The notes beneath the pieces are model-generated. The model was not told where the DNA came from, did no database searches, and saw nothing but the letters and a program-made list of their open reading frames with translations. Shown in pieces: positions 1 through 64,000 of a stretch of DNA of 64,000 nucleotides (positions are counted from its first letter, which is position 1; every line of letters starts with the position of its first letter). The DNA is from Chlorobiota bacterium (GTDB taxonomy: Bacteria; Bacteroidota; Ignavibacteria; Tepidaquicellales; OLB5). The translations under genes and the position numbers were made by a program. Location: the NCBI GenBank assembly GCA_022616535.1, contig JAKEEM010000009.1, positions 11,353 to 75,352 on the forward strand, written 5' to 3'.

Positions 1-49
1 TTTGCGAGTCCTCTTTCTTCAGACATTTTATAATCCTCCTACTGTTGTC

Positions 50-69
50 ATTCCCGCGAAGGCGGGAAT
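50..69. repeat. REP-like GC-rich hairpin, family A (ATTCCCGC-GAAG-GCGGGAAT)
   Basis: Perfect 8-bp stem with a GAAG loop in AT-rich intergenic DNA. A degenerate inverted copy (CCCGCCTTCGCGAGGG) lies at 4224-4240. Confidence 0.7.
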
Positions 70-112
70 CCAGTTTTTTACTTTCCCCCGCTGTTGGTCT
101 TAATCTTTTTAA

Positions 113-131
113 GGGCGAGGCAACCTCGCCC
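113..131. repeat. REP-like GC-rich hairpin, family B (GGGCGAGG-CAA-CCTCGCCC)
   Basis: Perfect 8-bp stem. A near-identical copy (GGGCGAGG-AAA-CCTCGCCC) lies at 3584-3602. Confidence 0.7.
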
Positions 132-267
132 TGCGATTGCTGTTATTACGGTTCGTCTTCGCTCGCCGCAAGCACCAACAATTGGGGTTTTAATTTATTG
201 AACAAGTTAAAAATAGCAAAAGTTCGGGCTAAATTCAATGAAAATAAGGGGGAAAATCGGGTAGACT

Positions 268-316
268 TAGGTATATTGACTAGGTATATTGACTAGGTAT
301 ATTGACTAGGTATATT
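268..316. repeat. 13-bp tandem direct repeat (TAGGTATATTGAC) x ~3.8
   Basis: Read directly: taggtatattgac repeated head-to-tail three times plus a partial fourth unit, between the REP hairpins and the 3' end of the GDCCVxC gene. Confidence 0.9.
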
Positions 317-334
317 ATAGAAAGAAGATAAAAA

Positions 335-523
335 TTATTTTTTTTGTTTTGAGGGACATTTTACCGTGCCATAGCTGCAAAATACACAACAATCCCCTTG
401 TTTTGGCTTCAGAACCTTTTGGCAGCTTTCACACATATAAAAGAACTGACAGGCATTTTCCGGCATTGTCTCTTCCTTTTTATGCCCGCAGTGCGGGCAG
501 GTAATTATAGATTGTAACTCCAT
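335..523 (-). CDS. GDCCVxC domain-containing small Cys-rich protein
   Basis: 62-aa ORF with CPHCG...C...CESC...GDCCVFC...C, matching the named GDCCVxC (seleno)protein family motif. All positions are Cys here, with no in-frame TGA. Confidence 0.7.
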   Translation of the reverse strand: MELQSIITCPHCGHKKEETMPENACQFFYMCESCQKVLKPKQGDCCVFCSYGTVKCPSKQKK

Positions 524-547
524 AATCTATATTTTAATTCAAACTGA

Positions 548-2755
548 TTAACATTTCTTCTCTCTCAAAAGCTTAAGCATGCGTTTTAAATCTGTTGTTG
601 GGGCATCGCATGAGTAATTTTTGCAAATATATGCGGTTGATTTACCTCCAATGCTCGTCTGGTTTTCAGTAAATTCAGCAATTTTTACTATCTCCGGAGA
701 TTCTGTTTCTGTGGGTCTTAATATTAAAACCATGTTCGGAATAAATACATTATTAACTGCCATTAACATCGACTTAGTATCTTCTGCCTTTGAGTTCCCT
801 GAAATAACTACTTCATATGATGGTCCGGCTGCAAAGTCTAACGCGCACAAAAGCATCGTGAATCCCTGCGGAGAGGATTCGATTGCTTTAGAATACCATT
901 TAGCCGTGAGGTCTGCTTTAGTTTCAAAGTCTGAGTTTGCTGTAATTCTGCCCAGGCGCATTAAGTTCAGCATCGCTACTGAATTTCCGGAGGGGACTGC
1001 ACCATCGTAATATTCTTTTTGCCGGATAAGCAGTTTTTCGCCGTCACTGGCTGTGAAATAAAAGCCCCCATTGCTGTCCCAAAAATTCTTTAGCTGGATA
1101 TCGTTAAGTTCAATTGCTGTTTTCAGATAATCAACATCAAAGGTCGTTTCGTATAATTCAATTAATCCCCATATTAGAAATGAATAATCATCAACATGTG
1201 CGTTTATTGCGGCTTCGTTTTCGCGGTACCGGTGAAGCAGGGTCCCGTCATTTTTTCTTAGGGTCTTCATTATAAAATCTGCGGAGCGCTTGGCAGCGGC
1301 TTCATATTTTTCTTCGTTGAAAACACGGGCGGCTTTTGAAAGAGCAGCAATCATTAATCCGTTCCAGTCAGTCAATATCTTATCATCCTTATGCGGGCGG
1401 ATTCTTTTTTCGCGGTGATTGAATAATTTTACTTTTGAAGCTTCTATAATCTGCCTGAGCTCGTTTTCAGAAATACTTGTCTTGCCGGCAATCTCTTTAA
1501 ACGGTTTTTTGATATGCAGTATATTGGGATTTTGAGAACCGCCCTCTGCATTAAAGTTGCCGGCCTTTACAATATTAAAGACCTTTATAAATAAGTTTGC
1601 TTCATTTTCATCAAGTATGCTGCGAATTTCCTCTTCTGTCCAAAGATAAAATTTCCCCTCCTCGCCTTCGCTGTCTGCATCTTCAGCTGAATAAAATCCG
1701 CCTTCAGGCGAAGTCATGTCTCTTAATACATATTCAAGTATTTCCTCTGCTGTTTGTTTGTAGAATTTATTCCCTGTTGCCTGGTATGCTTCTGTGTAGG
1801 CGATTGTTAAAAGCGCCTGGTCATACAGCATTTTTTCGAAATGCGGCGCAAACCACTTTGAGTCGGTCGAATACCTGTGGAAACCGAATCCGATATGGTC
1901 ATACATTCCGCCGTTTCGCATTTTTTGCAGAGTTATTTCCGCCATTTCAAGCGCCTTAGGTTCGCCGGTTCTGTTCCAGTATCTCAGTAAAAATAAAATG
2001 TTATGCGGCGTGGGAAATTTGGGCTGGCTGCCGAACCCTCCGTTTACTTCATCGTATCTTTCTCTAAGCTGATTATATGCATTATGAAGTGTGATTTCCG
2101 ATAAGCTTCCGCCGGAGTAGATATCAGTTTGGTTTTTTAAGTAATTTGTAATTTCATTTGCGCTTCCCTCTATTTCGCCTCTTTGCTTTAGCCATGCATC
2201 TTTCAATCTCGGAACGAGCTCAGTCATTCCAAGTATTCCAAACCGGCTGTTTTTGGGAATATATGTTGCGGCAAAAAACGGCTTTTTATCCGGCGTCATA
2301 ACAATAGTCAGGGGCCAGCCACCGCTGCCCGTAATCGCCTGGCAAACTGCCATATAAATATTATCAATGTCCGGACGCTCTTCCCTGTCAACTTTAATAG
2401 ACACAAAGGCGTCGTTCATTAGTCTTGCTACGAGGGTGTCTTCAAATGATTCTTCTTCCATAACATGGCACCAGTGGCAGGTTGAATATCCGATTGAAAG
2501 GAAAACCGGTTTGTTTTCTTTCTTTGCAGTTTCAAACGCTTCCTCTCCCCAGGGATACCAGTTCACAGGGTTATTTGCGTGCTGTAGTAAATAGGGGCTC
2601 TTTTCTCCAATTAACCTGTTATAATTTGAATCGTTCATACTGCTGGTTTTGCAAAATGTTTTATGATTCCCCGGAAAACTTACAAACATAACTATTGCCG
2701 TAACAAATAAAAGCAGTGCAATTAAGTAAAACCTTTTGCCTTTGAAGATTTTCAT
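548..2755 (-). CDS. thioredoxin-domain protein (DUF255/YyaL-like) with a C-terminal alpha/alpha-toroid-like region
   Basis: 735-aa ORF with an N-terminal TM/signal segment. [13 protein letters not shown]...[22 protein letters not shown] is the typical DUF255 thioredoxin-like N-terminus. Confidence 0.85.
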
Positions 2756-2879
2756 TATAATTGAAGCTGATTTTTAGCTCTCGCGAGAAGCCCTTAAATA
2801 ATAGAAACTTTTATAATATATTTATAGTTTCTCATTTCACGGAAATATTAATCATAAATTTAACTCAAGGGGAGGTAAA

Positions 2880-3215
2880 ATGAAATCCAAGTTTTGGTTT
2901 TTAGCACTCTTTTTTCTGGCTGCAAGCGTAGTTTTTGCCCAAAAAACGCAGACTTACCTGATTATCTCATCCCACACTGTTGAGCAGTGTATGGCATCGA
3001 TGGACGACCTTAAGGCAAAGGGAAACGATTTTCTTTCTAAGACTTACTGGGGATGCCACAGCGGAGACCATACGGCGTATGTTATAGTTGATGCCGAATC
3101 AGAAGCAGCGGCAAGAAATACGCTGCCCGCCTCGGCAAAAGATAACGCTAAGGTAATTGCGGTCGAAAAGTTTACTGTCGAGCAAATCGAATCCATGCAT
3201 AAGCACGATAAGTAG
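2880..3215 (+). CDS. hypothetical small secreted protein
   Basis: 111-aa ORF with a GGAGG RBS 7 nt upstream and a signal peptide (MKSKFWFLALFFLAASVVFAQ). No family recognised. Confidence 0.5.
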   Translation: MKSKFWFLALFFLAASVVFAQKTQTYLIISSHTVEQCMASMDDLKAKGNDFLSKTYWGCHSGDHTAYVIVDAESEAAARNTLPASAKDNAKVIAVEKFTVEQIESMHKHDK

Positions 3216-3583
3216 GTGAGTAAATTCTGAGCCCCGCTTTAGCGGGTGAAGTAGAGTCTGCTCTCCGAGCGGACAGTCTTCTTGATTAACCAAGTGTCCG
3301 TTCCGGCGAACGGACGCTACGGGTAAACCTTTATATCCAGCTCTATCTGGCAGTGGTCGCTGCCCATTACTTTCATGTGGATTTTTGCATCCGTAACTAT
3401 AGCACGCATTTCTTTTTAAGGTTGTGTCAGGGTGTTCTTCACGGGCGCGTCAGGTCAAAAAGATCTGACACATACCCACCAACTGCTTTTCTCCTAATTT
3501 TTACATTATTCCTCAAAACGGCGGTTCATAAAGTTCATAAGGTTTGTAAAGTTATAAAGTCTAAAAAGTTTTAGGCGACTTTT

Positions 3584-3602
3584 GGGCGAGGAAACCTCGC
3601 CC
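3584..3602. repeat. REP-like hairpin, family B, copy 2
   Basis: GGGCGAGGAAACCTCGCCC differs from 113-131 only in the loop. Confidence 0.7.
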
Positions 3603-3678
3603 CCTACTCAAAACTGTTAACTGTAATTCTCATTCTACTCCATATGTGCCTAATGGAGTAAAATATCATAAAGTGAGC

Positions 3679-3707
3679 TTGACAAAGAAATTCAATGGTA
3701 TTATATT
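3679..3707 (+). promoter_or_regulatory. consensus-like promoter TTGACA-N17-TATATT (overlaps TATATTTA, near TAnnTTTG) inside non-coding DNA
   Basis: ttgaca (3679-3684), a 17-nt spacer, then tatatt (3702-3707). The stem-loop GTGAGATAGG...CCTTTATCTCAC (3714-3771) follows immediately. Confidence 0.35.
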
Positions 3708-4009
3708 TACCACGTGAGATAGGAAGCTATACTCTATAATTGTTTATTTTAACACCACCTTTATCTCACAGGGTTTTACCACCGTGTGCTTGTCCCCCTT
3801 ATAAAGGGGGATAAAGGGGGATCGGAAACCCCGCAAAACCAAAAATCATAAAATATGTTGAATATTTAATCAGTTAATTTGTTATATGCAGCCCGTAACT
3901 CAACATAAATATCACCCGTCAACATTTCTCCAAGTAAGAAAAATTGCCAATACAAAAGAATTTAAACATATTTCTCACCCAACTTTACATAATATCGGAT
4001 TTGGAACAC

Positions 4010-4030
4010 GCCTGCCTGCAGCAGGCAGGC
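4010..4030. repeat. REP-like hairpin, family C (GCCTGCCTGC-A-GCAGGCAGGC)
   Basis: Perfect 10-bp stem. Related CCTGCC-type hairpins lie at 22336-22354, 33045-33065, 33719-33741 and 57712-57734. Confidence 0.7.
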
Positions 4031-4246
4031 AAAATTTTTTTACGTGAGAAATTTGATGAAAACGGGATGTTTTTAACCCTCCGTCACTCCATGACACGTT
4101 ACGCTTCGCAGCCCTGCGGGTCCTTTCTAAAAGGGAGGACAGACTATCTCCCCTTAGCTAAAGGGAGTACCCGCCAGCTGGCGGGTGAGGGGTTCGAAAT
4201 ATGACAAACTCAATGAACTTGACCCCCGCCTTCGCGAGGGCAAGCT

Positions 4247-4282
4247 TAATTAACTCAATGAACTTAATTAACTCAATGAACT
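4247..4282. repeat. 18-bp tandem repeat (TAATTAACTCAATGAACT x2), with a third AACTCAATGAACTT copy at 4207-4220
   Basis: Read directly. Lies immediately 3' of the prs stop codon on the minus strand. Confidence 0.85.
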
Positions 4283-4286
4283 CGCT

Positions 4287-5225
4287 TTACTCGACTTTAA
4301 ACAGCGCGCTAATGGACTGGTTCTCGTTGGTGCGTATTATAGTGTTAGAAAGGAGCTTCGATACGTCAAGCACCTCAATTTTGGGAGATTTAACATGAAT
4401 TGGAATGGTATTGGAAACAACAAGCTTTGTAATGCAGGAGTTGTTAATCTTCTCAACTGCCTGCCCGGAAAGAATCGGGTGAGTCGCCGCCCCGTAAATA
4501 TCCCCGGCTCCTGCCTTCTTAAGCGCATCGACTGCGGCAACAAATGTGTTGGCGGTATCAATCAAATCATCAATTATCAAAACGTTCTTACCTTCAACTT
4601 CACCGATTATGTTCATCACTTCGGCAACGTTGGGTCTGGGTCTTCGCTTATCGATGAGAATCAAATCAGCGCCAAGCTCTTTGGCGTACACCCGCGCCCG
4701 CTTGGAGCCGCCTACATCCGGCGCAGCTACGGCAAGATTCTTAAGCTTCTTGTGCTTGAAGTATTTGATGAACAAAACAGAGCAGTAAAGGTGGTCAACC
4801 GGTATATCGAAGAAACCCTGCAATTGAGGAGCATGCAAATCCATAGTTATGATACGGTCGACACCTGCCTCCGTAAGCAGGTTGGCAACAAGCTTGGCGG
4901 TGATGGAAACCCTCGGCATATCCTTCCTGTCCTGCCTCGCGTATCCGAAATAGGGGATAACCGCTGTAACCCTGTTGGCGGAAGCGCGGACTGCCGCATC
5001 AATCATTATCAAAAGCTCCATAATGTTATCGGCTGGAGGATTTGTTGTCTGCACAATGTATACGTCTTTTCCGCGGATGTTATCGTTATACTTTACCCAA
5101 ATCTCGCCGTCATTGAAGTTAACTATCCGGCATTTACCTACAGGCAGGTGAAGGTTATTACAGATTTCCTTAACCAGGTAGCTGGAGTTTCTGCCCGAAA
5201 AGATTTGTATCTCCGCTTTAGACAT
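4287..5225 (-). CDS. prs: ribose-phosphate pyrophosphokinase
   Basis: 312 aa. Has VTAVIPYFGYARQDRK and the PRPP-binding loop NVLIIDDLIDTANT characteristic of Prs. Confidence 0.92.
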   Translation of the reverse strand: MSKAEIQIFSGRNSSYLVKEICNNLHLPVGKCRIVNFNDGEIWVKYNDNIRGKDVYIVQTTNPPADNIMELLIMIDAAVRASANRVTAVIPYFGYARQDRKDMPRVSITAKLVANLLTEAGVDRIITMDLHAPQLQGFFDIPVDHLYCSVLFIKYFKHKKLKNLAVAAPDVGGSKRARVYAKELGADLILIDKRRPRPNVAEVMNIIGEVEGKNVLIIDDLIDTANTFVAAVDALKKAGAGDIYGAATHPILSGQAVEKINNSCITKLVVSNTIPIHVKSPKIEVLDVSKLLSNTIIRTNENQSISALFKVE

Positions 5226-5253
5226 TTAGCTGATAAATTTACAGGTGAATACA

Positions 5254-5261
5254 CAAAGTTA
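5254..5261 (-). promoter_or_regulatory. TAnnTTTG -7 motif (TAACTTTG) upstream of prs
   Basis: The minus strand reads TAACTTTG, about 29 nt upstream of the prs ATG (5225). Confidence 0.4.
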
Positions 5262-5363
5262 TCAATTAATATCCGTATAATCAATAAAATAAGCGTGGAT
5301 GAAGCGGAAACAGAATTGGCAAAAACAATTTGTGCGGTTTTTAATCCGGTTGAATCATCAAAC

Positions 5364-5387
5364 GAAAAAGGGGCTTTGTAAGCCCCC
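5364..5387 (-). terminator. intrinsic terminator after ORF 5431-5868
   Basis: The minus strand reads GGGGCTTACAAAGCCCC followed by TTTTT. Confidence 0.7.
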
Positions 5388-5430
5388 GAAAGTGTTCATG
5401 TGTTCTTTAAACAGATGTCTATTTATCCTT

Positions 5431-5868
5431 TTATTTCTCTTCGCTCTGGCTGCAAATGTAATCCTTAACCGTCCACCATGGGTCTATGTAATCGCTCGAG
5501 GCTTCGGAAATGCCTTTTGGAATAACTCTGTATGCTCCCCACTCTTCGGTAAATTTAAAGACGAGCAAATGCGCCCACGACGAGCCGCCGATTACAGCAA
5601 GGCAAACGTCGCAGCCGGTATAGATGATGTTATAATACTCTGGACTATAATTATTGATTTTGAACTTTTTTACATTGATGTTTTTCTTATCAAGCCACTG
5701 TTCCGATATGTGTTTCCGTAAGAGGTTGGATTTTTCCCCGGCATCTTTTATAAACAGGTCGAGTATTTCCTTAGCCACCTGTTCCATTTTTCTTGTGTTT
5801 AGCTCATCGGCTTTTAAGTTTACGGTAAGAATGAGTATTAATGCTAAAAACAGTTTCAAATGTTTCAT
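5431..5868 (-). CDS. hypothetical secreted protein
   Basis: 145 aa with a signal peptide (MKHLKLFLALILILTVNLKA). No family recognised. Confidence 0.5.
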   Translation of the reverse strand: MKHLKLFLALILILTVNLKADELNTRKMEQVAKEILDLFIKDAGEKSNLLRKHISEQWLDKKNINVKKFKINNYSPEYYNIIYTGCDVCLAVIGGSSWAHLLVFKFTEEWGAYRVIPKGISEASSDYIDPWWTVKDYICSQSEEK

Positions 5869-5940
5869 TAGTTTTCTCCGTTTTATTTAGAATTATGCGA
5901 TATTTATTCAACTTCTTTGTTTTTGATTTGTTCCGGAACT

Positions 5941-8079
5941 TTACTTACCTGCACTAAATGACACGCTTTCTATTTTATCGCCGATTTGGATTTTATCGAC
6001 AACATCGAATCCGTCGATCACTTTCCCGAACAGGGTGTAACGTCCTTCCAAATGGGGCTGGGGGGAGTGAGTGATGAAAAACTGGCTTCCTTCGGTATCG
6101 GTGCCGCTTGATGCCATGCCGACGGTGTAGGAATCGTATTTCAGGGGTGAAAACTCACTTCTTATTGAATAACCGGGTCCGCCGTAGCCTGTGCCTGTCG
6201 GGTCACCCCCCTGAATGACAAAATTAGGCACCACCCTGTGGAATAAAGTGTTATCATAATACCCTTTTTCACCGAGCTTAACGAAGTTCTGCACAGTGAA
6301 AGTGGCGATATCGGGAAAGAGCTCAATTTTGACGGTTCCTTTATTGGTGCTTATTGATGCAAACTTCTTTTCATTTAGCTTTTCGATGAATTCCCAGTCA
6401 AAATCCGTTCTGTATCTGGGGGGGGTGATTTGAGATTCATAGTCTGTACCTGTGATTTTCTTCAATGCATCGGCAGACAGCTTTGCAATATCATAGTCGC
6501 TGTTGCTAAGGTTTTCGATAAACAGTTGTTTTGCGCCTTCATATTTCATATCACCCCAGGCTTGTATATACATTAAGATCACGTCTTTATCTTGGGGAAA
6601 GGCGAATCCTTCATAATCGAACATCATTACCCGGCAGGTTTCGCTCCTGTAATTTGTGTAAAGCGAATCCTGAAGATTTGAAAGGCATTCATCTGTTATA
6701 GCGGGATTTCTTGAGTTTGCAAACTCCGAAAAAATGAGTCTTACAATGTTTCTATTTTCCTCATCCATCCTGTCGTCCAAGGCAGAAAGTGATTGGACAA
6801 ATGCGAGGTATATTTTTGCAAGCTCTGGTGAGCCAATCATTGAGCCGTCTTTGTTAGGATTTTTAGTGTTATATCTCTGCACGTCGGCACTTATGAAATC
6901 ACGGAGCTCTTTGTAAACTGCTCCATTGTTCATAAATGAAAACGAGTAGACAATTGCAGCTTTCAGGTCATAGTTTTCCGTTTGTGAAAAGAGCGTAAGC
7001 AGCTCATCTTTTATTTCATCTTTAAAAACCCTTGCGTAAGTCTTTACCGCCTCTGTTTTTATTTGTGTCTCTAAGGGGTTATCTTCAGCTAAAAGATAGC
7101 GTGCATCACTCCGAATATTTTCAGCAATCCCGCTTTGCGGATTTACCCCTGCAAAAAGGTTTCCTATCGTCTGCCAGGCGGTGATTGATACATGGGCGCT
7201 TGGGTCTTCTTTGGCGTGTTTAAGAAGTGAAGCCGAAATTTTATCCGCTAAGTCGGAATTTAAATCAATTTGCTGGCTGACTATTGCATTGCAGATATTT
7301 ACTCTCACTCTCCAGTCTTTTTCCTTTTCTAAAGCGGTAAGCATGCTTTCAATTACAGAGATGTCCTGAAGTTTACCGAGTGCTGAAAATGCCCACATTC
7401 GTGCAAAAGGGCTGCCGGAACTTGTCAGAAAGACGATATCATTTTTGTATAAAGCCAGGCTTTCCTTATTTCCGGTTCTGTAAAATATGTATGATATTTC
7501 ATAATCAATTTCCGCTCTTAGAGAGTACAGGTTGATTTTTTTAATGTAATCATAGACCTTGTCGCTTGTTATTTTCCTTGATGCAAAGTGAAAAAGTGAG
7601 ATTATTTTCTCAACAAAGTAGGCATCGGAGCTTAAAACGTTTTTCAGGTTGTCGCTTGTCCCGATTTTACCGAGTGATATCAATAAAAGGGGAACAAGCT
7701 TCTTTTCTTTCTCTTTTTTTAATTGTGAAACTAAAAATACCCTGCTTTTATTGCAGTTTAAATACCCGAGAAGCTGAATTATTGATGCCTTGTTATCAAT
7801 TCTGCTTTTTTTGTAATGCTTAATCAGCTCCTCAGCCAGGGATGTGTCATTCAGGTTTATTGCAGACAAAAAATAATTTGAAAATGACTTTCTGCTGCTT
7901 GTTTGGTTTATGTTTAAAAAATCAAAATCGAACCCTGAATTTCTCGTATCGGTATATTCAAGCACCTCTCTATCGAACTTGCTGAGCGGCTGCGTGAAAA
8001 CGCCAAATGAATGAAGCAGAAAAAATAATAAGAGGAAGCCTGGCTTTAAAATATGTGAAAATTTACTTTTTTCTGTCAT
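5941..8079 (-). CDS. HEAT-like repeat protein fused to a C-terminal cyclophilin-type peptidyl-prolyl isomerase
   Basis: 712 aa. The C-terminus has FHRVVPNFVIQGGDPTGTGYGGPGY...SQFFIT...LEGRYTLFGKV (cyclophilin signature). The N-terminal ~540 aa are helical-repeat-like and start with a signal/TM segment. Confidence 0.8.
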   Translation of the reverse strand: MTEKSKFSHILKPGFLLLFFLLHSFGVFTQPLSKFDREVLEYTDTRNSGFDFDFLNINQTSSRKSFSNYFLSAINLNDTSLAEELIKHYKKSRIDNKASIIQLLGYLNCNKSRVFLVSQLKKEKEKKLVPLLLISLGKIGTSDNLKNVLSSDAYFVEKIISLFHFASRKITSDKVYDYIKKINLYSLRAEIDYEISYIFYRTGNKESLALYKNDIVFLTSSGSPFARMWAFSALGKLQDISVIESMLTALEKEKDWRVRVNICNAIVSQQIDLNSDLADKISASLLKHAKEDPSAHVSITAWQTIGNLFAGVNPQSGIAENIRSDARYLLAEDNPLETQIKTEAVKTYARVFKDEIKDELLTLFSQTENYDLKAAIVYSFSFMNNGAVYKELRDFISADVQRYNTKNPNKDGSMIGSPELAKIYLAFVQSLSALDDRMDEENRNIVRLIFSEFANSRNPAITDECLSNLQDSLYTNYRSETCRVMMFDYEGFAFPQDKDVILMYIQAWGDMKYEGAKQLFIENLSNSDYDIAKLSADALKKITGTDYESQITPPRYRTDFDWEFIEKLNEKKFASISTNKGTVKIELFPDIATFTVQNFVKLGEKGYYDNTLFHRVVPNFVIQGGDPTGTGYGGPGYSIRSEFSPLKYDSYTVGMASSGTDTEGSQFFITHSPQPHLEGRYTLFGKVIDGFDVVDKIQIGDKIESVSFSAGK

Positions 8080-8081
8080 AA

Positions 8082-9359
8082 TTATTTTTTCGTTTGCTTA
8101 ATTTTTTTCTTTTGGTTTTGCTTTATCTCGGATTTCTTTAGCTGTTTCTTTTTTTCTTCAAGCTCTTGCTTTACTTTTTCCTCTTTAATCTTTTCAAGCG
8201 TTTGTCTTTTTTCTTGCTCTGATAAAAATTCGCTTATGCTGTAAAATTTGTGTCCGAGTTTTTTTAAAATCAGGATTTCGTTGTAAAATTTTTCGAATTC
8301 ATCGGGTTCAATGTCAAGCACCGTAATTGCAGTTTTGCTGAGTTTAGCCTTTGATTTTAAGGAATTAACGATTTTGTTAATCTTGTCTTTCGATTCTACC
8401 TCTGCTTCTGTCAAAAGCTTTAATAAAGCCGAATCATTAATTACTCTGATATTAAAATTATTTAATTCTTCCGAAATCAAATCCATTTTCCCGTTTGTAA
8501 CTTCGGCATCCGGTTTTGTCAATATTACAGTCGAAATAGAAGGATAATCCGACGAGAAACTTTTTACTTTTTCTTTTACCGTTTTTTCATCGTAAGACAT
8601 ATTAAAATCAGAATCGTAATTATCTTTTGCGCCGACGGTCAAATTTATAAGGACTTCTTTTTTATTTTGGAGAAGCTTTGTCTGCAGGTTTACCTTGTCA
8701 AGGCTTCTTGGAAATACAAAGCTGAATTCATTTTTGTTTAATAAATATTTTTCAATCTCTTCATCATTATAGCTTGAGATGTTGTCAAGGATTATTGCGA
8801 AAACTCCCGCGTCACGGGATATTTTACCCGAATGTTTTACTGAGACTTTTACAAGCAGGGGATTTGAAGAAGCCGAATCCGGATTGTAAATATTTATGAG
8901 TATGGCTTTACTTAAAATGTCCTCATTAACTGTGGATGATAATCCTGCAGTTTTAATATAGTTTGTTATATCCAGATTTATCTCAATTGTGGAAATCTCC
9001 TTGGGGATTAAGAGTTCTTTTGCAAACCATTTCGGACTTTTTAAGGGACTGTTGGAAGCGGTTTTTCCTCCGGTTGACTCATATAACGTTTTTATCCATT
9101 CTTTTTTAATACCAAAGTTAAAAAGAACACTATCGATTCCCTTATCCAGTGTTTTTTCAAAAGTTTCAGGGTCGGATTTTTTAACTTCGGGGTTTTCGGG
9201 CTGAGTTACCGAAGAATCACCAGAATTTAGGTTATCTGCTTCATTTTTCAGGAAAAACTTTGTTATAAGGAGAGCAGCAGCCGTGATTGCAATGGCAGAA
9301 AGGATAAGAACTTTATTTCGGAACGAATTAAAAAACTTTTTTATTTTAAATTTTGGCAA
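8082..9359 (-). CDS. hypothetical membrane-anchored protein with a Lys/Glu-rich C-terminal tail
   Basis: 425 aa with an N-terminal TM segment (VLILSAIAITAAALLI) and a charged tail (EKIKEEKVKQELEEKKKQLKK...). Function not recognised. Confidence 0.5.
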   Translation of the reverse strand: MPKFKIKKFFNSFRNKVLILSAIAITAAALLITKFFLKNEADNLNSGDSSVTQPENPEVKKSDPETFEKTLDKGIDSVLFNFGIKKEWIKTLYESTGGKTASNSPLKSPKWFAKELLIPKEISTIEINLDITNYIKTAGLSSTVNEDILSKAILINIYNPDSASSNPLLVKVSVKHSGKISRDAGVFAIILDNISSYNDEEIEKYLLNKNEFSFVFPRSLDKVNLQTKLLQNKKEVLINLTVGAKDNYDSDFNMSYDEKTVKEKVKSFSSDYPSISTVILTKPDAEVTNGKMDLISEELNNFNIRVINDSALLKLLTEAEVESKDKINKIVNSLKSKAKLSKTAITVLDIEPDEFEKFYNEILILKKLGHKFYSISEFLSEQEKRQTLEKIKEEKVKQELEEKKKQLKKSEIKQNQKKKIKQTKK

Positions 9360-9473
9360 TAAGTAACTAAAATCACTATTATTTTATTCAAAAATAGGAA
9401 TTTTTTATGACTAAAAATATTTATATTTTAAGTCTGGTTGGGATATAAATCATAAATCTTAGGAGGAAAAATT

Positions 9474-10187
9474 ATGGAGCCAATTCCTGTTGCGCAGGAT
9501 TCCTATACAGGCGCGGTAGAATCTGCAAGAGGTTTTATAGCTAAAGTTTATTTGTGGATGTCACTGGGTTTGTTTGTAACCGCTTCCGTTTCAGTTGCAC
9601 CCATACTAATACTCGGCGAAGTTGCTTATTATAACTTAATTGCTGAAAACATTATGATAATCTTTGGTTTGATGATTGTTGAGCTTGCAATTGTATTTGG
9701 CCTGACTTTTCTGATTAATAAGATTCCGGCCGTGCTGGGATTTCTGGCATTCTTGGTTTATTCATTCCTGAACGGTATTACTCTGTCTCCAATATTTTTA
9801 GTATATACCGGAGCCTCAATTTTTTCAACGTTTCTCGTATGCGCCATTATGTTCGGCGGAACCAGCATTCTGGGATATATAACTAAAATTGATTTAACAC
9901 GCTTCGGCGGTTTTTTAATGATGGCATTATTCGGCTTATTGGGAGTAATGGTGGTTAATTTGTTTTTACAGAGCAATATGATGAGCTGGCTCATTTCATT
10001 TATCGGTGTTATTTTATTTGTAGGTTTAACCGCCTATGATACACAGAAGATAAAAAATATGGCGGGAAGCATTGATGCTTCATCTGAGGAAGGGAAAAAA
10101 GCTTCTATTATGGGTGCGCTGGCTCTGTACCTTGACTTTATAAACCTGTTCCTGTTCCTGCTCAGACTTCTTGGAAGGAGAAATTAA
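9474..10187 (+). CDS. Bax inhibitor-1/YccA family membrane protein
   Basis: 237 aa, 7-TM-like. Has the FIAKVYLWMSLGL start, the TAYDTQKIK motif and a basic C-terminus typical of BI-1/YccA. An AGGAGG RBS lies upstream. Confidence 0.85.
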   Translation: MEPIPVAQDSYTGAVESARGFIAKVYLWMSLGLFVTASVSVAPILILGEVAYYNLIAENIMIIFGLMIVELAIVFGLTFLINKIPAVLGFLAFLVYSFLNGITLSPIFLVYTGASIFSTFLVCAIMFGGTSILGYITKIDLTRFGGFLMMALFGLLGVMVVNLFLQSNMMSWLISFIGVILFVGLTAYDTQKIKNMAGSIDASSEEGKKASIMGALALYLDFINLFLFLLRLLGRRN

Positions 10188-10206
10188 TTTTTAATTTAAT
10201 AAATAT

Positions 10207-11634
10207 ATGAATAAAATATTAGCATTTGTTTTATCATTTCTTTTAAGCGGGTCGGCATTTTCGCAGGTTAATTTCGTAAATGCATTCCAAAATCTCTCGT
10301 TCAGCGCCCCGGTTTTTTTAACCCATGCTTATGACGGGACAAACCGGATTTTTGTCGTTCAGCAGGGGGGAACAATCAGAGTTTTTCCTAACGATTCAAT
10401 GACTGCTTCTTCGCAGATATTTTTGAATTTAACAAACAAAGTTTTATCGGGCGGTGAAAGGGGACTTCTCGGTCTTGCATTCCATCCCAATTATGAAAAC
10501 AACAGGTATTTTTATGTTAATTATACACGCCAGCCCGATGGCGCAACAATTGTATCGCGTTTCCAGACAATGCTCGGCAATCCTAACAAGGCAGATTCGC
10601 TAAGCGAATTGATTTTGCTTACCATTGCCCAGCCGTTTGCAAACCATAACGGCGGAATGGTAATGTTTGGGCTTGACAATTATTTATATATTGGAATGGG
10701 GGACGGCGGGAGCGGCGGTGACCCCGGAAACCGTGCACAAAATCCAAATGAGCTTCTTGGTAAGATTTTGAGAATTAATGTGGATACAGCTTATGGTGGA
10801 AACAATTACGGCATTCCGCCGACAAACCCGTTTTTCAACGGAGGGGGCAGAGGCGAAATCTTTGCGCTTGGCATGCGTAACCCGTGGCGCTTTTCTCAGG
10901 ACCCCGTAACAGGAACTATTTATTGCGGCGATGTAGGACAAAATGACTGGGAGGAGATTGATACATTGGCAGTAGGAAAAAATTACGGATGGAGGTGTTA
11001 TGAAGGCTTTGCTCCCTTCAATACCGGCGGCTGCGGACCCATTACAAATTATACGTTCCCTGTTACTGCATACCCGAATAATGAGCAGGGCTGTTCTGTA
11101 ACAGGAGGATATCTCTACAGGGGATCGCGTGTACCATGGCTTGTTGGCAGGTATGTGTATGGTGATTACTGCACAAGAAAAGTTTGGAAGTTTCTCTTAA
11201 GCGGCGGCGTGATGAGCGACTCAAGCCAGATTGGAACTGCTCCGTCAGGCATACTTTCATTCGGCGTTGACCAGAATAATGAGCTTTATACCTGCTGTTC
11301 GAACGGAATTATTTATAAATTTCTCAACACAGTAATTGGTATAAACGGAAATTCAAATGAAGTTCCCGAGGGTTTTGCACTTGAACAAAACTACCCCAAT
11401 CCGTTTAATCCGGCAACATCGATTAAGTTCACAGTTCCGCAGACAGGATTTATCGCTTTAAATATATTTGATGTTACGGGCAAAGAGATTACCGTACTGG
11501 TTAACGAAAACAAAACTGCGGGTAACTACTCCATTGGCTGGAATGCATCGGACTTCCCCAGCGGTGTGTATTTCTACAGATTGACACTGAATAATGAATA
11601 TTCACTTGAAAAGAAAATGGTTTTAGTAAAATAG
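10207..11634 (+). CDS. PQQ-dependent sugar (glucose/sorbosone) dehydrogenase-like beta-propeller with a T9SS C-terminal sorting domain, paralog 1
   Basis: 475 aa with a signal peptide. Has GERGLLGLAFHPNY, NHNGG, GDGG and GMRNPWRF motifs of the GSDH family. The C-terminus has NYPNPFNP...GVYFYRL...KKMVLVK. Confidence 0.8.
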   Translation: MNKILAFVLSFLLSGSAFSQVNFVNAFQNLSFSAPVFLTHAYDGTNRIFVVQQGGTIRVFPNDSMTASSQIFLNLTNKVLSGGERGLLGLAFHPNYENNRYFYVNYTRQPDGATIVSRFQTMLGNPNKADSLSELILLTIAQPFANHNGGMVMFGLDNYLYIGMGDGGSGGDPGNRAQNPNELLGKILRINVDTAYGGNNYGIPPTNPFFNGGGRGEIFALGMRNPWRFSQDPVTGTIYCGDVGQNDWEEIDTLAVGKNYGWRCYEGFAPFNTGGCGPITNYTFPVTAYPNNEQGCSVTGGYLYRGSRVPWLVGRYVYGDYCTRKVWKFLLSGGVMSDSSQIGTAPSGILSFGVDQNNELYTCCSNGIIYKFLNTVIGINGNSNEVPEGFALEQNYPNPFNPATSIKFTVPQTGFIALNIFDVTGKEITVLVNENKTAGNYSIGWNASDFPSGVYFYRLTLNNEYSLEKKMVLVK

Positions 11635-11673
11635 TATATTGGCAAAGTAGTATATTACGGCTACTAAACAAAA

Positions 11674-11702
11674 AGCGTCCAAAACCCAGGGACGCTTTTT
11701 TT
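11674..11702 (+). terminator. intrinsic terminator after paralog 1
   Basis: GCGTCC-loop-GGACGC followed by TTTTTTTT. Confidence 0.7.
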
Positions 11703-11746
11703 ATTGAAGATTGTTGGTTATTTTATAGTAATTATAAGAAATTATT

Positions 11747-13141
11747 ATGAAAAAGTTAATAATAATTTATTCTGTCCTTTCTGCATTGCCAGTTTTTTCA
11801 CAGCAGTACCTTTTTGATGTGCTTGTAAGCGGCATAAGGGAACCTACTGCATTCGCGATTCTTCCAAACGGCAATTTTATTGTAAACCAAAAACACGATT
11901 CAACAAAAATATATAATGCAGTAAACGGGCAGCTAATTTCATGCTTCTGGAACTTTCGGGATTCTTTATACGATAATCCCGAAACCGGAGTTATCGGAAT
12001 TTGCATAGACCCTAATTTTAACAGTAACCATTGCGTTTATATATTGTACACTGATAGATTTGATTCAACCGCAAGAGTTATAAGACTTACAGAAAATAGC
12101 AATGTTGGGACTAATCCCTTTATAGTTACAAAGTTTAGGCGAAATGGACCGAACTACGGCGGTCCGCACCTTGCGGGCAACTTAAGATTTGGACCATTAA
12201 ATAAACTCTATGTTAGCATCGGTGAAGCAGGCCAAAGCTCAAACGCACAATTATTAACCAATCCACTAGGAAAAATACTGAGAATTAACTCTGACGGCAC
12301 TATACCAACCGATAATCCTTTTTATGATGACGGTAATCCTTTAACCGGTAACGATGACAGGATATGGGCTTACGGGTTAAGGAACAGCTATGATTTTTGT
12401 TTTAGCCCGATTAATGACTCTATATATGCACCGGAAAATAATAATAATTTACGTGACGAATTTAATTATATTAGAAAGGGCAAAAATTACGGATGGCCCA
12501 TTTGCCAGACTTTTTGCAATCCATATAACCCGCTCTATAAAGACCCGATGGATACATTACCCAATACCTCGGGCAACCTGCACTATATTCCAACAGGAGT
12601 TATTGTATACAATGGTTCTCAAATGCCCGAACTTTATGGCAAACTTTTAATAGGAGGGGCAAGAGGGTCTTTAATCAAATATAATTTGGGCAATGCGCCT
12701 GCATACGATACAATAATCCCCCCTTATACGTTTGTAATACCGTTTGGTGGTACCGGACTTACTACTGTATTACAAGGCACAGATGGTTTTATTTACTATG
12801 CAGCATTCCATTCAAGCAATGGCTCGATTGTCAGAATAAAACCAAATCCAAATGCAGTTAATAACAATGGCATTCCTGTAGATTTTTCTTTATCCCAAAA
12901 CTATCCCAATCCCTTTAACCCTGTTACAAAAATTAAATATGAAATACCAAAATCTGAATTTGTTACTTTGAAAATTTATAACGTTTTGGGAATTGAAATC
13001 GCAGCACTGGTTGATGAGCAAAAACAAACAGGGAGCTATGAAATTGATTGGGACGCATCTAATTATCCGAGCGGTGTGTATTTTTATGAGCTTCATGCGG
13101 GAGAATTTATAGATAGAAAGAAAATGATATTAGTAAAGTAA
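11747..13141 (+). CDS. PQQ-dependent sugar dehydrogenase-like protein with T9SS CTD, paralog 2
   Basis: 464 aa. Divergent GSDH-like core (GKILRINSDGTIPTDNPF, GLRNSYDF, GKNYGWP). Its CTD is almost identical to that of paralog 3. Confidence 0.75.
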   Translation: MKKLIIIYSVLSALPVFSQQYLFDVLVSGIREPTAFAILPNGNFIVNQKHDSTKIYNAVNGQLISCFWNFRDSLYDNPETGVIGICIDPNFNSNHCVYILYTDRFDSTARVIRLTENSNVGTNPFIVTKFRRNGPNYGGPHLAGNLRFGPLNKLYVSIGEAGQSSNAQLLTNPLGKILRINSDGTIPTDNPFYDDGNPLTGNDDRIWAYGLRNSYDFCFSPINDSIYAPENNNNLRDEFNYIRKGKNYGWPICQTFCNPYNPLYKDPMDTLPNTSGNLHYIPTGVIVYNGSQMPELYGKLLIGGARGSLIKYNLGNAPAYDTIIPPYTFVIPFGGTGLTTVLQGTDGFIYYAAFHSSNGSIVRIKPNPNAVNNNGIPVDFSLSQNYPNPFNPVTKIKYEIPKSEFVTLKIYNVLGIEIAALVDEQKQTGSYEIDWDASNYPSGVYFYELHAGEFIDRKKMILVK

Positions 13142-13152
13142 ATTTATCTAAA

Positions 13153-14529
13153 ATGATAAAATACCTATTAACATTATTTATTTTTTTACACAATTTAACG
13201 ATTTATTCTCAAAGCTACCAATTTGAAACCAAAATAACAGGACTGAGCGCAGTGACTTGCTTTGAATTTTTATCAGCAGACAATGTAATTATTAACCAAA
13301 AGACGGGATTATCTAAAATTTATACACTTAATAATGTATTTATCTCCAATTTCTGGAATTTTACAGATTCTACTAACAGTGGAGGAGAATGCGGACTAAT
13401 AGGGGTGTGTCTTGACCCCGCTTATTCTTCGAATCATTATATTTATTTTTATTATATCCATAATAATGGGAATTACCGGGTTGTTAGATTAACTAATAAT
13501 AATAATATAGGGTCTTCTCCTTTCATTGTTTTTAACGCACCTGCAATTGTTTCTACAATTCATGTAGGAGGCAATATCCATTTTGGAAGAGATGGTAAAC
13601 TGTATATTTCAATAGGGGAAAACGGAACAGGTTCTAATTCGCAGTCATTGACAACATTTAAAGGGAAGATTTTAAGGATAAATTCCAACGGAACAATACC
13701 GACGAATAACCCTTTTTATGACGACGGTAATCCGCTAACGGGAAATGATGACAGGATTTGGGCTCTTGGATTAAGGAATAGTTATGATTTTACATTCAGC
13801 CCCATAAATGATTCATTATACGCGACTGAAAACAGTGCTGGCTCGCCTGACGAGGTTAACTATATTATTAAAGGAAAAAACTACGGCTGGCCGATATGCC
13901 AGGGGTATTGTAATCCCTATAACCCGCTTTACAAGCAGCCCCTTGATACAATAACAGGGAGCGGGGTTGTGAATTATGCACCTACAGGAATAATTGTTTA
14001 TACAGGCTCTGTTATGCCTGAGCTTTACGGACGTTTAATTTACGGCGGATACGGTTTAGGTCCTATAAAGGGAATAATGAAAGCTACACTTGGAAATCCA
14101 CCATTTTATGATACCGTTCTTACGCATGTAATTATCAATCCTCTGACCTCAATAACTTGTATTAAACAGGGAGCGGACGGTTATATTTATTTATCGATTT
14201 ATGCCCCCGGTGCAATTTATAAAATGGTTTACAATACAAGCGGCATAAATAATAATAATGCCCCTGTTAATTTTTCTTTATCACAAAACTATCCCAATCC
14301 CTTTAACCCTGTTACAAAAATTAAATATGAAATACCAAAATCTGAATTTGTTACATTAAAAATATATAACGTTTTGGGAATTGAAATCGTAGCACTGGTT
14401 GATGAGCAAAAACAAACAGGGAGCTATGAAACTGAGTGGAACGCATCGAGCTTCCCAAGCGGGGTGTTTTTTTATGAGCTTCAGGCCGGAGACTTTATAG
14501 ATAGAAAGAAAATGGTTTTGCTAAAGTAA
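13153..14529 (+). CDS. PQQ-dependent sugar dehydrogenase-like protein with T9SS CTD, paralog 3
   Basis: 458 aa. Collinear with, and highly similar to, paralog 4 over its full length. Confidence 0.75.
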   Translation: MIKYLLTLFIFLHNLTIYSQSYQFETKITGLSAVTCFEFLSADNVIINQKTGLSKIYTLNNVFISNFWNFTDSTNSGGECGLIGVCLDPAYSSNHYIYFYYIHNNGNYRVVRLTNNNNIGSSPFIVFNAPAIVSTIHVGGNIHFGRDGKLYISIGENGTGSNSQSLTTFKGKILRINSNGTIPTNNPFYDDGNPLTGNDDRIWALGLRNSYDFTFSPINDSLYATENSAGSPDEVNYIIKGKNYGWPICQGYCNPYNPLYKQPLDTITGSGVVNYAPTGIIVYTGSVMPELYGRLIYGGYGLGPIKGIMKATLGNPPFYDTVLTHVIINPLTSITCIKQGADGYIYLSIYAPGAIYKMVYNTSGINNNNAPVNFSLSQNYPNPFNPVTKIKYEIPKSEFVTLKIYNVLGIEIVALVDEQKQTGSYETEWNASSFPSGVFFYELQAGDFIDRKKMVLLK

Positions 14530-14540
14530 ATTTTACTGAA

Positions 14541-15914
14541 ATGAGAAAATACATAGTTACTTTATTTATTCTTTTTTTGTATGTAACGATTTATTCTCAA
14601 AGCTATCAGTTTGAAACTAAAATAACAGGTTTAGGCGGGGTGACTTGCTTTGAATTTTTATCGCCTGACAACGTAATTATTAACCAAAAAGTAGGACTTT
14701 GCAGAATATTTTCGCTTAATAATACATTAATTTCCAACTTCTGGTATTTTGGCGACTCTGTGAATACCGGTGGTGAGTGCGGACTGATAGGGGTATGTCT
14801 CGACCCCTCTTATTCATCGAACCATTACATCTATTTTTATTATATCCACAATAACGGGAATTATCGTGTAGTTAGATTAACTAATAACAATAATTTAGGA
14901 ACTTCCCCTTTTATTGTTTTTAATGAACCGGCAATTACATCAACAATTCATGTTGGAGGGAATTTGCACTTCGGACGAGACGGTAAGTTGTATGTTTCTA
15001 TCGGTGAAAATGGAATTGGTTCCAATTCTCAATCGCTTACTACGTTTAAAGGAAAGATTTTAAGAATAAATTCAAATGGTACGATACCAACAGATAACCC
15101 TTATTATGATGACGGTAATCCGTATACAGGAAATGATGACAGGATTTGGGCGCTTGGATTGAGGAATAGTTACGATTTCACTTTCAGCCCTATAAATGAT
15201 TCATTATACGCAACCGAAAACAGTGCCGGCTCTCCTGATGAGGTTAATTATATAATGAAAGGCAAAAACTACGGCTGGCCTATATGCCAGGGATATTGTA
15301 ATCCATATAACCCGCTTTACCGCCAGCCGCTTGATACAATTACAGGGAGTGGAGTTACTAACTATGCGCCCACTGGAATTATCATTTATACCGGGTCTGT
15401 TATGCCTGAGCTTTACGGTCGGATGATTTACGGCGGTTACGGAATTGGTCCAATACAAGGAATAATGAAAGCTACTCTTGGTAACCCGCCGTATTATGAT
15501 ACTGTACTTTCGCATACAATTATTAACGCGCTTCGGCCTGTTATTACTATTAAACAAGGTCCTGATGGCTATATTTATTTATCGGTTTACTCCGGCACAA
15601 TTTATAAAATGGTATATAATACAAGCGGCATAAATAATAATAATGCCCCCGTTAATTTTTCTTTATCCCAAAACTATCCAAATCCCTTCAATCCAACCAC
15701 AAAAATTAAATATGAAATACCAAAATCGGAGTTTGTTACGTTGAAAATTTATAACGTTTTGGGAAGCGAGATTGCAGAACTTGTTAACGAGTACAAGCAA
15801 ACCGGCAGTTATGAGGTTGAGTGGGATGCTTCGAACTTCCCAAGCGGCGTGTTTTTTTATGAACTTTTAGCAGGTCCCTTTAAAGTTAGAAAGAAAATGG
15901 TTTTGGTGAAGTAG
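14541..15914 (+). CDS. PQQ-dependent sugar dehydrogenase-like protein with T9SS CTD, paralog 4
   Basis: 457 aa. Same architecture as paralog 3. Confidence 0.75.
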   Translation: MRKYIVTLFILFLYVTIYSQSYQFETKITGLGGVTCFEFLSPDNVIINQKVGLCRIFSLNNTLISNFWYFGDSVNTGGECGLIGVCLDPSYSSNHYIYFYYIHNNGNYRVVRLTNNNNLGTSPFIVFNEPAITSTIHVGGNLHFGRDGKLYVSIGENGIGSNSQSLTTFKGKILRINSNGTIPTDNPYYDDGNPYTGNDDRIWALGLRNSYDFTFSPINDSLYATENSAGSPDEVNYIMKGKNYGWPICQGYCNPYNPLYRQPLDTITGSGVTNYAPTGIIIYTGSVMPELYGRMIYGGYGIGPIQGIMKATLGNPPYYDTVLSHTIINALRPVITIKQGPDGYIYLSVYSGTIYKMVYNTSGINNNNAPVNFSLSQNYPNPFNPTTKIKYEIPKSEFVTLKIYNVLGSEIAELVNEYKQTGSYEVEWDASNFPSGVFFYELLAGPFKVRKKMVLVK

Positions 15915-15955
15915 TAGATTGCTTCGCCCGGAATTTTTCGGGACTCGCAATTATT

Positions 15956-15990
15956 GCCTGTCAGAATTTCTGGCGGGCTTTTTGTTTTTC
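15956..15990 (+). terminator. intrinsic terminator after the dehydrogenase array
   Basis: GCCTGTCAG-AATTT-CTGGCGGGC (two G-U pairs) followed by TTTTTGTTTTT. Confidence 0.6.
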
Positions 15991-15997
15991 AGATGGG

Positions 15998-16005
15998 TAT
16001 ATTTG
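15998..16005 (+). promoter_or_regulatory. TAnnTTTG -7 motif (TATATTTG) for metG
   Basis: Lies 11 nt upstream of the metG ATG (16017), which implies a very short or absent leader. Confidence 0.45.
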
Positions 16006-16016
16006 CCCGTTAATCG

Positions 16017-17678
16017 ATGAAAAAACCAGGCAATTATAGCAGAATTTTGGTGACTTCCGCCCTTACATACGCTAACGGAGATACGCATTTGGGACATATT
16101 GCAGGCTCGATTCTGCCTGGCGATATGTTTGCAAGATACTGCCGTCTTGCGGGATATGATATTATTTACGTCTGCGGCTCCGATGAATTCGGCACAGCTA
16201 TCGAAATGTCAGCTATAAAAGAAGGCATATCACCCAAAGAGATAATTGATAAATATCATTTTGCGAATAAAAAGGCCTACGAAGATTTAGGAATGTCCTT
16301 TGATATTTATTCCAGAACATCCTCGGATATCCACAGTAAAACTTCTCAGGATTTTTTCTTAAACTTATATGACAAGGGTTTGCTATATCAAAAGACCGAG
16401 AAACAGCTTTACTCTGAAAAAGAAAGTCGCTTTCTTGCCGATAGGTATGTTAAGGGAACCTGTCCTGTCTGCGGTTTTGAGGAAGCAAAAGGCGACGAAT
16501 GCGAAAACTGCGGAAGTGCACTCTCACCCCTTGAGCTGATTAACCCAAAATCGACAATTACAGGCGATACACCTGTTGTTAAAGAATCAACTCACTTCTA
16601 TTTTCCGCTCAGTAAATACCAGGAAAAGCTTGAAAAATGGATTGATTCAAAAGCAGACTGGAAGCCCAATGTAATTAATTACTGCAAAGGGTGGTTTAAA
16701 ACCGGCTTAAAAGACAGGGCAATAACAAGGGATTTGGACTGGGGTGTGCCTGTTCCCCTTGAAGGATACGGCGGGAAAGTTATATACGTTTGGTTTGAAG
16801 CTCCTATAGGCTATATATCTAATACTTTAGAGCTTTTTGATCAAAAAGGGGAGCCTGAAAAATGGAAAGATTATTGGTTCAGGGAGGATACAAAATTAGT
16901 CCACTTTCTGGGGAAGGATAATATAATTTTTCACGCAATATTTTTCCCTGCAATGTTAATGGCTCGGGAGGGTTTTGTACTTGCCGATAATGTCCCCGCT
17001 AATGAATTTATGAACCTCGAAGGAAGCAAGCAGTCAAAAAGCAAGGGGCATGCAATACTCGTAAAAGATGTTGTTAAAAAATTTAATCCCGACAGTATTC
17101 GCTACGCGATTGCAAGCAATATGCCTGAAAATAAAGACACGGACTTTTACTGGGAAGACCTTCAGGCAAAAAATAACAATGAGCTCGGAGCAATCCTTGG
17201 AAACTTTGTAAACAGAACTTTTGTATTTGCTGAAAAATACTTTGATTTAAAGGTGCCTGAAAGAGGCAGTTTGGAGCAGATTGACAATGTCTTGATTGAA
17301 AGCTTAAAATCCTATTCTAAGAGGATTGCAAATTATTACGAAAGCTATAAATTTAAGGACGCAGTGGGTGAGACTATGAATCTTGTAAGAGATGCCAATA
17401 AGTATTTTAACGATACACAGCCGTGGAAGGCAGTTAAAGATAATAAAGAAAGATGCTCAACAATTATTAATATTTGCCTTCAGCTGTGCCATACATTTGC
17501 TGTATTGTTTAATCCTGTTTTGCCGCTTACTTCGGAAAAGCTGCTTGAAATGCTGAATGAGGATAAAGCAAATTTCTCGTGGGATAAATCATACGAAATG
17601 TGTCTTCCCGATGGTCAAGTTTTAAATAAACCCGAAATATTATTTGTTAAAATAGAGGATTCACAAATAGAGAACTAA
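16017..17678 (+). CDS. metG: methionine--tRNA ligase (short form)
   Basis: 553 aa. Has the class I HIGH motif (GDTHLGH), a Zn knuckle (CPVCG...CENCG) and a KMSKS-like motif (KQSKSKG). Confidence 0.92.
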   Translation: MKKPGNYSRILVTSALTYANGDTHLGHIAGSILPGDMFARYCRLAGYDIIYVCGSDEFGTAIEMSAIKEGISPKEIIDKYHFANKKAYEDLGMSFDIYSRTSSDIHSKTSQDFFLNLYDKGLLYQKTEKQLYSEKESRFLADRYVKGTCPVCGFEEAKGDECENCGSALSPLELINPKSTITGDTPVVKESTHFYFPLSKYQEKLEKWIDSKADWKPNVINYCKGWFKTGLKDRAITRDLDWGVPVPLEGYGGKVIYVWFEAPIGYISNTLELFDQKGEPEKWKDYWFREDTKLVHFLGKDNIIFHAIFFPAMLMAREGFVLADNVPANEFMNLEGSKQSKSKGHAILVKDVVKKFNPDSIRYAIASNMPENKDTDFYWEDLQAKNNNELGAILGNFVNRTFVFAEKYFDLKVPERGSLEQIDNVLIESLKSYSKRIANYYESYKFKDAVGETMNLVRDANKYFNDTQPWKAVKDNKERCSTIINICLQLCHTFAVLFNPVLPLTSEKLLEMLNEDKANFSWDKSYEMCLPDGQVLNKPEILFVKIEDSQIEN

Positions 17679-17697
17679 AAAACTAACGGAAATTTTA

Positions 17698-18543
17698 ATG
17701 AACGATAATTTTTCGTACCAGTTTGGAAAAAAGGTTTACGACCTCAGCTCAAGAACATTTGTAATGGGTGTCCTTAATGTTACACCCGATTCATTCTCCG
17801 ACGGAGGGAAGTATTTTAAGCCGGAAGATGCAATTGCACACGCAAAGCAGATGGAATCCGAAGGGGCTGATTTTATTGATGTCGGGGGACAATCAACCCG
17901 CCCGGGGGCTGAGGAAGTTTCACAAGAAGAGGAGTTTAACAGAGTTATCCCAGTAATTAAATCGCTCGTTAACGAAGTAAAAATACCGATTTCAATTGAT
18001 ACGTACCGCTCGGAAGTTGCTGAGGAAGCTTTAAAAAACGGGGCTTTGATTGTCAATGACATAAGCGGATTTAATTTCGACAAGAACATGGCTCCTACTG
18101 TTGCAAAGCATAAAGCCTCGGCAATTATAATGCATATTAAGGGTACCCCAAAAGACATGCAGCTGGATCCCCAATACAATGACCTTATTGGTGAGATTAT
18201 CCAGTATTTTGAAAATGCTGCCTGGAAAGCAAATGTTGAGGGTATAAAGCAGATTATTATTGACCCTGGTATCGGGTTTGGCAAAACTGTTGAGCATAAC
18301 CTGAAAATACTTAAACATCTCGGCGAACTGAAAAGGCTGGATTCTCCAATAATGGTCGGCATTTCGAGGAAAAGCTTGATTGGAAAACTTACAAATACCA
18401 ATGATGTTAACGACAGGCTTGAAGGAACCGTTGCTTTGAATTCTGTTGCATTGCTTAACGGGGCCCACATTATCAGAGTTCATGACGTTAAAGCCGGAGT
18501 AAGAACCGCAAGGGTCCTTGATGCATACAGAAATGTAAATTAA
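17698..18543 (+). CDS. folP: dihydropteroate synthase
   Basis: 281 aa. Has GVLNVTPDSFSDGG, DVGGQSTRPG and DPGIGFGK motifs. Confidence 0.92.
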   Translation: MNDNFSYQFGKKVYDLSSRTFVMGVLNVTPDSFSDGGKYFKPEDAIAHAKQMESEGADFIDVGGQSTRPGAEEVSQEEEFNRVIPVIKSLVNEVKIPISIDTYRSEVAEEALKNGALIVNDISGFNFDKNMAPTVAKHKASAIIMHIKGTPKDMQLDPQYNDLIGEIIQYFENAAWKANVEGIKQIIIDPGIGFGKTVEHNLKILKHLGELKRLDSPIMVGISRKSLIGKLTNTNDVNDRLEGTVALNSVALLNGAHIIRVHDVKAGVRTARVLDAYRNVN

Positions 18544-18768
18544 CAGTTTCTAAACAGTAACCTTACAATTTTTTTCAAAAAAATCATTTCTCACCTATAA
18601 AAGGCATTTTCTAATTTAACCAAAGAAGTTAGAAATTCTTCTTGCATTCCCAACGAATAAATATTATGTTAGGCAGGTTTAGTTAATTAAATTAGTTATA
18701 AATAATTTTTAATCTAACGTTTTTAGTTAACTACACAGTATTCTTTTTAAAAAAGGGGAGAAATTAGT

Positions 18769-20592
18769 ATGAAAAGAAAGTTTTACTGGATTTTAACATT
18801 TTTCATCCTAGTTGTAATAAAAACCTATTCGCAGCCTTACGGTTGGTTTGCTCAAACCAGCAATACGGTTAATAATTTAAACAGCGTTTATTTTGCTAAT
18901 GTTAATACAGGAATAGCAGTTGGCCAGCTTGGTACAGTTTTAAGAACTACAAACGGGGGAGCTAACTGGACCAGCCAGTCCAGCGGAGTTAATAATCATT
19001 TATTCGGAGTTTGTTTCATTAACTCTTCAACGGGCTGGGTTGTTGGGGATGTCGGCATAATATTGAAATCTTCAAACGGCGGAGTTACCTGGGCGGCTCA
19101 AAGCAGCACTACTAATGTGCAGCTTACTTCTGTAAGCTTTAGGGATGCCAATACAGGGTATGTTGTTGGATGGTACGGTAATTTTCTAAGGACTACAAAC
19201 GGTGGTTCAACGTGGACCAAATACCTTACTGCTATAAGTACAAATCTCAGCAGCGTCTCATTTGCCGATGCAAACACTGGATATGCAGTTGGACAGTACG
19301 GAAAAATGGTCCGAACGTCAAACGGCGGTATTAACTGGACCCAGATTCAAACGGGTACAACTGTTTTGCTTGAATATGTGGTTTTTCTTAATCCTTCAAC
19401 CGGCACAATTATTGGTGAAAGCGGTGTTATAAGAAAAACCTCAAACGGCGGATTAAACTGGTCAAGCCAGTCAAGCGGAACTGGAAGCTGGCTTAACGGA
19501 ATGTCGATTCAGAATGCAAATTTCTGCCATGTAGTCGGAGAGGACGGTCTGGTAAGAAAGTCATCCAATGCCGGCGTAAACTGGTATTCGCAAGTGAGCG
19601 GGACAAGCAACTGGCTCAGAAAGACAAGCTTTATCGATACAAATACGGGCTGGGCTGTGGGAGATAATGGAACAATTATTAAAACAACTACGGGCGGGTG
19701 GAGACTGCCGGGTACGGCAAATCTTATATCACCCAATGATAATCAAACTTGTTTTTCACCGACAGGTACCCTTGACTGGAGCGATGTTTTTCCTCCGATT
19801 TCAAATTACAGGGTGCAGATTTCCGAAAACCAGAGTTTTAGCAATATCATCCACAACGTTGCTGGAATTAATGTGTCTCAGTATACAATACCTGCAAATG
19901 TCTTAAGTTACGAAACAAGATATTACTGGCGCGTTAGAGCAACAAATCAGGTTGGCGAGAGCCCAAATTGGTCGGCAGTGCGGAATTTTCAGACTGCCTC
20001 TGAATTACCTCAGGTTCCGGGCTTAATAATTCCGCCTAATAATTCATCGACCAATTTAACTCCTCTTTTGTGCTGGGATACAATTCCGGTCGCAACTTCA
20101 TACAGGTGCATAGTTGCAACAGATTCCGGCTTTACCAACATAGTGCTGGATTCAAGCAATATTATAAACAGGGCAATTTATGTCCCCGAGGGCGTACTGC
20201 AGCCGTATACAACATACTATTGGAAGGCTAATGCGTCGAATTCCTGTAATATAAGCCCCTTTTCTGAAACTTGGAGCTTTATTACAAATGACGTTATCGG
20301 AATTTCCCAGTTGGGGAGTGAGGTTCCAAAAGTTTTCGCTTTATATAATAATTATCCAAATCCGTTCAATCCTGTTACTTATATAGAGTTCGATATGCCG
20401 AGAAGTTCGTTTGTAAATTTAACGATTTATAATGCTATAGGACAGGCGGTTGCAGAGCTTGTTAACTTGGATTTAAGCCCCGGTAAATATAAAGTCGATT
20501 GGAATGCATCAGCTTATCCGAGCGGAGTGTATTTCTACAGAATAACTGCGTCAGGATTTTCATTTACGAAGAAAATGGTATTAATTAAATAA
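18769..20592 (+). CDS. BNR/Ycf48-like beta-propeller + Fn3-like domains + T9SS CTD protein
   Basis: 607 aa with a signal peptide. About 7 Asp-box-like repeats (T(T/S)NGGxxW(T/S)), then two Ig/Fn3-like segments, then a CTD with NYPNPFNP...GVYFYRI...KKMVLIK. Confidence 0.7.
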   Translation: MKRKFYWILTFFILVVIKTYSQPYGWFAQTSNTVNNLNSVYFANVNTGIAVGQLGTVLRTTNGGANWTSQSSGVNNHLFGVCFINSSTGWVVGDVGIILKSSNGGVTWAAQSSTTNVQLTSVSFRDANTGYVVGWYGNFLRTTNGGSTWTKYLTAISTNLSSVSFADANTGYAVGQYGKMVRTSNGGINWTQIQTGTTVLLEYVVFLNPSTGTIIGESGVIRKTSNGGLNWSSQSSGTGSWLNGMSIQNANFCHVVGEDGLVRKSSNAGVNWYSQVSGTSNWLRKTSFIDTNTGWAVGDNGTIIKTTTGGWRLPGTANLISPNDNQTCFSPTGTLDWSDVFPPISNYRVQISENQSFSNIIHNVAGINVSQYTIPANVLSYETRYYWRVRATNQVGESPNWSAVRNFQTASELPQVPGLIIPPNNSSTNLTPLLCWDTIPVATSYRCIVATDSGFTNIVLDSSNIINRAIYVPEGVLQPYTTYYWKANASNSCNISPFSETWSFITNDVIGISQLGSEVPKVFALYNNYPNPFNPVTYIEFDMPRSSFVNLTIYNAIGQAVAELVNLDLSPGKYKVDWNASAYPSGVYFYRITASGFSFTKKMVLIK

Positions 20593-20645
20593 TATTTATT
20601 TTAAAAAATATTTTTGTGAAAAATTTTAAAGAGGGGAGAAAAAAA

Positions 20646-22304
20646 ATGAAAAAAATAATATTAAGCGTTTCATTGGTATTATTTTGTTCATCTGTTTCTT
20701 TTGGGGAGATTGTGTCAAGGGTAATGTCATACAACGGTCCGGGTAATCAGCTTGACCAGTGCAACGCTATAACGCAGGACCAGTTAGGCAGAGTTTATGC
20801 TACGGGAGTCAGCTGGGGGGGAAGCGGCACAAAAGAAGACTATGCCACTATTAAATTTGGAGAAGACGGCGATTTTTTATGGGTTGCAAGGTATGACGGC
20901 CCCGGGCACAATCTTGATTATGCTTCAGCTATAGCTGTTGATAATAGCGGAAATGTATACGTAACAGGGTGGAGCAGAGTTGGCTCAAGCTTTGGAAGCG
21001 AGGACTATGCAACGATAAAATATAATTCCAACGGGCAGCAGCTCTGGGTTGCAAGATACAACGGAACAGGTGACTGCTATGACTTTGCCAAAGCAATTTG
21101 GGTGGATGCTGCCGGAAATATTTACATAACCGGAATAAGCTTTGGAAACAATAATGCAAAAGATGACTATACTACGATAAAATACAATTCCAACGGTGTT
21201 CAGCAGTGGGTTGCAAGATATAATGGTCCTTCTAACAAAGAGGATATGGCATATTCGCTTTATTTAGACGGTTCCGGTAATGTTTATGTAACCGGTGCCA
21301 GCTTTCAGACAAATAAGGGTTATGATATGCTGACAATTAAATATAACAATAACGGGCAGCAGCAATGGAATGCAAGATACAACGGCTCATCAAATTCAAA
21401 CGATATTGCAGGCGAGGTAGTTGCAGATAAGTTAGGAAATGTTTTTATAACCGGCTCAAGCTATGTCGGAACGGCAAAACTTGATTATGTTACAATAAAA
21501 TACAGCTCAGCTGGGCAGCAGCAATGGCTGAAAAGCTATAACGGAACTGCGAATGATACTGATGCCGCAACCGGACTGGACATTGACATATATGGCAATA
21601 TTTATGTAACAGGATACAGCAAAAGCTCCGGGGGGGCAGGTTATGATTATACAACTATTAAATACAAAGGCGCGGACGGTTCGCAGGAATGGTTAAATAA
21701 ATATAACGGCGGGTCGCTCGATAAGGCGTGGGACATTAAGGTGTTTGCAAAATCTTGCGGACTTGATATTTATGAAGAAGGTGATATACCATGCTGGGAA
21801 ATTTATATTTATGTAACAGGTCAAAGTACCGGAGTCGGAACTTCCAATGACTTTTTAACTGTAAGATACAGTGAATTTGGTAATCAGCTTTGGGCTAACA
21901 GATTTAACGGTCCGGCAAACGGAAACGACGCAGCTTACAGCATTTCCGTAAGGGAAAATTACCCAATTATTTATGCCGCCGGTTCATTTGCAAATGATTA
22001 TGGTATTGTAGGGATAACCGAAGAAAGGCCGGGTGACGTTATCACCAGCGGAATTTCAAAAAGCTATCCGAATCCCTTTAACCCGGAAACACGAATCTCA
22101 TTTAACGTGGAAAGGGAATCTAACGTTAAGATTGAAGTATTCGATATTCTGGGCAGAACGGTTGCTACACTGGTAGATAAAAAGCTGAATTCGGGTTATC
22201 ACTCTGTCAGCTGGAATGCTTCAGGCTTAAACAGCGGGGTTTACTTCTACCGCATCGTAACAGATTATGCCTCTGAAACTAAGAAGCTTGTTCTTGTGAA
22301 ATAG
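20646..22304 (+). CDS. SBBP-repeat beta-propeller protein with T9SS CTD
   Basis: About 8 repeats of DYxTIKY...G...W..RYNG...D.A..I..D..GN(V/I)Y(V/I)TG. The CTD has SYPNPFNP...GVYFYRI. I start it at ATG 20646 (GAGGGGAG RBS upstream) rather than the GTG at 20616 used by the track. Confidence 0.75.
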   Translation: MKKIILSVSLVLFCSSVSFGEIVSRVMSYNGPGNQLDQCNAITQDQLGRVYATGVSWGGSGTKEDYATIKFGEDGDFLWVARYDGPGHNLDYASAIAVDNSGNVYVTGWSRVGSSFGSEDYATIKYNSNGQQLWVARYNGTGDCYDFAKAIWVDAAGNIYITGISFGNNNAKDDYTTIKYNSNGVQQWVARYNGPSNKEDMAYSLYLDGSGNVYVTGASFQTNKGYDMLTIKYNNNGQQQWNARYNGSSNSNDIAGEVVADKLGNVFITGSSYVGTAKLDYVTIKYSSAGQQQWLKSYNGTANDTDAATGLDIDIYGNIYVTGYSKSSGGAGYDYTTIKYKGADGSQEWLNKYNGGSLDKAWDIKVFAKSCGLDIYEEGDIPCWEIYIYVTGQSTGVGTSNDFLTVRYSEFGNQLWANRFNGPANGNDAAYSISVRENYPIIYAAGSFANDYGIVGITEERPGDVITSGISKSYPNPFNPETRISFNVERESNVKIEVFDILGRTVATLVDKKLNSGYHSVSWNASGLNSGVYFYRIVTDYASETKKLVLVK

Positions 22305-22332
22305 AATAAAAATATACCTCCGTAAGACCTGT

Positions 22333-22364
22333 CTACCTGCCTGCTGAAGGCAGGAGCCAGGTAG
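22333..22364. repeat. REP-like hairpin, family C
   Basis: CTACCTGCCTGC-TGAA-GGCAGG...CAGGTAG, lying between convergent genes. Confidence 0.6.
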
Positions 22365-22378
22365 ATGTTATTACTTTA

Positions 22379-22410
22379 AAGGCGTTTCTAATTAGTTAGA
22401 AGCGCCTTTT
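22379..22410. terminator. bidirectional intrinsic terminator between convergent genes
   Basis: AAGGCGTTTCTA-loop-TAGAAGCGCCTT is flanked by an A-run and a T-run. Confidence 0.7.
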
Positions 22411-22433
22411 CAATTTTCAAAAAACTATTGATT

Positions 22434-24806
22434 TTAGTCTTGTTCCTGAAGATGAGATTTTTTCTTTCTACTGCCGTTTTTACTGTGTCCTGAAGAGCTG
22501 TCAGTGTTTCTTTCGGCTTTCCGGTGGCCGGACTTTATCAGCCGGTATCTTCTTAGCAGCGACGCAAAAAATCCAAGAACCATAATTATAGTTCCGCCCC
22601 AAACCAGATTAATAAACGGTTTTATGCTTGCTGTTAGCACCAGGGTTTCAGGAGCATCGCTCTTTGGAATTGAATCATTCACAACTGCAATTTCGACCGC
22701 CGATTCACCTGAAACTGACATATTTAAAAGGTAGAAAGTATGTTTATCATTATCACTAATTTTTGAGGGGATATTCTCAGCTCCCGCCGATGTAATTTTC
22801 TGCTCTATAATTACTTTTTGTGTTTTTCCATCCATTGTTACCTCAATCTCCGCGCCCATTATATTATCTTTATTATCTTTGCCCTCCTGCATTGCCTCGC
22901 GGTCGAATTTTGACATGTCAAAATTAACAAACTTAACTTTCATCCCGTGGATTTCCTTTTCCTCGCCTTTTTTCAGGCTTAACATATCGCTTGAAGAGAA
23001 ATCCTGCGGCGTTTCCAGTGCCATAGGGGAAAGATATAAATCTTTAACTACTAAGTTTGCAATATCGGGATTTTTCATTACCCCCTCTGAATACTCGCTG
23101 TAATACATTACAGGCTGAAGCAGAAAACCTCTGCCTTCTTTTTCAACTATCACATTAAAATGGAATTTTTCTTCATCACCTTTTATCGGTGTCGCGCCTT
23201 TGTAAGTCATATTATAGCCCAGTGCATGCTTAGTTTCGTTCAGCGGCAGTGAAACGTTTACCTCTTCAGAGTATCTTGCAGAGCCGATTATTCCCAGAAA
23301 CAGAATCATAAGTCCCATATGAGCGATATAAGGACCTGCTTTAACTTTATCTTTGGTGAAGATTCTATATGCAATTTCAAGATTGATGAATAAAGCGAAA
23401 AAGGCAGCTGCAGCCAAAAGTGCAATGATAAAATCTCTTACTCCGATTATTACAAGCACTATGGTTATAAGAGCAGTGAATCCAAGCGGTATGTAGAGGC
23501 TTTTCAGAAACTGTTTTTCTTCTGAATAGCGCCATTTTAAAAGCATGCTGAACCCGTTTATTGATGCAATGAGTATCGCAAGCGGGAGATTCATTCTGTT
23601 GTAAAACTCCGGTTCAACAGTCCCTTTGGCAATTATTGGCCAGCTTGTCCCGACTGCAATCACTAAGGCTGCTGCACACAATGTTATGGCTCCGACAAAT
23701 AAAGCGGACTCTCTTGAAAGAAGCTGTGACTGCTGCTCTGATGGAGCTGTTCTAAGTGACTTTAATCTGAAAAGGACTAACCCGATTCCCCCTCCGCCAA
23801 AAAGCGATAGGAACACGATTAAAAACAGGTAAACTTCCTGCCCGGGGTCAACAAATGAATGCACCGATGCATCGCCAAGGACCCCGCTTCGTGTCAAAAA
23901 TGTTGAGTATAAAACCAATAAATATGCAGTGATACAGAGAATCAGACTGGTCTTCTTGAATTTACCGGTTCGCTCTTCGCTTACCATTGTGTGAATGGCT
24001 GCAACAACGACTATCCACGGAACGAACGATGAATTTTCAACAGGGTCCCATCCCCAGTATCCGCCCCATCCCAGGACTCCGTATGCCCAGTAGCCGCCGA
24101 GCATTATGCCAAGTCCAAGAATCATTCCGCCGAATAGAGTCCATGGCAGGCCAAGCTTCATCCAACGGCTGTATTCATTTTTAATCAGCGCCGTAATTGC
24201 AAAACAAAACGGAACAGCAAGTGCTGTAAAACCTGAAAAAAGAACCGGAGGATGAATCGTCATCCAGAAGTTCTGCAGCAGGGGATTTAACCCTCTCCCG
24301 TCTTCAGGAACAAAGCCAACGGCAACATCATTTGGAAATGATTCCCATACCATTAAGTACGGCGATTTAATTACAAGTATAAATGCAAGAAACGAAAGTA
24401 TTAATGAATACAATCCCATTACAAGAGGCTCGTATTTTTCCTTATAATTAGAAGATTTAATTTCAATATCCCTGTTAGCAAGATATGAAAGCAAAAATAC
24501 TCCCAAAACTGCGGTCAAAAATGCCCATAAGTGAAAGCTGCCTTCCTGACCCGCATAGAAAGTCGATATTAGCAGGTTCCACGGCAGGTCGCGCGAGCTG
24601 TAATTCCATACATAAGTAAGCTGAAACTGATGAGTTATTATAAGGTAAAGCAGGTAAGCCGCAGACGATATTACAAGAACTGCAGCAATGTGATAAAACA
24701 TTCTCCCGTAGCGGATAAATTTTTCCTTCCCGCCGTTAGAGATAAAGTAACAGATTGAAGCTAACAGTGCTGAGGCAAAGGCGATATTTAATAATAAATT
24801 ACCCAT
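22434..24806 (-). CDS. ccmF: cytochrome c maturation heme lyase CcmF (long form)
   Basis: 790 aa polytopic membrane protein with a Trp-rich WWD motif (WGGYWGWDPVENSSFVPW). Sits directly downstream of ccmE. About 140 aa longer than the 647-aa E. coli CcmF. Confidence 0.8.
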   Translation of the reverse strand: MGNLLLNIAFASALLASICYFISNGGKEKFIRYGRMFYHIAAVLVISSAAYLLYLIITHQFQLTYVWNYSSRDLPWNLLISTFYAGQEGSFHLWAFLTAVLGVFLLSYLANRDIEIKSSNYKEKYEPLVMGLYSLILSFLAFILVIKSPYLMVWESFPNDVAVGFVPEDGRGLNPLLQNFWMTIHPPVLFSGFTALAVPFCFAITALIKNEYSRWMKLGLPWTLFGGMILGLGIMLGGYWAYGVLGWGGYWGWDPVENSSFVPWIVVVAAIHTMVSEERTGKFKKTSLILCITAYLLVLYSTFLTRSGVLGDASVHSFVDPGQEVYLFLIVFLSLFGGGGIGLVLFRLKSLRTAPSEQQSQLLSRESALFVGAITLCAAALVIAVGTSWPIIAKGTVEPEFYNRMNLPLAILIASINGFSMLLKWRYSEEKQFLKSLYIPLGFTALITIVLVIIGVRDFIIALLAAAAFFALFINLEIAYRIFTKDKVKAGPYIAHMGLMILFLGIIGSARYSEEVNVSLPLNETKHALGYNMTYKGATPIKGDEEKFHFNVIVEKEGRGFLLQPVMYYSEYSEGVMKNPDIANLVVKDLYLSPMALETPQDFSSSDMLSLKKGEEKEIHGMKVKFVNFDMSKFDREAMQEGKDNKDNIMGAEIEVTMDGKTQKVIIEQKITSAGAENIPSKISDNDKHTFYLLNMSVSGESAVEIAVVNDSIPKSDAPETLVLTASIKPFINLVWGGTIIMVLGFFASLLRRYRLIKSGHRKAERNTDSSSGHSKNGSRKKKSHLQEQD

Positions 24807-24825
24807 TTTTTCTAATTTCTAAATT

Positions 24826-25212
24826 TTAATTTCTTTTAATATCCTCGCCTGTGCCTTCGTATTTTGAGGGGCACTTTGTGAGAACTTCTTTTGCGTGGAA
24901 ATGACCGTCTTTAATCTTTCCCTTTGCGACTACATTTTCAGCCATTTCAAAGTTATTCGGCTTTGCACCGTCTAAAATGACTTTCATTTCCACACCGTTT
25001 TCGTCTTTCATATAAAATGTGAATTGGTTAGTCTGCGCGTCAAATTTCGATTCCTTCTCTCTCACCCAGCTTCCCTTCACCTGGCAGGTTTTATGGGTTT
25101 CCGTTGCTTTTTTAAAATTTGCATACTCAACTTTATTATCCATAAAAGCGAAAAATCCAACTGCGAGAAATATGGCTATTATTACGATTCCAATTAATGT
25201 TTTTTTATTCAT
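24826..25212 (-). CDS. ccmE: cytochrome c maturation heme chaperone CcmE, CxxxY variant
   Basis: 128 aa with an N-terminal TM anchor and an OB-fold-like body. The C-terminal VLTKCPSKYE corresponds to the canonical LAKHDENY, so the heme-binding His is replaced by Cys. Confidence 0.8.
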   Translation of the reverse strand: MNKKTLIGIVIIAIFLAVGFFAFMDNKVEYANFKKATETHKTCQVKGSWVREKESKFDAQTNQFTFYMKDENGVEMKVILDGAKPNNFEMAENVVAKGKIKDGHFHAKEVLTKCPSKYEGTGEDIKRN

Positions 25213-25223
25213 TTGTGAGGATT

Positions 25224-25370
25224 TTAATTATTGCTTTTTTCTTTAATCATTTTTGAAACTTTTTTATTGACGCTTCTCACATAAGAAAAGATTCCGAGCC
25301 AAATAATCAGCGATATTACTAACAGAATATAATAAGAATGAGTTGCTAAGTAATTATAAAAATTTTCCAT
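25224..25370 (-). CDS. CcmD-like small single-TM protein (48 aa, below the ORF-track cutoff)
   Basis: My own translation: MENFYNYLATHSYYILLVISLIIWLGIFSYVRSVNKKVSKMIKEKSNN. It lies directly between the TPR lipoprotein and ccmE. Position, size and single TM match CcmD. Confidence 0.4.
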   Translation of the reverse strand: MENFYNYLATHSYYILLVISLIIWLGIFSYVRSVNKKVSKMIKEKSNN

Positions 25371-25372
25371 TA

Positions 25373-25849
25373 TCAGTCAGGTATCGGCATTCCCATTTGC
25401 TCGTAAATCTCCTCAATCTGCCGTTTGTTTTCCATCGCTTCCTTATTGCCCGGGTCAAGCTCCAGCACCCGTCGGTATCTCTTTAAAGCCGGTCTGTATT
25501 TTTTCTTGGGCGAAAGATTTGCCTCAAACATCAGGTAATTAGCTGCAGTAAGCTGTTTCTGAATGCATGTTTTCTTGTCACCTTCGGACTTAGTCTTCTC
25601 ATACTTTGCATCTGCTTCATCCGCCTCTTTTGTTAGCTCCTCCGCCTTGGAGTCACCTTTTACATCAGAATCGGTTGTACTTTGTCTAAGGTTCCTGTGG
25701 ATTGAGTCATCGGGCATCTCCTGCTGCTGAACGTTTTGCTTAGGCTTGGTCTGGTTTTCCAGCAGCTCTTTGGGAACTTCCTTTGTGCAGGAAGATATGA
25801 AAAAGGAGATTATTATTAGAATTAAAGCGGATTTTAATTTGTGAGCCAT
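25373..25849 (-). CDS. TPR-like lipoprotein, first gene of the ccm operon
   Basis: 158 aa. Lipobox FFISSC. The C-terminus has a TPR-like segment (AANYLMFEANLSPKKKYRPALKRYRRVLELDPGNKEA). Confidence 0.55.
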   Translation of the reverse strand: MAHKLKSALILIIISFFISSCTKEVPKELLENQTKPKQNVQQQEMPDDSIHRNLRQSTTDSDVKGDSKAEELTKEADEADAKYEKTKSEGDKKTCIQKQLTAANYLMFEANLSPKKKYRPALKRYRRVLELDPGNKEAMENKRQIEEIYEQMGMPIPD

Positions 25850-25894
25850 AACTTATGAATGAAAGTGTACATTGTAAAAATTCTTACTTCTATA

Positions 25895-25938
25895 CAAACA
25901 TAACATATTATATCATATAGATAAATGATATATGTCAT
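25895..25938 (-). promoter_or_regulatory. FNR/CRP-type box (ATGATATATGTCAT) plus TAnnTTTG -7 motif (TATGTTTG) for the ccm operon
   Basis: Box at 25925-25938, then a 22-nt gap, then the minus-strand -7 motif at 25902-25895. The ATG is at 25849. Confidence 0.5.
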
Positions 25939-26022
25939 AAAAGTAATTAGTTTGATAGAAAATCAATCAAAAACTACGAAAAAGAAACAAATAAATATTG
26001 AAATTTTATATATTTAACAATA

Positions 26023-27099
26023 TCAATCCTGCTTTACCAGCTCAAGCATTTTAGTGAAATGAAAGAAAACCTCCTCGGGGCGTATTGATTTCATACATCC
26101 ATGTGTTCCTGTGTGGCAAATAAACTTTCCATCCTGCCAGTATTTCTTATTCGATTTATTAATTGCTGTATCGGGTGTATAGCATGGGCTGCAAGGGGGC
26201 TTTTTCCAAATTACTTTATGCTTTCCCGGTATTTCCGCATTTACTGGTGCCAAAACCCTTGGGTCTGACGGTCCGAATATTGAAAGCGTTGAGACACCCA
26301 TAGCGGCAGCCATATGCAGTGAGCCCGTATCACCGGAAATAAAATAATCACAGCAGGAAATCAGTTCATTGCTAATTGTCTTCTTATATGCCCGTATTTC
26401 ATTGGGAAGAGTTATTTTTTCATCTTCATAAGTGCCTTCAAAAAAAATAATTTTTATCTCGGGAAATTCGCAATTTATCATTTCGGCAAGCTTCAGGTAA
26501 TTACCGAATCCCCATTTTTTAATGGACATTTCTGTCCCCGGGTTGTGCCCGCCTTCGGAATAAATTCCGAGCAGTCTCTCATCAGTTCTTAAGCCGAGTA
26601 TTTCACGTGCTTTTTCGGAATATAAAGGCACTAACTCCGGTTTTGAATTTACTGCTGTTAGGTTATTTTCAGTTAAAATGCTAAGATATCTTTGGTATTC
26701 CGGAAGTGTTTTTAAAAATTTGCCTCTGTGGGTAAGAAATTTTGTTCCCTGAAAACCCAGTCTGGAAGGAATACCGCAAAGCCTGATAATAAATGCAAGC
26801 AGATTTGACCTGTGACCGAATAAAACAAGGTCAAATTTTTCTTTTCTGACATTTACAATAAATTTTACAGCGCCCGCTATTTTTTTGAGCACACTTTTGC
26901 TGTAAACATTTTCAAACAGTATATGCCCGTCAATAAAAGGAATGTATTCCATCATTGATTCAATCCATTTTGCATGTGCGTAGATTATTTTCGCGTTGGG
27001 AAAATTTATTTTCAATGATTTTATCGAAGGGGTAATAAATACAGCATCCCCGTAACAACAAAGCTTAAAAATTAATATTTTTTTAACGTCTTTAAACAT
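26023..27099 (-). CDS. glycosyltransferase family 9 (heptosyltransferase-like)
   Basis: 358 aa. Has the KILIFKLCCYGDAVFITP N-terminus and GDTGSLHMAAAMG, both typical of GT9/RfaF-like enzymes. Confidence 0.75.
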   Translation of the reverse strand: MFKDVKKILIFKLCCYGDAVFITPSIKSLKINFPNAKIIYAHAKWIESMMEYIPFIDGHILFENVYSKSVLKKIAGAVKFIVNVRKEKFDLVLFGHRSNLLAFIIRLCGIPSRLGFQGTKFLTHRGKFLKTLPEYQRYLSILTENNLTAVNSKPELVPLYSEKAREILGLRTDERLLGIYSEGGHNPGTEMSIKKWGFGNYLKLAEMINCEFPEIKIIFFEGTYEDEKITLPNEIRAYKKTISNELISCCDYFISGDTGSLHMAAAMGVSTLSIFGPSDPRVLAPVNAEIPGKHKVIWKKPPCSPCYTPDTAINKSNKKYWQDGKFICHTGTHGCMKSIRPEEVFFHFTKMLELVKQD

Positions 27100-27174
27100 T
27101 GCAAATCCACAATTAGTTAAACTCTCAATAAAATATTTAGCAAAATAATATGAATCCCTATGCTGCCATTGACA

Positions 27175-28515
27175 TCAGTCATTCGTTTTCAATTTAACTG
27201 GTTCCGTTGAACTCAACTTCATATTATTATTAGAAACTATGTAAAATACAATGCATATAACTAGATAAAATTTATAATACGGCGCAAAATTTGAAAACGA
27301 CGAAACTATCAGAATATTAAACAAAAAAAGAAAGGAAATGTATTTTTTTTCATTTATTAAAATTTTATTTAATAAGATTAGTAAAATCAGGAACATAATT
27401 AATCCAACCATTCCTATTTCAGAAAGCATTACAAGGAAAATATTATGTGGGTTAAGCCTATCGATTTGGTGATATTTAGCTTTAGCAGGGTCACCGATAT
27501 TAATTTCAGGCATTTTTTTGAGTATATCTCTAATATAATTCCGGCTTAATTCAAAAAAGTTTCCGGGGCCGGCTCCGATTACAGGGCTTTCCAAAAATAC
27601 GGTAAAAGCCGCTTCCCAAATTACAAGCCTGCCCGATGATAACTCTGTTTCTGTCTGCTTTTTTGTGAATAAGGAGTAAAGCTTACCGTAAGTCTGCGGT
27701 GTAATTAGCTGGAATATAACAAACATCGCGATAAACAAATAAAGTTCTTTTCTTTCAACAACTTTGAAAATGAAAAAAATTATTATTGTCAAAACACAAA
27801 TAAGCAGGCTTGACCTTGAGACCAGCATTCCAAAAATGTAGGTGCCCAGAATATAAAACCCATATCTGAAAATTTTGTTAAAATGTTTATAGTTAAACAG
27901 CAGCAAAAGCAGAGCCATTGCAATTGAAAATGCTGTCAGGTTGGAATCGGTTAAAAATCCCATGGGTCTCATTATTTTTACGTCGCCAATCCGCACAAGG
28001 GAGTGGTAGGTTTCCTGTCTGCCGAAATGCTTTACAAGAAACTCGTGGAACTCAGGAACATAAAAATCAAGCAGCGACCCCGTTATAACGAGAACATTTG
28101 AATAGATGAAAGACTTAAGCATAAAATTCGAAGCACCCGGAAAATATCTTGCAGCAGCAATGCACATTAAAAGAATTGCGAAATAATAAGTAATCCTGTT
28201 GCATACACCAAGAGCCGTCTGCCGATGGCTTGCAAATAATGATGAAATATACCCTGTAATAATAAGCAAAAAGACTGGAATTATTATTAATAAAATCTTT
28301 TTATCTTTAAACGGGTTTAAAAACTCTTTCGGCGGGATTAGAAACAGTGCGGCCAGTATAATAGGCAGATATTTTATCAGCGGAATTTCCGAGACATGTA
28401 TAAAGGGAATTAAATCCAGCTCCGAAGGAATCTTCAGCTCGGCAATGTTTACAATTAGAAAGTAAATCCACGCTGCCTTAAATATTTTATTTGCTGTGTT
28501 TTTTTTAATCAGCAT
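27175..28515 (-). CDS. O-antigen ligase family (Wzy_C) membrane protein
   Basis: 446 aa polytopic protein with a central SRSSLL...periplasmic loop...GAGPGNF and HNIFL motif, typical of O-antigen ligase-like proteins. Confidence 0.7.
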   Translation of the reverse strand: MLIKKNTANKIFKAAWIYFLIVNIAELKIPSELDLIPFIHVSEIPLIKYLPIILAALFLIPPKEFLNPFKDKKILLIIIPVFLLIITGYISSLFASHRQTALGVCNRITYYFAILLMCIAAARYFPGASNFMLKSFIYSNVLVITGSLLDFYVPEFHEFLVKHFGRQETYHSLVRIGDVKIMRPMGFLTDSNLTAFSIAMALLLLLFNYKHFNKIFRYGFYILGTYIFGMLVSRSSLLICVLTIIIFFIFKVVERKELYLFIAMFVIFQLITPQTYGKLYSLFTKKQTETELSSGRLVIWEAAFTVFLESPVIGAGPGNFFELSRNYIRDILKKMPEINIGDPAKAKYHQIDRLNPHNIFLVMLSEIGMVGLIMFLILLILLNKILINEKKYISFLFLFNILIVSSFSNFAPYYKFYLVICIVFYIVSNNNMKLSSTEPVKLKTND

Positions 28516-29752
28516 TTGAACAGTATTTTTTTATTATGTGCAATATGAATTCCGCCCGAATTGCCCCGAGACATGGTTTTTCACCGCATCCAATATCAAA
28601 ACAGGGACTGCACCAGATTGGATGATAAATTGCAATGTGCTTAAAAGCTCCACTGGAAATTACAGCCTCAGTTCCGTTAATATCTTTTTCAAGCAGTGAA
28701 TAACGGGCAAACTCATAGGGTCTCCATAAAGCAACCGAACCAGGCCCGAATATAGTAATTGTTCTTGAAAACTGTGAGAGGTAATGCGCCTGTCCTCCGT
28801 CATAGCATGCAAGCAATCTTGATTTTATGCAGTCCACTGTCGCCTGCTCAAGCGAGCTGAAAATTTTGAATTTAATTTTACCTGCCTTTGCAAATTTTTT
28901 TTTAAGCCGGATAAAATTTTCTGTTTCCTCCTTATCTGTAACAAGAACATTAAATTCCGATAAATGTTCGACAAGCGATTCCTCTTTTTCATCATCGAGC
29001 TTTCTGAGTTGGGTTGAGCCAAGATGAAAAAACACGTCATAAATAAAATCTCCGGTTCTGCTTAAATAATTGCTTGTTAAGGGGAGTGATGTATCTCTTT
29101 TTTCAAGGTTCAGACTTAAACCGCTTGCGAGTGCATTTTCTATTTTCCCTGCCATAAAATCATTATCATTCAACGCCACCCAGTTTGAATCTATATAGAA
29201 GTCATAAAGAACATATGTCAGAAGCTTTTTCGGTCCAATGCTGAAGTTGGCAACCAATTTGCACAGAATGGCATTTCGCTTCAATCCGACAAGGTCTGCC
29301 GCCCCATCATATTTTTTTTCTTTTAACTGCTTTATTTTCTTTCTGTAATCGGTCGAAAACATATAAGGCAAAAGTGCATAACGAAGGAACTGAAAAATTC
29401 CTCCAAGCAAGGGAAGCTTATAAAGACCTCTTAAATTATCTGGAGTCCAGTTGAATTCAATTACTTCATTTATGTAATCAAGATTTTTGAAAACAAATTT
29501 ATTTCTTTGGGAAACAAGCACGTCGATCTTCATATATGGATAATTAAGCTTTATATCCCTGATAACGGGAAGGGTTACAACGGCGTCTCCGATTCTGTCG
29601 TTTCTGATAAGAAGAATTCTTTTGGGAACTCCTTTAAACGAGCGGGAGGGCTTAATGTAAGAAAAAAATGTGTTCAGCCGTTCAACCGGCTTTGAATTTT
29701 TGATTCTTTTCAACTTGAGCAGAAGCGGTATTTTGTGTCTTTTCTCAGCCAA
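28505..29752 (-). CDS. glycosyltransferase family 9-like protein
   Basis: 415 aa. RILLIRNDRIGDAVVTLPVI is a GT9 N-terminal signature. Apparent TTG start overlapping the upstream gene. Confidence 0.6.
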   Translation of the reverse strand: MAEKRHKIPLLLKLKRIKNSKPVERLNTFFSYIKPSRSFKGVPKRILLIRNDRIGDAVVTLPVIRDIKLNYPYMKIDVLVSQRNKFVFKNLDYINEVIEFNWTPDNLRGLYKLPLLGGIFQFLRYALLPYMFSTDYRKKIKQLKEKKYDGAADLVGLKRNAILCKLVANFSIGPKKLLTYVLYDFYIDSNWVALNDNDFMAGKIENALASGLSLNLEKRDTSLPLTSNYLSRTGDFIYDVFFHLGSTQLRKLDDEKEESLVEHLSEFNVLVTDKEETENFIRLKKKFAKAGKIKFKIFSSLEQATVDCIKSRLLACYDGGQAHYLSQFSRTITIFGPGSVALWRPYEFARYSLLEKDINGTEAVISSGAFKHIAIYHPIWCSPCFDIGCGEKPCLGAIRAEFILHIIKKYCSNAD

Positions 29753-30968
29753 CGGATGTGAACTTTCGTATATAGTAAAAACCTGTTATAAATATGAAAA
29801 ACTCACATATCCCGATGGATAAAGCTGAGCCCTGTGCACCCATTGATGGAACAAGGAGAAGAGAAATTATAATGTTTAAGATAAGAGCAATGAGCAGTAT
29901 CCATACAAAGACAGCATTTTTATTTAAAGCAATCAGTCCCTGAGTAACAAGAAAATTGGGAAATAAAAACAAAAGCGGAATCGTAAGATACTGAAGAATG
30001 CTGTATGATTTTGCGTAAGAGGAACCAATCAGCATAAAGATATTCTCACCGAAGAACCAGCATAATAAACCGGAAAGAAAACCAAAGAAAAGAAGCAAAC
30101 CCAGTATTATATTAAACTGCATTCTGAATTCCTTTACGTTTTCGACTGCGAGTTTTGCAAATGCCGGGAAAATGGCTAAAAGCAATATGGATGGAAAATT
30201 TATAAATACTTCAACTATTCTGTAGGCGGCACCGTAAATGCCGACCTCTTCGAATCCTTTAAAATGTTCAATGAAAACCTGGTTTAACCTGTAGTATAAG
30301 TTGCTGAACACTTCAACAAGCGCAAGAGAGAAAACGTCATAAAAATATTCTTTAAATTTTATTTCTTTTTTATCATCGCTTTTAAGATACTCTTGCTCTT
30401 TTCGTTTGAAGATTAAGAAGATTAACAAAAACCCTGCAATCATGCTCATCATAAATGCTAGAAGAACCCGAGCACCTGATTTATCGCTGTAAATTAATAC
30501 TAGCGCTATGATGATAAACAAGGCTTTTTGGGTAAGTAGTACAGCGGCTTCATATTTCATTTTCCGAGCACCGCGGAAAAAAGCAAAGTAAAGGTTCATC
30601 ATTGAGCTGAATGCAAGTCCGATGCTTGCATAAATAATATATGTCCTGCTTTCTTCATAAATTCCAAATGAAAACAGAACAGTAAAGAACAATGCAATCG
30701 TAATCAGAATGCAAACCAGGCGGATTTTTACAGCGTAGTAGATGCTTGAATAAAAGCTTCTTGCAACATGCTTTGTGAGGATTATATTTCCTCCAAGCTC
30801 AAAGAACATTCCGACAAGGTAGCCAAGTGATAAGGCGAATTCGAACTTCCCGAACTCAGTATTGCCCAGCGCCCCGGCAAGATAGAACAGGAAAATAAAC
30901 ATCATTGCTCTTGGTATTATCTGAGCAATAGACTGGTATGAGATATTCTTAAGGTTTTGCTTCAGCAA
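29745..30968 (-). CDS. oligosaccharide/polysaccharide flippase (Wzx/MOP-like)
   Basis: 407 aa with ~12 TM segments. Sits in an operon with GT9 and O-antigen-ligase genes. The start codon is uncertain (TTG in the track). Confidence 0.65.
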   Translation of the reverse strand: MLKQNLKNISYQSIAQIIPRAMMFIFLFYLAGALGNTEFGKFEFALSLGYLVGMFFELGGNIILTKHVARSFYSSIYYAVKIRLVCILITIALFFTVLFSFGIYEESRTYIIYASIGLAFSSMMNLYFAFFRGARKMKYEAAVLLTQKALFIIIALVLIYSDKSGARVLLAFMMSMIAGFLLIFLIFKRKEQEYLKSDDKKEIKFKEYFYDVFSLALVEVFSNLYYRLNQVFIEHFKGFEEVGIYGAAYRIVEVFINFPSILLLAIFPAFAKLAVENVKEFRMQFNIILGLLLFFGFLSGLLCWFFGENIFMLIGSSYAKSYSILQYLTIPLLFLFPNFLVTQGLIALNKNAVFVWILLIALILNIIISLLLVPSMGAQGSALSIGICEFFIFITGFYYIRKFTSVG

Positions 30969-31116
30969 GTAATTTAATTATAAGCATAAAGTTATATATT
31001 AATCTGCTATATAAATATGCAGAAAAATTAACAAAAAATAAATATTGCCGCCAAAAAACGAATCTTGAATATGTTATGATTATCTGCTATGTTGATTTAA
31101 CAAATCCTTAGAATTT

Positions 31117-31764
31117 ATGGAAAATTCAATATCAAAGCGGTTTTTTTTAGTGTTTATATTTTCTTTGGTTACGTTTTTTTATTTTAACTGCGATGATTCA
31201 GGCATCGTTGAGCCGGAAAATCAGCAGCTTTGCATAACGGGACAAATCGTAAATTGGACACAAGGCACAAAAACTCTTCATGCATATGTCCGCAGCTCAT
31301 CGGGTCCTTCATTTTCAGTTGCAAATTGTCCGATTGACGCTGCGGGAAATTTCAACATCTGTCTTCCTGCTACGCTTTCGGATACTACTTTATTTTCATC
31401 CGATTCGATATTTTATATTGGCTGCACGGGCGGGGGAACGGTAACTTTTAATCCCCCTGACGGCAGAGGAACTGAGATAACCAGCTTCAGGGTAAAAAGC
31501 GGTGATACATTAATCGGTTATGTACGCAGAAATAACTACGATACTCTTTACCCGGGTGCTTTCAGTATAATGTATGTTTATGCAAATAAGGATGTTACTG
31601 TAAGCGGCTATAAAATTTGCACTAACGATACATTGCACTTTGACGGAACCGCAGCAAAAGGGTGGACAAAAGTCGTAAAGCACTGCTTAAGGGTTGCGGG
31701 ACCCGGAACGACTTATTTATATAACACTACAGAGCCTTCCGGAGCAGTCTGGGAATTTTATTAG
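31117..31764 (+). CDS. hypothetical lipoprotein
   Basis: 215 aa. The signal peptide ends in the lipobox-like FYFNC. No family recognised. Confidence 0.5.
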   Translation: MENSISKRFFLVFIFSLVTFFYFNCDDSGIVEPENQQLCITGQIVNWTQGTKTLHAYVRSSSGPSFSVANCPIDAAGNFNICLPATLSDTTLFSSDSIFYIGCTGGGTVTFNPPDGRGTEITSFRVKSGDTLIGYVRRNNYDTLYPGAFSIMYVYANKDVTVSGYKICTNDTLHFDGTAAKGWTKVVKHCLRVAGPGTTYLYNTTEPSGAVWEFY

Positions 31765-31827
31765 TAATCAATATCATTAAATGAATTGCAAGATTTTTCG
31801 ATTTTTAGTAAATTCGTAATTCGTTAC

Positions 31828-31902
31828 GGAGCCGTAGTTCAGTTTGGTTAGAACGCCTGACTGTCACTCAGGAGGTCGCGAGTTCGAGTCTCGTCGGTTC
31901 CG
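31828..31902 (+). tRNA. tRNA-Asp (GTC)
   Basis: Folded by hand. Acceptor GGAGCCG/CGGTTCC; D arm GTTC...GAAC; anticodon stem CCTGA/TCAGG with loop CTGTCAC; T arm GCGAG-TTCGAGT-CTCGT; discriminator G. CCA is not encoded. Confidence 0.9.
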
Positions 31903-31904
31903 CA

Positions 31905-31928
31905 AAAATGCCCATATTGGGCATTTTC
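31905..31928 (+). terminator. hairpin terminator after tRNA-Asp
   Basis: ATGCCCA-TAT-TGGGCAT followed by TTTC. Confidence 0.6.
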
Positions 31929-31932
31929 TGTT

Positions 31933-32196
31933 ATGCATTACACATACATTTTAAAAAGCAAGATAACTGATAAATATTATATAGGTTCTACAGATAACCC
32001 TGAACGAAGGTTAATCTTGCATAATGAAGGGTATTCTATATCAACAAAAGCATATATTCCATGGAAACTGGTGTATTTTGAAACATTTGATACAAAAACC
32101 GAAGCATTGAGAAGAGAAAAACAACTTAAGAAAATGAAAAGTAAAAAGTATATTGAGTGGTTGATTAAGAATCATTCAGGAGGTCGTCCCGATTAA
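31933..32196 (+). CDS. stand-alone GIY-YIG nuclease family protein (URI domain)
   Basis: 87 aa. Has YTYIL...YYIGST...ERRLILHN...REKQLK, i.e. the GIY, YIG, Arg and Glu motifs. Its last 7 codons read through the partial tRNA repeat. Confidence 0.85.
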   Translation: MHYTYILKSKITDKYYIGSTDNPERRLILHNEGYSISTKAYIPWKLVYFETFDTKTEALRREKQLKKMKSKKYIEWLIKNHSGGRPD

Positions 32197-32221
32197 ATCG
32201 GGAAGTCTCGTCGGTTCCGCA
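32176..32221 (+). repeat. partial duplicate of the tRNA-Asp 3' half, with the T arm replaced
   Basis: TCAGGAGGTCG (= 31868-31878) plus a new hairpin TCCCGATTAAATCGGGAAG plus TCTCGTCGGTTCCGCA (= 31889-31904). Confidence 0.85.
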
Positions 32222-32228
32222 AAAAAAT

Positions 32229-32262
32229 AAGGCACTTAGGATAAACCCTAAGTGCCTTTAGT
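32229..32262 (+). terminator. intrinsic terminator after the GIY-YIG/tRNA fragment
   Basis: AAGGCACTTAGG-loop-CCTAAGTGCCTT followed by TAGTTTTT. Confidence 0.7.
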
Positions 32263-32384
32263 TTTTACTCGTTTCCTCTTGGGTCCTTTTTTTAGTTTTT
32301 ATGGATAAACTCTTGCTATACTTTTATTTATATTAGAAGACAAATGAAATCATTAAATTAATAACTTAAAATAAACTTATTATT

Positions 32385-33029
32385 ATGTACGATCTCCCGT
32401 ATCACAAAGAACAAAATGCAAAGGTAATTAAGGAATTTGTTGACCAGCATCCATTTGCTTTTTTAGCCGGATGCGATTCACAAAACAAACCTGTTGCTAC
32501 ACAGGTGCCGATTTTTATTGAAGAAACCGACGGCAGGAAAATACTGAGGGGACATATCATGAAAAATACAGATCATCATAAAGCCTTTTTGCATAATAAA
32601 AACGTTCTTGTAGTTTTCACCGGTCATCACACCTATGTAAGCGCTACATGGTATTGTAATCCGCATCAGGCTTCTACATGGAACTATATGAGCGTACATG
32701 TTAAGGGCATTATCAGGTTTCTGGATGACGCTGCGTTAGAAGAAGTACTCCGGAAGACAACTCTTCATTTTGAAAACTATAATCAGCAATCCACAACGAT
32801 TTTTGATAACCTACCTTTAGAATATAAACAAAAATTAATGAAGGCAATTGTAGCTTTTGAAATTGAAGTAAAAGAAATGGACAATGTTTTCAAATTAAGT
32901 CAGGACAGAGATTCTAAAAGCTATGACAATATTAGAGAGAAGCTCAAAGAACAGGGTGAAGCGGGACAGGTGATTGCTTCTGAGATGGAAAAAAGAACTA
33001 AGGAACTATTTCCTGATGATAAACAATAG
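32385..33029 (+). CDS. FMN-binding negative transcriptional regulator, PaiB family
   Basis: 214 aa. The N-terminus (KEFVDQHPFAFL...ATQVPIF...LRGHIMKNTDH) resembles the PaiB/FMN_bind_2 family. Confidence 0.7.
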   Translation: MYDLPYHKEQNAKVIKEFVDQHPFAFLAGCDSQNKPVATQVPIFIEETDGRKILRGHIMKNTDHHKAFLHNKNVLVVFTGHHTYVSATWYCNPHQASTWNYMSVHVKGIIRFLDDAALEEVLRKTTLHFENYNQQSTTIFDNLPLEYKQKLMKAIVAFEIEVKEMDNVFKLSQDRDSKSYDNIREKLKEQGEAGQVIASEMEKRTKELFPDDKQ

Positions 33030-33113
33030 GATAGTGAGTCTCAGCCTGCCCCGATTGTTCGGGGTCGGTTCCAATTGTGACAAGAATAACGCACTTAGCA
33101 GTTTGTGTAAAAT

Positions 33114-33689
33114 TCATACCCTAAGCAAGCCGCGGAAACCCCTTGAGGCATAGTAAGATTCCGCACCGTTGTGACCCACGAATACACGGCCGAATCGAAA
33201 GTCAGCACTGATTGCTCCGCCGAGTTTTCTGATATCAGAAGGTGTTTTCAGCCAGCTCGATGTTTTTGAATCGAACTCTCCAAGTTTTTGCAATTCCAGG
33301 TACTTGTCTTCTGTTAAAAGCTCAATGCCCATGGCAGCTGCCATTTCAACAGCGCTGTTTTTCGGTTTATGTTCTTTCCTTGATTCCAAAGCTTGGCGGT
33401 CGTAACAAAGACTTCTGCGGCCGTTGGGACTTTCCGCCGAACAATCATAAAAAATATATTCTCCTGTCTTTTTGTCGCAGCCAACAACATCCGGTTCACC
33501 GCCGGTTCTTTCCATTTCACTCAGCGCCCACAGCTTTTCGGTATTGGCTTCAAGCTTTGCCTGCACTTTAGCCCAATTAAGACCCTTATGTCTCTTCATG
33601 TTTTTCTCAAAACGGGCTTTCAATGCTTTGAGCAGGTCCGCACATTGTTTCGGTGAAAACTTCTTTTTATTGCTGTTAATTTTGTTCAT
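33114..33689 (-). CDS. DUF4256 domain-containing protein
   Basis: 191 aa. LKARFEKNMKRHKGLNWAKVQAKLEAN...MERTGGEPDVVG...YDCSAESPNGRRSLCYD...HNGAESYYASRGFRGLLRV matches my recollection of DUF4256. Confidence 0.7.
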   Translation of the reverse strand: MNKINSNKKKFSPKQCADLLKALKARFEKNMKRHKGLNWAKVQAKLEANTEKLWALSEMERTGGEPDVVGCDKKTGEYIFYDCSAESPNGRRSLCYDRQALESRKEHKPKNSAVEMAAAMGIELLTEDKYLELQKLGEFDSKTSSWLKTPSDIRKLGGAISADFRFGRVFVGHNGAESYYASRGFRGLLRV

Positions 33690-33732
33690 ACTTTTATATT
33701 ATCTATGTTTGATTAACTGACCTGCCTGCCCC

Positions 33733-34131
33733 CTAGGCAGGAACGATTTTTCTATCCGCAGGCACTGTCCAAAGGACTCCTTTGGAGAAATACCTCGATA
33801 CCAGAGTCAGGATTAGAAGCAGCGACGGGCCAAACATTTCACTCACAGGACTGCCTGATGCAATATGTGAAATTATTGCTCCCGACATGGCGAAGAAAAA
33901 ACCTGCATAAGCCCATTCTTTCAATAAAGGAAATTTAGGAATAAGCACTGCCGCAACCCCCAAAATTTTCCAGACACCAAGAATTGTCAGAAGATAGAGA
34001 GGATAACCCAACCGTGTCATTAAATCTACATCTGTCTGCAATCTGAATAACTGTACTCCTCCGGTTGACACCATTCCTAATGCAAGCCAAATGGTAGCAA
34101 TCCAATAGACAATTTTTTTACTTTTTGACAT
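33733..34131 (-). CDS. DoxX family membrane protein
   Basis: 132 aa, 4 TM segments, with LGVAAVLIPKFPLLKEWAYAGFFF typical of DoxX. Confidence 0.7.
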   Translation of the reverse strand: MSKSKKIVYWIATIWLALGMVSTGGVQLFRLQTDVDLMTRLGYPLYLLTILGVWKILGVAAVLIPKFPLLKEWAYAGFFFAMSGAIISHIASGSPVSEMFGPSLLLILTLVSRYFSKGVLWTVPADRKIVPA

Positions 34132-34149
34132 ATGTTTTTTTATGGTGTG

Positions 34150-34617
34150 TTATTTTAATTTGCTTACGATTTCTTGTAATTTGTTATGTGCCATGTTTAT
34201 GCCGTATGCAAAGGGGAGCTTCAGCAGCTGATCTCTCAGTTCGGCTGTTCTGAATATTGTATGTATACTGAGTTTACTGGTGTCATCCGTGAGTTTTTCA
34301 AATTCAAGGAACTCAAGCTGGACTTCAAAAGGCGCATTCTCCATTTCAAATGTACGGGTGATTTTCCGGTTGGGGATGAACTCATGAATTACACCGTTTG
34401 CGCGGAATACAACGTTTCCTTCGGCGTCGGTTTTTTCAAATTGATAGCTCCCATGCTTTTTATTTTCAAGTTTCAGCACTTTGGATTCCATCCACTGTTC
34501 AACAATTTCGGGCTCTGCATACGCTCTGAAAAGCAATTCCAGAGGCAAATCAAATTCCCTTGTTATCATTAATTCCTGTTTGCCTTCTTCGGCATGGATT
34601 TTTGTTTTTCGTTCCAT
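34150..34617 (-). CDS. SRPBCC (Aha1/START-like) domain protein
   Basis: 155 aa. ITREFDLPLELLFRAYAEPEIVEQW is typical of AHSA1/SRPBCC proteins, which are commonly paired with ArsR. Confidence 0.7.
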   Translation of the reverse strand: MERKTKIHAEEGKQELMITREFDLPLELLFRAYAEPEIVEQWMESKVLKLENKKHGSYQFEKTDAEGNVVFRANGVIHEFIPNRKITRTFEMENAPFEVQLEFLEFEKLTDDTSKLSIHTIFRTAELRDQLLKLPFAYGINMAHNKLQEIVSKLK

Positions 34618-34637
34618 ATTATTCTATTTTTTTTATT

Positions 34638-34958
34638 CTATTTCTTTTTGTATTTTTTCATAATGGCTTCCAATTTATTAAATCTTTCATCCCACATTTT
34701 GCGAAAGGGTTCTATAAAGTCCGCTATTTCTTTCATCTTTTTTGGATTTAAGTGATAGTAAATTTCTCTGCCGTTTTTTTTTTGTTCAAGCAGTTCACAC
34801 TCTGTAAGTATACGTAAATGTTTTGAAACTGTCGGCCTTGCAGTGTCAAAGTTTGCAGCTATACCTCCTGCAGTCATAGATTGCGAAGCAACCAGCAGAA
34901 GTATAGCCCTTCTTGTCGGGTCAGCTATAGCTTGAAATATGTCTCTTCTTAAATTCAT
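34638..34958 (-). CDS. ArsR/SmtB family transcriptional regulator
   Basis: 106 aa. [17 protein letters not shown]...[24 protein letters not shown] is a winged HTH of the ArsR family. Confidence 0.85.
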
Positions 34959-34997
34959 TGCTTAAGACTCATTTACTTAGTTACTTTAAATTCATTA

Positions 34998-35070
34998 TGT
35001 AGCTATATGGCTACAAATATAAATGAGGCATTTAACCTTGTCAAGTCATTTATGTAGCCATTTGCCTACG
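34998..35070. promoter_or_regulatory. two tandem TGTAGC-type sites upstream of arsR (candidate operators)
   Basis: TGTAGCTATATGGCTACA (34998-35015, 6-bp perfect arms) and TGTAGCCATTTGCCTACG (35053-35070), lying 40-110 nt upstream of the arsR start (34958, minus strand). Confidence 0.45.
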
Positions 35071-35269
35071 AATACTGAATTTATTTAAATACGCTGGCTT
35101 TTCGGAAAATTTTTTGGTCCGGAAGGTTTTATGTGTAGTTGGCTGTAAGTCTGAATGATTTTCGATCGTAATTTTTCTAAAGTCAGCGAAGAACTGTCCC
35201 GCTAAACCCGGATTTACAGGGTTTTTTATTTTTGCTAATATTTGCTGTTTAAGGGCGTATTACAAAAAC

Positions 35270-35290
35270 TTGTAGTTATTTTAACTACAA
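35270..35290. promoter_or_regulatory. perfect palindrome TTGTAGTTA-TTT-TAACTACAA
   Basis: 9-bp perfect arms sharing the TGTAG/CTACA core with the arsR-proximal sites. Lies about 45 nt upstream of the -7 motif of the first crp/fnr gene. Confidence 0.4.
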
Positions 35291-35333
35291 AATTAATATA
35301 AAATTTGGCACTATTTTTCCTGACTTTTGTCGT

Positions 35334-35341
35334 TATATTTG
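35334..35341 (+). promoter_or_regulatory. TAnnTTTG -7 motif (TATATTTG) for the first crp/fnr gene
   Basis: Lies 25 nt upstream of ATG 35367. TGACTTTTGTCG (35321-35332) abuts it. Confidence 0.45.
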
Positions 35342-35366
35342 AATTGTAAATAATTCATCCATCAGC

Positions 35367-36077
35367 ATGAAAACATACTTTGAGACTCCAACCTGCGACG
35401 AGTGCAAATCAAGGTTCAACAATGTGTTTTGTTCACTGACCGGCGAGCAGGTAACGGAAATGTCGCTGGATAAAAACTGCAGCATGTATAAAAAAGGGCA
35501 GTTAATATTCTACGAGGGGAACAGACCATCCGGTGTTTATTGCATAAACAAAGGAAAAATTAAAATATTCCAAACAGGCGAAGAAGGCAAAGAGCAGATT
35601 CTCCGCCTTGCAAAAGAAGGCGATGTGCTGGGCTACAGAGCTATGATAAGCGGTGACCCGTATTCAGCTTCTGCTGCCGTTATGGAAGATGCGGTTGTGT
35701 GCTTTATTCCCAAAAAGACCTTTTTTGGCTTTTTGCAGGGTAATTCCGAGCTTTCATCAAATATGATGATGCTACTTTCCCATGATTTAAAGGAAGCCGA
35801 AAGCAGAATAACGGGACTCGCCCAAAAGCCCGTCCGCGAAAGGATGGCGGAAACCATCCTAATGCTGCAGGAATTTTACGGATTAAACGGCAATGATGAT
35901 ACTATAAATGCGTCATTATCGCGTGAGGATATTGCTAATATCGTTGGCACAGCCACAGAAACGGCAATCAGGATTTTGTCCGATTTTAAAAACGAAAAGC
36001 TAATTGAACTTCAGGGCAAAAGGATTAAAATCCTGAACCATTCGGGTCTTGTAAAAGCGGCGCATATATTCGAATAA
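35367..36077 (+). CDS. Crp/Fnr family transcriptional regulator with an N-terminal Cys cluster (FNR-like)
   Basis: 236 aa. N-terminal C10-x2-C13-x8-C22, then a cNMP-binding-like beta-roll, then the C-terminal HTH REDIANIVGTATETAIRILSDF (E-x3-R, as in the FNR recognition helix). Confidence 0.8.
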   Translation: MKTYFETPTCDECKSRFNNVFCSLTGEQVTEMSLDKNCSMYKKGQLIFYEGNRPSGVYCINKGKIKIFQTGEEGKEQILRLAKEGDVLGYRAMISGDPYSASAAVMEDAVVCFIPKKTFFGFLQGNSELSSNMMMLLSHDLKEAESRITGLAQKPVRERMAETILMLQEFYGLNGNDDTINASLSREDIANIVGTATETAIRILSDFKNEKLIELQGKRIKILNHSGLVKAAHIFE

Positions 36078-36146
36078 TCCGTGCAGTAATTTCCCTTAGC
36101 ACGTCTATACAAGTCAGTTTTTCCTCGGCTTTTATCATAATTTTAA

Positions 36147-36191
36147 ATGACAAAAATCATTGTTTTAGCCTCTGTTAAAGGGTTAGTTTTG
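36147..36191 (+). promoter_or_regulatory. FNR/CRP-type box (ATGACAAAAATCAT) plus -7 motif (TAGTTTTG) for the second crp/fnr gene
   Basis: Box at 36147-36160, a 23-nt gap, the -7 motif at 36184-36191, and the ATG at 36217. Confidence 0.5.
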
Positions 36192-36216
36192 TATTGAAAT
36201 TTACAAAGCTAACTAT

Positions 36217-36885
36217 ATGGCAAAATACACTGGTTTAGAAGAAATAATCAAAAATTATAAAGATTTAATCCCCTTAGTCTTTCACAAAAACGAGCTATTG
36301 TTTCAGGAGGGCGAGTCTGCAAAAGGTATTTACTGCATAGAATCCGGAAACGTTAAGCTCAGCAAAAAAGAAGCAAATGACGGCGATAGAATCGTTCACC
36401 TTGCGGCAAAAGGAGAAATTCTTGGGCTGCACGCCGTTGTTAACAGGCACAATTACACAAATTCAGCAGTTGCCTTAACAAAAACTCATAGCTGTTTTAT
36501 TACCGCTGATGATTTCCTGAAGCTGATTGAAGATAACAACACTTACAAGCTGCTTGTGATGAAAAGCCTATGCTCGAGAATCGACACTATGGAAAATCAC
36601 ATAAACAGAATAAGCGATAAGCCGAGCGATGAAAGATTCGCCGATACCTTGCTTATGCTTGTTAACAAATACGGGCTGAACAGGTCAAGGGAACTGAATA
36701 TTCACCTTAGCCTTGACGAGATTGCAAGCTTTACCTGCACTTCCAAGAGCTATATGAAAAAAATAATCTCAGATTTTTCTCAAAGGGGATTAATCTCGTT
36801 CTCAGGGGGAATTATAAATATTCGCAATCTTCCTCAGCTTGAAAATATTGTTAATTTAAGCTCAAAAGCCGCCTTACCAAGTTAA
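36217..36885 (+). CDS. Crp/Fnr family transcriptional regulator (no N-terminal Cys cluster)
   Basis: 222 aa with a cNMP-binding-like domain (GESAKGIYCIESGNVKL) and a C-terminal HTH. Confidence 0.75.
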   Translation: MAKYTGLEEIIKNYKDLIPLVFHKNELLFQEGESAKGIYCIESGNVKLSKKEANDGDRIVHLAAKGEILGLHAVVNRHNYTNSAVALTKTHSCFITADDFLKLIEDNNTYKLLVMKSLCSRIDTMENHINRISDKPSDERFADTLLMLVNKYGLNRSRELNIHLSLDEIASFTCTSKSYMKKIISDFSQRGLISFSGGIINIRNLPQLENIVNLSSKAALPS

Positions 36886-36921
36886 AAGTCTTAAACCGAA
36901 AACTTTGCGTCATAATTGCGC

Positions 36922-36966
36922 GTGATTCTTGTCATGTGAAATTAATATCTGGTATTGTTATTTTTG
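36922..36966 (+). promoter_or_regulatory. FNR/CRP-type box (GTGATTCTTGTCAT) plus -7 motif (TATTTTTG) for the membrane protein-usp pair
   Basis: Box at 36922-36935, a 23-nt gap, the -7 motif at 36959-36966, and the ATG at 37007. Confidence 0.5.
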
Positions 36967-37006
36967 TCTAAGCAGATAATCCGCAAATAATTTAAACTGA
37001 ATCATT

Positions 37007-37384
37007 ATGAGCTCATTAAAAAGAATTTTAGGCTATGGGTTTTTAATATTGGCAATTCCATTTATCGTTGCAATTTTTATATTTCCTTTGAGGGAAAATG
37101 AAAGGCCGCTGTTTGAGTCAATTATGCCTGTTGCAGTAGCTTTAGCGGTTGTTATCTGCACGTTGCCTTACAATAAAAAAATTGAATCGAATTTTTTAAA
37201 GGAAGACATTTATTTCGGCTTGTGGAGCCTTTTAATCTGTATTGTGATAGATTTGTTGATGTTTATGTGGGGTCCTATGAAAATGGCGTTCATTGATTAT
37301 ATGAAGGATATTGGCGTTACTTATCTAATGATACCTGTAATTACTTATGGCATTGGAAAAGCGATAGAGGAAAAGAAAAAGTAA
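37007..37384 (+). CDS. hypothetical small membrane protein
   Basis: 125 aa with 4 predicted TM helices. No family recognised. Confidence 0.5.
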   Translation: MSSLKRILGYGFLILAIPFIVAIFIFPLRENERPLFESIMPVAVALAVVICTLPYNKKIESNFLKEDIYFGLWSLLICIVIDLLMFMWGPMKMAFIDYMKDIGVTYLMIPVITYGIGKAIEEKKK

Positions 37385-37411
37385 AATTGTTTATAAACCG
37401 GAGTTTAAAAT

Positions 37412-38293
37412 ATGAAAAATATATTAGTGCCAACCGATTTTTCGAAGAATTCATTTTACGGGCTGGAATTTTCCGCTAATTTAGCCCGAAGAAGCGGGGC
37501 AAAAATTCATCTTTTCAATGCTGCTCTCACCAGTACTTATTATTACACGAGTGACCCGCTTGTTATTTCCCCGCCCGCTGCCGTTATGGTTGAAAGCATT
37601 AATGAAAACCTGAAAAGAGCCTCAATGAAAAAGCTTGAGAAAATCCAAAAAAGCAGGCTTTTGAAAGGACTAAAAGTAAATTTAAACTGCGAGACTGCAT
37701 TTTCAGTTTACCGCGAAATTATTGAATACTCGAAGAGAATCAGATCGGATTTGATTGTAATGGGCACTAAGGGTGAAAGCAACCTTAAGGATATATTCTT
37801 AGGCAGCACGGCGGAAAGAGTAGTAAGATTTTCTGAAAAGCCGGTGCTTGTCATTCCGAACAAAATTAAAAACTTGAATCCCAAGCTGGTTGTATTTGCC
37901 TCCGATTTTACGGCTGAGGCTTTCGGAATATTTCCTTTTGTATGGGAATTTGCTAAAATATTCGGTTCAAAAGTTGACCTCCTTAAAATTAACACAACCG
38001 ACCAGTTCCGCAGAACAAGAGATGATTCAAAGAGAATGTCAAAGTTTAACAAAAAATTCGGTTCAAAATTCCGTGCGGTTATATATAACGATTATATGAA
38101 AGAGGAAGGTATATTGAATTATTCAGACCAGATTGAGGCGGATTTAATTGCAATCGGAACTCACGGCAAAAAAGGGCTTGCGAGATTTTTTTCCTCCGAT
38201 GTTTCCGAAGGTGTGGTCAGACTGTCACATAAGCCCATTTTGGTTGTAAATTTAAAAAAATTCAAGCGGAAAAGGGATATTTTAAAGGTCTAA
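37412..38293 (+). CDS. universal stress protein, tandem UspA domains
   Basis: 293 aa. Two Usp-like halves (MKNILVPTDFS...LIVMGTKG...GSTAERVV and VVFASDFT...LIAIGTHGKKG...VSEGVVR). Confidence 0.8.
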   Translation: MKNILVPTDFSKNSFYGLEFSANLARRSGAKIHLFNAALTSTYYYTSDPLVISPPAAVMVESINENLKRASMKKLEKIQKSRLLKGLKVNLNCETAFSVYREIIEYSKRIRSDLIVMGTKGESNLKDIFLGSTAERVVRFSEKPVLVIPNKIKNLNPKLVVFASDFTAEAFGIFPFVWEFAKIFGSKVDLLKINTTDQFRRTRDDSKRMSKFNKKFGSKFRAVIYNDYMKEEGILNYSDQIEADLIAIGTHGKKGLARFFSSDVSEGVVRLSHKPILVVNLKKFKRKRDILKV

Positions 38294-38317
38294 CCCGTTT
38301 AGTTTTCTTTAATTTAA

Positions 38318-38350
38318 AACCCTGGGAAAGTAATTTTTTCCGGGTTTTTT
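38318..38350 (+). terminator. intrinsic terminator after usp
   Basis: AACCC(T)GG-loop-CCGGGTT followed by TTTT. Confidence 0.6.
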
Positions 38351-38364
38351 ATGATATTAATCAT
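38351..38364. promoter_or_regulatory. FNR/CRP-type box ATGATATTAATCAT
   Basis: TGAT-N4-ATCA palindrome lying 45 nt upstream of a TATTTTTG motif (38410-38417) that precedes the hemerythrin-like gene. Confidence 0.35.
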
Positions 38365-38578
38365 AATTCCCGCTGAGGCATATCATAGGAAAGCCCTGCA
38401 TTTCAATGGTATTTTTGAGTAAATCAACGCACCTGAAATTTCCGATTTCAATCCGGTGGCAGGCGTCAAAATGCGGAAATGAAGATTTTATGAACACTCC
38501 TGAAAACATAAGACTAAATCCCGTATCAACTCTGAAAATAAGCTTGAATCCGCTTTTTAAATTTTAAAGACTGTGAAA

Positions 38579-39112
38579 ATGGTACTGATAAAAACAAATA
38601 CTAACCAAATTGAAGATCCTATACTTTTTTTAAATGAAGAATATGATAAAATTAACGAAAGAGTAAACCTTATCGATGCTATATACTGGGAAATTGAAAA
38701 AGAAGGAATAAGCGAAACTGTAAACGCAAGAGTTTCGGAACTGATTGTTAATATATTTGTATTTTTAAAAAAGCTGTACCGGATTGAGGAAGAAATTCTT
38801 TACCCTGAGCTTGAGGCGGTCTTGCCCGCACAATCATCTGCAACTGCAATGAAAAGTGAACACAGGCATATCATTTCGATATTAAGAACCATAATAAAAA
38901 CCCTTGAAAACAAGGAAGAACTCAAAGACAACAAAGATATTCTGCAGGCTGAGCTGATTACCATTGCTGATTTGATACGAAGAAACATACATAAAAAGGA
39001 AAAAATCATTTTTCATGAAGCAAGGACTCTGCTGCCCGAAAAAGCACTGGACGAATTACATGAAAAAATGAAAAAAGAATTATCATTCTATTTAAAAAGA
39101 GGGGAAACATAA
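38579..39112 (+). CDS. hemerythrin-like (HHE cation-binding) domain protein
   Basis: About 177 aa of helical protein with H/E motifs (IEEEILYPEL, SEHRHI, IHKKEKIIFHE). The track starts at GTG 38573; ATG 38579 is equally possible. Confidence 0.55.
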   Translation: MVLIKTNTNQIEDPILFLNEEYDKINERVNLIDAIYWEIEKEGISETVNARVSELIVNIFVFLKKLYRIEEEILYPELEAVLPAQSSATAMKSEHRHIISILRTIIKTLENKEELKDNKDILQAELITIADLIRRNIHKKEKIIFHEARTLLPEKALDELHEKMKKELSFYLKRGET

Positions 39113-39114
39113 CT

Positions 39115-39933
39115 ATGAAAGCCCCGATTATTGTAGATACAGTGCCTTCAAGCTTTACCGATGAACTGAAGAAGCCGTACCGTAAGTTCTTAAGCAAAGG
39201 CTTGGTCTACGCAATACTGCTTCATATTTTTGTAATTGCTGCTTACGGCGGAGCTAATTATTACAGCAATTACCTGAAAGAGCAGGAATCTAAAAATATG
39301 CAGCAAAGGATAATTAATGTAACCCTGACCGATTTGGAACCGCCGCCCTCGATGACTGAAGAAGAAGAACCCCCTGTAAAAGTGGAGGAGCTTACTACTC
39401 CTACAAAGGACCTCGAGGCAATGACCCCGGAACCGGTTGCAAGAGAAAAGGCGGACGTTCAAACAATAAAAACACAGCATGAGCTTGAGGAAATTAAGAC
39501 TCCTGTTTCAACGATCGGTGATACAGGTAAATTCACATTTTCCGGCCCGATTAAGATTGAAGAAAAAAAGATTGAGGAAAAAGTGACCAAGCATGAGAAT
39601 ATAGAGCAGGAAAAAACTGTTTACCAGCAGTTTGAAGTTGAAAAACCGCCGGAGGCGGTAAATTTAGAGCAGATTAAGGCTTCGATTGTTTACCCATCGC
39701 TTGCACAGGAAACCGGAATCGAAGGCAGGGTAACTGTAAAGGTTCTCGTCGGTCCGGATGGAGAAGTGATAAAGGTCGGCCCTATTACAGGACCCGAGGT
39801 TTTTTATGACGAAGTTCGAAGCAAGGTAACTATGCTTCAGTTCACGCCGGGACTGCAAAACGGCAAGCCGGTCAAAGTTTGGGTTTCAGTGCCCTTTAAT
39901 TCCGGCTTAAGAATTAGCCAAAAGCTCTTATAA
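39115..39933 (+). CDS. energy transducer TonB-like protein
   Basis: 272 aa with an N-terminal TM segment, a Pro/Glu-rich linker (EPPPSMTEEEEPPVKVEE) and a TonB C-terminal domain (YPSLAQETGIEGRVTVKVLVGPDGEV...GKPVKVWVSVPF). Confidence 0.8.
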   Translation: MKAPIIVDTVPSSFTDELKKPYRKFLSKGLVYAILLHIFVIAAYGGANYYSNYLKEQESKNMQQRIINVTLTDLEPPPSMTEEEEPPVKVEELTTPTKDLEAMTPEPVAREKADVQTIKTQHELEEIKTPVSTIGDTGKFTFSGPIKIEEKKIEEKVTKHENIEQEKTVYQQFEVEKPPEAVNLEQIKASIVYPSLAQETGIEGRVTVKVLVGPDGEVIKVGPITGPEVFYDEVRSKVTMLQFTPGLQNGKPVKVWVSVPFNSGLRISQKLL

Positions 39934-39939
39934 ATTAAA

Positions 39940-39971
39940 GCCGGACTTTTCAATAAAGTTCGGCTTTTTTA
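39940..39971 (+). terminator. intrinsic terminator after tonB
   Basis: GCCGGACTT-loop-AAGTTCGGC followed by TTTTTT. Confidence 0.7.
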
Positions 39972-40038
39972 ATAACGCCTGCATATAAAAACTTGTCGGG
40001 GCGAGTCGCCGACTCGTACCGACAATGGTGTTGGAAAT

Positions 40039-40126
40039 AAAAAAAGGCGGGTTTTTACCCGCCTGTGCTTGAATGGCTCAATGCCACCTTCATCCATCCT
40101 TACCGAGGAGCTGGCCTCAATAAGTA
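40039..40126 (-). ncRNA. candidate ~90-nt small RNA (orphan promoter-to-terminator unit)
   Basis: The minus-strand hairpin GGCGGGTAAAAACCCGCC plus U7 (40063-40039) has no upstream minus-strand CDS. A minus-strand TATCTTTG -7 motif (40139-40132) and an FNR-type box lie just upstream. No convincing ORF. Confidence 0.3.
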
Positions 40127-40131
40127 TGCTA

Positions 40132-40175
40132 CAAAGATACTACAGCAATTAGCTCCCTGAAATGATTTTTATCAA
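40132..40175 (-). promoter_or_regulatory. FNR/CRP-type box (TTGATAAAAATCAT on the minus strand) plus -7 motif (TATCTTTG)
   Basis: Box at 40162-40175, a 22-nt gap, and the -7 motif at 40139-40132. A second, weaker box ATGATTTTTATCC lies at 40184-40196. Confidence 0.45.
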
Positions 40176-40240
40176 AATAAAATATGATTTTTATCCAGAT
40201 ACGTTATTAATTTTTAGAAAGATTAAAATCAGCCGGTGAA

Positions 40241-40283
40241 TTGACAATTGTCATTGCCAGGCTCGAATTATAAGCTATTTTTG
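40241..40283 (+). promoter_or_regulatory. FNR/CRP-type box (TTGACAATTGTCAT) plus -7 motif (TATTTTTG) for the ferredoxin gene
   Basis: Box at 40241-40254, a 21-nt gap, the -7 motif at 40276-40283, and the ATG at 40378 (about 90-nt leader with an 8-bp hairpin next to the SD). Confidence 0.5.
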
Positions 40284-40377
40284 TATTGGATAATTCCACA
40301 TAGTTCCGATTTTAGCTTAGGACCTAGACTGATTCTATTAGAAGTTATTCTAAAGTAATAGAACAGGAGGTTAAATA

Positions 40378-40725
40378 ATGGCACTTAAAATTTCGAATGA
40401 TTGCATGAATTGCGGCGTCTGCGAAATCGAGTGCCCTTACAACGCAATCTATCCCGCAGGGTTGAACTGGAGAAAAATTAAGCGTAAATACCTCAGCGTG
40501 TGCGAAGACAGGTCTGTTACCGATGATTTTTATTCAGGCGTTCACTATTATATAGTTCCCGATATGTGCACTGAGTGCAAAGGTATTTCTGAAACGCCAA
40601 AATGTGTTATGGTTTGCCCGCTTTCCGGAATTGAGAAGGATACAAAGCTTTGGGAAAGCGAAGAACACCTTTATTCTAAGAAGCAGTATCTCGATACACT
40701 TCATCCGTGGAGATATTGGAGCTGA
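40378..40725 (+). CDS. 4Fe-4S dicluster ferredoxin-like protein
   Basis: 115 aa. Has CMNCGVCEIECP and CTECKG...CVMVCP cluster motifs, with a GGAGG RBS upstream. Confidence 0.8.
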   Translation: MALKISNDCMNCGVCEIECPYNAIYPAGLNWRKIKRKYLSVCEDRSVTDDFYSGVHYYIVPDMCTECKGISETPKCVMVCPLSGIEKDTKLWESEEHLYSKKQYLDTLHPWRYWS

Positions 40726-40749
40726 TTTTTTACTTGGTTAAAATATCAA

Positions 40750-40956
40750 ATGAAAACCAGGGTGAGAAAAATAAGTCCTGTAAAAGCTAACCTTAATAAA
40801 GTCCATAGAGCCAGAGTTCCTGAAGAGCTGTTTGATGAGTATGAGCTTGATATAAAAATTAAGCAGGCAAAATCAACTAGAAGAGATGAAAGAACCGATA
40901 TTATTTTTTCCAGTATACCGGCTCAGGCACACGAGGTTTTTGAGCGAATGGTCTGA
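40750..40956 (+). CDS. hypothetical small basic protein
   Basis: 68-aa ORF directly after the ferredoxin gene. No family recognised. Confidence 0.35.
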   Translation: MKTRVRKISPVKANLNKVHRARVPEELFDEYELDIKIKQAKSTRRDERTDIIFSSIPAQAHEVFERMV

Positions 40957-40968
40957 ATTAGGAGCTGC

Positions 40969-41667
40969 CTAATGGCACTGGATATTTTCCTGTTTTATGG
41001 TGCCCGATTCGAGTTTTGGGCTGAGGTATGGGATTCCGAGATTCAAGCCCCTTAAGATAAATATAAGTGCAAGCAAAATCGAAAATGAAGGGATAAGCTT
41101 TGAAAGCCTGCGCCTTATATTCAGATTTACCAAATTTGCCGCAATTGATGTCCCAAGCATTATAGGCATTGTTCCAAGTCCAAATGCTGCCATAAACAGC
41201 ATGCTGTTGAGGGCATCTCCTATTGCTATTGCGCCAGTGATTCCAATATAAACAAGTCCGCATGGAAGCAGACCGTTTAAAATGCCTATTGCAAGCATGG
41301 AAAAGTTAGAGTGATTATTAAACATCCTGCCCAAGTATGATTTTAATATTCCAATCAATCTGTATGCGCCAAGCTTATTAATAAGCTTTATACGGTATAT
41401 TGGCGGGGTGATCACGGCTAAAATTATTAATATTCCAAGCGAAATTGAAATAAGCTGCTGCAATCCGAACATTTGAAGCCGAGAGCCGAGCAGTCCAAAA
41501 AACAATCCCAGCATTGAGTATGTTATAACTCTGCCTGTATTGTATAATGACCTGGAGATAATGACCGGTTTATTTGTTTTGGGCAGAGCAATTGCAATCG
41601 GGCCGCACATTGCAATGCAGTGAAAACTTCCTAAAAATCCGATTAAAAAACCCGTGAGTAATTCCAT
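40969..41667 (-). CDS. TauE/SafE-like membrane protein (HCxxMCGP type) of the cco accessory cluster
   Basis: 232 aa polytopic protein with an N-terminal GSFHCIAMCGP motif. Its start overlaps the fixH stop. Confidence 0.65.
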   Translation of the reverse strand: MELLTGFLIGFLGSFHCIAMCGPIAIALPKTNKPVIISRSLYNTGRVITYSMLGLFFGLLGSRLQMFGLQQLISISLGILIILAVITPPIYRIKLINKLGAYRLIGILKSYLGRMFNNHSNFSMLAIGILNGLLPCGLVYIGITGAIAIGDALNSMLFMAAFGLGTMPIMLGTSIAANLVNLNIRRRLSKLIPSFSILLALIFILRGLNLGIPYLSPKLESGTIKQENIQCH

Positions 41668-42104
41668 CAGTTAACTATAATTCTTTCCTCGTTATAATAG
41701 TCAATTCCGTTTGCATTCCAGCTTATTTGAATTTTCCACAAACCTTTTTGCATGCTTTCGGTTGTTAATGACTGAGTTAAATTACTGGTTAATTCAACTG
41801 GCACAGAAAAATCTTTCTTTGAATCCGAAGGCCTGTAAAAGGAAATCTCACCTTTTATTTGACCTTTGACTTTCGGAAATGAAATCAAAATCCCGGCTTC
41901 ACCTGCATCTATTTTGACCTGTTCCTTAAGGCGGTTTGTGTTATTAATTTTATCAATCTGTTTTTGGTATTTTATTTCCTTATCATAATAATTTTGCGTA
42001 ACAAGCTCAATGTCTTTTGTCATTGAAATCGATACCATAATAAACACTCCCGACATAAAAAGAAGGTATGCAAGTATTATTCCTTTGCCCCACGAAAATT
42101 TCAT
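41667..42104 (-). CDS. FixH family protein
   Basis: 145 aa with a single N-terminal TM segment and a beta-rich domain. Sits immediately downstream of ccoG, as in fixGH. Confidence 0.65.
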   Translation of the reverse strand: MKFSWGKGIILAYLLFMSGVFIMVSISMTKDIELVTQNYYDKEIKYQKQIDKINNTNRLKEQVKIDAGEAGILISFPKVKGQIKGEISFYRPSDSKKDFSVPVELTSNLTQSLTTESMQKGLWKIQISWNANGIDYYNEERIIVN

Positions 42105-42122
42105 AATTTTATTCTCACAATC

Positions 42123-43538
42123 TTAATTTTGATTAGCCGGCCCTAAAAAATTTGATTTAAATGTTTGAAACTTCTCGCCGTTTGTGTAAATCCCAATTTC
42201 AATCGGTGTATTAACATTATTTACTTTCTGTTTTGGCAGCATCACAAGAAATTTCGTTTCCGAAACAGCATTTGGCTCAAGATTTATATCGCTTCCTATG
42301 ATTTTAATCTCCCCCTGGAGGTTTTCAAGCCTAAGCTGTAAAGGGACTTCATCGAATGTTTTATTTGTAAGCTTAAGCGAGTACAAATTGCTCAAAATTC
42401 CGCCCGGCTGCTCCTGGTAAAGCATACCGGGAGTTCTTAATATCATAAAGTCTATTGGATTTCTGTTGTAAAGAAGTATGCCAAGAACAGCAATTAAAAC
42501 TGTTAATATTACTAAGTATCCGGTAATTCTCGGCGTAAGCTTAAATTTCGTTTTATCCTTAACGTTGTTAAATGATGCATATTTAATCAGTCCACTTGGC
42601 TTGTTAATTTTATCCATTATATTGTCGCATGCATCTATGCAGGCGGTGCAGTTAACGCACTCAAGCTGCGTGCCGTTTCTTATATCAATGCCTGTTGGAC
42701 ATACTGCAATGCACTCCTTGCAATCGATGCAATCGCCCAGTGTTCTTACTTCAGCTTTTTTAATCTTTCCCCGCGGCTCGCCTCTTATGTTATCGTAAGC
42801 AATTACAATTGAGTTTTGGTCAAGCAGAACGCTTTGCAGCCTCCCGTAGGGACAGACGTAAACGCAGGCATACTCCCTGAACCATGCAAAGATGAAGTAA
42901 AAACCGGCTGAAAACAAAAGCATTGCGATAAATCCGCCCGGGTGCATTGAAACAGGTTCAGAAATTATTTTATACAGCTCATCGGTTCCGATTATCCATG
43001 CAAGAAGTGTGTTTGCAATAAATACTGATAAAGCAAAGAAAACAGACCATTTAACCAGTTTTTTAGAGATTTTCTTCGCCGTCCATTTGGAGTCGTTAAG
43101 CAGTTTTTGCCTTAAGTAATCGCCTTCAATCCAGAATTCAATTTTCCTGAATACCATTTCAAGGAATACCGTCTGCGGACATACCCAGCCGCAAAATACC
43201 CGTCCGAATACTACTGTGAATAATATTATAAACACTACAAAGCTTATTGTTGCAAGGACAAATAAATAAAAATCATGCGGCCCGAAAGCCAGTCCGAAGA
43301 GTATGAATTTCCTTTCAACAATGTTAAACATCATAAAGGGATGACCGCTTAATTTTATAAACGGGGTGATAAATAATATTGCCAAGAGAAAAACACTGAA
43401 GACGACCCTTGCCTTATGGAGTCTTCCTTTCGGCTTCTTAGGGTATACGAATTTTCGCTTCCCCTCGTCGGTTACTATTCCAAGCGTATCCCTGAAGGTG
43501 TCCTGCGTATTTTCGATTATATCCCTTGTGAGATGCAT
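42123..43538 (-). CDS. ccoG: cytochrome c oxidase accessory protein CcoG/FixG
   Basis: 471 aa. Has RVFCGWVCPQT, two ferredoxin-type motifs (CIDCKECIAVCP, CVNCTACIDACD), TM helices and a C-terminal Ig-like domain. Confidence 0.88.
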   Translation of the reverse strand: MHLTRDIIENTQDTFRDTLGIVTDEGKRKFVYPKKPKGRLHKARVVFSVFLLAILFITPFIKLSGHPFMMFNIVERKFILFGLAFGPHDFYLFVLATISFVVFIILFTVVFGRVFCGWVCPQTVFLEMVFRKIEFWIEGDYLRQKLLNDSKWTAKKISKKLVKWSVFFALSVFIANTLLAWIIGTDELYKIISEPVSMHPGGFIAMLLFSAGFYFIFAWFREYACVYVCPYGRLQSVLLDQNSIVIAYDNIRGEPRGKIKKAEVRTLGDCIDCKECIAVCPTGIDIRNGTQLECVNCTACIDACDNIMDKINKPSGLIKYASFNNVKDKTKFKLTPRITGYLVILTVLIAVLGILLYNRNPIDFMILRTPGMLYQEQPGGILSNLYSLKLTNKTFDEVPLQLRLENLQGEIKIIGSDINLEPNAVSETKFLVMLPKQKVNNVNTPIEIGIYTNGEKFQTFKSNFLGPANQN

Positions 43539-43539
43539 T

Positions 43540-45266
43540 TTATTCAGCTTTCTTTCTTCTGTTATATACTGTTACTACAAGCTGGAATGTTACTAAAAAC
43601 AGCAGAGTTATCAAAAATCCTAGACCGATTTTTGAAGGTCCTGCAGTCGAACGCCCGCCCATATCCTTAACGCTTACGGTGCCCTTCATATAAGGATGCG
43701 GTGTGCACATATACTTGTAATCGCCTTCCTTGTTGAATGTGAACGTAAAGCTTTCAGTATGCGCAAGCAGCGGTGAAGAAAACGGCTCTGCAATGCCTTC
43801 ATACGAAGTTACGTTATGGATTCCTGCAAACTCTCCCTCCATATATGAGAATACATCTTCATTAACCCATTTGACTTTGGTTCCCTCGGCAATAACGATT
43901 GATTTCGGGTAAAAAGAATTACCAATAATTTTTACAGTTACCTCTCCTGTTTCAGGACCATAATAGGCAACGGGGTCTACATCTGGACTCCCCGGTTCGA
44001 AAGGTGAAATTACTCTTGTAACTTTGGATTTAAGGGTGTTCAATTCTTCCTGCGAGTATTTTGGCCCGTCTCCGATTACCGTTACCGGCGTCTGTGCGCT
44101 GTCGTCGCAGACAAGAAGCCCGATAGCGCCTCTGTCGGTGGGTCCTACAGCGTGATTAAGCATTAGATAAGCGCCTTCATCGGGCGGAACTCTGAATTCA
44201 ACGACCCATGAGTCCGTAGGACCCGCAAGAACACTCTGCCCGCCCGGGTAAACCATATCGGGATTACCCTGCCAGTATGCAAAATCCCAGATTATTCCCA
44301 CAATGTGAAAGGTTGCGGTTTGATTTGGACCTACGTTAAGATAATAAATCCTTACATAATCGCCGGGTTTTGCTTTAATGGGGTTTTCCACGTATCTGAA
44401 CAGCTTGCCGTTGAAAGCCGTATAGAGCGGCTTGCTTTCTATTGCATCTTTTCCGTTTGAGTAAAACTCATGCTGGTTTAAAAATATTTCAACATCCGGA
44501 GGCTTGTTTAATATGGTTTCAAGCTTATACTTCTTCTTTGGTTTTACCACAATCATTCCGTACTGACCGTAAATAACATGCATCGGTATTGCGTGTCCGC
44601 CCGGTGCGCAATGATACATATAAACTCCGGGGTAGGAGACTTTAAACAGCAAGGATTTTGATTTACCCGCTTCGATTTTTCCGAGATACTTTGACGTTTG
44701 GGTATAAGCGGCGTGAATCGACGCACCGTGCGTAACAGTTCCTTTGTTTACAATGGTAAATTCGACTATATCTCCTTCATCAAGCACAATTGTTGGTCCG
44801 GGTATTGTGCCGTTCATTACAAAACCCTTATACAATACTCCGTTGCCAATGTATACTTCGCCCTCGGAAAGCTCAACAGATACTTTTTTATCAGGCGTAA
44901 CATTTTGGGGGACGTAGCTTGTCGGCGGTATTGATAAGCTGTTATCACGGCTGATTATCTGGATAAAATCATTAGGACCTTCCTGCTGCGGAAAACCAGC
45001 TGCTTCGTTTTTAATGCCTGATGTATAGGCCGTTATCGGTAATTGCGATGGATAGCTAATACCGCTTTTGTTGTTTGTAAGGTTTGCAATCGATTTCAGC
45101 AGTTCTTCGCTTACAAGTGAATTACTTCTAGTTGTGAAAAGTTCTTCATAGAATTTAGCATTACAGTAAGGGCATGATAATAGCTCCCCTAACTAAGGAA
45201 GAAAATTAATAAGCCGGTCACAAATAGTGACGGCTTTTTGCAAAAAAGGTTTTTTAATGTTTTCAT
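43540..45266 (-). pseudogene. NirK-like copper protein fused to an amicyanin-like cupredoxin and a C-terminal TM anchor; the N-terminal signal segment is out of frame
   Basis: NirK-like T1/T2 Cu motifs (THGASIH; YMYHCAPGGHAIPMH). C-terminal YMCTPHPYMKG cupredoxin, then a hydrophobic tail. The frame is open from 45192 with no ATG/GTG before TTG 44835. MKTLKNLFCKKPSLFVTGLLIFFLS (45266-45192) lies in the adjacent frame and ends at TAG 45191-45189. Confidence 0.6.
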
Positions 45267-45313
45267 GGCTTTGAGCTTTAAAAGTTAAATGAATGAATGT
45301 TTGAAATTATTTT

Positions 45314-45327
45314 TTGATTGTAATCAA
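45314..45327 (-). promoter_or_regulatory. consensus FNR box TTGATTGTAATCAA
   Basis: Perfect TTGAT-N4-ATCAA, centred about 54 nt upstream of the ATG at 45266. Confidence 0.55.
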
Positions 45328-45362
45328 ATTAACTTATTTAATTGGTTTTAGCGGAATCTGTT

Positions 45363-46283
45363 TTAATTTATATTTGAATCTGTTTTAGTTTTTATTGAAT
45401 CTGTTTTGGATTTAACCGAATCTATTTTTACTTTGATTGTATCGATTTTCGCTGTTGTTGTATCGACCCACACGTTTCCTTCGGGCTGTTTTCCGGCAGG
45501 AGGCTTTGTTCCCTGCAGGCTCAAAACATAGCTCCCTACCTGCTGCATTTGCTTCGGATTCAGCATAGTTTTCCAGCTTATCATGCCTTTTACTGGAACA
45601 CCTTCCTTAATTGTCTTAAAAACGTTCTTAATCCCTCCTCCGTGTATCCAGTACTGGTCGGTTAAGTTGGGTCCAACCGTTCCTCCGGCATCGGGTCCGT
45701 GGCAGGGAACACAGTTAATTGTGAAAATCTGCTTCCCAGCATCAAGCGAGGGTACATCTGTTAATAAAATTACGTTTTCTTCATTTATGAAAGCTCCTGT
45801 TTTAATCAGCTCCTGTTTCTTTTCTTCGGCTATTCTTATTTCCTCAACAAACTCGTCAACCATAATATTTCCCGAGCCAAACACGTGGTAGTCCAGTAAA
45901 TAAATAGCCGCAAAAAGTACAGTTCCGTAAAACAATACATTAAACCACGGAGGGATTGTATTATTCAGCTCGCGTATACCGTCATACTCGTGGTCCATCA
46001 TTATGTCTTTTTCCTTCTCAACGGGAACAGCCCTGTTTAACACCCTTGAAAGCTTTGTCAGAAATGAGAATCTTTCCCTTCTTCTCTCGTATGAGTATTT
46101 ATATTTAGGTGTCGAAAGTATAAAGAACAAAATAAAAAGGAAAGCAACGAGCAGAAATACGGCGGCACCTGCAAGCTGTGAATATTCATTCATGCTTGAA
46201 TCATCTGCAGCCGTTTGTGCAAACTGCATATCATTTATTATAATCAGTGAAAATAAGGTAAATATTTTTTTTATAGTTTTCAT
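45363..46283 (-). CDS. ccoP: cbb3-type cytochrome c oxidase subunit CcoP-like (single heme c motif)
   Basis: 306 aa. Has the FixP N-terminal motif (HEYDGIRELNNTIPPWF), one CVPCHG heme site, and a heptad-repeat tail (DTIKVKIDSVKSKTDSIKTKTDS). Confidence 0.8.
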   Translation of the reverse strand: MKTIKKIFTLFSLIIINDMQFAQTAADDSSMNEYSQLAGAAVFLLVAFLFILFFILSTPKYKYSYERRRERFSFLTKLSRVLNRAVPVEKEKDIMMDHEYDGIRELNNTIPPWFNVLFYGTVLFAAIYLLDYHVFGSGNIMVDEFVEEIRIAEEKKQELIKTGAFINEENVILLTDVPSLDAGKQIFTINCVPCHGPDAGGTVGPNLTDQYWIHGGGIKNVFKTIKEGVPVKGMISWKTMLNPKQMQQVGSYVLSLQGTKPPAGKQPEGNVWVDTTTAKIDTIKVKIDSVKSKTDSIKTKTDSNIN

Positions 46284-46468
46284 TTTAAATCTCCCGCCGA
46301 ATCATTATTGGAATTTTCCAAAGGGAGAGATGCCATTTTATTTAAGTATTTTTTATCTGCTTTAAACATCCATATTATTATCGCAATGAAAAACAGTACG
46401 AATATCACCAGCGATATTATCGGGTAAATTTCAATTCCTTCTATGCTTTGAAGAACATGTTTATACAA
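46280..46468 (-). CDS. ccoQ: CcoQ/FixQ-like small membrane subunit
   Basis: 62 aa with a single TM segment, located between ccoNO and ccoP. Its stop overlaps the ccoP start (ATGA). Confidence 0.65.
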   Translation of the reverse strand: MYKHVLQSIEGIEIYPIISLVIFVLFFIAIIIWMFKADKKYLNKMASLPLENSNNDSAGDLK

Positions 46469-46469
46469 T

Positions 46470-48666
46470 CTATTTAACCTCCTTTGGTTCTATTGTTTTT
46501 ATATCGGCAGTTATTTCGCCTTTAATGTCAGTTCCGAGTCTTTGCAGATAAGCTATTAGGGCTATTATTTCCTTATCGCTCGTAACGGGCGCTCCGTTTT
46601 TCTGCAAATCTTTGGTGATTTCATCGGCTTGTTTTGTTAAGTCGTTTAATGCCTGTGTTTCGTATCCTTCGGGATAAGGAACGCCGATTTTCCTCATTGC
46701 ATTAATCTTTGCTTCAGTGGTCGAGATGTCAAGTGACTGCTCAAACAGCCAGGTATACCTGGGCATAATTGAGCCCGGCGAAATTGATGCGGGGTCATCC
46801 ATATGCAGGTAGTGCCATACATTCGGATACTTTTTGCCTTCCCTGTGCAGGTCAGGCCCCGTTCGCTTTGAGCCCCATAAAAACGGGTGGTCGTAAACAA
46901 ACTCGCCCGCTTTGGAATATTCCCCGTACCTTTCGGTCTCGGAGCGGAACGGTCTTATCATTTGCGAATGGCAGTTATTGCATCCTTCCCTAATATAAAT
47001 ATCCCTGCCCTGCAGCTCTAAAGGCGTGTACGGCTTAACGCTCGAAATTGTCGGCACATTTGATTTCACTAAAAACGTAGGGATTAACTCTACCAGTCCC
47101 CCGATTAAAACTACAACCAATGAAACAAGCGCAAACTTAACGGGTCTTTTTTCAAGCCATCGGTGCCTTGCGCCTGCAGCTGAGCCCGGTTCAATCAATT
47201 CCCTTGCCGGTGCTTCTGCCGGCTCTTCTGCAATCAGCCTGCCCTGCGTGGAGGTTTTGTATAAGTTGTAAACACCAACAATTACCCCCGTTAAGTAGAA
47301 TGTTCCGCCGATTGAGCGGATTGCATACATCGGGATAATCTGTGTAACCGTTTCTAAAAAGTTTGGGTACTGTAATATCCCCTCGGCGGTAAACTCTTTC
47401 CACATCAATGACTGCGTTATTCCCGCCCAGTACATTGCCGAAGCATAAAATACTATGCCAAGAGTTCCTATCCAGAAATGGAAGTTAGCCAGCTTCTTTG
47501 AATAAAGGTTTGTTCCATAAATCTTAGGTACGAGCCAGTAAAGAACGCCGAATGTCAGAAAGCCATTCCACCCAAGCGCACCTACGTGAACGTGGGATAC
47601 AATCCAGTCAGTAAAATGCGCAATTGCATTAACGTTCTTAAGCGAAAGCATCGGTCCCTCAAACGTTGCCATACCGTAAGCGGTGACTGCAACAACCATA
47701 AATTTAAGTATGGGGTCTTCGCGGACTTTATCCCATGCGCCGCGGAGTGTTAAGAGCCCGTTAATCATTCCTCCCCACGAGGGAGCAATAAGCATTATAG
47801 AAAACACTGTGCCTAGCGACTGTGCCCAGTCAGGAAGCGCGGTATTATAATAAATGATGAGGACCTGCCCAGATGTAAATAAATATCAGCACCCAGAAAT
47901 GAACAATCGAAAGCTTGTATGAGTAAACGGGTCTGTTTGCCGCTTTGGGCAGATAATAATACATCAGCCCTAAAAAGGGAGTTGTTAGGAAAAACGCCAC
48001 AGCATTATGTCCATACCACCATTGAACCAGTGCGTCCTGAACTCCTGCATAAACAGAGTAGCTTTTCAAGAACGTAACGGGCATTTCAATAGAATTAACT
48101 ATGTGCAGCACGGCGACCGTTACAACGGTCGCTATGTAAAACCAGATAGCAACGTACATATGCTTTTCTCTGCGCCTAATGATAGTCCCGAACATGTTGA
48201 TAGCAAATACTACCCACACAAGGGTTATTAGAATATCAATAGGCCATTCGAGCTCAGCATACTCCTTGCTAGTGGTGATACCTAAAGGAAGTGTTAGTGC
48301 CGCACATAGAATTATAAGCTGCCATCCCCAAAAATTAATTTTGCTTAAAAGGTCGCTGAACATCCTTGCTTTACAAAGCCGTTGCAGCGAATAATAAACA
48401 CCCATAAAAATAGCATTGCCCACAAAGGCAAAAATGACGGCGTTTGTGTGAAGCGGTCTGATACGGCTGAATGTTGTGTATTGAAGATTGAAGTTCAAAG
48501 CAGGAATGTAAATCTGAAACGCAATCAATAATCCGACAAGCATTCCCACAATCCCCCAAACCATCGTTGCGATTGCAAAATCACGAACTATTTTGTTATC
48601 GTAACTAAACTTTTCCAATCCAATCGCACCGTGAACACCGGTATCCAAAGATTCCTCTTTATGCAT
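46470..48666 (-). pseudogene. ccoN: cbb3-type cytochrome c oxidase CcoN-CcoO fusion, interrupted by a frame break at ~47845-47853
   Basis: ORF 47845-48666 holds the CcoN N-terminal part and ends ...WAGPHHLL*. The +1 frame continues [28 protein letters not shown] into ORF 46470-47807 (rest of CcoN plus CcoO with CNNCHS). Both frames are open across 47848-47885. Confidence 0.8.
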
Positions 48667-49903
48667 TTTGATAGCTCCTCAGTTTCGTTTTATATTCGTT
48701 ATTTATAATGTTAAGCTCTCTCAAACACTTTTTTATTCTCTCAAGTGCAATTGAGATGTCATTGTCCAAACCGACCGAGAATCTTATTAGCCCGTCGCTT
48801 AAACCCATCGATTTCTGGTCTTCACCCGGAATTTCTGATGAAGTGCTGTGTCCCGGCGCGCTGAAAAGCGTTTTAAAATAACCAAGACTTACCGCAAGGT
48901 AACCCACGCGTTCTTCCTGCATTCTTACCATAAGCTTTGCAGCATTTTCATACGTGCCCACATCAAGAGCCAGCATTCCCCCGTAGCCGAAGCCTTCATT
49001 CATTAACTCATTGATTAAATTGTAATGCTTGTTTGATTTTAGTCCCGGGTAATAGACTTTTAATCCAAGCATTTCAAATTCCTGCGCAAGATATAACGCA
49101 TTTGCGCCGTGCTTTTCCATTCTGATATGAAGTGTATGCAGGTTTTTTAAAATACTTGCAGCTCGCAGACTGTCAAGCACGGGACCTAAAAGCATTGTTG
49201 CGCCTGAGTTTACATCAGTTAAGCTGTTTATAAATTCTTCGGTTGAGCAAATACACCCTGCAACGCAATCGCTTGTGCCGTTGATAAATTTTGTCATGCT
49301 GTGAATAACTATATCTGCTCCGAGCCGCTTGGGTGATATAATCATAGGGCTGAAGGTGTTATCCACAACCAGCTTTACGTTGTGCTTTTTTGTAATTTCG
49401 CTTAAGGCGGGGATATCGGTTATTTCAAGCAGGGGATTACTGATTGATTCAGCGTAAATTACTTTTGTTTTGCCTGTAATTGCTTCTTCCACCTGCTTAA
49501 GGTTCTGCATATCCACAAAATTTACCTTGATTCCAAGTTTTGGAAGAAAGTTTTTGAAAAGCGCGTAAGTTCCCCCGTAAATGGTTCTTTCTGATACAAT
49601 TTCATCTCCCGCGCCGCACAATTGCAGTATTACTGTGCTTATCGCACCCATTCCCGATGCAGTTACCTGCGCCGATTCGGTATCCTCAAGTCTCGCAAGC
49701 GCGTTTGAAAGAAACTTGTTAATCGGGTTCCAGTGCCTTGAGTAAAGGAAACACCCTTCGATATCGTGCTGGAAGGATTCCTCCATTGTTTTGGGATTTA
49801 AAAATGTAAATGTGGATGAATCCGTAATGGACGGGTTGACATCGCCGAACTCGCCGAATACTAAGTAATCGTGTATTTGTGTGCTTGGGTCAAACTTTTT
49901 CAT
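48659..49903 (-). CDS. Cys/Met-metabolism PLP-dependent enzyme (methionine gamma-lyase / cystathionine gamma-synthase family)
   Basis: 414 aa. Has YSRHWNP, ASGMGAI and the PLP-Lys motif [12 protein letters not shown]. Overlaps ccoS (14 nt) and the ccoN start (8 nt). Confidence 0.8.
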
Positions 49904-50114
49904 TTTCGTTTATGTTTTTGCTGTTTATAGTTTTGTTGTTTATAGTTTTGTTGTTTATAGTTTTGTTGTTTATAGTTTTGTTATCAAATAAAATTCTTAC
50001 GCTTGGAGTGTAAGAGTCGTCATACTGCCCGGTTTTAACCGCCCAGATGAATGCAAATAAAAAACTCGCTGCAATCAGCAGACTGAATCCGATTAAAACA
50101 AGAATTACACTCAT
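49890..50114 (-). CDS. ccoS: cbb3 oxidase maturation protein CcoS with a repetitive C-terminal tail
   Basis: 74 aa. FLFAFIWAVKTGQYDD is typical of CcoS/FixS. The tail is (NKTIN)x4. Confidence 0.8.
   Translation of the reverse strand: MSVILVLIGFSLLIAASFLFAFIWAVKTGQYDDSYTPSVRILFDNKTINNKTINNKTINNKTINSKNINENEKV
49908..49982. repeat. 15-bp in-frame tandem repeat (GTTTATAGTTTTGTT x4 perfect plus 1 degenerate)
   Basis: Read directly. Encodes the NKTIN repeats of the CcoS tail. Confidence 0.9.
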
Positions 50115-52576
50115 ACCAGACCCCTTTTCTTTGCCATTAAGTTCGTAGAGGAAACGGTGAAGAGCACAACCGTTACCGAGCTCAAAGGCATCAAAATTGC
50201 TGCAAGCAGGGGAGAAATTTCGGATTGAAATGCAAGAGTAACTCCGATTACGTTGTAAATAATCGAAATCACAAAGCTCGATATAATTATTTTCTTAGTT
50301 GTCTTTGAAAACCTCATAAAGCGGGCGAGCTTGCCAAATGATGATGCCTCAAGTATCCCGTCGCATGCTGGAGAGAAGCTTGCAGCGTCTTCCGAGATTG
50401 CTATACCAACATCGCTTTGCTTCAGCGCACCCGCGTCATTAAGTCCGTCGCCGACCATTAAAACCTTTCTGCCGTTTAGCTGCGATGATTCAATGAATTT
50501 GAGCTTATCCAGTGGTGACTGGTTAAACTTAAATTTTGTATTCTCATTAAAATACTTTGTCAGGTTTTCCTTTTCGCCGCTGCTATCGCCCGATAAAACG
50601 GCTAAGCTGTAATTTTCGTTTAATGCTGAAGTTATTTCCTCAAGCCCTGAGCGGTAAATGTTGTTTATGCTGAAATATCCTTTTATTGAACCCGCTATTG
50701 TTAAAAATATTCTTGTATCCGGCTTTTCACCTGCCTTATCGGGATAGTTCAATATTTTGTTGTTATCTGCGCAGAATAAAGCCGAGCCGAGACGGATTTT
50801 AACCTTATCAGCCGAGCCTTCGATTCCCCTGCCTGCGTGCTCAGTAAAGTCTTTTATTTCAAGTATTTCATTTGATTCAAGCGCGTCGTAAATCCTTCCG
50901 CTCAGGGGGTGGGTTGAGTTTCTCACAAGGGACTTTACGAGCTTTTGCTCGTATGAATTTAGTACCGAGCCGTTAAACGTTATGTTTGCATCACCTGTTT
51001 GGGTAATAGTACCCGTTTTATCGAACACAATTGTATCGATTTTTGACATCCGCTCAACAACCGAAGCGTTTTTAAGGTATAATTTGTTTTTGCCAAGTAT
51101 TCTTATGGCATTTCCCAGCGCAAAAGGATTTGTTAAAGCAATTCCGCAGGGACAGGCAATAATCAGTACCGCTGTAAACGCGTTAATTGCAGTTCTTAGA
51201 CTTACGGGGTACCAGTAAACAAACGCAGATGCGGCAATTAAAAGAATTATAACGGTAAAATATTTCCCAACAACGTTAACAAGCGAGTTAAAGCGGTTTT
51301 CATCTTTTTTTATAAATGTATCTTTATTCCAAAGCTGAGTCAGGTAGCTTTGCGAAACGGTTCTTATAACTTCCATTTCAACCGCTCCGCCGATTTGTTT
51401 TCCTCCGGCGTAAATTATTTCGCCTGCCACCTTCTGCACGGGGATTGATTCACCCGTTACGAAGCTGTAATCAATATTTGCGCTCGATGAAAATAGAATC
51501 GCATCTGCAGGCACAAGCTCGTTATTTCTGATGATGACTCTGTCTCCCTGCTTTAATTTTGAAACAGGTATGCTTGACTCAATTCCTTTGTTTACAATTG
51601 TTACCGAAATCGGGAAATATGATTTGTAATTTCTTTCGAAATTCAGCGCGTCATAAGTTTTGCTTTGAAACAGCTTGCCCAAAAGCAGGAAAAATATTAA
51701 CCCCGTCATTGAGTCGATAAATCCCGCCCCCGTACCGGTAAGGATTTCAAATACGCTTCTTACAAAAAGCACGGCAAGACCAAGTGAAATGGGAAAATCA
51801 ATATTAATTGTCTTTTGCTTTACTCCGTTATAAGCCGATTTAAAGTAATCCGATGCTGAATAAAATAAAACCGGAATGCCCAAAACTATATTCAGCAAGC
51901 CAAAAAATTGTTTATAAAGGGATTCCAGATGCGTTTCAAGCGAAAGGTATTCAGGGAAGCTGAGCAGCATAACGTTGCCGAAGCAGAATCCCGCTATGCC
52001 TATTTTGTAGTAAAGGTTTCTGTTTGAGCGGTATTTGATTTTATTTTCAATATCGCTTAAGCTAATCTGCGGCTCATAGCCAACTGATACAAGAAGCTCA
52101 ACTAGCCTGCGAAGCGAAATTTCATTATGATTAAACTTTACTGTAAGCGATTTCTGCAAGAAATTTACTTCGGAGTGGATTATGCCACAATTCAGCTTGT
52201 GAAGGTTTTCCAGAAGCCAGATGCATGAAGAGCAGTGAATCTGCGGAATGTTGAAGTTAACAACGGAAATGTTTCCGTCTGAAAAGCTGACAAGGCTGTT
52301 TATTATTTGATTATCATCGAGGTAGCTGCAGCGTGATTTAACTGCACTTTCAAGTTTTTCACTATCAAGCTTCTTTTGCGAAATACCGGGCGATTTGTCG
52401 ATTTCATAATAGGCGCAAAGGTTGTTTTCGTTTAGAATCTCAAAAACGGTTTTACAGCCAAGACAGCAAAAATGCCTGCCTTCTGCAGTAATATCAACTC
52501 TATCACATGCTTCGCCGCAGTGATAGCAGTTTGCCACTTCCTTTAGGTAAACTTCCGAAAACTGCATAATTTTCAA
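50111..52576 (-). CDS. ccoI: copper-translocating P1B-type ATPase CcoI/FixI
   Basis: 821 aa. N-terminal CYHCGEAC...FCCLGC, the CPC motif (ACPCGIAL), the phosphorylation site DKTGTIT and GDGLNDAGAL. Confidence 0.88.
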   Translation of the reverse strand: MKIMQFSEVYLKEVANCYHCGEACDRVDITAEGRHFCCLGCKTVFEILNENNLCAYYEIDKSPGISQKKLDSEKLESAVKSRCSYLDDNQIINSLVSFSDGNISVVNFNIPQIHCSSCIWLLENLHKLNCGIIHSEVNFLQKSLTVKFNHNEISLRRLVELLVSVGYEPQISLSDIENKIKYRSNRNLYYKIGIAGFCFGNVMLLSFPEYLSLETHLESLYKQFFGLLNIVLGIPVLFYSASDYFKSAYNGVKQKTINIDFPISLGLAVLFVRSVFEILTGTGAGFIDSMTGLIFFLLLGKLFQSKTYDALNFERNYKSYFPISVTIVNKGIESSIPVSKLKQGDRVIIRNNELVPADAILFSSSANIDYSFVTGESIPVQKVAGEIIYAGGKQIGGAVEMEVIRTVSQSYLTQLWNKDTFIKKDENRFNSLVNVVGKYFTVIILLIAASAFVYWYPVSLRTAINAFTAVLIIACPCGIALTNPFALGNAIRILGKNKLYLKNASVVERMSKIDTIVFDKTGTITQTGDANITFNGSVLNSYEQKLVKSLVRNSTHPLSGRIYDALESNEILEIKDFTEHAGRGIEGSADKVKIRLGSALFCADNNKILNYPDKAGEKPDTRIFLTIAGSIKGYFSINNIYRSGLEEITSALNENYSLAVLSGDSSGEKENLTKYFNENTKFKFNQSPLDKLKFIESSQLNGRKVLMVGDGLNDAGALKQSDVGIAISEDAASFSPACDGILEASSFGKLARFMRFSKTTKKIIISSFVISIIYNVIGVTLAFQSEISPLLAAILMPLSSVTVVLFTVSSTNLMAKKRGLV

Positions 52577-52630
52577 AACAAAATTACCTTTTTGCAGGGA
52601 AACGGGGTATGACTTTAGTCAATTGGGAAT

Positions 52631-52644
52631 ATGATTTTTATCAT
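52631..52644. promoter_or_regulatory. FNR/CRP-type box ATGATTTTTATCAT in the divergent ccoI / T9SS-cargo intergenic region
   Basis: TGAT-N4-ATCA centred about 61 nt upstream of the ccoI ATG (52576). Identical in sequence to the box at 40162-40175. Confidence 0.4.
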
Positions 52645-52714
52645 AGATTAAAATCGCAAAAAACACATAATTTTTAGGCATATTTGGCACTTGATTAACC
52701 TTTAAAGTTTTGCT

Positions 52715-54136
52715 ATGTTTTACAAAAAACAACGCGCTCCATTGAAAAAACTGATATACATATTATTATTTATCAATCTTCAATTTGCAATTGGCAATTT
52801 GCAAACGCAAGGCATTACTTGGCAGAAATTTTATGGTTCCGGCAGTGTAGATATAGCTTACTCAATACTGCAAACCCCTGACGGCGGATATATAACTACA
52901 GGCAGATACACAACCTCAAATGGCAATTTATTTATAATGAAACTCAACCAGTATGGGGACAGTGTTTGGATGAGGTCATTTCCCCACGGGTGGGCTTCGG
53001 ATATTGAAAAAACTAATGACGGTAACTATATAATTGCCGGCAATTTTGGCAGCTTAATTAAAATTAATAATAATAGTGATACGCTATGGGTAAAGCAGCC
53101 AAATTGGGTGGACAGATTTAGCTCAATCAAACAGACAAGCGATAACGGCTTTATTATTTGCGGTGCTAAAGATGAAATAAACACATACAAACCCCTACTT
53201 CAAAAATATGATTCTTTTGGCAATTTACAGTGGAGTAAGGTTTTTACAAACGGATTTTACGATGGGGGATTTACAGATGTTTTAATTGGGCCAAGCGAAT
53301 TTGTGTTAATTGGTATTTTTGCCGACACCATTCCCATTTATAACAGAATGTTTCTAATGAAAACAGATTTTTCGGGCAATCAGACTTTTTTTATGCCTTA
53401 TGATAGTATTGGAACCCCCATGACTATTCTAAGTTCAAACGATAATGGTTATATTATTGGCGGTTCTGGGCCGCCTGGAATAAGCGCGTTCCTTTCAAAG
53501 TTTAGTGTGAGTGGCAATTTATTGTGGCGAAGGGTTTATGATCCCGGCAACAGACTTGGTAAATGTAATTATGTTGCAAAAACCTTCGACGGTGGTTATG
53601 CATTAACTGGAGAATGGGATACAGCCGGAACATTTGATGCTTATATAAGACTTATAAAAACAGATTCACTGGGTAATGAGCAATGGAGAAAAGCATATGG
53701 TTATATAGATGACCATGCTTCTTTTTGCGTTCAGCAAACCGCCGATACAGGTTATATAATAAGCGGTTATATTGGTGTTTCATTTGATGATTTGTATTTT
53801 ATAAAAACAGATAAAAACGGATATGCCAATCCGCCTATAGGTATACACGAAATCTCAAATGAAACCCCTCTCGAATTTAAGCTTTTTCAAAATTTTCCAA
53901 ATCCTTTTAACTCCACAACAAAAATTAGGTATCAAGTAAATAGACAAGCAAAGATTTCAATTAAAGTTTATAATGTTTTGGGGCAGGAAATAAAAACATT
54001 AATGAACCGAGAGCAAAAAGTGGGTATTTATGAAATAACTTTTACTGGAAATAATTTATCCACGGGTTTATATCTTTATCGTTTGATAGTTGAAGGCATA
54101 ATTATTGACACAAAAAAAATGATTATAATCAAATGA
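52715..54136 (+). CDS. repeat-rich (beta-propeller-like) secreted protein with T9SS CTD
   Basis: 473 aa. Repeated DGGYIITG/DNGFIICG/DGGYALTG units. The CTD has NFPNPFNS...GLYLYRL...KKMIIIK. Confidence 0.65.
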   Translation: MFYKKQRAPLKKLIYILLFINLQFAIGNLQTQGITWQKFYGSGSVDIAYSILQTPDGGYITTGRYTTSNGNLFIMKLNQYGDSVWMRSFPHGWASDIEKTNDGNYIIAGNFGSLIKINNNSDTLWVKQPNWVDRFSSIKQTSDNGFIICGAKDEINTYKPLLQKYDSFGNLQWSKVFTNGFYDGGFTDVLIGPSEFVLIGIFADTIPIYNRMFLMKTDFSGNQTFFMPYDSIGTPMTILSSNDNGYIIGGSGPPGISAFLSKFSVSGNLLWRRVYDPGNRLGKCNYVAKTFDGGYALTGEWDTAGTFDAYIRLIKTDSLGNEQWRKAYGYIDDHASFCVQQTADTGYIISGYIGVSFDDLYFIKTDKNGYANPPIGIHEISNETPLEFKLFQNFPNPFNSTTKIRYQVNRQAKISIKVYNVLGQEIKTLMNREQKVGIYEITFTGNNLSTGLYLYRLIVEGIIIDTKKMIIIK

Positions 54137-54165
54137 GTTAAAAAAATAATCAGGAGGAAGTTAAA

Positions 54166-57100
54166 ATGAAGAATCTATCGGTTCGTAAAATTATTTACGT
54201 AATCCTAATTAAGTTTACAGTTTTCGCACAGGTTTTATTTTCTCACAATGCAGAGATATTCATAGGAAATTTAGCAGGACCTGGCAACGATATTTGGGTA
54301 AAATTTTATCCTGTGCGTTCGCTTTTAAAGGGCCCTATAGATGTATATTCACCTGTGTATTACAGTATGAGTACAATATTATGGCCTTCAGGATGGGATA
54401 GACGGAATCCGCCAATACAAAATGACCTAAAATATATTATGGGCCTTGACGGCGTTGCATTACTTCATAGTGAAACGTATGGTTTTTGGCGACTGCCTTA
54501 TACTCCGACTTATGGCGAATATCTTTTCATTGGTTCCGATGCAGTACCTAATAATTACGCTGACGGAATTTTTGGACTTGGACATTATGTTTTAGAGTTA
54601 TATAACAACCCATTAAATGAGCCATTTGCAGTAATTCCTATTGATTGGCTCGACGAGCATTATATAAGAGCTCATCTTTATATAAGAAATGCAGATTTAA
54701 ATATCAAAGTTTATTCCTGGGACCCAGTTAATATTACATTTCAGTGGCTAGCAGGAGAAGGCGGGCAAGGAGATGAAATCTCCTTATGGCATCCGCTTCT
54801 GGATCCTAACGATATGGGTAAGATTAAAGTATACAGACAATATCATAGGTATAACGTTGCTTTAGAAAATTGGGAGGGAAATTTTTTTACACCCATAATA
54901 CCCGTCGCCCTTTCGGATAACGACCCCCTCTACAGAAAATATCCTCTAGATGCAACAGACCCCTATTTCGTACCTTCACCTTATACTGTGCCTAAACATG
55001 TTAATCCAGAACTGCTAAATGTAAACCTAGATATTCAGGCAGGTCATTGGTCTTATGTTAGATGCAGCAAGTCGTTCACTGTGACTGATGGTATAACTCT
55101 TAAACTTAAAAGTAATCCTAATACAAAATTCATAGTTGGTGACGTTCCAAATTATCCCGCTTGTGGTGCTGTATTTAACACCAGTGCTGGCAGCACCCTT
55201 CATCTTGAAGCAAATACAGAGCTTATTGTAGAGCAGGGTTGCACGTGGAATGACCTTTGCGGAGAAATCATCTTAGAACCCGGTTCTTGTATATTAATTC
55301 GTGGTACTTATAATCCTTGTAACACTATTGACCGTGTTATTTCAAACAGTTCGTTTCTTGTAATGGAGTCAGGTGGAGTATTAAATATACCTTCAAACAG
55401 AAAATTAATATTCGATGGTGCAGGCTCTTTTTTAAAAGTCCTCCCAGGCAACTGTCAGATAAAACTTGGTCAAGGAGCTTCTATCGAATTCAAAAATGGT
55501 GCATACATTGACACAAATGGCTGTACTTTTACTTCTCTCAACAGCGGTGATAAATGGAATGGCATTTTACTGGAAAATGCAGGAACACAATCAATAATAC
55601 AAAACTGCACTTTTAATGATTTTACAAATGGTGTTACTATTTCAAATTCCCAGGGCTATGAATCATGGCTAAAGGTTTTAAATTATAATACCTTTAATAT
55701 GCAGAACGGTCCCCCCATGGGCTGCACGGGTGTATCAGCTTTAAATGTATTCAATTTTACCGTTAGCGGGAATACATTTAACCTTGGCACAAATGAATAT
55801 AACTTGGGTTTATACATACAAAACAACACCGGACAAAGCGGAGGAGGAGCAGGACCGGGCTCATCTTACAGTCTTAACATTCTTAGTAACACTTTTAACG
55901 GCAGTGCAAACCCCTTAATGATAAACTGCCTTGCTTCAAGTCTTACACCATTTTTAATTAAAAGGAATATTTTTAATACAACTTACGGATATCCTTCCTA
56001 TGGTATTTTTGCTAATAAAATAACTGGAAATATCAAAAATAATTTCTTTAATGATTTAAACAGTAATCAGGCATTAACACTTCAGCAGTCTTCAGTAAAT
56101 TTATTTGATAATGTCTTTAAATCCACGTATAAAACAATTATACTACAATCTTCGTCTTATGGCCTAATGGTGCCCATTCAAAACCCGCAAGGACAGTGGG
56201 TATGGTACGGTGGCTATAATAAGCTTACAACTGACGTCTCAAACAATATCGATTTTACAAACGGTGTGGCTGTAATAAGCCCCAAAGGTTATAACTGTTT
56301 CAATGTCATTGCTCAGCCCAATTATCACTTAGTCGGTCAATCCTGTCAACCTTTTGCATATAATGCAGTTGAAAACTACTGGAGCCCTAACCCTCCATCA
56401 TTTGATATTGAGTGCAGTGGTTTCCCCTGGCCAGTTGTTTATGAGCCATACCTTTCTAATTGCCCATATTTTGTTAATCCTGCAGAGGACGGCATAATCG
56501 AAGACTTGGGCAATGGTATCTATGATACAATTTTTGTTACTTCAGGTGGTGAAGGCGGTTCCCACCCAAATACTATGCAAAAAACTACTTCAACAGACAG
56601 AATTTTATATTATGAAGCAATTACCAAGCGAAAACAAGGTGATTTCGCCGGTGCAATCTTAAAATGCAAAGAGCTGATTAACAGCCACGATACGAGTAAG
56701 TACTTCATGTCAGCAGTTGATGAGATTTATCTCAACTACCTTGAATCAGATACAACAAGTAACCAGAACATTACAAATGTTTTGTTTAATGCTTTGAAAA
56801 CGTACCTTGGGCAGAAAGTACAGCAGTACTCAGGCAACAATAGATTTATTGAAAAAGCTTACAAATATATTTTAATGTGTCTAGTTAAAACGGAAACTTA
56901 CAGTGAAGCAATTGCAGGATATGAAAACATTATGAACAATCATACTGACCCTGTAGTAAGGCTGAACGCAAATTGGGATAGAGGTGCCGTTGTATTCTTA
57001 ATGGGACAGGGTGGCGGTATAAGTGTTTTATCTGAAAAAAACTATGCAAAAAAAATGAAAAGACTTCTAGATAAGAATCCTGTACATAAAAAAGCTGAAG

Positions 57101-57564
57101 AAACATTTAAAGAAAGCAGGAATAACTACGAATCAGATAGGTCAAAATACACAAAAGAAGAAAAAGCAGAGCTAAACCGCAGAATCGAAAGATTTAACCC
57201 TGTAAGTAATGTTGAGCTTCAAAGCAAAATAATATCTGATATTAAATTATTAAATTTTTTAAATAACAAGCAATTAGAAAATGATGCTAGTGCTTTTGTT
57301 CCAAAACGCTTCAAGCTTCATCAGAATTATCCAAATCCTTTTAATCCTGTAACAACTATAAAATATGATATTCCTAAAGACAACTTTGTATTAATCAAAA
57401 TTTACGATTTACTTGGCAGGGAAATCTTTACGGAAAGTGAGTTCAAGAAAGCGGGTAGGTATGAAGTCAAATTCGATGGTTCTAATTTTGCATCGGGATT
57501 GTATTTCTATAAGTTTGAAGCGGGTAACTTTGTTGAAACCAAGAAAATGGTGCTAATAAAGTAG
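54166..57564 (+). CDS. large secreted protein: beta-helix-like repeats, an alpha-helical/TPR-like region and a T9SS CTD
   Basis: 1132 aa. Repeated N-x-F-N / NTFN segments suggest a parallel beta-helix. There is a helical region (YYEAITKRKQGDFAGAILKCKELI...). The CTD has NYPNPFNP...GLYFYKF...KKMVLIK. Confidence 0.6.
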   Translation: MKNLSVRKIIYVILIKFTVFAQVLFSHNAEIFIGNLAGPGNDIWVKFYPVRSLLKGPIDVYSPVYYSMSTILWPSGWDRRNPPIQNDLKYIMGLDGVALLHSETYGFWRLPYTPTYGEYLFIGSDAVPNNYADGIFGLGHYVLELYNNPLNEPFAVIPIDWLDEHYIRAHLYIRNADLNIKVYSWDPVNITFQWLAGEGGQGDEISLWHPLLDPNDMGKIKVYRQYHRYNVALENWEGNFFTPIIPVALSDNDPLYRKYPLDATDPYFVPSPYTVPKHVNPELLNVNLDIQAGHWSYVRCSKSFTVTDGITLKLKSNPNTKFIVGDVPNYPACGAVFNTSAGSTLHLEANTELIVEQGCTWNDLCGEIILEPGSCILIRGTYNPCNTIDRVISNSSFLVMESGGVLNIPSNRKLIFDGAGSFLKVLPGNCQIKLGQGASIEFKNGAYIDTNGCTFTSLNSGDKWNGILLENAGTQSIIQNCTFNDFTNGVTISNSQGYESWLKVLNYNTFNMQNGPPMGCTGVSALNVFNFTVSGNTFNLGTNEYNLGLYIQNNTGQSGGGAGPGSSYSLNILSNTFNGSANPLMINCLASSLTPFLIKRNIFNTTYGYPSYGIFANKITGNIKNNFFNDLNSNQALTLQQSSVNLFDNVFKSTYKTIILQSSSYGLMVPIQNPQGQWVWYGGYNKLTTDVSNNIDFTNGVAVISPKGYNCFNVIAQPNYHLVGQSCQPFAYNAVENYWSPNPPSFDIECSGFPWPVVYEPYLSNCPYFVNPAEDGIIEDLGNGIYDTIFVTSGGEGGSHPNTMQKTTSTDRILYYEAITKRKQGDFAGAILKCKELINSHDTSKYFMSAVDEIYLNYLESDTTSNQNITNVLFNALKTYLGQKVQQYSGNNRFIEKAYKYILMCLVKTETYSEAIAGYENIMNNHTDPVVRLNANWDRGAVVFLMGQGGGISVLSEKNYAKKMKRLLDKNPVHKKAEETFKESRNNYESDRSKYTKEEKAELNRRIERFNPVSNVELQSKIISDIKLLNFLNNKQLENDASAFVPKRFKLHQNYPNPFNPVTTIKYDIPKDNFVLIKIYDLLGREIFTESEFKKAGRYEVKFDGSNFASGLYFYKFEAGNFVETKKMVLIK

Positions 57565-57584
57565 AAACCATATTAAAGACAATC

Positions 57585-57610
57585 AAAAGGGGCTAACGCC
57601 CCTTTTCTTT
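57585..57610 (+). terminator. intrinsic terminator after the 1132-aa gene
   Basis: AAAAGGGGC-TAAC-GCCCCTTTT followed by CTTTT. Confidence 0.75.
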
Positions 57611-57803
57611 TGTCTAAATCTGCTATTTAGGTTAAATTCTCTTTTTCTTACATATCATAAAATTTAACTTTATATTGCTTTTTAAAACGGTGTAAGCTCC
57701 GCTCACCCCAAAAGCCTGCCCGTCCTCTGGCGGGTAAATCTGCTATTTAGAAAAATTGTCTCATATATGGGTTATTTCCTTTGTAACTGCCTTGAATTTT
57801 GGG

Positions 57804-57912
57804 TATATTTGTCTATCCCGTGAGATATTTTTGAAGAAATTCGTTTAATTTTTATATTTCTCACGGGTTTAAACTTGCATTGTAAAATAACAGGTAAATT
57901 ATCTCACGGGAT
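57804..57912 (+). promoter_or_regulatory. TATATTTG -7 motif followed by a leader carrying a 13-bp perfect inverted repeat plus a third motif copy
   Basis: -7 motif at 57804-57811. ATCCCGTGAGATA (57815-57827) and TATCTCACGGGAT (57900-57912) are inverted copies, with TCTCACGGG also at 57859-57867. The ATG is at 57930. Confidence 0.5.
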
Positions 57913-57929
57913 AAAAAGAAAGGTTTCTA

Positions 57930-58955
57930 ATGCTTAAATCTTTGGCTCTAAAACTAATAACTTCGGGTATGCTCATTTATATGGTTGGAATCAGCTGCGG
58001 CGATAAAAAAGACGGCACAAACGGAAAAGATGATAAAACTTCCGATTTGATTAAAAAAGACAGCATTAGCGGGAAGGATATGGTTCAGCTTAAATATGTG
58101 GTTAAAAAAGGCGATAAGTTTGCCTACAGGATGTTGGCCAAAACATCGAATATGGAAAAATCACCCGCAACCGAGGATAAGGAAATTAAACAGGATAACG
58201 AAATCAACTATTATTACACAAAAGAGGTAACCGATGTCGACGGCTCAGGTATAATCAGCTGCAAGGTTAATTTTGATTCTATAACCATAAGCTCACAAAT
58301 GGTGGAGCAGAGCATTAAGTACAACTCAAACGTTAATGACAGCATAAAACAGAATCCCGCGTTTATGCAGTATAATGCAGTGATTAATAATCCGTTTTTC
58401 ATCAGGGTTAAGTCAAACGGGGAAATTTCCGAAGTATACGGGCTTGAGAAGATTTATGAACATCTTTTTAAATCACTTGGCGATACTTTGAAGGAAGAAG
58501 ACAAGCAGACAATTAAAGAGTCATTTGGCGAGGAATCGATTAAGGAAATACTCCAGCAGGAGTATCAGACCTGTCCCGCAGAGCCGGTTGTTGTAGATTC
58601 AAGCTGGATTAAATCTTACACAACGGCGGTTTTATTTTTTGAAGTCCTTAACAATGCCAAATATACTTTAAAAAGTATTGAGGATAAAGACGGGCAGAAG
58701 ATTGCAAATATCGAGGCTGTTCTGAATGTGGAGTTTAAAAACAAGGAAGCCAAAGAACGCGGTATGAAAGTATCTATACAGGATTCGGAGACTTCGGGGA
58801 GCGGAAAAATTTCCGTGAACCTCTCACGCGGCTGCGTTTCAAGTAAGGAAACTACAACCACGTTAAGGCTCGATTTAAAGCTCTCGGCCGGGGGCCAGTC
58901 AGCTAATTCAGTTCAGGGTGTGACAACTAACCTGACAGTAACACTGTTGAATTGA
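57930..58955 (+). CDS. hypothetical lipoprotein
   Basis: 341 aa. Lipobox MVGISC. No family recognised. Confidence 0.5.
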   Translation: MLKSLALKLITSGMLIYMVGISCGDKKDGTNGKDDKTSDLIKKDSISGKDMVQLKYVVKKGDKFAYRMLAKTSNMEKSPATEDKEIKQDNEINYYYTKEVTDVDGSGIISCKVNFDSITISSQMVEQSIKYNSNVNDSIKQNPAFMQYNAVINNPFFIRVKSNGEISEVYGLEKIYEHLFKSLGDTLKEEDKQTIKESFGEESIKEILQQEYQTCPAEPVVVDSSWIKSYTTAVLFFEVLNNAKYTLKSIEDKDGQKIANIEAVLNVEFKNKEAKERGMKVSIQDSETSGSGKISVNLSRGCVSSKETTTTLRLDLKLSAGGQSANSVQGVTTNLTVTLLN

Positions 58956-59018
58956 TTTGTTCAACCCTGAGCGGAATGGTGAAGGAATTATGAATTAATT
59001 TTGCTCGTTACATCTGTT

Positions 59019-59058
59019 GAAAACCCATGATGTTAAGTGAAAACCCATGATGTTAAGC
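59019..59058 (+). repeat. 20-bp tandem duplication spanning the relA/spoT start codon
   Basis: GAAAACCCATGATGTTAAG(T/C) occurs twice head-to-tail. The first copy creates the mini-ORF ATG ATG TTA AGT GAA AAC CCA TGA, whose stop overlaps the relA ATG (ATGA). Confidence 0.85.
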
Positions 59059-61275
59059 AGCTTATATAAAAGGAAATTAGAGGAGCTTCTTGCAGTTTGC
59101 AGGAAAAACCTGCCCGAATGCAACGAAAAGCTTATCTCCGATGCGTTTAAGTTCAGTCTAAACGCACACCGTATGGATAAACGCGCATCTGGAGAGCCGT
59201 TTATTGTCCACCCCTTTGAGGTTGCTGCAATCATTGCCCGCGAAATGCCTTTGGACGACGTTACCGTTGCAAGCGGTCTGCTGCACGATGTAATCGAAGA
59301 CACGAAGTTCACTTATGAAGATGTTAAAGCTGAGTTCGGCGAAACTATTGCAGAGATTGTCGACGGCGCAACAAAAATAGAGGGGATGTTTGAAAACTAC
59401 GAAACCAAGCAGGTTGAAAACTACCGCAAAATGCTCCTTTCGATGTCAAACGATATCCGTGTTATTCTGGTTAAATTTGCCGACAGACTTCACAATATGC
59501 GGACGCTTGAATACCTCAATCCCGAGCGGCAGGTGAGAATGGCGCGCGAAACTATGGAAATATATGCGCCGCTTGCGCACAGGCTCGGATTATCGAGAGT
59601 GAAAATCGAATATGAAGACCTTGCATTCAAATATCTCGACAGACAATTCTATAAGGAAATTTCCAAAAAAGTTATTGCAAAGAAGAAGGAAAGGGAGTCA
59701 TACGTCAATAAATTCATCCAGCCCGTTGAGGAAGCGATGGATAATGAGGGGCTTAAGTATGAAATTTCCGGCAGAGCAAAGCACCTTTACAGCATAGCAA
59801 AGAAAATGATTTCGCGCGGCAAATCATTTGAGGAAATTTACGATTTGTTTGCGGTCAGAATAATTCTTGATACTGACGACAGAAACGACTGCTTTACGGT
59901 TTACGGGCTTGCTTCGGAAATTTATATTCCGGTACCGGAGAGATTTAAGGATTACATTTCGCTTCCCAAGCAAAACGGCTACCAGTCAATTCACACTACC
60001 TTAATTGGACCAGAAGGAAAAATGGTGGAGGTGCAGATTAGAACAAGGGATATGCATGAAGTCGCCGAAAAAGGCGTTGCCGCCCACTGGAAATATAAGG
60101 AAAACATACACACCAACGATAAGCAGATGGAGGATTGGATTAGCTGGATAAGGGAATTATTCGACAGCACAACGAAGGAATCCACCCCGGGGCAGATTAT
60201 CGAAGGGCTTAAGCTTAATCTTTACCAGGACGAGATTTATTTATTCACACCTAAAGGCGATTTAAAAATCCTGCCGGTTAATTCAACCCCGGTGGATTTC
60301 GCATTTGATATTCACACCGAAGTTGGTTACAGGTGCATAGGTGCAAAGGTAAACGGAAAAATCGTTCCGCTTGATTCAAAGCTTAAAAGCGGCGACCAGG
60401 TTGAAATCATCACGTCCAAAATTAAAAAACCGCACCAGGACTGGGAAAATTTTGTTGTCACCCATAAAGCAAAATCGGATATTCACAAGTTCTTTAACCT
60501 TGAACGAAGGAAATTGATTGAAGCAGGCAAGGAAATGTGGGAAAAGAAAATTAAAAAGAACAAATTCTCTCTTTCAGAGGACGAGCTGATTAAGCTTGTG
60601 CCGAGGCTTAAATTTGAAAGCGTTCAGCATATTTACACAGCAATTTCGGAAGAAAAAATTACAACCGATGAGCTTTATGAAATTGTTAAGGATAGAAATA
60701 AGCTTTTAAACGGTGAGCTGGAATCACCCTGGGTAAAACCCGTGGAAAGAAATATTTATGCTAAAATCAAGGAGGCTGAGCCGAGTCTTTTTGAAACATA
60801 TATTAAAAGCGCCCGTTCTACCAAAAATAAAATTATAGCTGAAGGCGATGTTAAGGATTTGATGTTTTCTTACGCAAACTGCTGTAATCCAATTCCGGGT
60901 GAGGATATTATCGGCTATATTTCCAAAACCGAAGGGATAAAAATTCATAAAAAATCATGTAAAAATCTTTCTAATTTGTTTCTATCCGACCCGCAGAGAC
61001 TTATCGACGTTCAATGGCCTGAGCAGGTGGAGGACGAGTTCTTCGTCGGCATAAAAATTAACGGTGAAGACCGCCCCGGTATGCTGAACGAAATAACAAA
61101 TGTTATATCAACTTATAATAATACAAATATTAAAAGTGTTAACATTTCATCCAAAGGCACGCTGTTTGACGGCACTGTTATATTAATGGTAAAAAACATT
61201 ACACACTTAAACGAATTAATAGAAAAAATAAAAACCATTCACGGCGTGTTTGACGTAAAACGGTTTGAAGAATAA
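59047..61275 (+). CDS. relA: bifunctional (p)ppGpp synthetase/hydrolase RelA/SpoT family
   Basis: 742 aa. HD hydrolase domain (HPFEVAAI...LLHDVIEDT), synthetase domain (RAKHLYSIAKKM...GYQSIHT), then TGS and ACT domains. Confidence 0.9.
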   Translation: MMLSSLYKRKLEELLAVCRKNLPECNEKLISDAFKFSLNAHRMDKRASGEPFIVHPFEVAAIIAREMPLDDVTVASGLLHDVIEDTKFTYEDVKAEFGETIAEIVDGATKIEGMFENYETKQVENYRKMLLSMSNDIRVILVKFADRLHNMRTLEYLNPERQVRMARETMEIYAPLAHRLGLSRVKIEYEDLAFKYLDRQFYKEISKKVIAKKKERESYVNKFIQPVEEAMDNEGLKYEISGRAKHLYSIAKKMISRGKSFEEIYDLFAVRIILDTDDRNDCFTVYGLASEIYIPVPERFKDYISLPKQNGYQSIHTTLIGPEGKMVEVQIRTRDMHEVAEKGVAAHWKYKENIHTNDKQMEDWISWIRELFDSTTKESTPGQIIEGLKLNLYQDEIYLFTPKGDLKILPVNSTPVDFAFDIHTEVGYRCIGAKVNGKIVPLDSKLKSGDQVEIITSKIKKPHQDWENFVVTHKAKSDIHKFFNLERRKLIEAGKEMWEKKIKKNKFSLSEDELIKLVPRLKFESVQHIYTAISEEKITTDELYEIVKDRNKLLNGELESPWVKPVERNIYAKIKEAEPSLFETYIKSARSTKNKIIAEGDVKDLMFSYANCCNPIPGEDIIGYISKTEGIKIHKKSCKNLSNLFLSDPQRLIDVQWPEQVEDEFFVGIKINGEDRPGMLNEITNVISTYNNTNIKSVNISSKGTLFDGTVILMVKNITHLNELIEKIKTIHGVFDVKRFEE

Positions 61276-61294
61276 TCCATATAAAAAGCAAAAA

Positions 61295-62392
61295 ATGAAA
61301 AGTAAAACGGAGTTATTCCTTATTATAATATTTGTATTTTTTTTATCACTAACTTTAAATAACTCAATAATTGTAGAAAAAAAAGCTGGTGATGATGTTA
61401 CATCACCGGCTGATACACTGGTTTATCCGGGTGAAAAGCATTTTAAAAACCTGAAAATGCTGACTAACGGCGGCGAAAACGCCGAGGCGTATTTCTCATT
61501 CGATGGCTCGAAGATTATATTCCAGTCAACACGCCCGCCTTATGAGTGTGACCAGATTTTTACGATGAATCTTGAAGGTTCGGATGTAACTTTAATCAGC
61601 ACAGGCAAGGGCAGAACTACGTGCTCTTATTTCTATCCGGGCGGAAAAAAGGTTTTATACGCTTCAACGCATCCCGGCGGAGATAACTGTCCTACCAAAC
61701 CTGACTTTTCCAAAGGTTACGTATGGGCTTTGTATGACACTTACGATATTTTTACCGCCAATGCTGACGGCTCGAATCTGACTCAGCTTACAAACATAAA
61801 AGGTTACGACGCAGAGGCGACAATTTCACCAAAAGGCGATAGAATCGTCTTTACATCAACCCGTGACAGAGATATTGAGCTTTACTCAATGAATCTCGAC
61901 GGAACCGACGTAAATCGCCTTACTAATATCCCCGGTTATGACGGGGGAGCGTATTATTCATATGACGGCAGTATGATTGTATTCCGCGCATCGAGATTTG
62001 ATAATGAAAAGGACTTGAAGGATTACCAGGATTTGCTTGCCGAGGGATTAATCCGCCCATCGAAGCTTGAGATTTATGTTATGAGCTCTGACGGCTCTGA
62101 TATAAGACGGGTGACAAATAACGGAAAAGCCAATTTTGGTCCTTACTTCTTTCCGGACGGCAAAAGAATTATTTTTGCCTCCAATATGGATGACCCAAAG
62201 GGAAGGAATTTTGATTTATATATGATTAACGTCGAGGGCACCGGACTCGAAAGAATCACCTATAACGAGACATTCGACGGCTTCCCGATGTTTTCGCTTC
62301 ACGACGGGGGCAAGAAGTTCGTATTCTGCTCTAACCGTTTCAATGCAAAGCAAGGCGAAACAAACGTTTTCATCTGCGATTGGGCGGAATAG
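61295..62392 (+). CDS. PD40/TolB-like beta-propeller repeat protein
   Basis: Signal/TM N-terminus and repeated PD40 units (SFDGSKIIFQS, SPKGDRIVFTS, SYDGSMIVFRA, FPDGKRIIFAS). I prefer ATG 61295 to the TTG at 61265 in the track, which overlaps the relA stop. Confidence 0.75.
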   Translation: MKSKTELFLIIIFVFFLSLTLNNSIIVEKKAGDDVTSPADTLVYPGEKHFKNLKMLTNGGENAEAYFSFDGSKIIFQSTRPPYECDQIFTMNLEGSDVTLISTGKGRTTCSYFYPGGKKVLYASTHPGGDNCPTKPDFSKGYVWALYDTYDIFTANADGSNLTQLTNIKGYDAEATISPKGDRIVFTSTRDRDIELYSMNLDGTDVNRLTNIPGYDGGAYYSYDGSMIVFRASRFDNEKDLKDYQDLLAEGLIRPSKLEIYVMSSDGSDIRRVTNNGKANFGPYFFPDGKRIIFASNMDDPKGRNFDLYMINVEGTGLERITYNETFDGFPMFSLHDGGKKFVFCSNRFNAKQGETNVFICDWAE

Positions 62393-62432
62393 TTAATTTA
62401 CAATTGTCAATTTACAATTATCAATAAAACCA

Positions 62433-64000
62433 ATGAGTAATTTTAAAAATTATATAATATTAGTTTTAACGCCGCTGTTTTTGTATTTCACTATCTCGCC
62501 GTCTGAAAAGAATCCCAAGATTACAGCAGGTGAAATAATCGAGCATATAAAGTACCTCTCAAGCGATGAGCTTGCCGGCAGATTTCCAGGAACTTTAGGT
62601 GATTCTCTGACAGAAACATATATAATAAAAGAGCTCAAATCATACAAAGTAAAACCTGCAGGAGAAGATGGATACAAGCAGCCGTTTTCCTTTACAAGCG
62701 AAATAAAGCTCGGTGAAAATAATAGGCTCGTTCTCGGCGGCTCAACAGCAAAAGCGGGTGAGGATTTTACTCCCGTTTACCTTTCATCCAACGGTTCAGC
62801 AGGCGGAAGCATTGTTTTTGTGGGCTACGGCATTAACGCATCCGAGCTTAATTATAACGACTATTCCGGCATTGACCTTAAAGGCAAAATTGCTTTGATG
62901 TTACTGCATTCGCCCGGGTATAATAATCCCCATGACAATCCCTTCGGCAAGTATGAAATTCTGCGGACAAAATGCAGTGTAGCAAAAGAGCAGGGCGCAG
63001 TTGGCATAATCGTAGTTAAAGGACCCGAAAGCGGCGAAGATGAATTAATGAAGCTTAGGGTGCTCGGACAGGGTGAAAATATCGGTATTCCCGTTATTAA
63101 CGTTAAAAGAACATTCGTCGAAAATTTGTTCAATGCTTCAGGAAAGGATATTCAAGCCGTGCAGAAAGAAATCGACAGCTTAAGGACTACGAAATCGTTT
63201 GAATTTAACGCCTCTTGCGACTTTACCGCCGACCTTATATATGTTAAGTCGAACACTGCTAACATAATCGGTTTTCTCGAAGGCAATGACCCAAAACTTA
63301 AAAATGAAGTTGTCATTTTAGGCGCTCATATGGACCACCTTGGCGACGGGATGAAATACGGCTCGCTTTATGAAAAGCATACACCCGAAATACATAACGG
63401 GGCTGATGATAATGCCTCCGGCACTGCGGGTGTGCTTGAGCTAGCAGAGTATTTTGCTTCAAAGAAGAAAGATTTAAAAAGAAGCATTTTATTTATGTGG
63501 TTCAGCGGGGAGGAAGCCGGAACAATCGGCTCGCTTTACTTTACAAAAAGCGATATGTTTAAAAGATATAATTTCACATCAATGATAAATCTGGATATGA
63601 TTGGACGGCTGAACGAAAATAAGCTGACAATCGGCGGTACAGGGACATCATCGATTTGGGTTCCGCTTTTAGATTCGCTTAATAAGTCATACGGCTTTAC
63701 CTCCGTTTACAATAAGGACGGCTATGGCCCGAGCGACCATGCCAGCTTCTACGCAAAAGATATGCCTGTTTTGTTTTTCTTTACTGGACTGCATAAGCAA
63801 TACCACAGGCCGGATGATGACTGGGAGCTTATTAATTCCGAAGGAACCGCTAAGGTTGTCAATATGGTAGCGGATATTGTAAGCTATGTTGATAAGATGC
63901 CTTCAAAGATGGATTTTGTAAAAGTGCAGACGGAAAAGAAGGAAACCAACATGGGTTTCCGTGTTACACTGGGTATTATTCCTGATTATTCATCGACAAA
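62433..64000 (+). CDS. M28 family metallopeptidase with PA domain (3' end lies outside the window)
   Basis: Missing from the ORF track because there is no stop in the window. My translation from ATG 62433 stays open to 64000 and contains GAHMDHLG, GADDNASG, FSGEEAG, LDMIG and PSDH, the M28 zinc-ligand motifs. Confidence 0.8.
   Translation, partial: MSNFKNYIILVLTPLFLYFTISPSEKNPKITAGEIIEHIKYLSSDELAGRFPGTLGDSLTETYIIKELKSYKVKPAGEDGYKQPFSFTSEIKLGENNRLVLGGSTAKAGEDFTPVYLSSNGSAGGSIVFVGYGINASELNYNDYSGIDLKGKIALMLLHSPGYNNPHDNPFGKYEILRTKCSVAKEQGAVGIIVVKGPESGEDELMKLRVLGQGENIGIPVINVKRTFVENLFNASGKDIQAVQKEIDSLRTTKSFEFNASCDFTADLIYVKSNTANIIGFLEGNDPKLKNEVVILGAHMDHLGDGMKYGSLYEKHTPEIHNGADDNASGTAGVLELAEYFASKKKDLKRSILFMWFSGEEAGTIGSLYFTKSDMFKRYNFTSMINLDMIGRLNENKLTIGGTGTSSIWVPLLDSLNKSYGFTSVYNKDGYGPSDHASFYAKDMPVLFFFTGLHKQYHRPDDDWELINSEGTAKVVNMVADIVSYVDKMPSKMDFVKVQTEKKETNMGFRVTLGIIPDYSST

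Follow-up and report, generated by a model that had tools for sequence, protein, structure and literature searches.

A gene on the minus strand of the 64,000-nucleotide stretch of DNA analysed here (the window) probably encodes a membrane-anchored copper nitrite reductase of the TsNirK type, whose place inside a cco cluster is specific to this lineage and whose sequence, as assembled, lacks one nucleotide. TsNirK, from Thermus scotoductus SA-01, is a copper nitrite reductase with three domains (PDB 6HBE; Opperman et al., IUCrJ 2019, PMC6400189) and reduces nitrite at 65 s-1 with a KM of 27 uM. Its catalytic residue is a serine (SerCAT), its T1Cu(N) is ligated by Gln and its T1Cu(C) is amicyanin-like, whereas all NirKs before it had AspCAT and an axial Met (PMC6400189). 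The protein of the window matches it at E 4.3e-116 over residues 102-509 (6hbe_A, phmmer against the PDB) and shares 44% identity with it over 424 aa (BLASTP, E 5e-128); an AF2 monomer model (pLDDT 84.7) fits 6hbe with a TM score of 0.89 and an rmsd of 2.5 A. All copper ligands and catalytic residues of TsNirK are conserved, Thr240 of its Gln-Thr pair being Ser320 here. Judged from sequence and model, the protein is thus a member of the TsNirK-type class, and its architecture is already known from 6HBE.

Domain order and copper sites

The features of the locus are collected in Table 1. The NirK core scores 122.7 bits with TIGR02376 over residues 102-350, and its PDB matches are NirKs; the classical ones appear in the phmmer search with E-values from 1e-41 to about 1e-17, and Foldseek with the AF2 model matches 6hbe and Geobacillus NiR. 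The TIGR02376 equivalog cutoff of 296.3 bits is not reached, and the active TsNirK, with 143.4 bits, also fails it.

Table 1. Features of the nirK-like locus and its surroundings (window coordinates; residue numbers refer to the body frame)
Feature	Coordinates	Strand	Remarks
Crp/Fnr-family regulator	35367..36077	+	N-terminal Cys cluster C10-x2-C13-x8-C22, plus C111
ccoG (FixG)	42123..43538	-	starts 1 nt past the nirK stop
nirK-like body	43540..45192	-	550 codons and stop; lacks both a usable start and a signal peptide
C-terminal TM helix (residues 521-545) and basic tail RKKAE	43543..43632	-	AF2 helix 521-549
Domain III, amicyanin-like cupredoxin	43666..43947	-	residues 416-509; Pfam Copper-bind 4.8e-14
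Ligand loop C496-T-P-H499-P-Y-M502	43687-43707	-	TsNirK Cys428, His431, Met434
T1Cu(C) ligand H459	43816-43818	-	aligns with TsNirK His390
E454	43831-43833	-	aligns with the TsNirK Glu385 electron-transfer bridge
NirK core, cupredoxin domains I and II	44098..44976	-	residues 73-365; Pfam Cu-oxidase_3
H347	44152..44154	-	aligns with TsNirK His267; invariant in 85 sequences
H296-I-V298	44299..44307	-	TsNirK HisCAT His216 and ValCAT Val218; both invariant in 85 sequences
H194 (T2Cu), C195 (T1Cu), H205, Q210 (axial Gln), to M213	44554..44613	-	alignment to TsNirK
Substrate-sensing loop H155-G-A-S158-I-H160	44713..44730	-	ungapped alignment to TsNirK His75-Gly-Leu-Ser78-Ile-His80
Low-complexity, disordered linker, residues 41-72	44977..45072	-	AF2 pLDDT below 50
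N-terminal module, residues 4-40	45073..45183	-	predicted signal-peptidase site, C7-P-Y-C10-N, two short helices
C7-P-Y-C10-N	45160-45174	-	C7 and C10 kept by 90% or more of 85 sequences
Frameshift site	45189..45197	-	one base fewer than the intact homolog (pairwise DNA alignment with L080)
Start codon and signal peptide segment MKTLKNLFCKKPSLFVTGLLIFFLS	45192..45266	-	frame differs from that of the body; ends in TAG at 45189-45191
Perfect FNR/Crp-type palindrome TTGATTGTAATCAA	45314..45327		in the 96-nt ccoP-nirK spacer
ccoP	45363..46283	-	directly upstream; membrane-anchored c-type cytochrome, one CXXCH; Pfam FixP_N and Cytochrome_CBB3

By alignment, H155, C195, H205 and Q210 make up the inner T1Cu(N) set (His2-Cys-Gln; TsNirK His75, Cys115, His125, Gln130), and H160 and H194 (TsNirK His114) are ligands of T2Cu. 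The third T2 His of NirK is contributed by the adjacent subunit (PMC6400189), and H347 would play this part here. H160, H194, H347, H296, V298 and Q319, the Gln of the Gln-Thr pair, are invariant across the 85 aligned relatives, as are the residues corresponding to TsNirK's. S158 stands in the position of AspCAT: it aligns with TsNirK Ser78(CAT) and with position 98 of Geobacillus NiR, and since the aligned Geobacillus entry is the D98N mutant, this is the AspCAT column. The axial position (H-x4-X) is Gln210, which aligns with the axial Met of the Geobacillus enzyme. The catalytic Asp and axial Met of classical NirK are thus both absent, with Ser158 and Gln210 instead; the Asp is genuinely replaced, and the catalytic His (H296) retained.

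The earlier note on this DNA had recognised, from the letters alone, a NirK-like core with H-x4-H (H155-H160), HC (H194-C195) and a further His (H205), and a Ser at the equivalent of Asp98; the alignment bears both out. It had taken the T1 loop to be about three residues longer (MHVIYGQYGM); the Cys-to-His stretch is in fact two residues longer than that of Geobacillus NiR, and the axial ligand position is held by Gln210, not by a Met. As for the catalytic pair, whose presence it left to an alignment or structure prediction, the His is conserved and the Asp is not.

The additional C-terminal cupredoxin with its C-T-P-H-P-Y-M loop and the hydrophobic helix with a basic tail, both described in the earlier note, are confirmed. 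Domain III also matches the amicyanin model TIGR02657 at 2.5e-12, which is sub-threshold, and all ligands of T1Cu(C), the lack of which was considered at the time, are present (H459, C496, H499, M502). Between this domain and the membrane helix, residues 510-520 are disordered in the AF2 model; the tail RKKAE would face the cytoplasmic side. The same note called the architecture unusual, an opinion that we do not share, as the active nitrite reductase TsNirK and hundreds of further sequences have it; of its caveat that the catalytic Asp might be conserved and the domain order common among NirKs, the common order applies and the Asp is absent.

The likeness to TsNirK covers the order of NirK core I-II followed by the amicyanin-like cupredoxin, the H-G-x-Ser-I-H loop with Ser for AspCAT, the His2-Cys-Gln site of T1Cu(N), the T2Cu His triad, HisCAT, ValCAT, the Gln of the Gln-Thr pair, the His/Cys/His/Met set of T1Cu(C) and the bridging Glu. 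The differences, besides Ser320 for Thr240 and the frameshift, lie at the two ends and in the host. About 100 extra N-terminal residues are present here (signal peptide, C-x-x-C-N two-helix module, disordered linker), and the C-terminal TM helix with its basic tail is absent from the 451-residue TsNirK chain, in which the alignment ends at 441. What this subfamily adds to TsNirK is the membrane helix and the N-terminal signal peptide with its CxxC-N module. The host is mesophile-type and low in GC (39%), a member, to go by the closest homologs, of the Ignavibacteria/Bacteroidota group, and the surroundings are not a Thermus denitrification cluster.

The N-terminal module, missing from the earlier note, is a conserved feature made of the signal peptide, C-P-Y-C-N, two helices and the disordered linker. 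In homologs, a contiguous signal peptide is followed by [AS]-C-x-x-C-N, and CxxC[NTSD] is found behind the signal peptide in 157 of 195 relatives; the linker varies in length and sequence. The signal peptide of homologs ends with Ala or Ser at -1, a small or aliphatic residue at -3 and often a charged one (D, E, K, R) at -2, a charge at least as compatible with an A-x-A site for signal peptidase I as with the lipobox L-[AS]-[GA]-C of an AniA-like lipoprotein. AF2 predicts the helices at residues 8-19 and 26-39 (pLDDT about 85). In six genomes (6 loci) the module is a separate ORF of 110-113 aa. It matches nothing in Pfam or NCBIfam, and a PDB profile search, with an alignment that included one guessed-tail row, returned only chance zinc-knuckle-like CPxC..F matches.

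The class is widespread. We found 877 matches at E<=1e-10, and 290 species genomes hold relatives, which JGI calls 'nitrite reductase (NO-forming)'. Of 195 relatives compared, which come from Ignavibacteria, Bacteroidota, Balneolales and Opitutales, 193 keep the Ser loop H-G-[AGS]-S-[IVL]-H, all 195 the axial Gln and the cupredoxin loop CxxHxxM, and about 190 have a hydrophobic C-terminal segment (TM). In the NirK clades of Pold et al. 2024, Thermus belongs to Clade 5. Literature searches for a TsNirK-type enzyme that is membrane-anchored or comes from Bacteroidota/Ignavibacteria turned up only the TsNirK paper and nirK phylogenies of a general kind.

Other NirKs are more distant. The classical enzymes (AxNiR, AfNiR, Geobacillus NiR, AniA) share the cupredoxin-pair fold, which is trimeric in them, the Cys-His bridge, H-x4-H, the T2Cu His3 site and HisCAT; they differ in AspCAT and axial Met, for which Ser and Gln stand here, and in having neither the extra cupredoxin nor this membrane anchor. 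AniA is attached to a membrane by an N-terminal lipid, in contrast to the C-terminal helix of this protein. The tethered class III NirKs share the principle of a redox partner domain fused to the NirK core, but the structural match to them is limited to the core (target-normalised TM 0.50-0.54) and the partner is another: an N-terminal cupredoxin in HdNiR (2DV6, 6TFD) and a C-terminal cytochrome c in RpNiR and PhNiR (3ZIY, 2ZOO), compared with a C-terminal cupredoxin here. Unlike the protein of the window, they keep AspCAT and the axial Met (PMC6400189).

A one-nucleotide deletion between signal peptide and enzyme in the assembled sequence

The stop codon of the nirK-like gene lies at 43540-43542 and the body frame is open up to 45192, where its first canonical start is a TTG at 44835, preceded by 119 startless codons. 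The ATG at 45266 and the 25-codon signal peptide stand in another frame than the 550-codon body. Alignment to a 92%-identical relative (L080, of a sister lineage) places a deletion of 1 nt at about 45191/45192, where the window reads CTTAGT-TAGGGG and L080 TCAACCGCAGGAA. The deletion separates the signal peptide from the nirK body, and the gene has no intact ORF in this assembly. The earlier note had treated 43540-45327 as one intact gene; the two parts are out of frame, and 45327, rather than being a start, marks one edge of the FNR box. As assembled, nirK is a recent pseudogene, beside a ccoN that is likewise frameshifted, at about 47840-47850.

A programmed frameshift would require a -1 shift at CTT-AGT-TAG for the ATG frame to continue into that of the body; we reject it as unlikely because no slippery heptamer is seen and the homolog has one more base. 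Random sequencing-error noise is also the less likely account, since only nirK and ccoN of about 48 genes in the window bear frameshift signatures and both breaks recur in Logan contigs. A look-up of records with the 425-aa truncated product found no match, which is uninformative.

Still, nirK might be intact in the living organism, with the missing base and the ccoN frameshift both being errors of sequencing or assembly. The body is undecayed, with all ligands conserved and a dN/dS of 0.024 against L080, and a single base is all that is missing. Against error speaks the Logan re-assembly of run SRR29686276 (L086), which carries the same frameshift sequence and is 100% identical over 8598 nt, although it may share the read set of the window. 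The truncated 273-aa ccoN product, too, recurs: a contig from a different run, SRR16971109, has it, and it was met in 2 samples. In addition, the nirK gap sits outside any long homopolymer, the breaks are confined to the two genes named, and in L080, the sister lineage, an independent loss has removed most cco genes, so the cco/nirK cluster is demonstrably decaying. We regard an intact gene as unlikely, although by no means far-fetched, and prefer the recent pseudogene.

Neighbourhood, regulation and rival functions

Upstream, ccoP reaches 96 bits with TIGR00782 against a cutoff of 180 bits, and only profile positions 12-197 of 285 are matched; its product is a candidate electron donor. Downstream, the start of ccoG 1 nt past the nirK stop makes co-transcription of the two probable, along with fixH and the DsbD_2 gene. 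This arrangement is not conserved. Within 7 kb of nirK, ccoG, ccoP, ccoNO or fixH is found in 0 of 79 species-level loci, 49 of which extend 3 kb or more to either side, and tblastn with CcoG, CcoP, CcoN, CcoO, FixH, DsbD_2, CcoI, CcoS and PLP of the window against the 79 loci gave no match but one COX1-family gene in L021, itself part of a norCB-like pair. We therefore rejected a conserved cbb3 link. In L080, the closest relative, ccoO, ccoQ, ccoG, fixH and ccoS are deleted, ccoI, ccoN and the DsbD_2 gene are for the most part gone, and nirK is intact and under strong purifying selection; ccoP is under purifying selection there although ccoN, ccoO and ccoQ are deleted.

The neighbours that homologs do have are of another kind: RIC/ScdA in 21 of 75 loci, Crp/Fnr regulators in 9 and Rrf2 in 8. 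These commonest neighbours are NO-stress genes and, with the norCB-like pair, fit NO production. A caa3 oxidase operon stands beside nirK in 13 of the 75 loci, so a looser tie to terminal oxidases stays conceivable; an HMA-domain membrane protein is nearby in 6 loci. A cytochrome c gene lies directly upstream in L083/L008, L029 and L056, an adjacency seen in a minority of loci only.

The FNR box TTGATTGTAATCAA is the sole zero-mismatch TTGAT-N4-ATCAA in the 64 kb window, for which base composition predicts about 0.2 per 64 kb, and 54.5 nt lie between its centre and the downstream ATG at 45266. A candidate for reading it, by its sequence, is the Crp/Fnr-family regulator of Table 1, whose best NCBIfam match is Fnr (99.6 bits, below cutoff), and nirK would probably be induced at low oxygen. 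FNR-type boxes occur upstream of 8 of 85 homologs, most of them from Opitutales, and two have a perfect one; the background rate is 3.9% per 430 nt. We thus dropped the box as a family-wide feature. Because such boxes are rare upstream of homologs and the one in L080 is degenerate, FNR control may be strain-specific. The position between ccoP and ccoG behind an FNR box, singled out in the earlier note, is real in this genome and without parallel in the 79 homologous loci. A comparable region is known from SAR11 isolates of the Benguela upwelling, where nirK lies beside ccoNOQ and ccoPGHIS with a crp/fnr regulator, read as low-oxygen co-expression (PMC12816887); that nirK, however, is a classical type I gene that lies apart from the cco operon, and its pseudoazurin is separate (PMC12816887), in contrast to the TsNirK-type gene between ccoP and ccoG here.

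Could the protein serve the cbb3 oxidase itself, as an accessory electron-entry or copper-handling component? Its place inside the cco cluster, with ccoG 1 nt past its stop, and a box typical of cbb3 regulation would suit such a role, as would the 13 of 75 loci beside an operon for a different haem-copper oxidase, caa3, and the HMA-domain membrane protein near 6 loci. Against this stand the absence of ccoG, ccoP, ccoNO and fixH from 7 kb around all 79 loci and the persistence of nirK, intact and with a dN/dS of 0.024, in L080 where most cco genes are lost. Moreover, the whole NirK catalytic site is conserved, and a carrier or chaperone would not need one. We find a role as cbb3 partner very improbable, and the earlier suggestion of a different copper enzyme tied to cbb3 oxidase is not upheld.

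A second alternative accepts the enzyme and questions its substrate: the Ser-for-Asp site might perform another reaction in vivo (NH2OH or NO oxidation, O2 reduction), with nitrite reduction as a side activity. The second-best structural match of the model is Nmar_1354 (9cck; sequence match E 5.6e-25), an archaeal cupredoxin-tailed multicopper oxidase that oxidises NH2OH to HNO (PMC11761707) and is similar in build: its trimer has two cupredoxins in the core and a T1 cupredoxin dangling at the C-terminus, some 13.5 A away from the T1 site of the core (PMC11761707). Furthermore, TsNirK turns over about 7 times more slowly than AxNiR and about 12 times more slowly than the Geobacillus enzyme, for which its authors suggest an alternative mechanism (PMC6400189), and the aerobic oxidase operon beside 13 of 75 loci points in the same direction. 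However, Nmar_1354 has a trinuclear, oxygen-reducing T2/T3 site. Here, the residue after H194-C195 is A196 (H-C-A), unlike the H-C-H that, along with paired H-x-H motifs, builds the T2/T3 cluster of trinuclear multicopper oxidases, and together with the NirK-type H-x4-H loop this leads us to expect a mononuclear T2 site only. These motifs and a TM score of 0.59 to 9cck, compared with 0.89 to TsNirK, also rule out a trinuclear multicopper oxidase of the 9CCK-like/MCO4 type. TsNirK does reduce nitrite, with its KM of 27 uM, and RIC, Rrf2, Crp/Fnr and the norCB-like pair as neighbours fit NO production. Another reaction in vivo thus seems improbable to us, and we return to nitrite reduction as the probable function.

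Proposed electron path and its meaning

We propose the following for the intact protein, as in the relatives. The Sec signal peptide would export the chain and the C-terminal helix would hold it in the cytoplasmic membrane; with three cupredoxin-fold domains, the usual NirK trimer is expected. In the C-terminal amicyanin-like domain, the outer type-1 copper would take up the electrons; this domain would face the membrane and membrane-bound cytochromes c, because only about 12 residues separate it from the membrane helix. The electrons may then move on, probably with Glu454 as the bridge, to the inner type-1 copper (His2-Cys-Gln) and from it, through Cys195 and His194, to the type-2 copper (H160, H194, H347'), in line with the path T1CuC->T1CuN->T2Cu proposed for TsNirK (PMC6400189). 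At the type-2 copper nitrite would be reduced to NO, with Ser158 and His296 taking the roles of the classical NirK Asp and His. A c-type cytochrome is the likely donor; in this genome it would be the mono-haem CcoP encoded upstream, and in others the small cytochromes c encoded alongside. Since the cupredoxin is most likely a built-in electron entry domain, the term donor-tethered nitrite reductase, one of two possibilities raised in the earlier note, fits this NirK-type copper enzyme with its tethered cupredoxin, its activity being presumed by analogy with its homolog TsNirK.

The nirK gene in the cco cluster would then be a lineage-specific insertion that shares low-oxygen regulation and perhaps a copper supply, an idea that draws on the roles of CcoI and CcoG, and would be no functional part of cbb3. 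In this genome, the 1-nt deletion would uncouple the signal peptide from the enzyme. A bolder idea, which we consider a long shot, is that the anchored Ser/Gln-type subfamily is more than a respiratory nitrite reductase and forms a membrane-surface module that works next to haem-copper oxidases, cbb3 in this genome and caa3 in 13 of 75 loci, for example by making or consuming NO locally. The CxxC-N module, a small secreted protein by itself in six genomes, could then be a dedicated copper-delivery or assembly factor of an undescribed kind.

The Ser for the catalytic Asp, the longer T1 loop and the C-terminal cupredoxin are defining traits of the TsNirK class and no discovery, as TsNirK, with its crystal structure and measured activity, carries both the Ser and the extra copper domain. 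The class is far wider than one Thermus example: hundreds of sequences are known from Ignavibacteria, Bacteroidota, Balneolales and Opitutales, and there they are nearly always membrane-anchored. As they score under the cutoff of the curated NirK model, nitrogen-cycle gene surveys may miss or mislabel such sequences. The anchored form would place the electron-entry copper beside the membrane, which gives a testable idea of the donor. Finally, this lineage offers a cbb3/nirK cluster caught decaying, which bears on inferring metabolic potential from gene presence alone.

A membrane-anchored member of the TsNirK class

The window nirK encodes a new membrane-anchored member of an enzyme class that is already published, that of the three-domain nitrite reductase of Thermus scotoductus (TsNirK; PDB 6HBE), which has a C-terminal amicyanin-like cupredoxin with an outer type-1 copper, T1CuC (PMC6400189). 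The inner type-1 copper of TsNirK (T1CuN) has His2-Cys-Gln ligands, its sensing loop (His75-Gly-Leu-Ser78-Ile-His80) carries Ser in place of the otherwise universal catalytic Asp, and the enzyme reduces nitrite at 65 s-1 with a KM of 27 uM (PMC6400189). Pfam recognizes Cu-oxidase_3 and a plastocyanin/azurin-type domain in the window protein, and among solved structures 6HBE is the closest match by a wide margin (E 4e-116), over residues 102-509, C-terminal domain included. The two proteins align without gaps through the core at an offset of 80, and the window protein has the copper ligands of the class. An AF2 model with a pLDDT of 84.7, built from an alignment of 85 relatives, fits the 6HBE structure at a TM of 0.89 and an rmsd of 2.5 A; classical NirKs match the core only. 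The NCBIfam copper nitrite reductase score (TIGR02376; 122.7 bits) is below the cutoff of 296.3 bits, as is that of TsNirK itself (143.4 bits), and this sub-threshold score is a property of the TsNirK-type clade.

Residue correspondence between TsNirK and the window protein (numbered from the body frame)
Element	TsNirK	Window protein
Sensing loop	His75, Ser78, His80	H155-G-A-S158-I-H160
Cys-His bridge	His114-Cys115	H194-C195
T1CuN His	His125	H205
T1CuN axial ligand	Gln130	Q210
HisCAT, ValCAT	His216, Val218	H296, V298
Gln-Thr pair	Gln239-Thr240	Q319-S320
Third T2Cu His (putative, by alignment)	His267	H347
Electron-transfer bridge	Glu385	E454
T1CuC ligands	His390, Cys428, His431, Met434	H459, C496, H499, M502

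The earlier note thus read the replaced Asp and the extra cupredoxin correctly. The T1 loop looked about three residues longer to it because M213 was read as the axial ligand; that position (His-x4-X) is Gln210, opposite the axial Met in the alignment to Geobacillus NiR. Nor is the architecture unusual, as had been supposed. A protein search gave 877 matches at E<=1e-10, the best 120 of which span 57-92% identity and 428-623 aa in length and are named nitrite reductase (NO-forming) by JGI and multicopper oxidase or plastocyanin-family by NCBI. In a motif census of 195 sequences, the axial Gln and the cupredoxin CxxHxxM loop were present in all, the Ser-type sensing loop in 193, the C-terminal hydrophobic helix in about 190 and an N-terminal CxxC[NTSD] in 157; what the earlier note singled out in the protein is thus standard across a large family. 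When one genome was scanned for each species, 290 genomes had relatives; the 79 best belong to Ignavibacteria, many Bacteroidota orders, Balneolales, Opitutales/Verrucomicrobia, one Fibrobacteraceae and two Gammaproteobacteria MAGs. One locus (L007) has two full-length anchored paralogs, at 2401-4017 and 5322-7028, with a RIC/ScdA gene between them.

The window protein differs from TsNirK at both ends. At the C-terminus it adds a transmembrane helix (521-549 in the AF2 model, after a disordered 10-residue linker) and a basic tail. With a Sec signal peptide at the other end, the positive-inside rule predicts a tail in the cytoplasm and a catalytic part in the periplasm, so that domain III would face the membrane. 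At the N-terminus, the predicted signal-peptide cleavage site is followed directly by a module of C-P-Y-C-N and two short helices (consensus ACPxCNxxFYxELxxxRxNTLxGxELLxAIxNQ), then a disordered linker; the module has no Pfam, NCBIfam or meaningful PDB match. A signal peptidase I site accounts for the residues ahead of the first Cys no less well than a lipobox does. In six Ignavibacteria-type loci (L027, L032, L037, L038, L043, L051), the signal peptide, CPxCN and two helices form a separate secreted protein of 110-113 aa, encoded just upstream of a shorter NirK (512-521 aa) with its own signal peptide. This is gene fission or fusion, and the module is therefore an independent unit; that it handles copper is only a guess.

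We propose that electrons would pass from a membrane-associated cytochrome c to T1CuC, by analogy with the TsNirK structure, then to T1CuN, perhaps through E454, and across the Cys195-His194 bridge to T2Cu, where nitrite would be reduced, with Ser158 and His296 handling protons. The homology and the ligands are shown; from them we infer a trimer, a cytochrome donor, FNR control and nitrite reduction in vivo. Another chemistry, such as the NH2OH oxidation at a trinuclear site of Nmar_1354 (PDB 9CCK), is unlikely, since the window motifs are H-C-A and H-x4-H, not H-C-H.

The broken reading frame and the sister lineage

The earlier note took 43540-45327 as a single gene, but this is not one ORF: the ATG of a typical signal peptide lies in a different frame from the body, and alignment with the closest relative (L080, protein P0001; 92% protein identity) places one missing base at CTTAGT-TAGGGG. 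No gene starts at 45327, which marks one edge of the FNR box. The fused ccoN-ccoO gene is also frameshifted, within a conserved region just after ...WAGPHHL, so that the Pfam COX1 match is divided between two ORFs (positions 1-262 and 277-435).

Features of the window
Feature	Coordinates	Strand	Details
nirK body	43540-45192	minus	stop codon 43540-43542; 550 codons; first ATG/GTG/TTG at 44835
Signal-peptide ATG	45266	minus	MKTLKNLFCKKPSLFVTGLLIFFLS; stop after 25 codons
nirK missing base	~45191/45192
ccoP-end tandem repeat	45354-45428		21 nt, 3.5 copies; plus-strand consensus GAATCTGTTTTAGTTTTTATT
ccoN-ccoO	46470-48666	minus	frameshift ~47807-47850
PLP enzyme	48659-49903	minus	414 aa
Crp/Fnr regulator	35367-36077	plus	FNR-like N-terminal cysteine cluster
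Regulator cluster	35367-39112	plus	two Crp/Fnr, 125-aa protein, tandem-Usp protein, hemerythrin-domain protein
Dehydrogenase paralogs	10207-15914	plus	four in tandem, 457-475 aa
Other T9SS-tail proteins	18769-22304, 52715-54136, 54166-57564
Synteny with L080	41255-57775		~84% DNA identity

L080 (JGI 3300031965, Ga0326597_10006488) carries four separate deletions relative to the window. These remove ccoS entirely, ccoI and the DsbD_2 gene for the most part, the C-terminal half of ccoN along with ccoO and ccoQ, ccoG and fixH, and 5 kb bearing two T9SS-tail genes; the PLP gene, ccoP and nirK are intact. The cco region is thus decaying in this group, making both window frameshifts more likely to be real. 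Among re-assemblies of public sequencing runs (Logan), an 8.6-kb contig from SRR29686276 is 100% identical to the window, nirK break included, and a contig from a second run, SRR16971109, has the identical truncated 273-aa ccoN product; frameshift signatures occur only in nirK and ccoN among about 48 window genes. A sequencing artefact at the nirK frameshift is the less likely reading, though a real possibility; as it stands, nirK appears to have been inactivated here.

Gene neighbourhoods and the oxidase question

On one strand, the window order is ccoI, ccoS, PLP enzyme, ccoN-ccoO, ccoQ, ccoP, FNR box, nirK, ccoG, fixH and DsbD_2. The box noticed earlier (TTGATTGTAATCAA) is indeed the sole perfect copy in 64 kb; it is degenerate in L080. 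At 5-8 kb from nirK is a cluster with genes for two Crp/Fnr regulators, one universal stress protein and one hemerythrin; it is syntenic in L080 and may be an oxygen/NO-sensing unit acting on this box. The PLP-dependent Cys/Met-metabolism gene overlaps ccoS and ccoN by a few bases each and is kept in L080 (dN/dS 0.033), without an obvious link to oxidase biogenesis. The tandem repeat spans the 3' end of ccoP and encodes a repetitive C-terminal tail, ...KIDTIKVKIDSVKSKTDSIKTKTDS. Each of the dehydrogenase paralogs has a glucose/sorbosone dehydrogenase domain and a T9SS C-terminal sorting domain; such T9SS tails fit an origin in the Fibrobacteres-Chlorobi-Bacteroidetes group.

The cco-cluster position stressed in the earlier note is not conserved: ccoG, ccoP, ccoNO and fixH occur within 7 kb in none of 79 homologous loci (the best 79 of 290 genomes). 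Moreover, nirK stays intact in L080 (dN/dS against the window 0.024) despite the cco deletions, and thus does not need the cbb3 oxidase. The window ccoP, which has a single CXXCH and aligns to the beginning of the CcoP model but not to the rest, is likewise maintained in L080 without its oxidase (dN/dS 0.085), which makes CcoP a reasonable candidate donor for NirK. Both the absent synteny and the deletions contradict an oxidase-linked role, which is weakly kept alive by convergent caa3 operons directly beside nirK in 13 of 75 analysed loci, mainly Bacteroidales MAGs (L023, L034-L036, L041, L042, L044, L045, L050, L053, L054, L066, L079). These operons encode CoxII with a cytochrome c domain, CoxI, CoxIII, CoxIV and CtaB, and six of the 13 loci also have an HMA-domain membrane protein.

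Across the same 75 loci, RIC/ScdA iron-centre repair genes lie near nirK in 21, Crp/Fnr regulators in nine, Rrf2 (NsrR-like) regulators in eight and hemerythrins in four, and small cytochromes c are directly adjacent in four; one locus has RIC and Crp/Fnr genes, then a cytochrome c gene and, after a gap of 23 nt, nirK. In L021 (2990-6293), two Crp/Fnr genes lie downstream of nirK, as does a pair arranged like norC-norB that encodes a cytochrome c of 141 aa and a COX1-family protein of 444 aa. Such neighbourhoods are easier to reconcile with an enzyme that makes NO than with an accessory of an oxidase. What is left to explain in this family is the conserved, separable CxxC-N module and the repeated placement beside terminal-oxidase operons. 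CcoG and CcoI have copper roles, and nirK may lie beside their genes because it shares with them its control by low oxygen and its source of copper.
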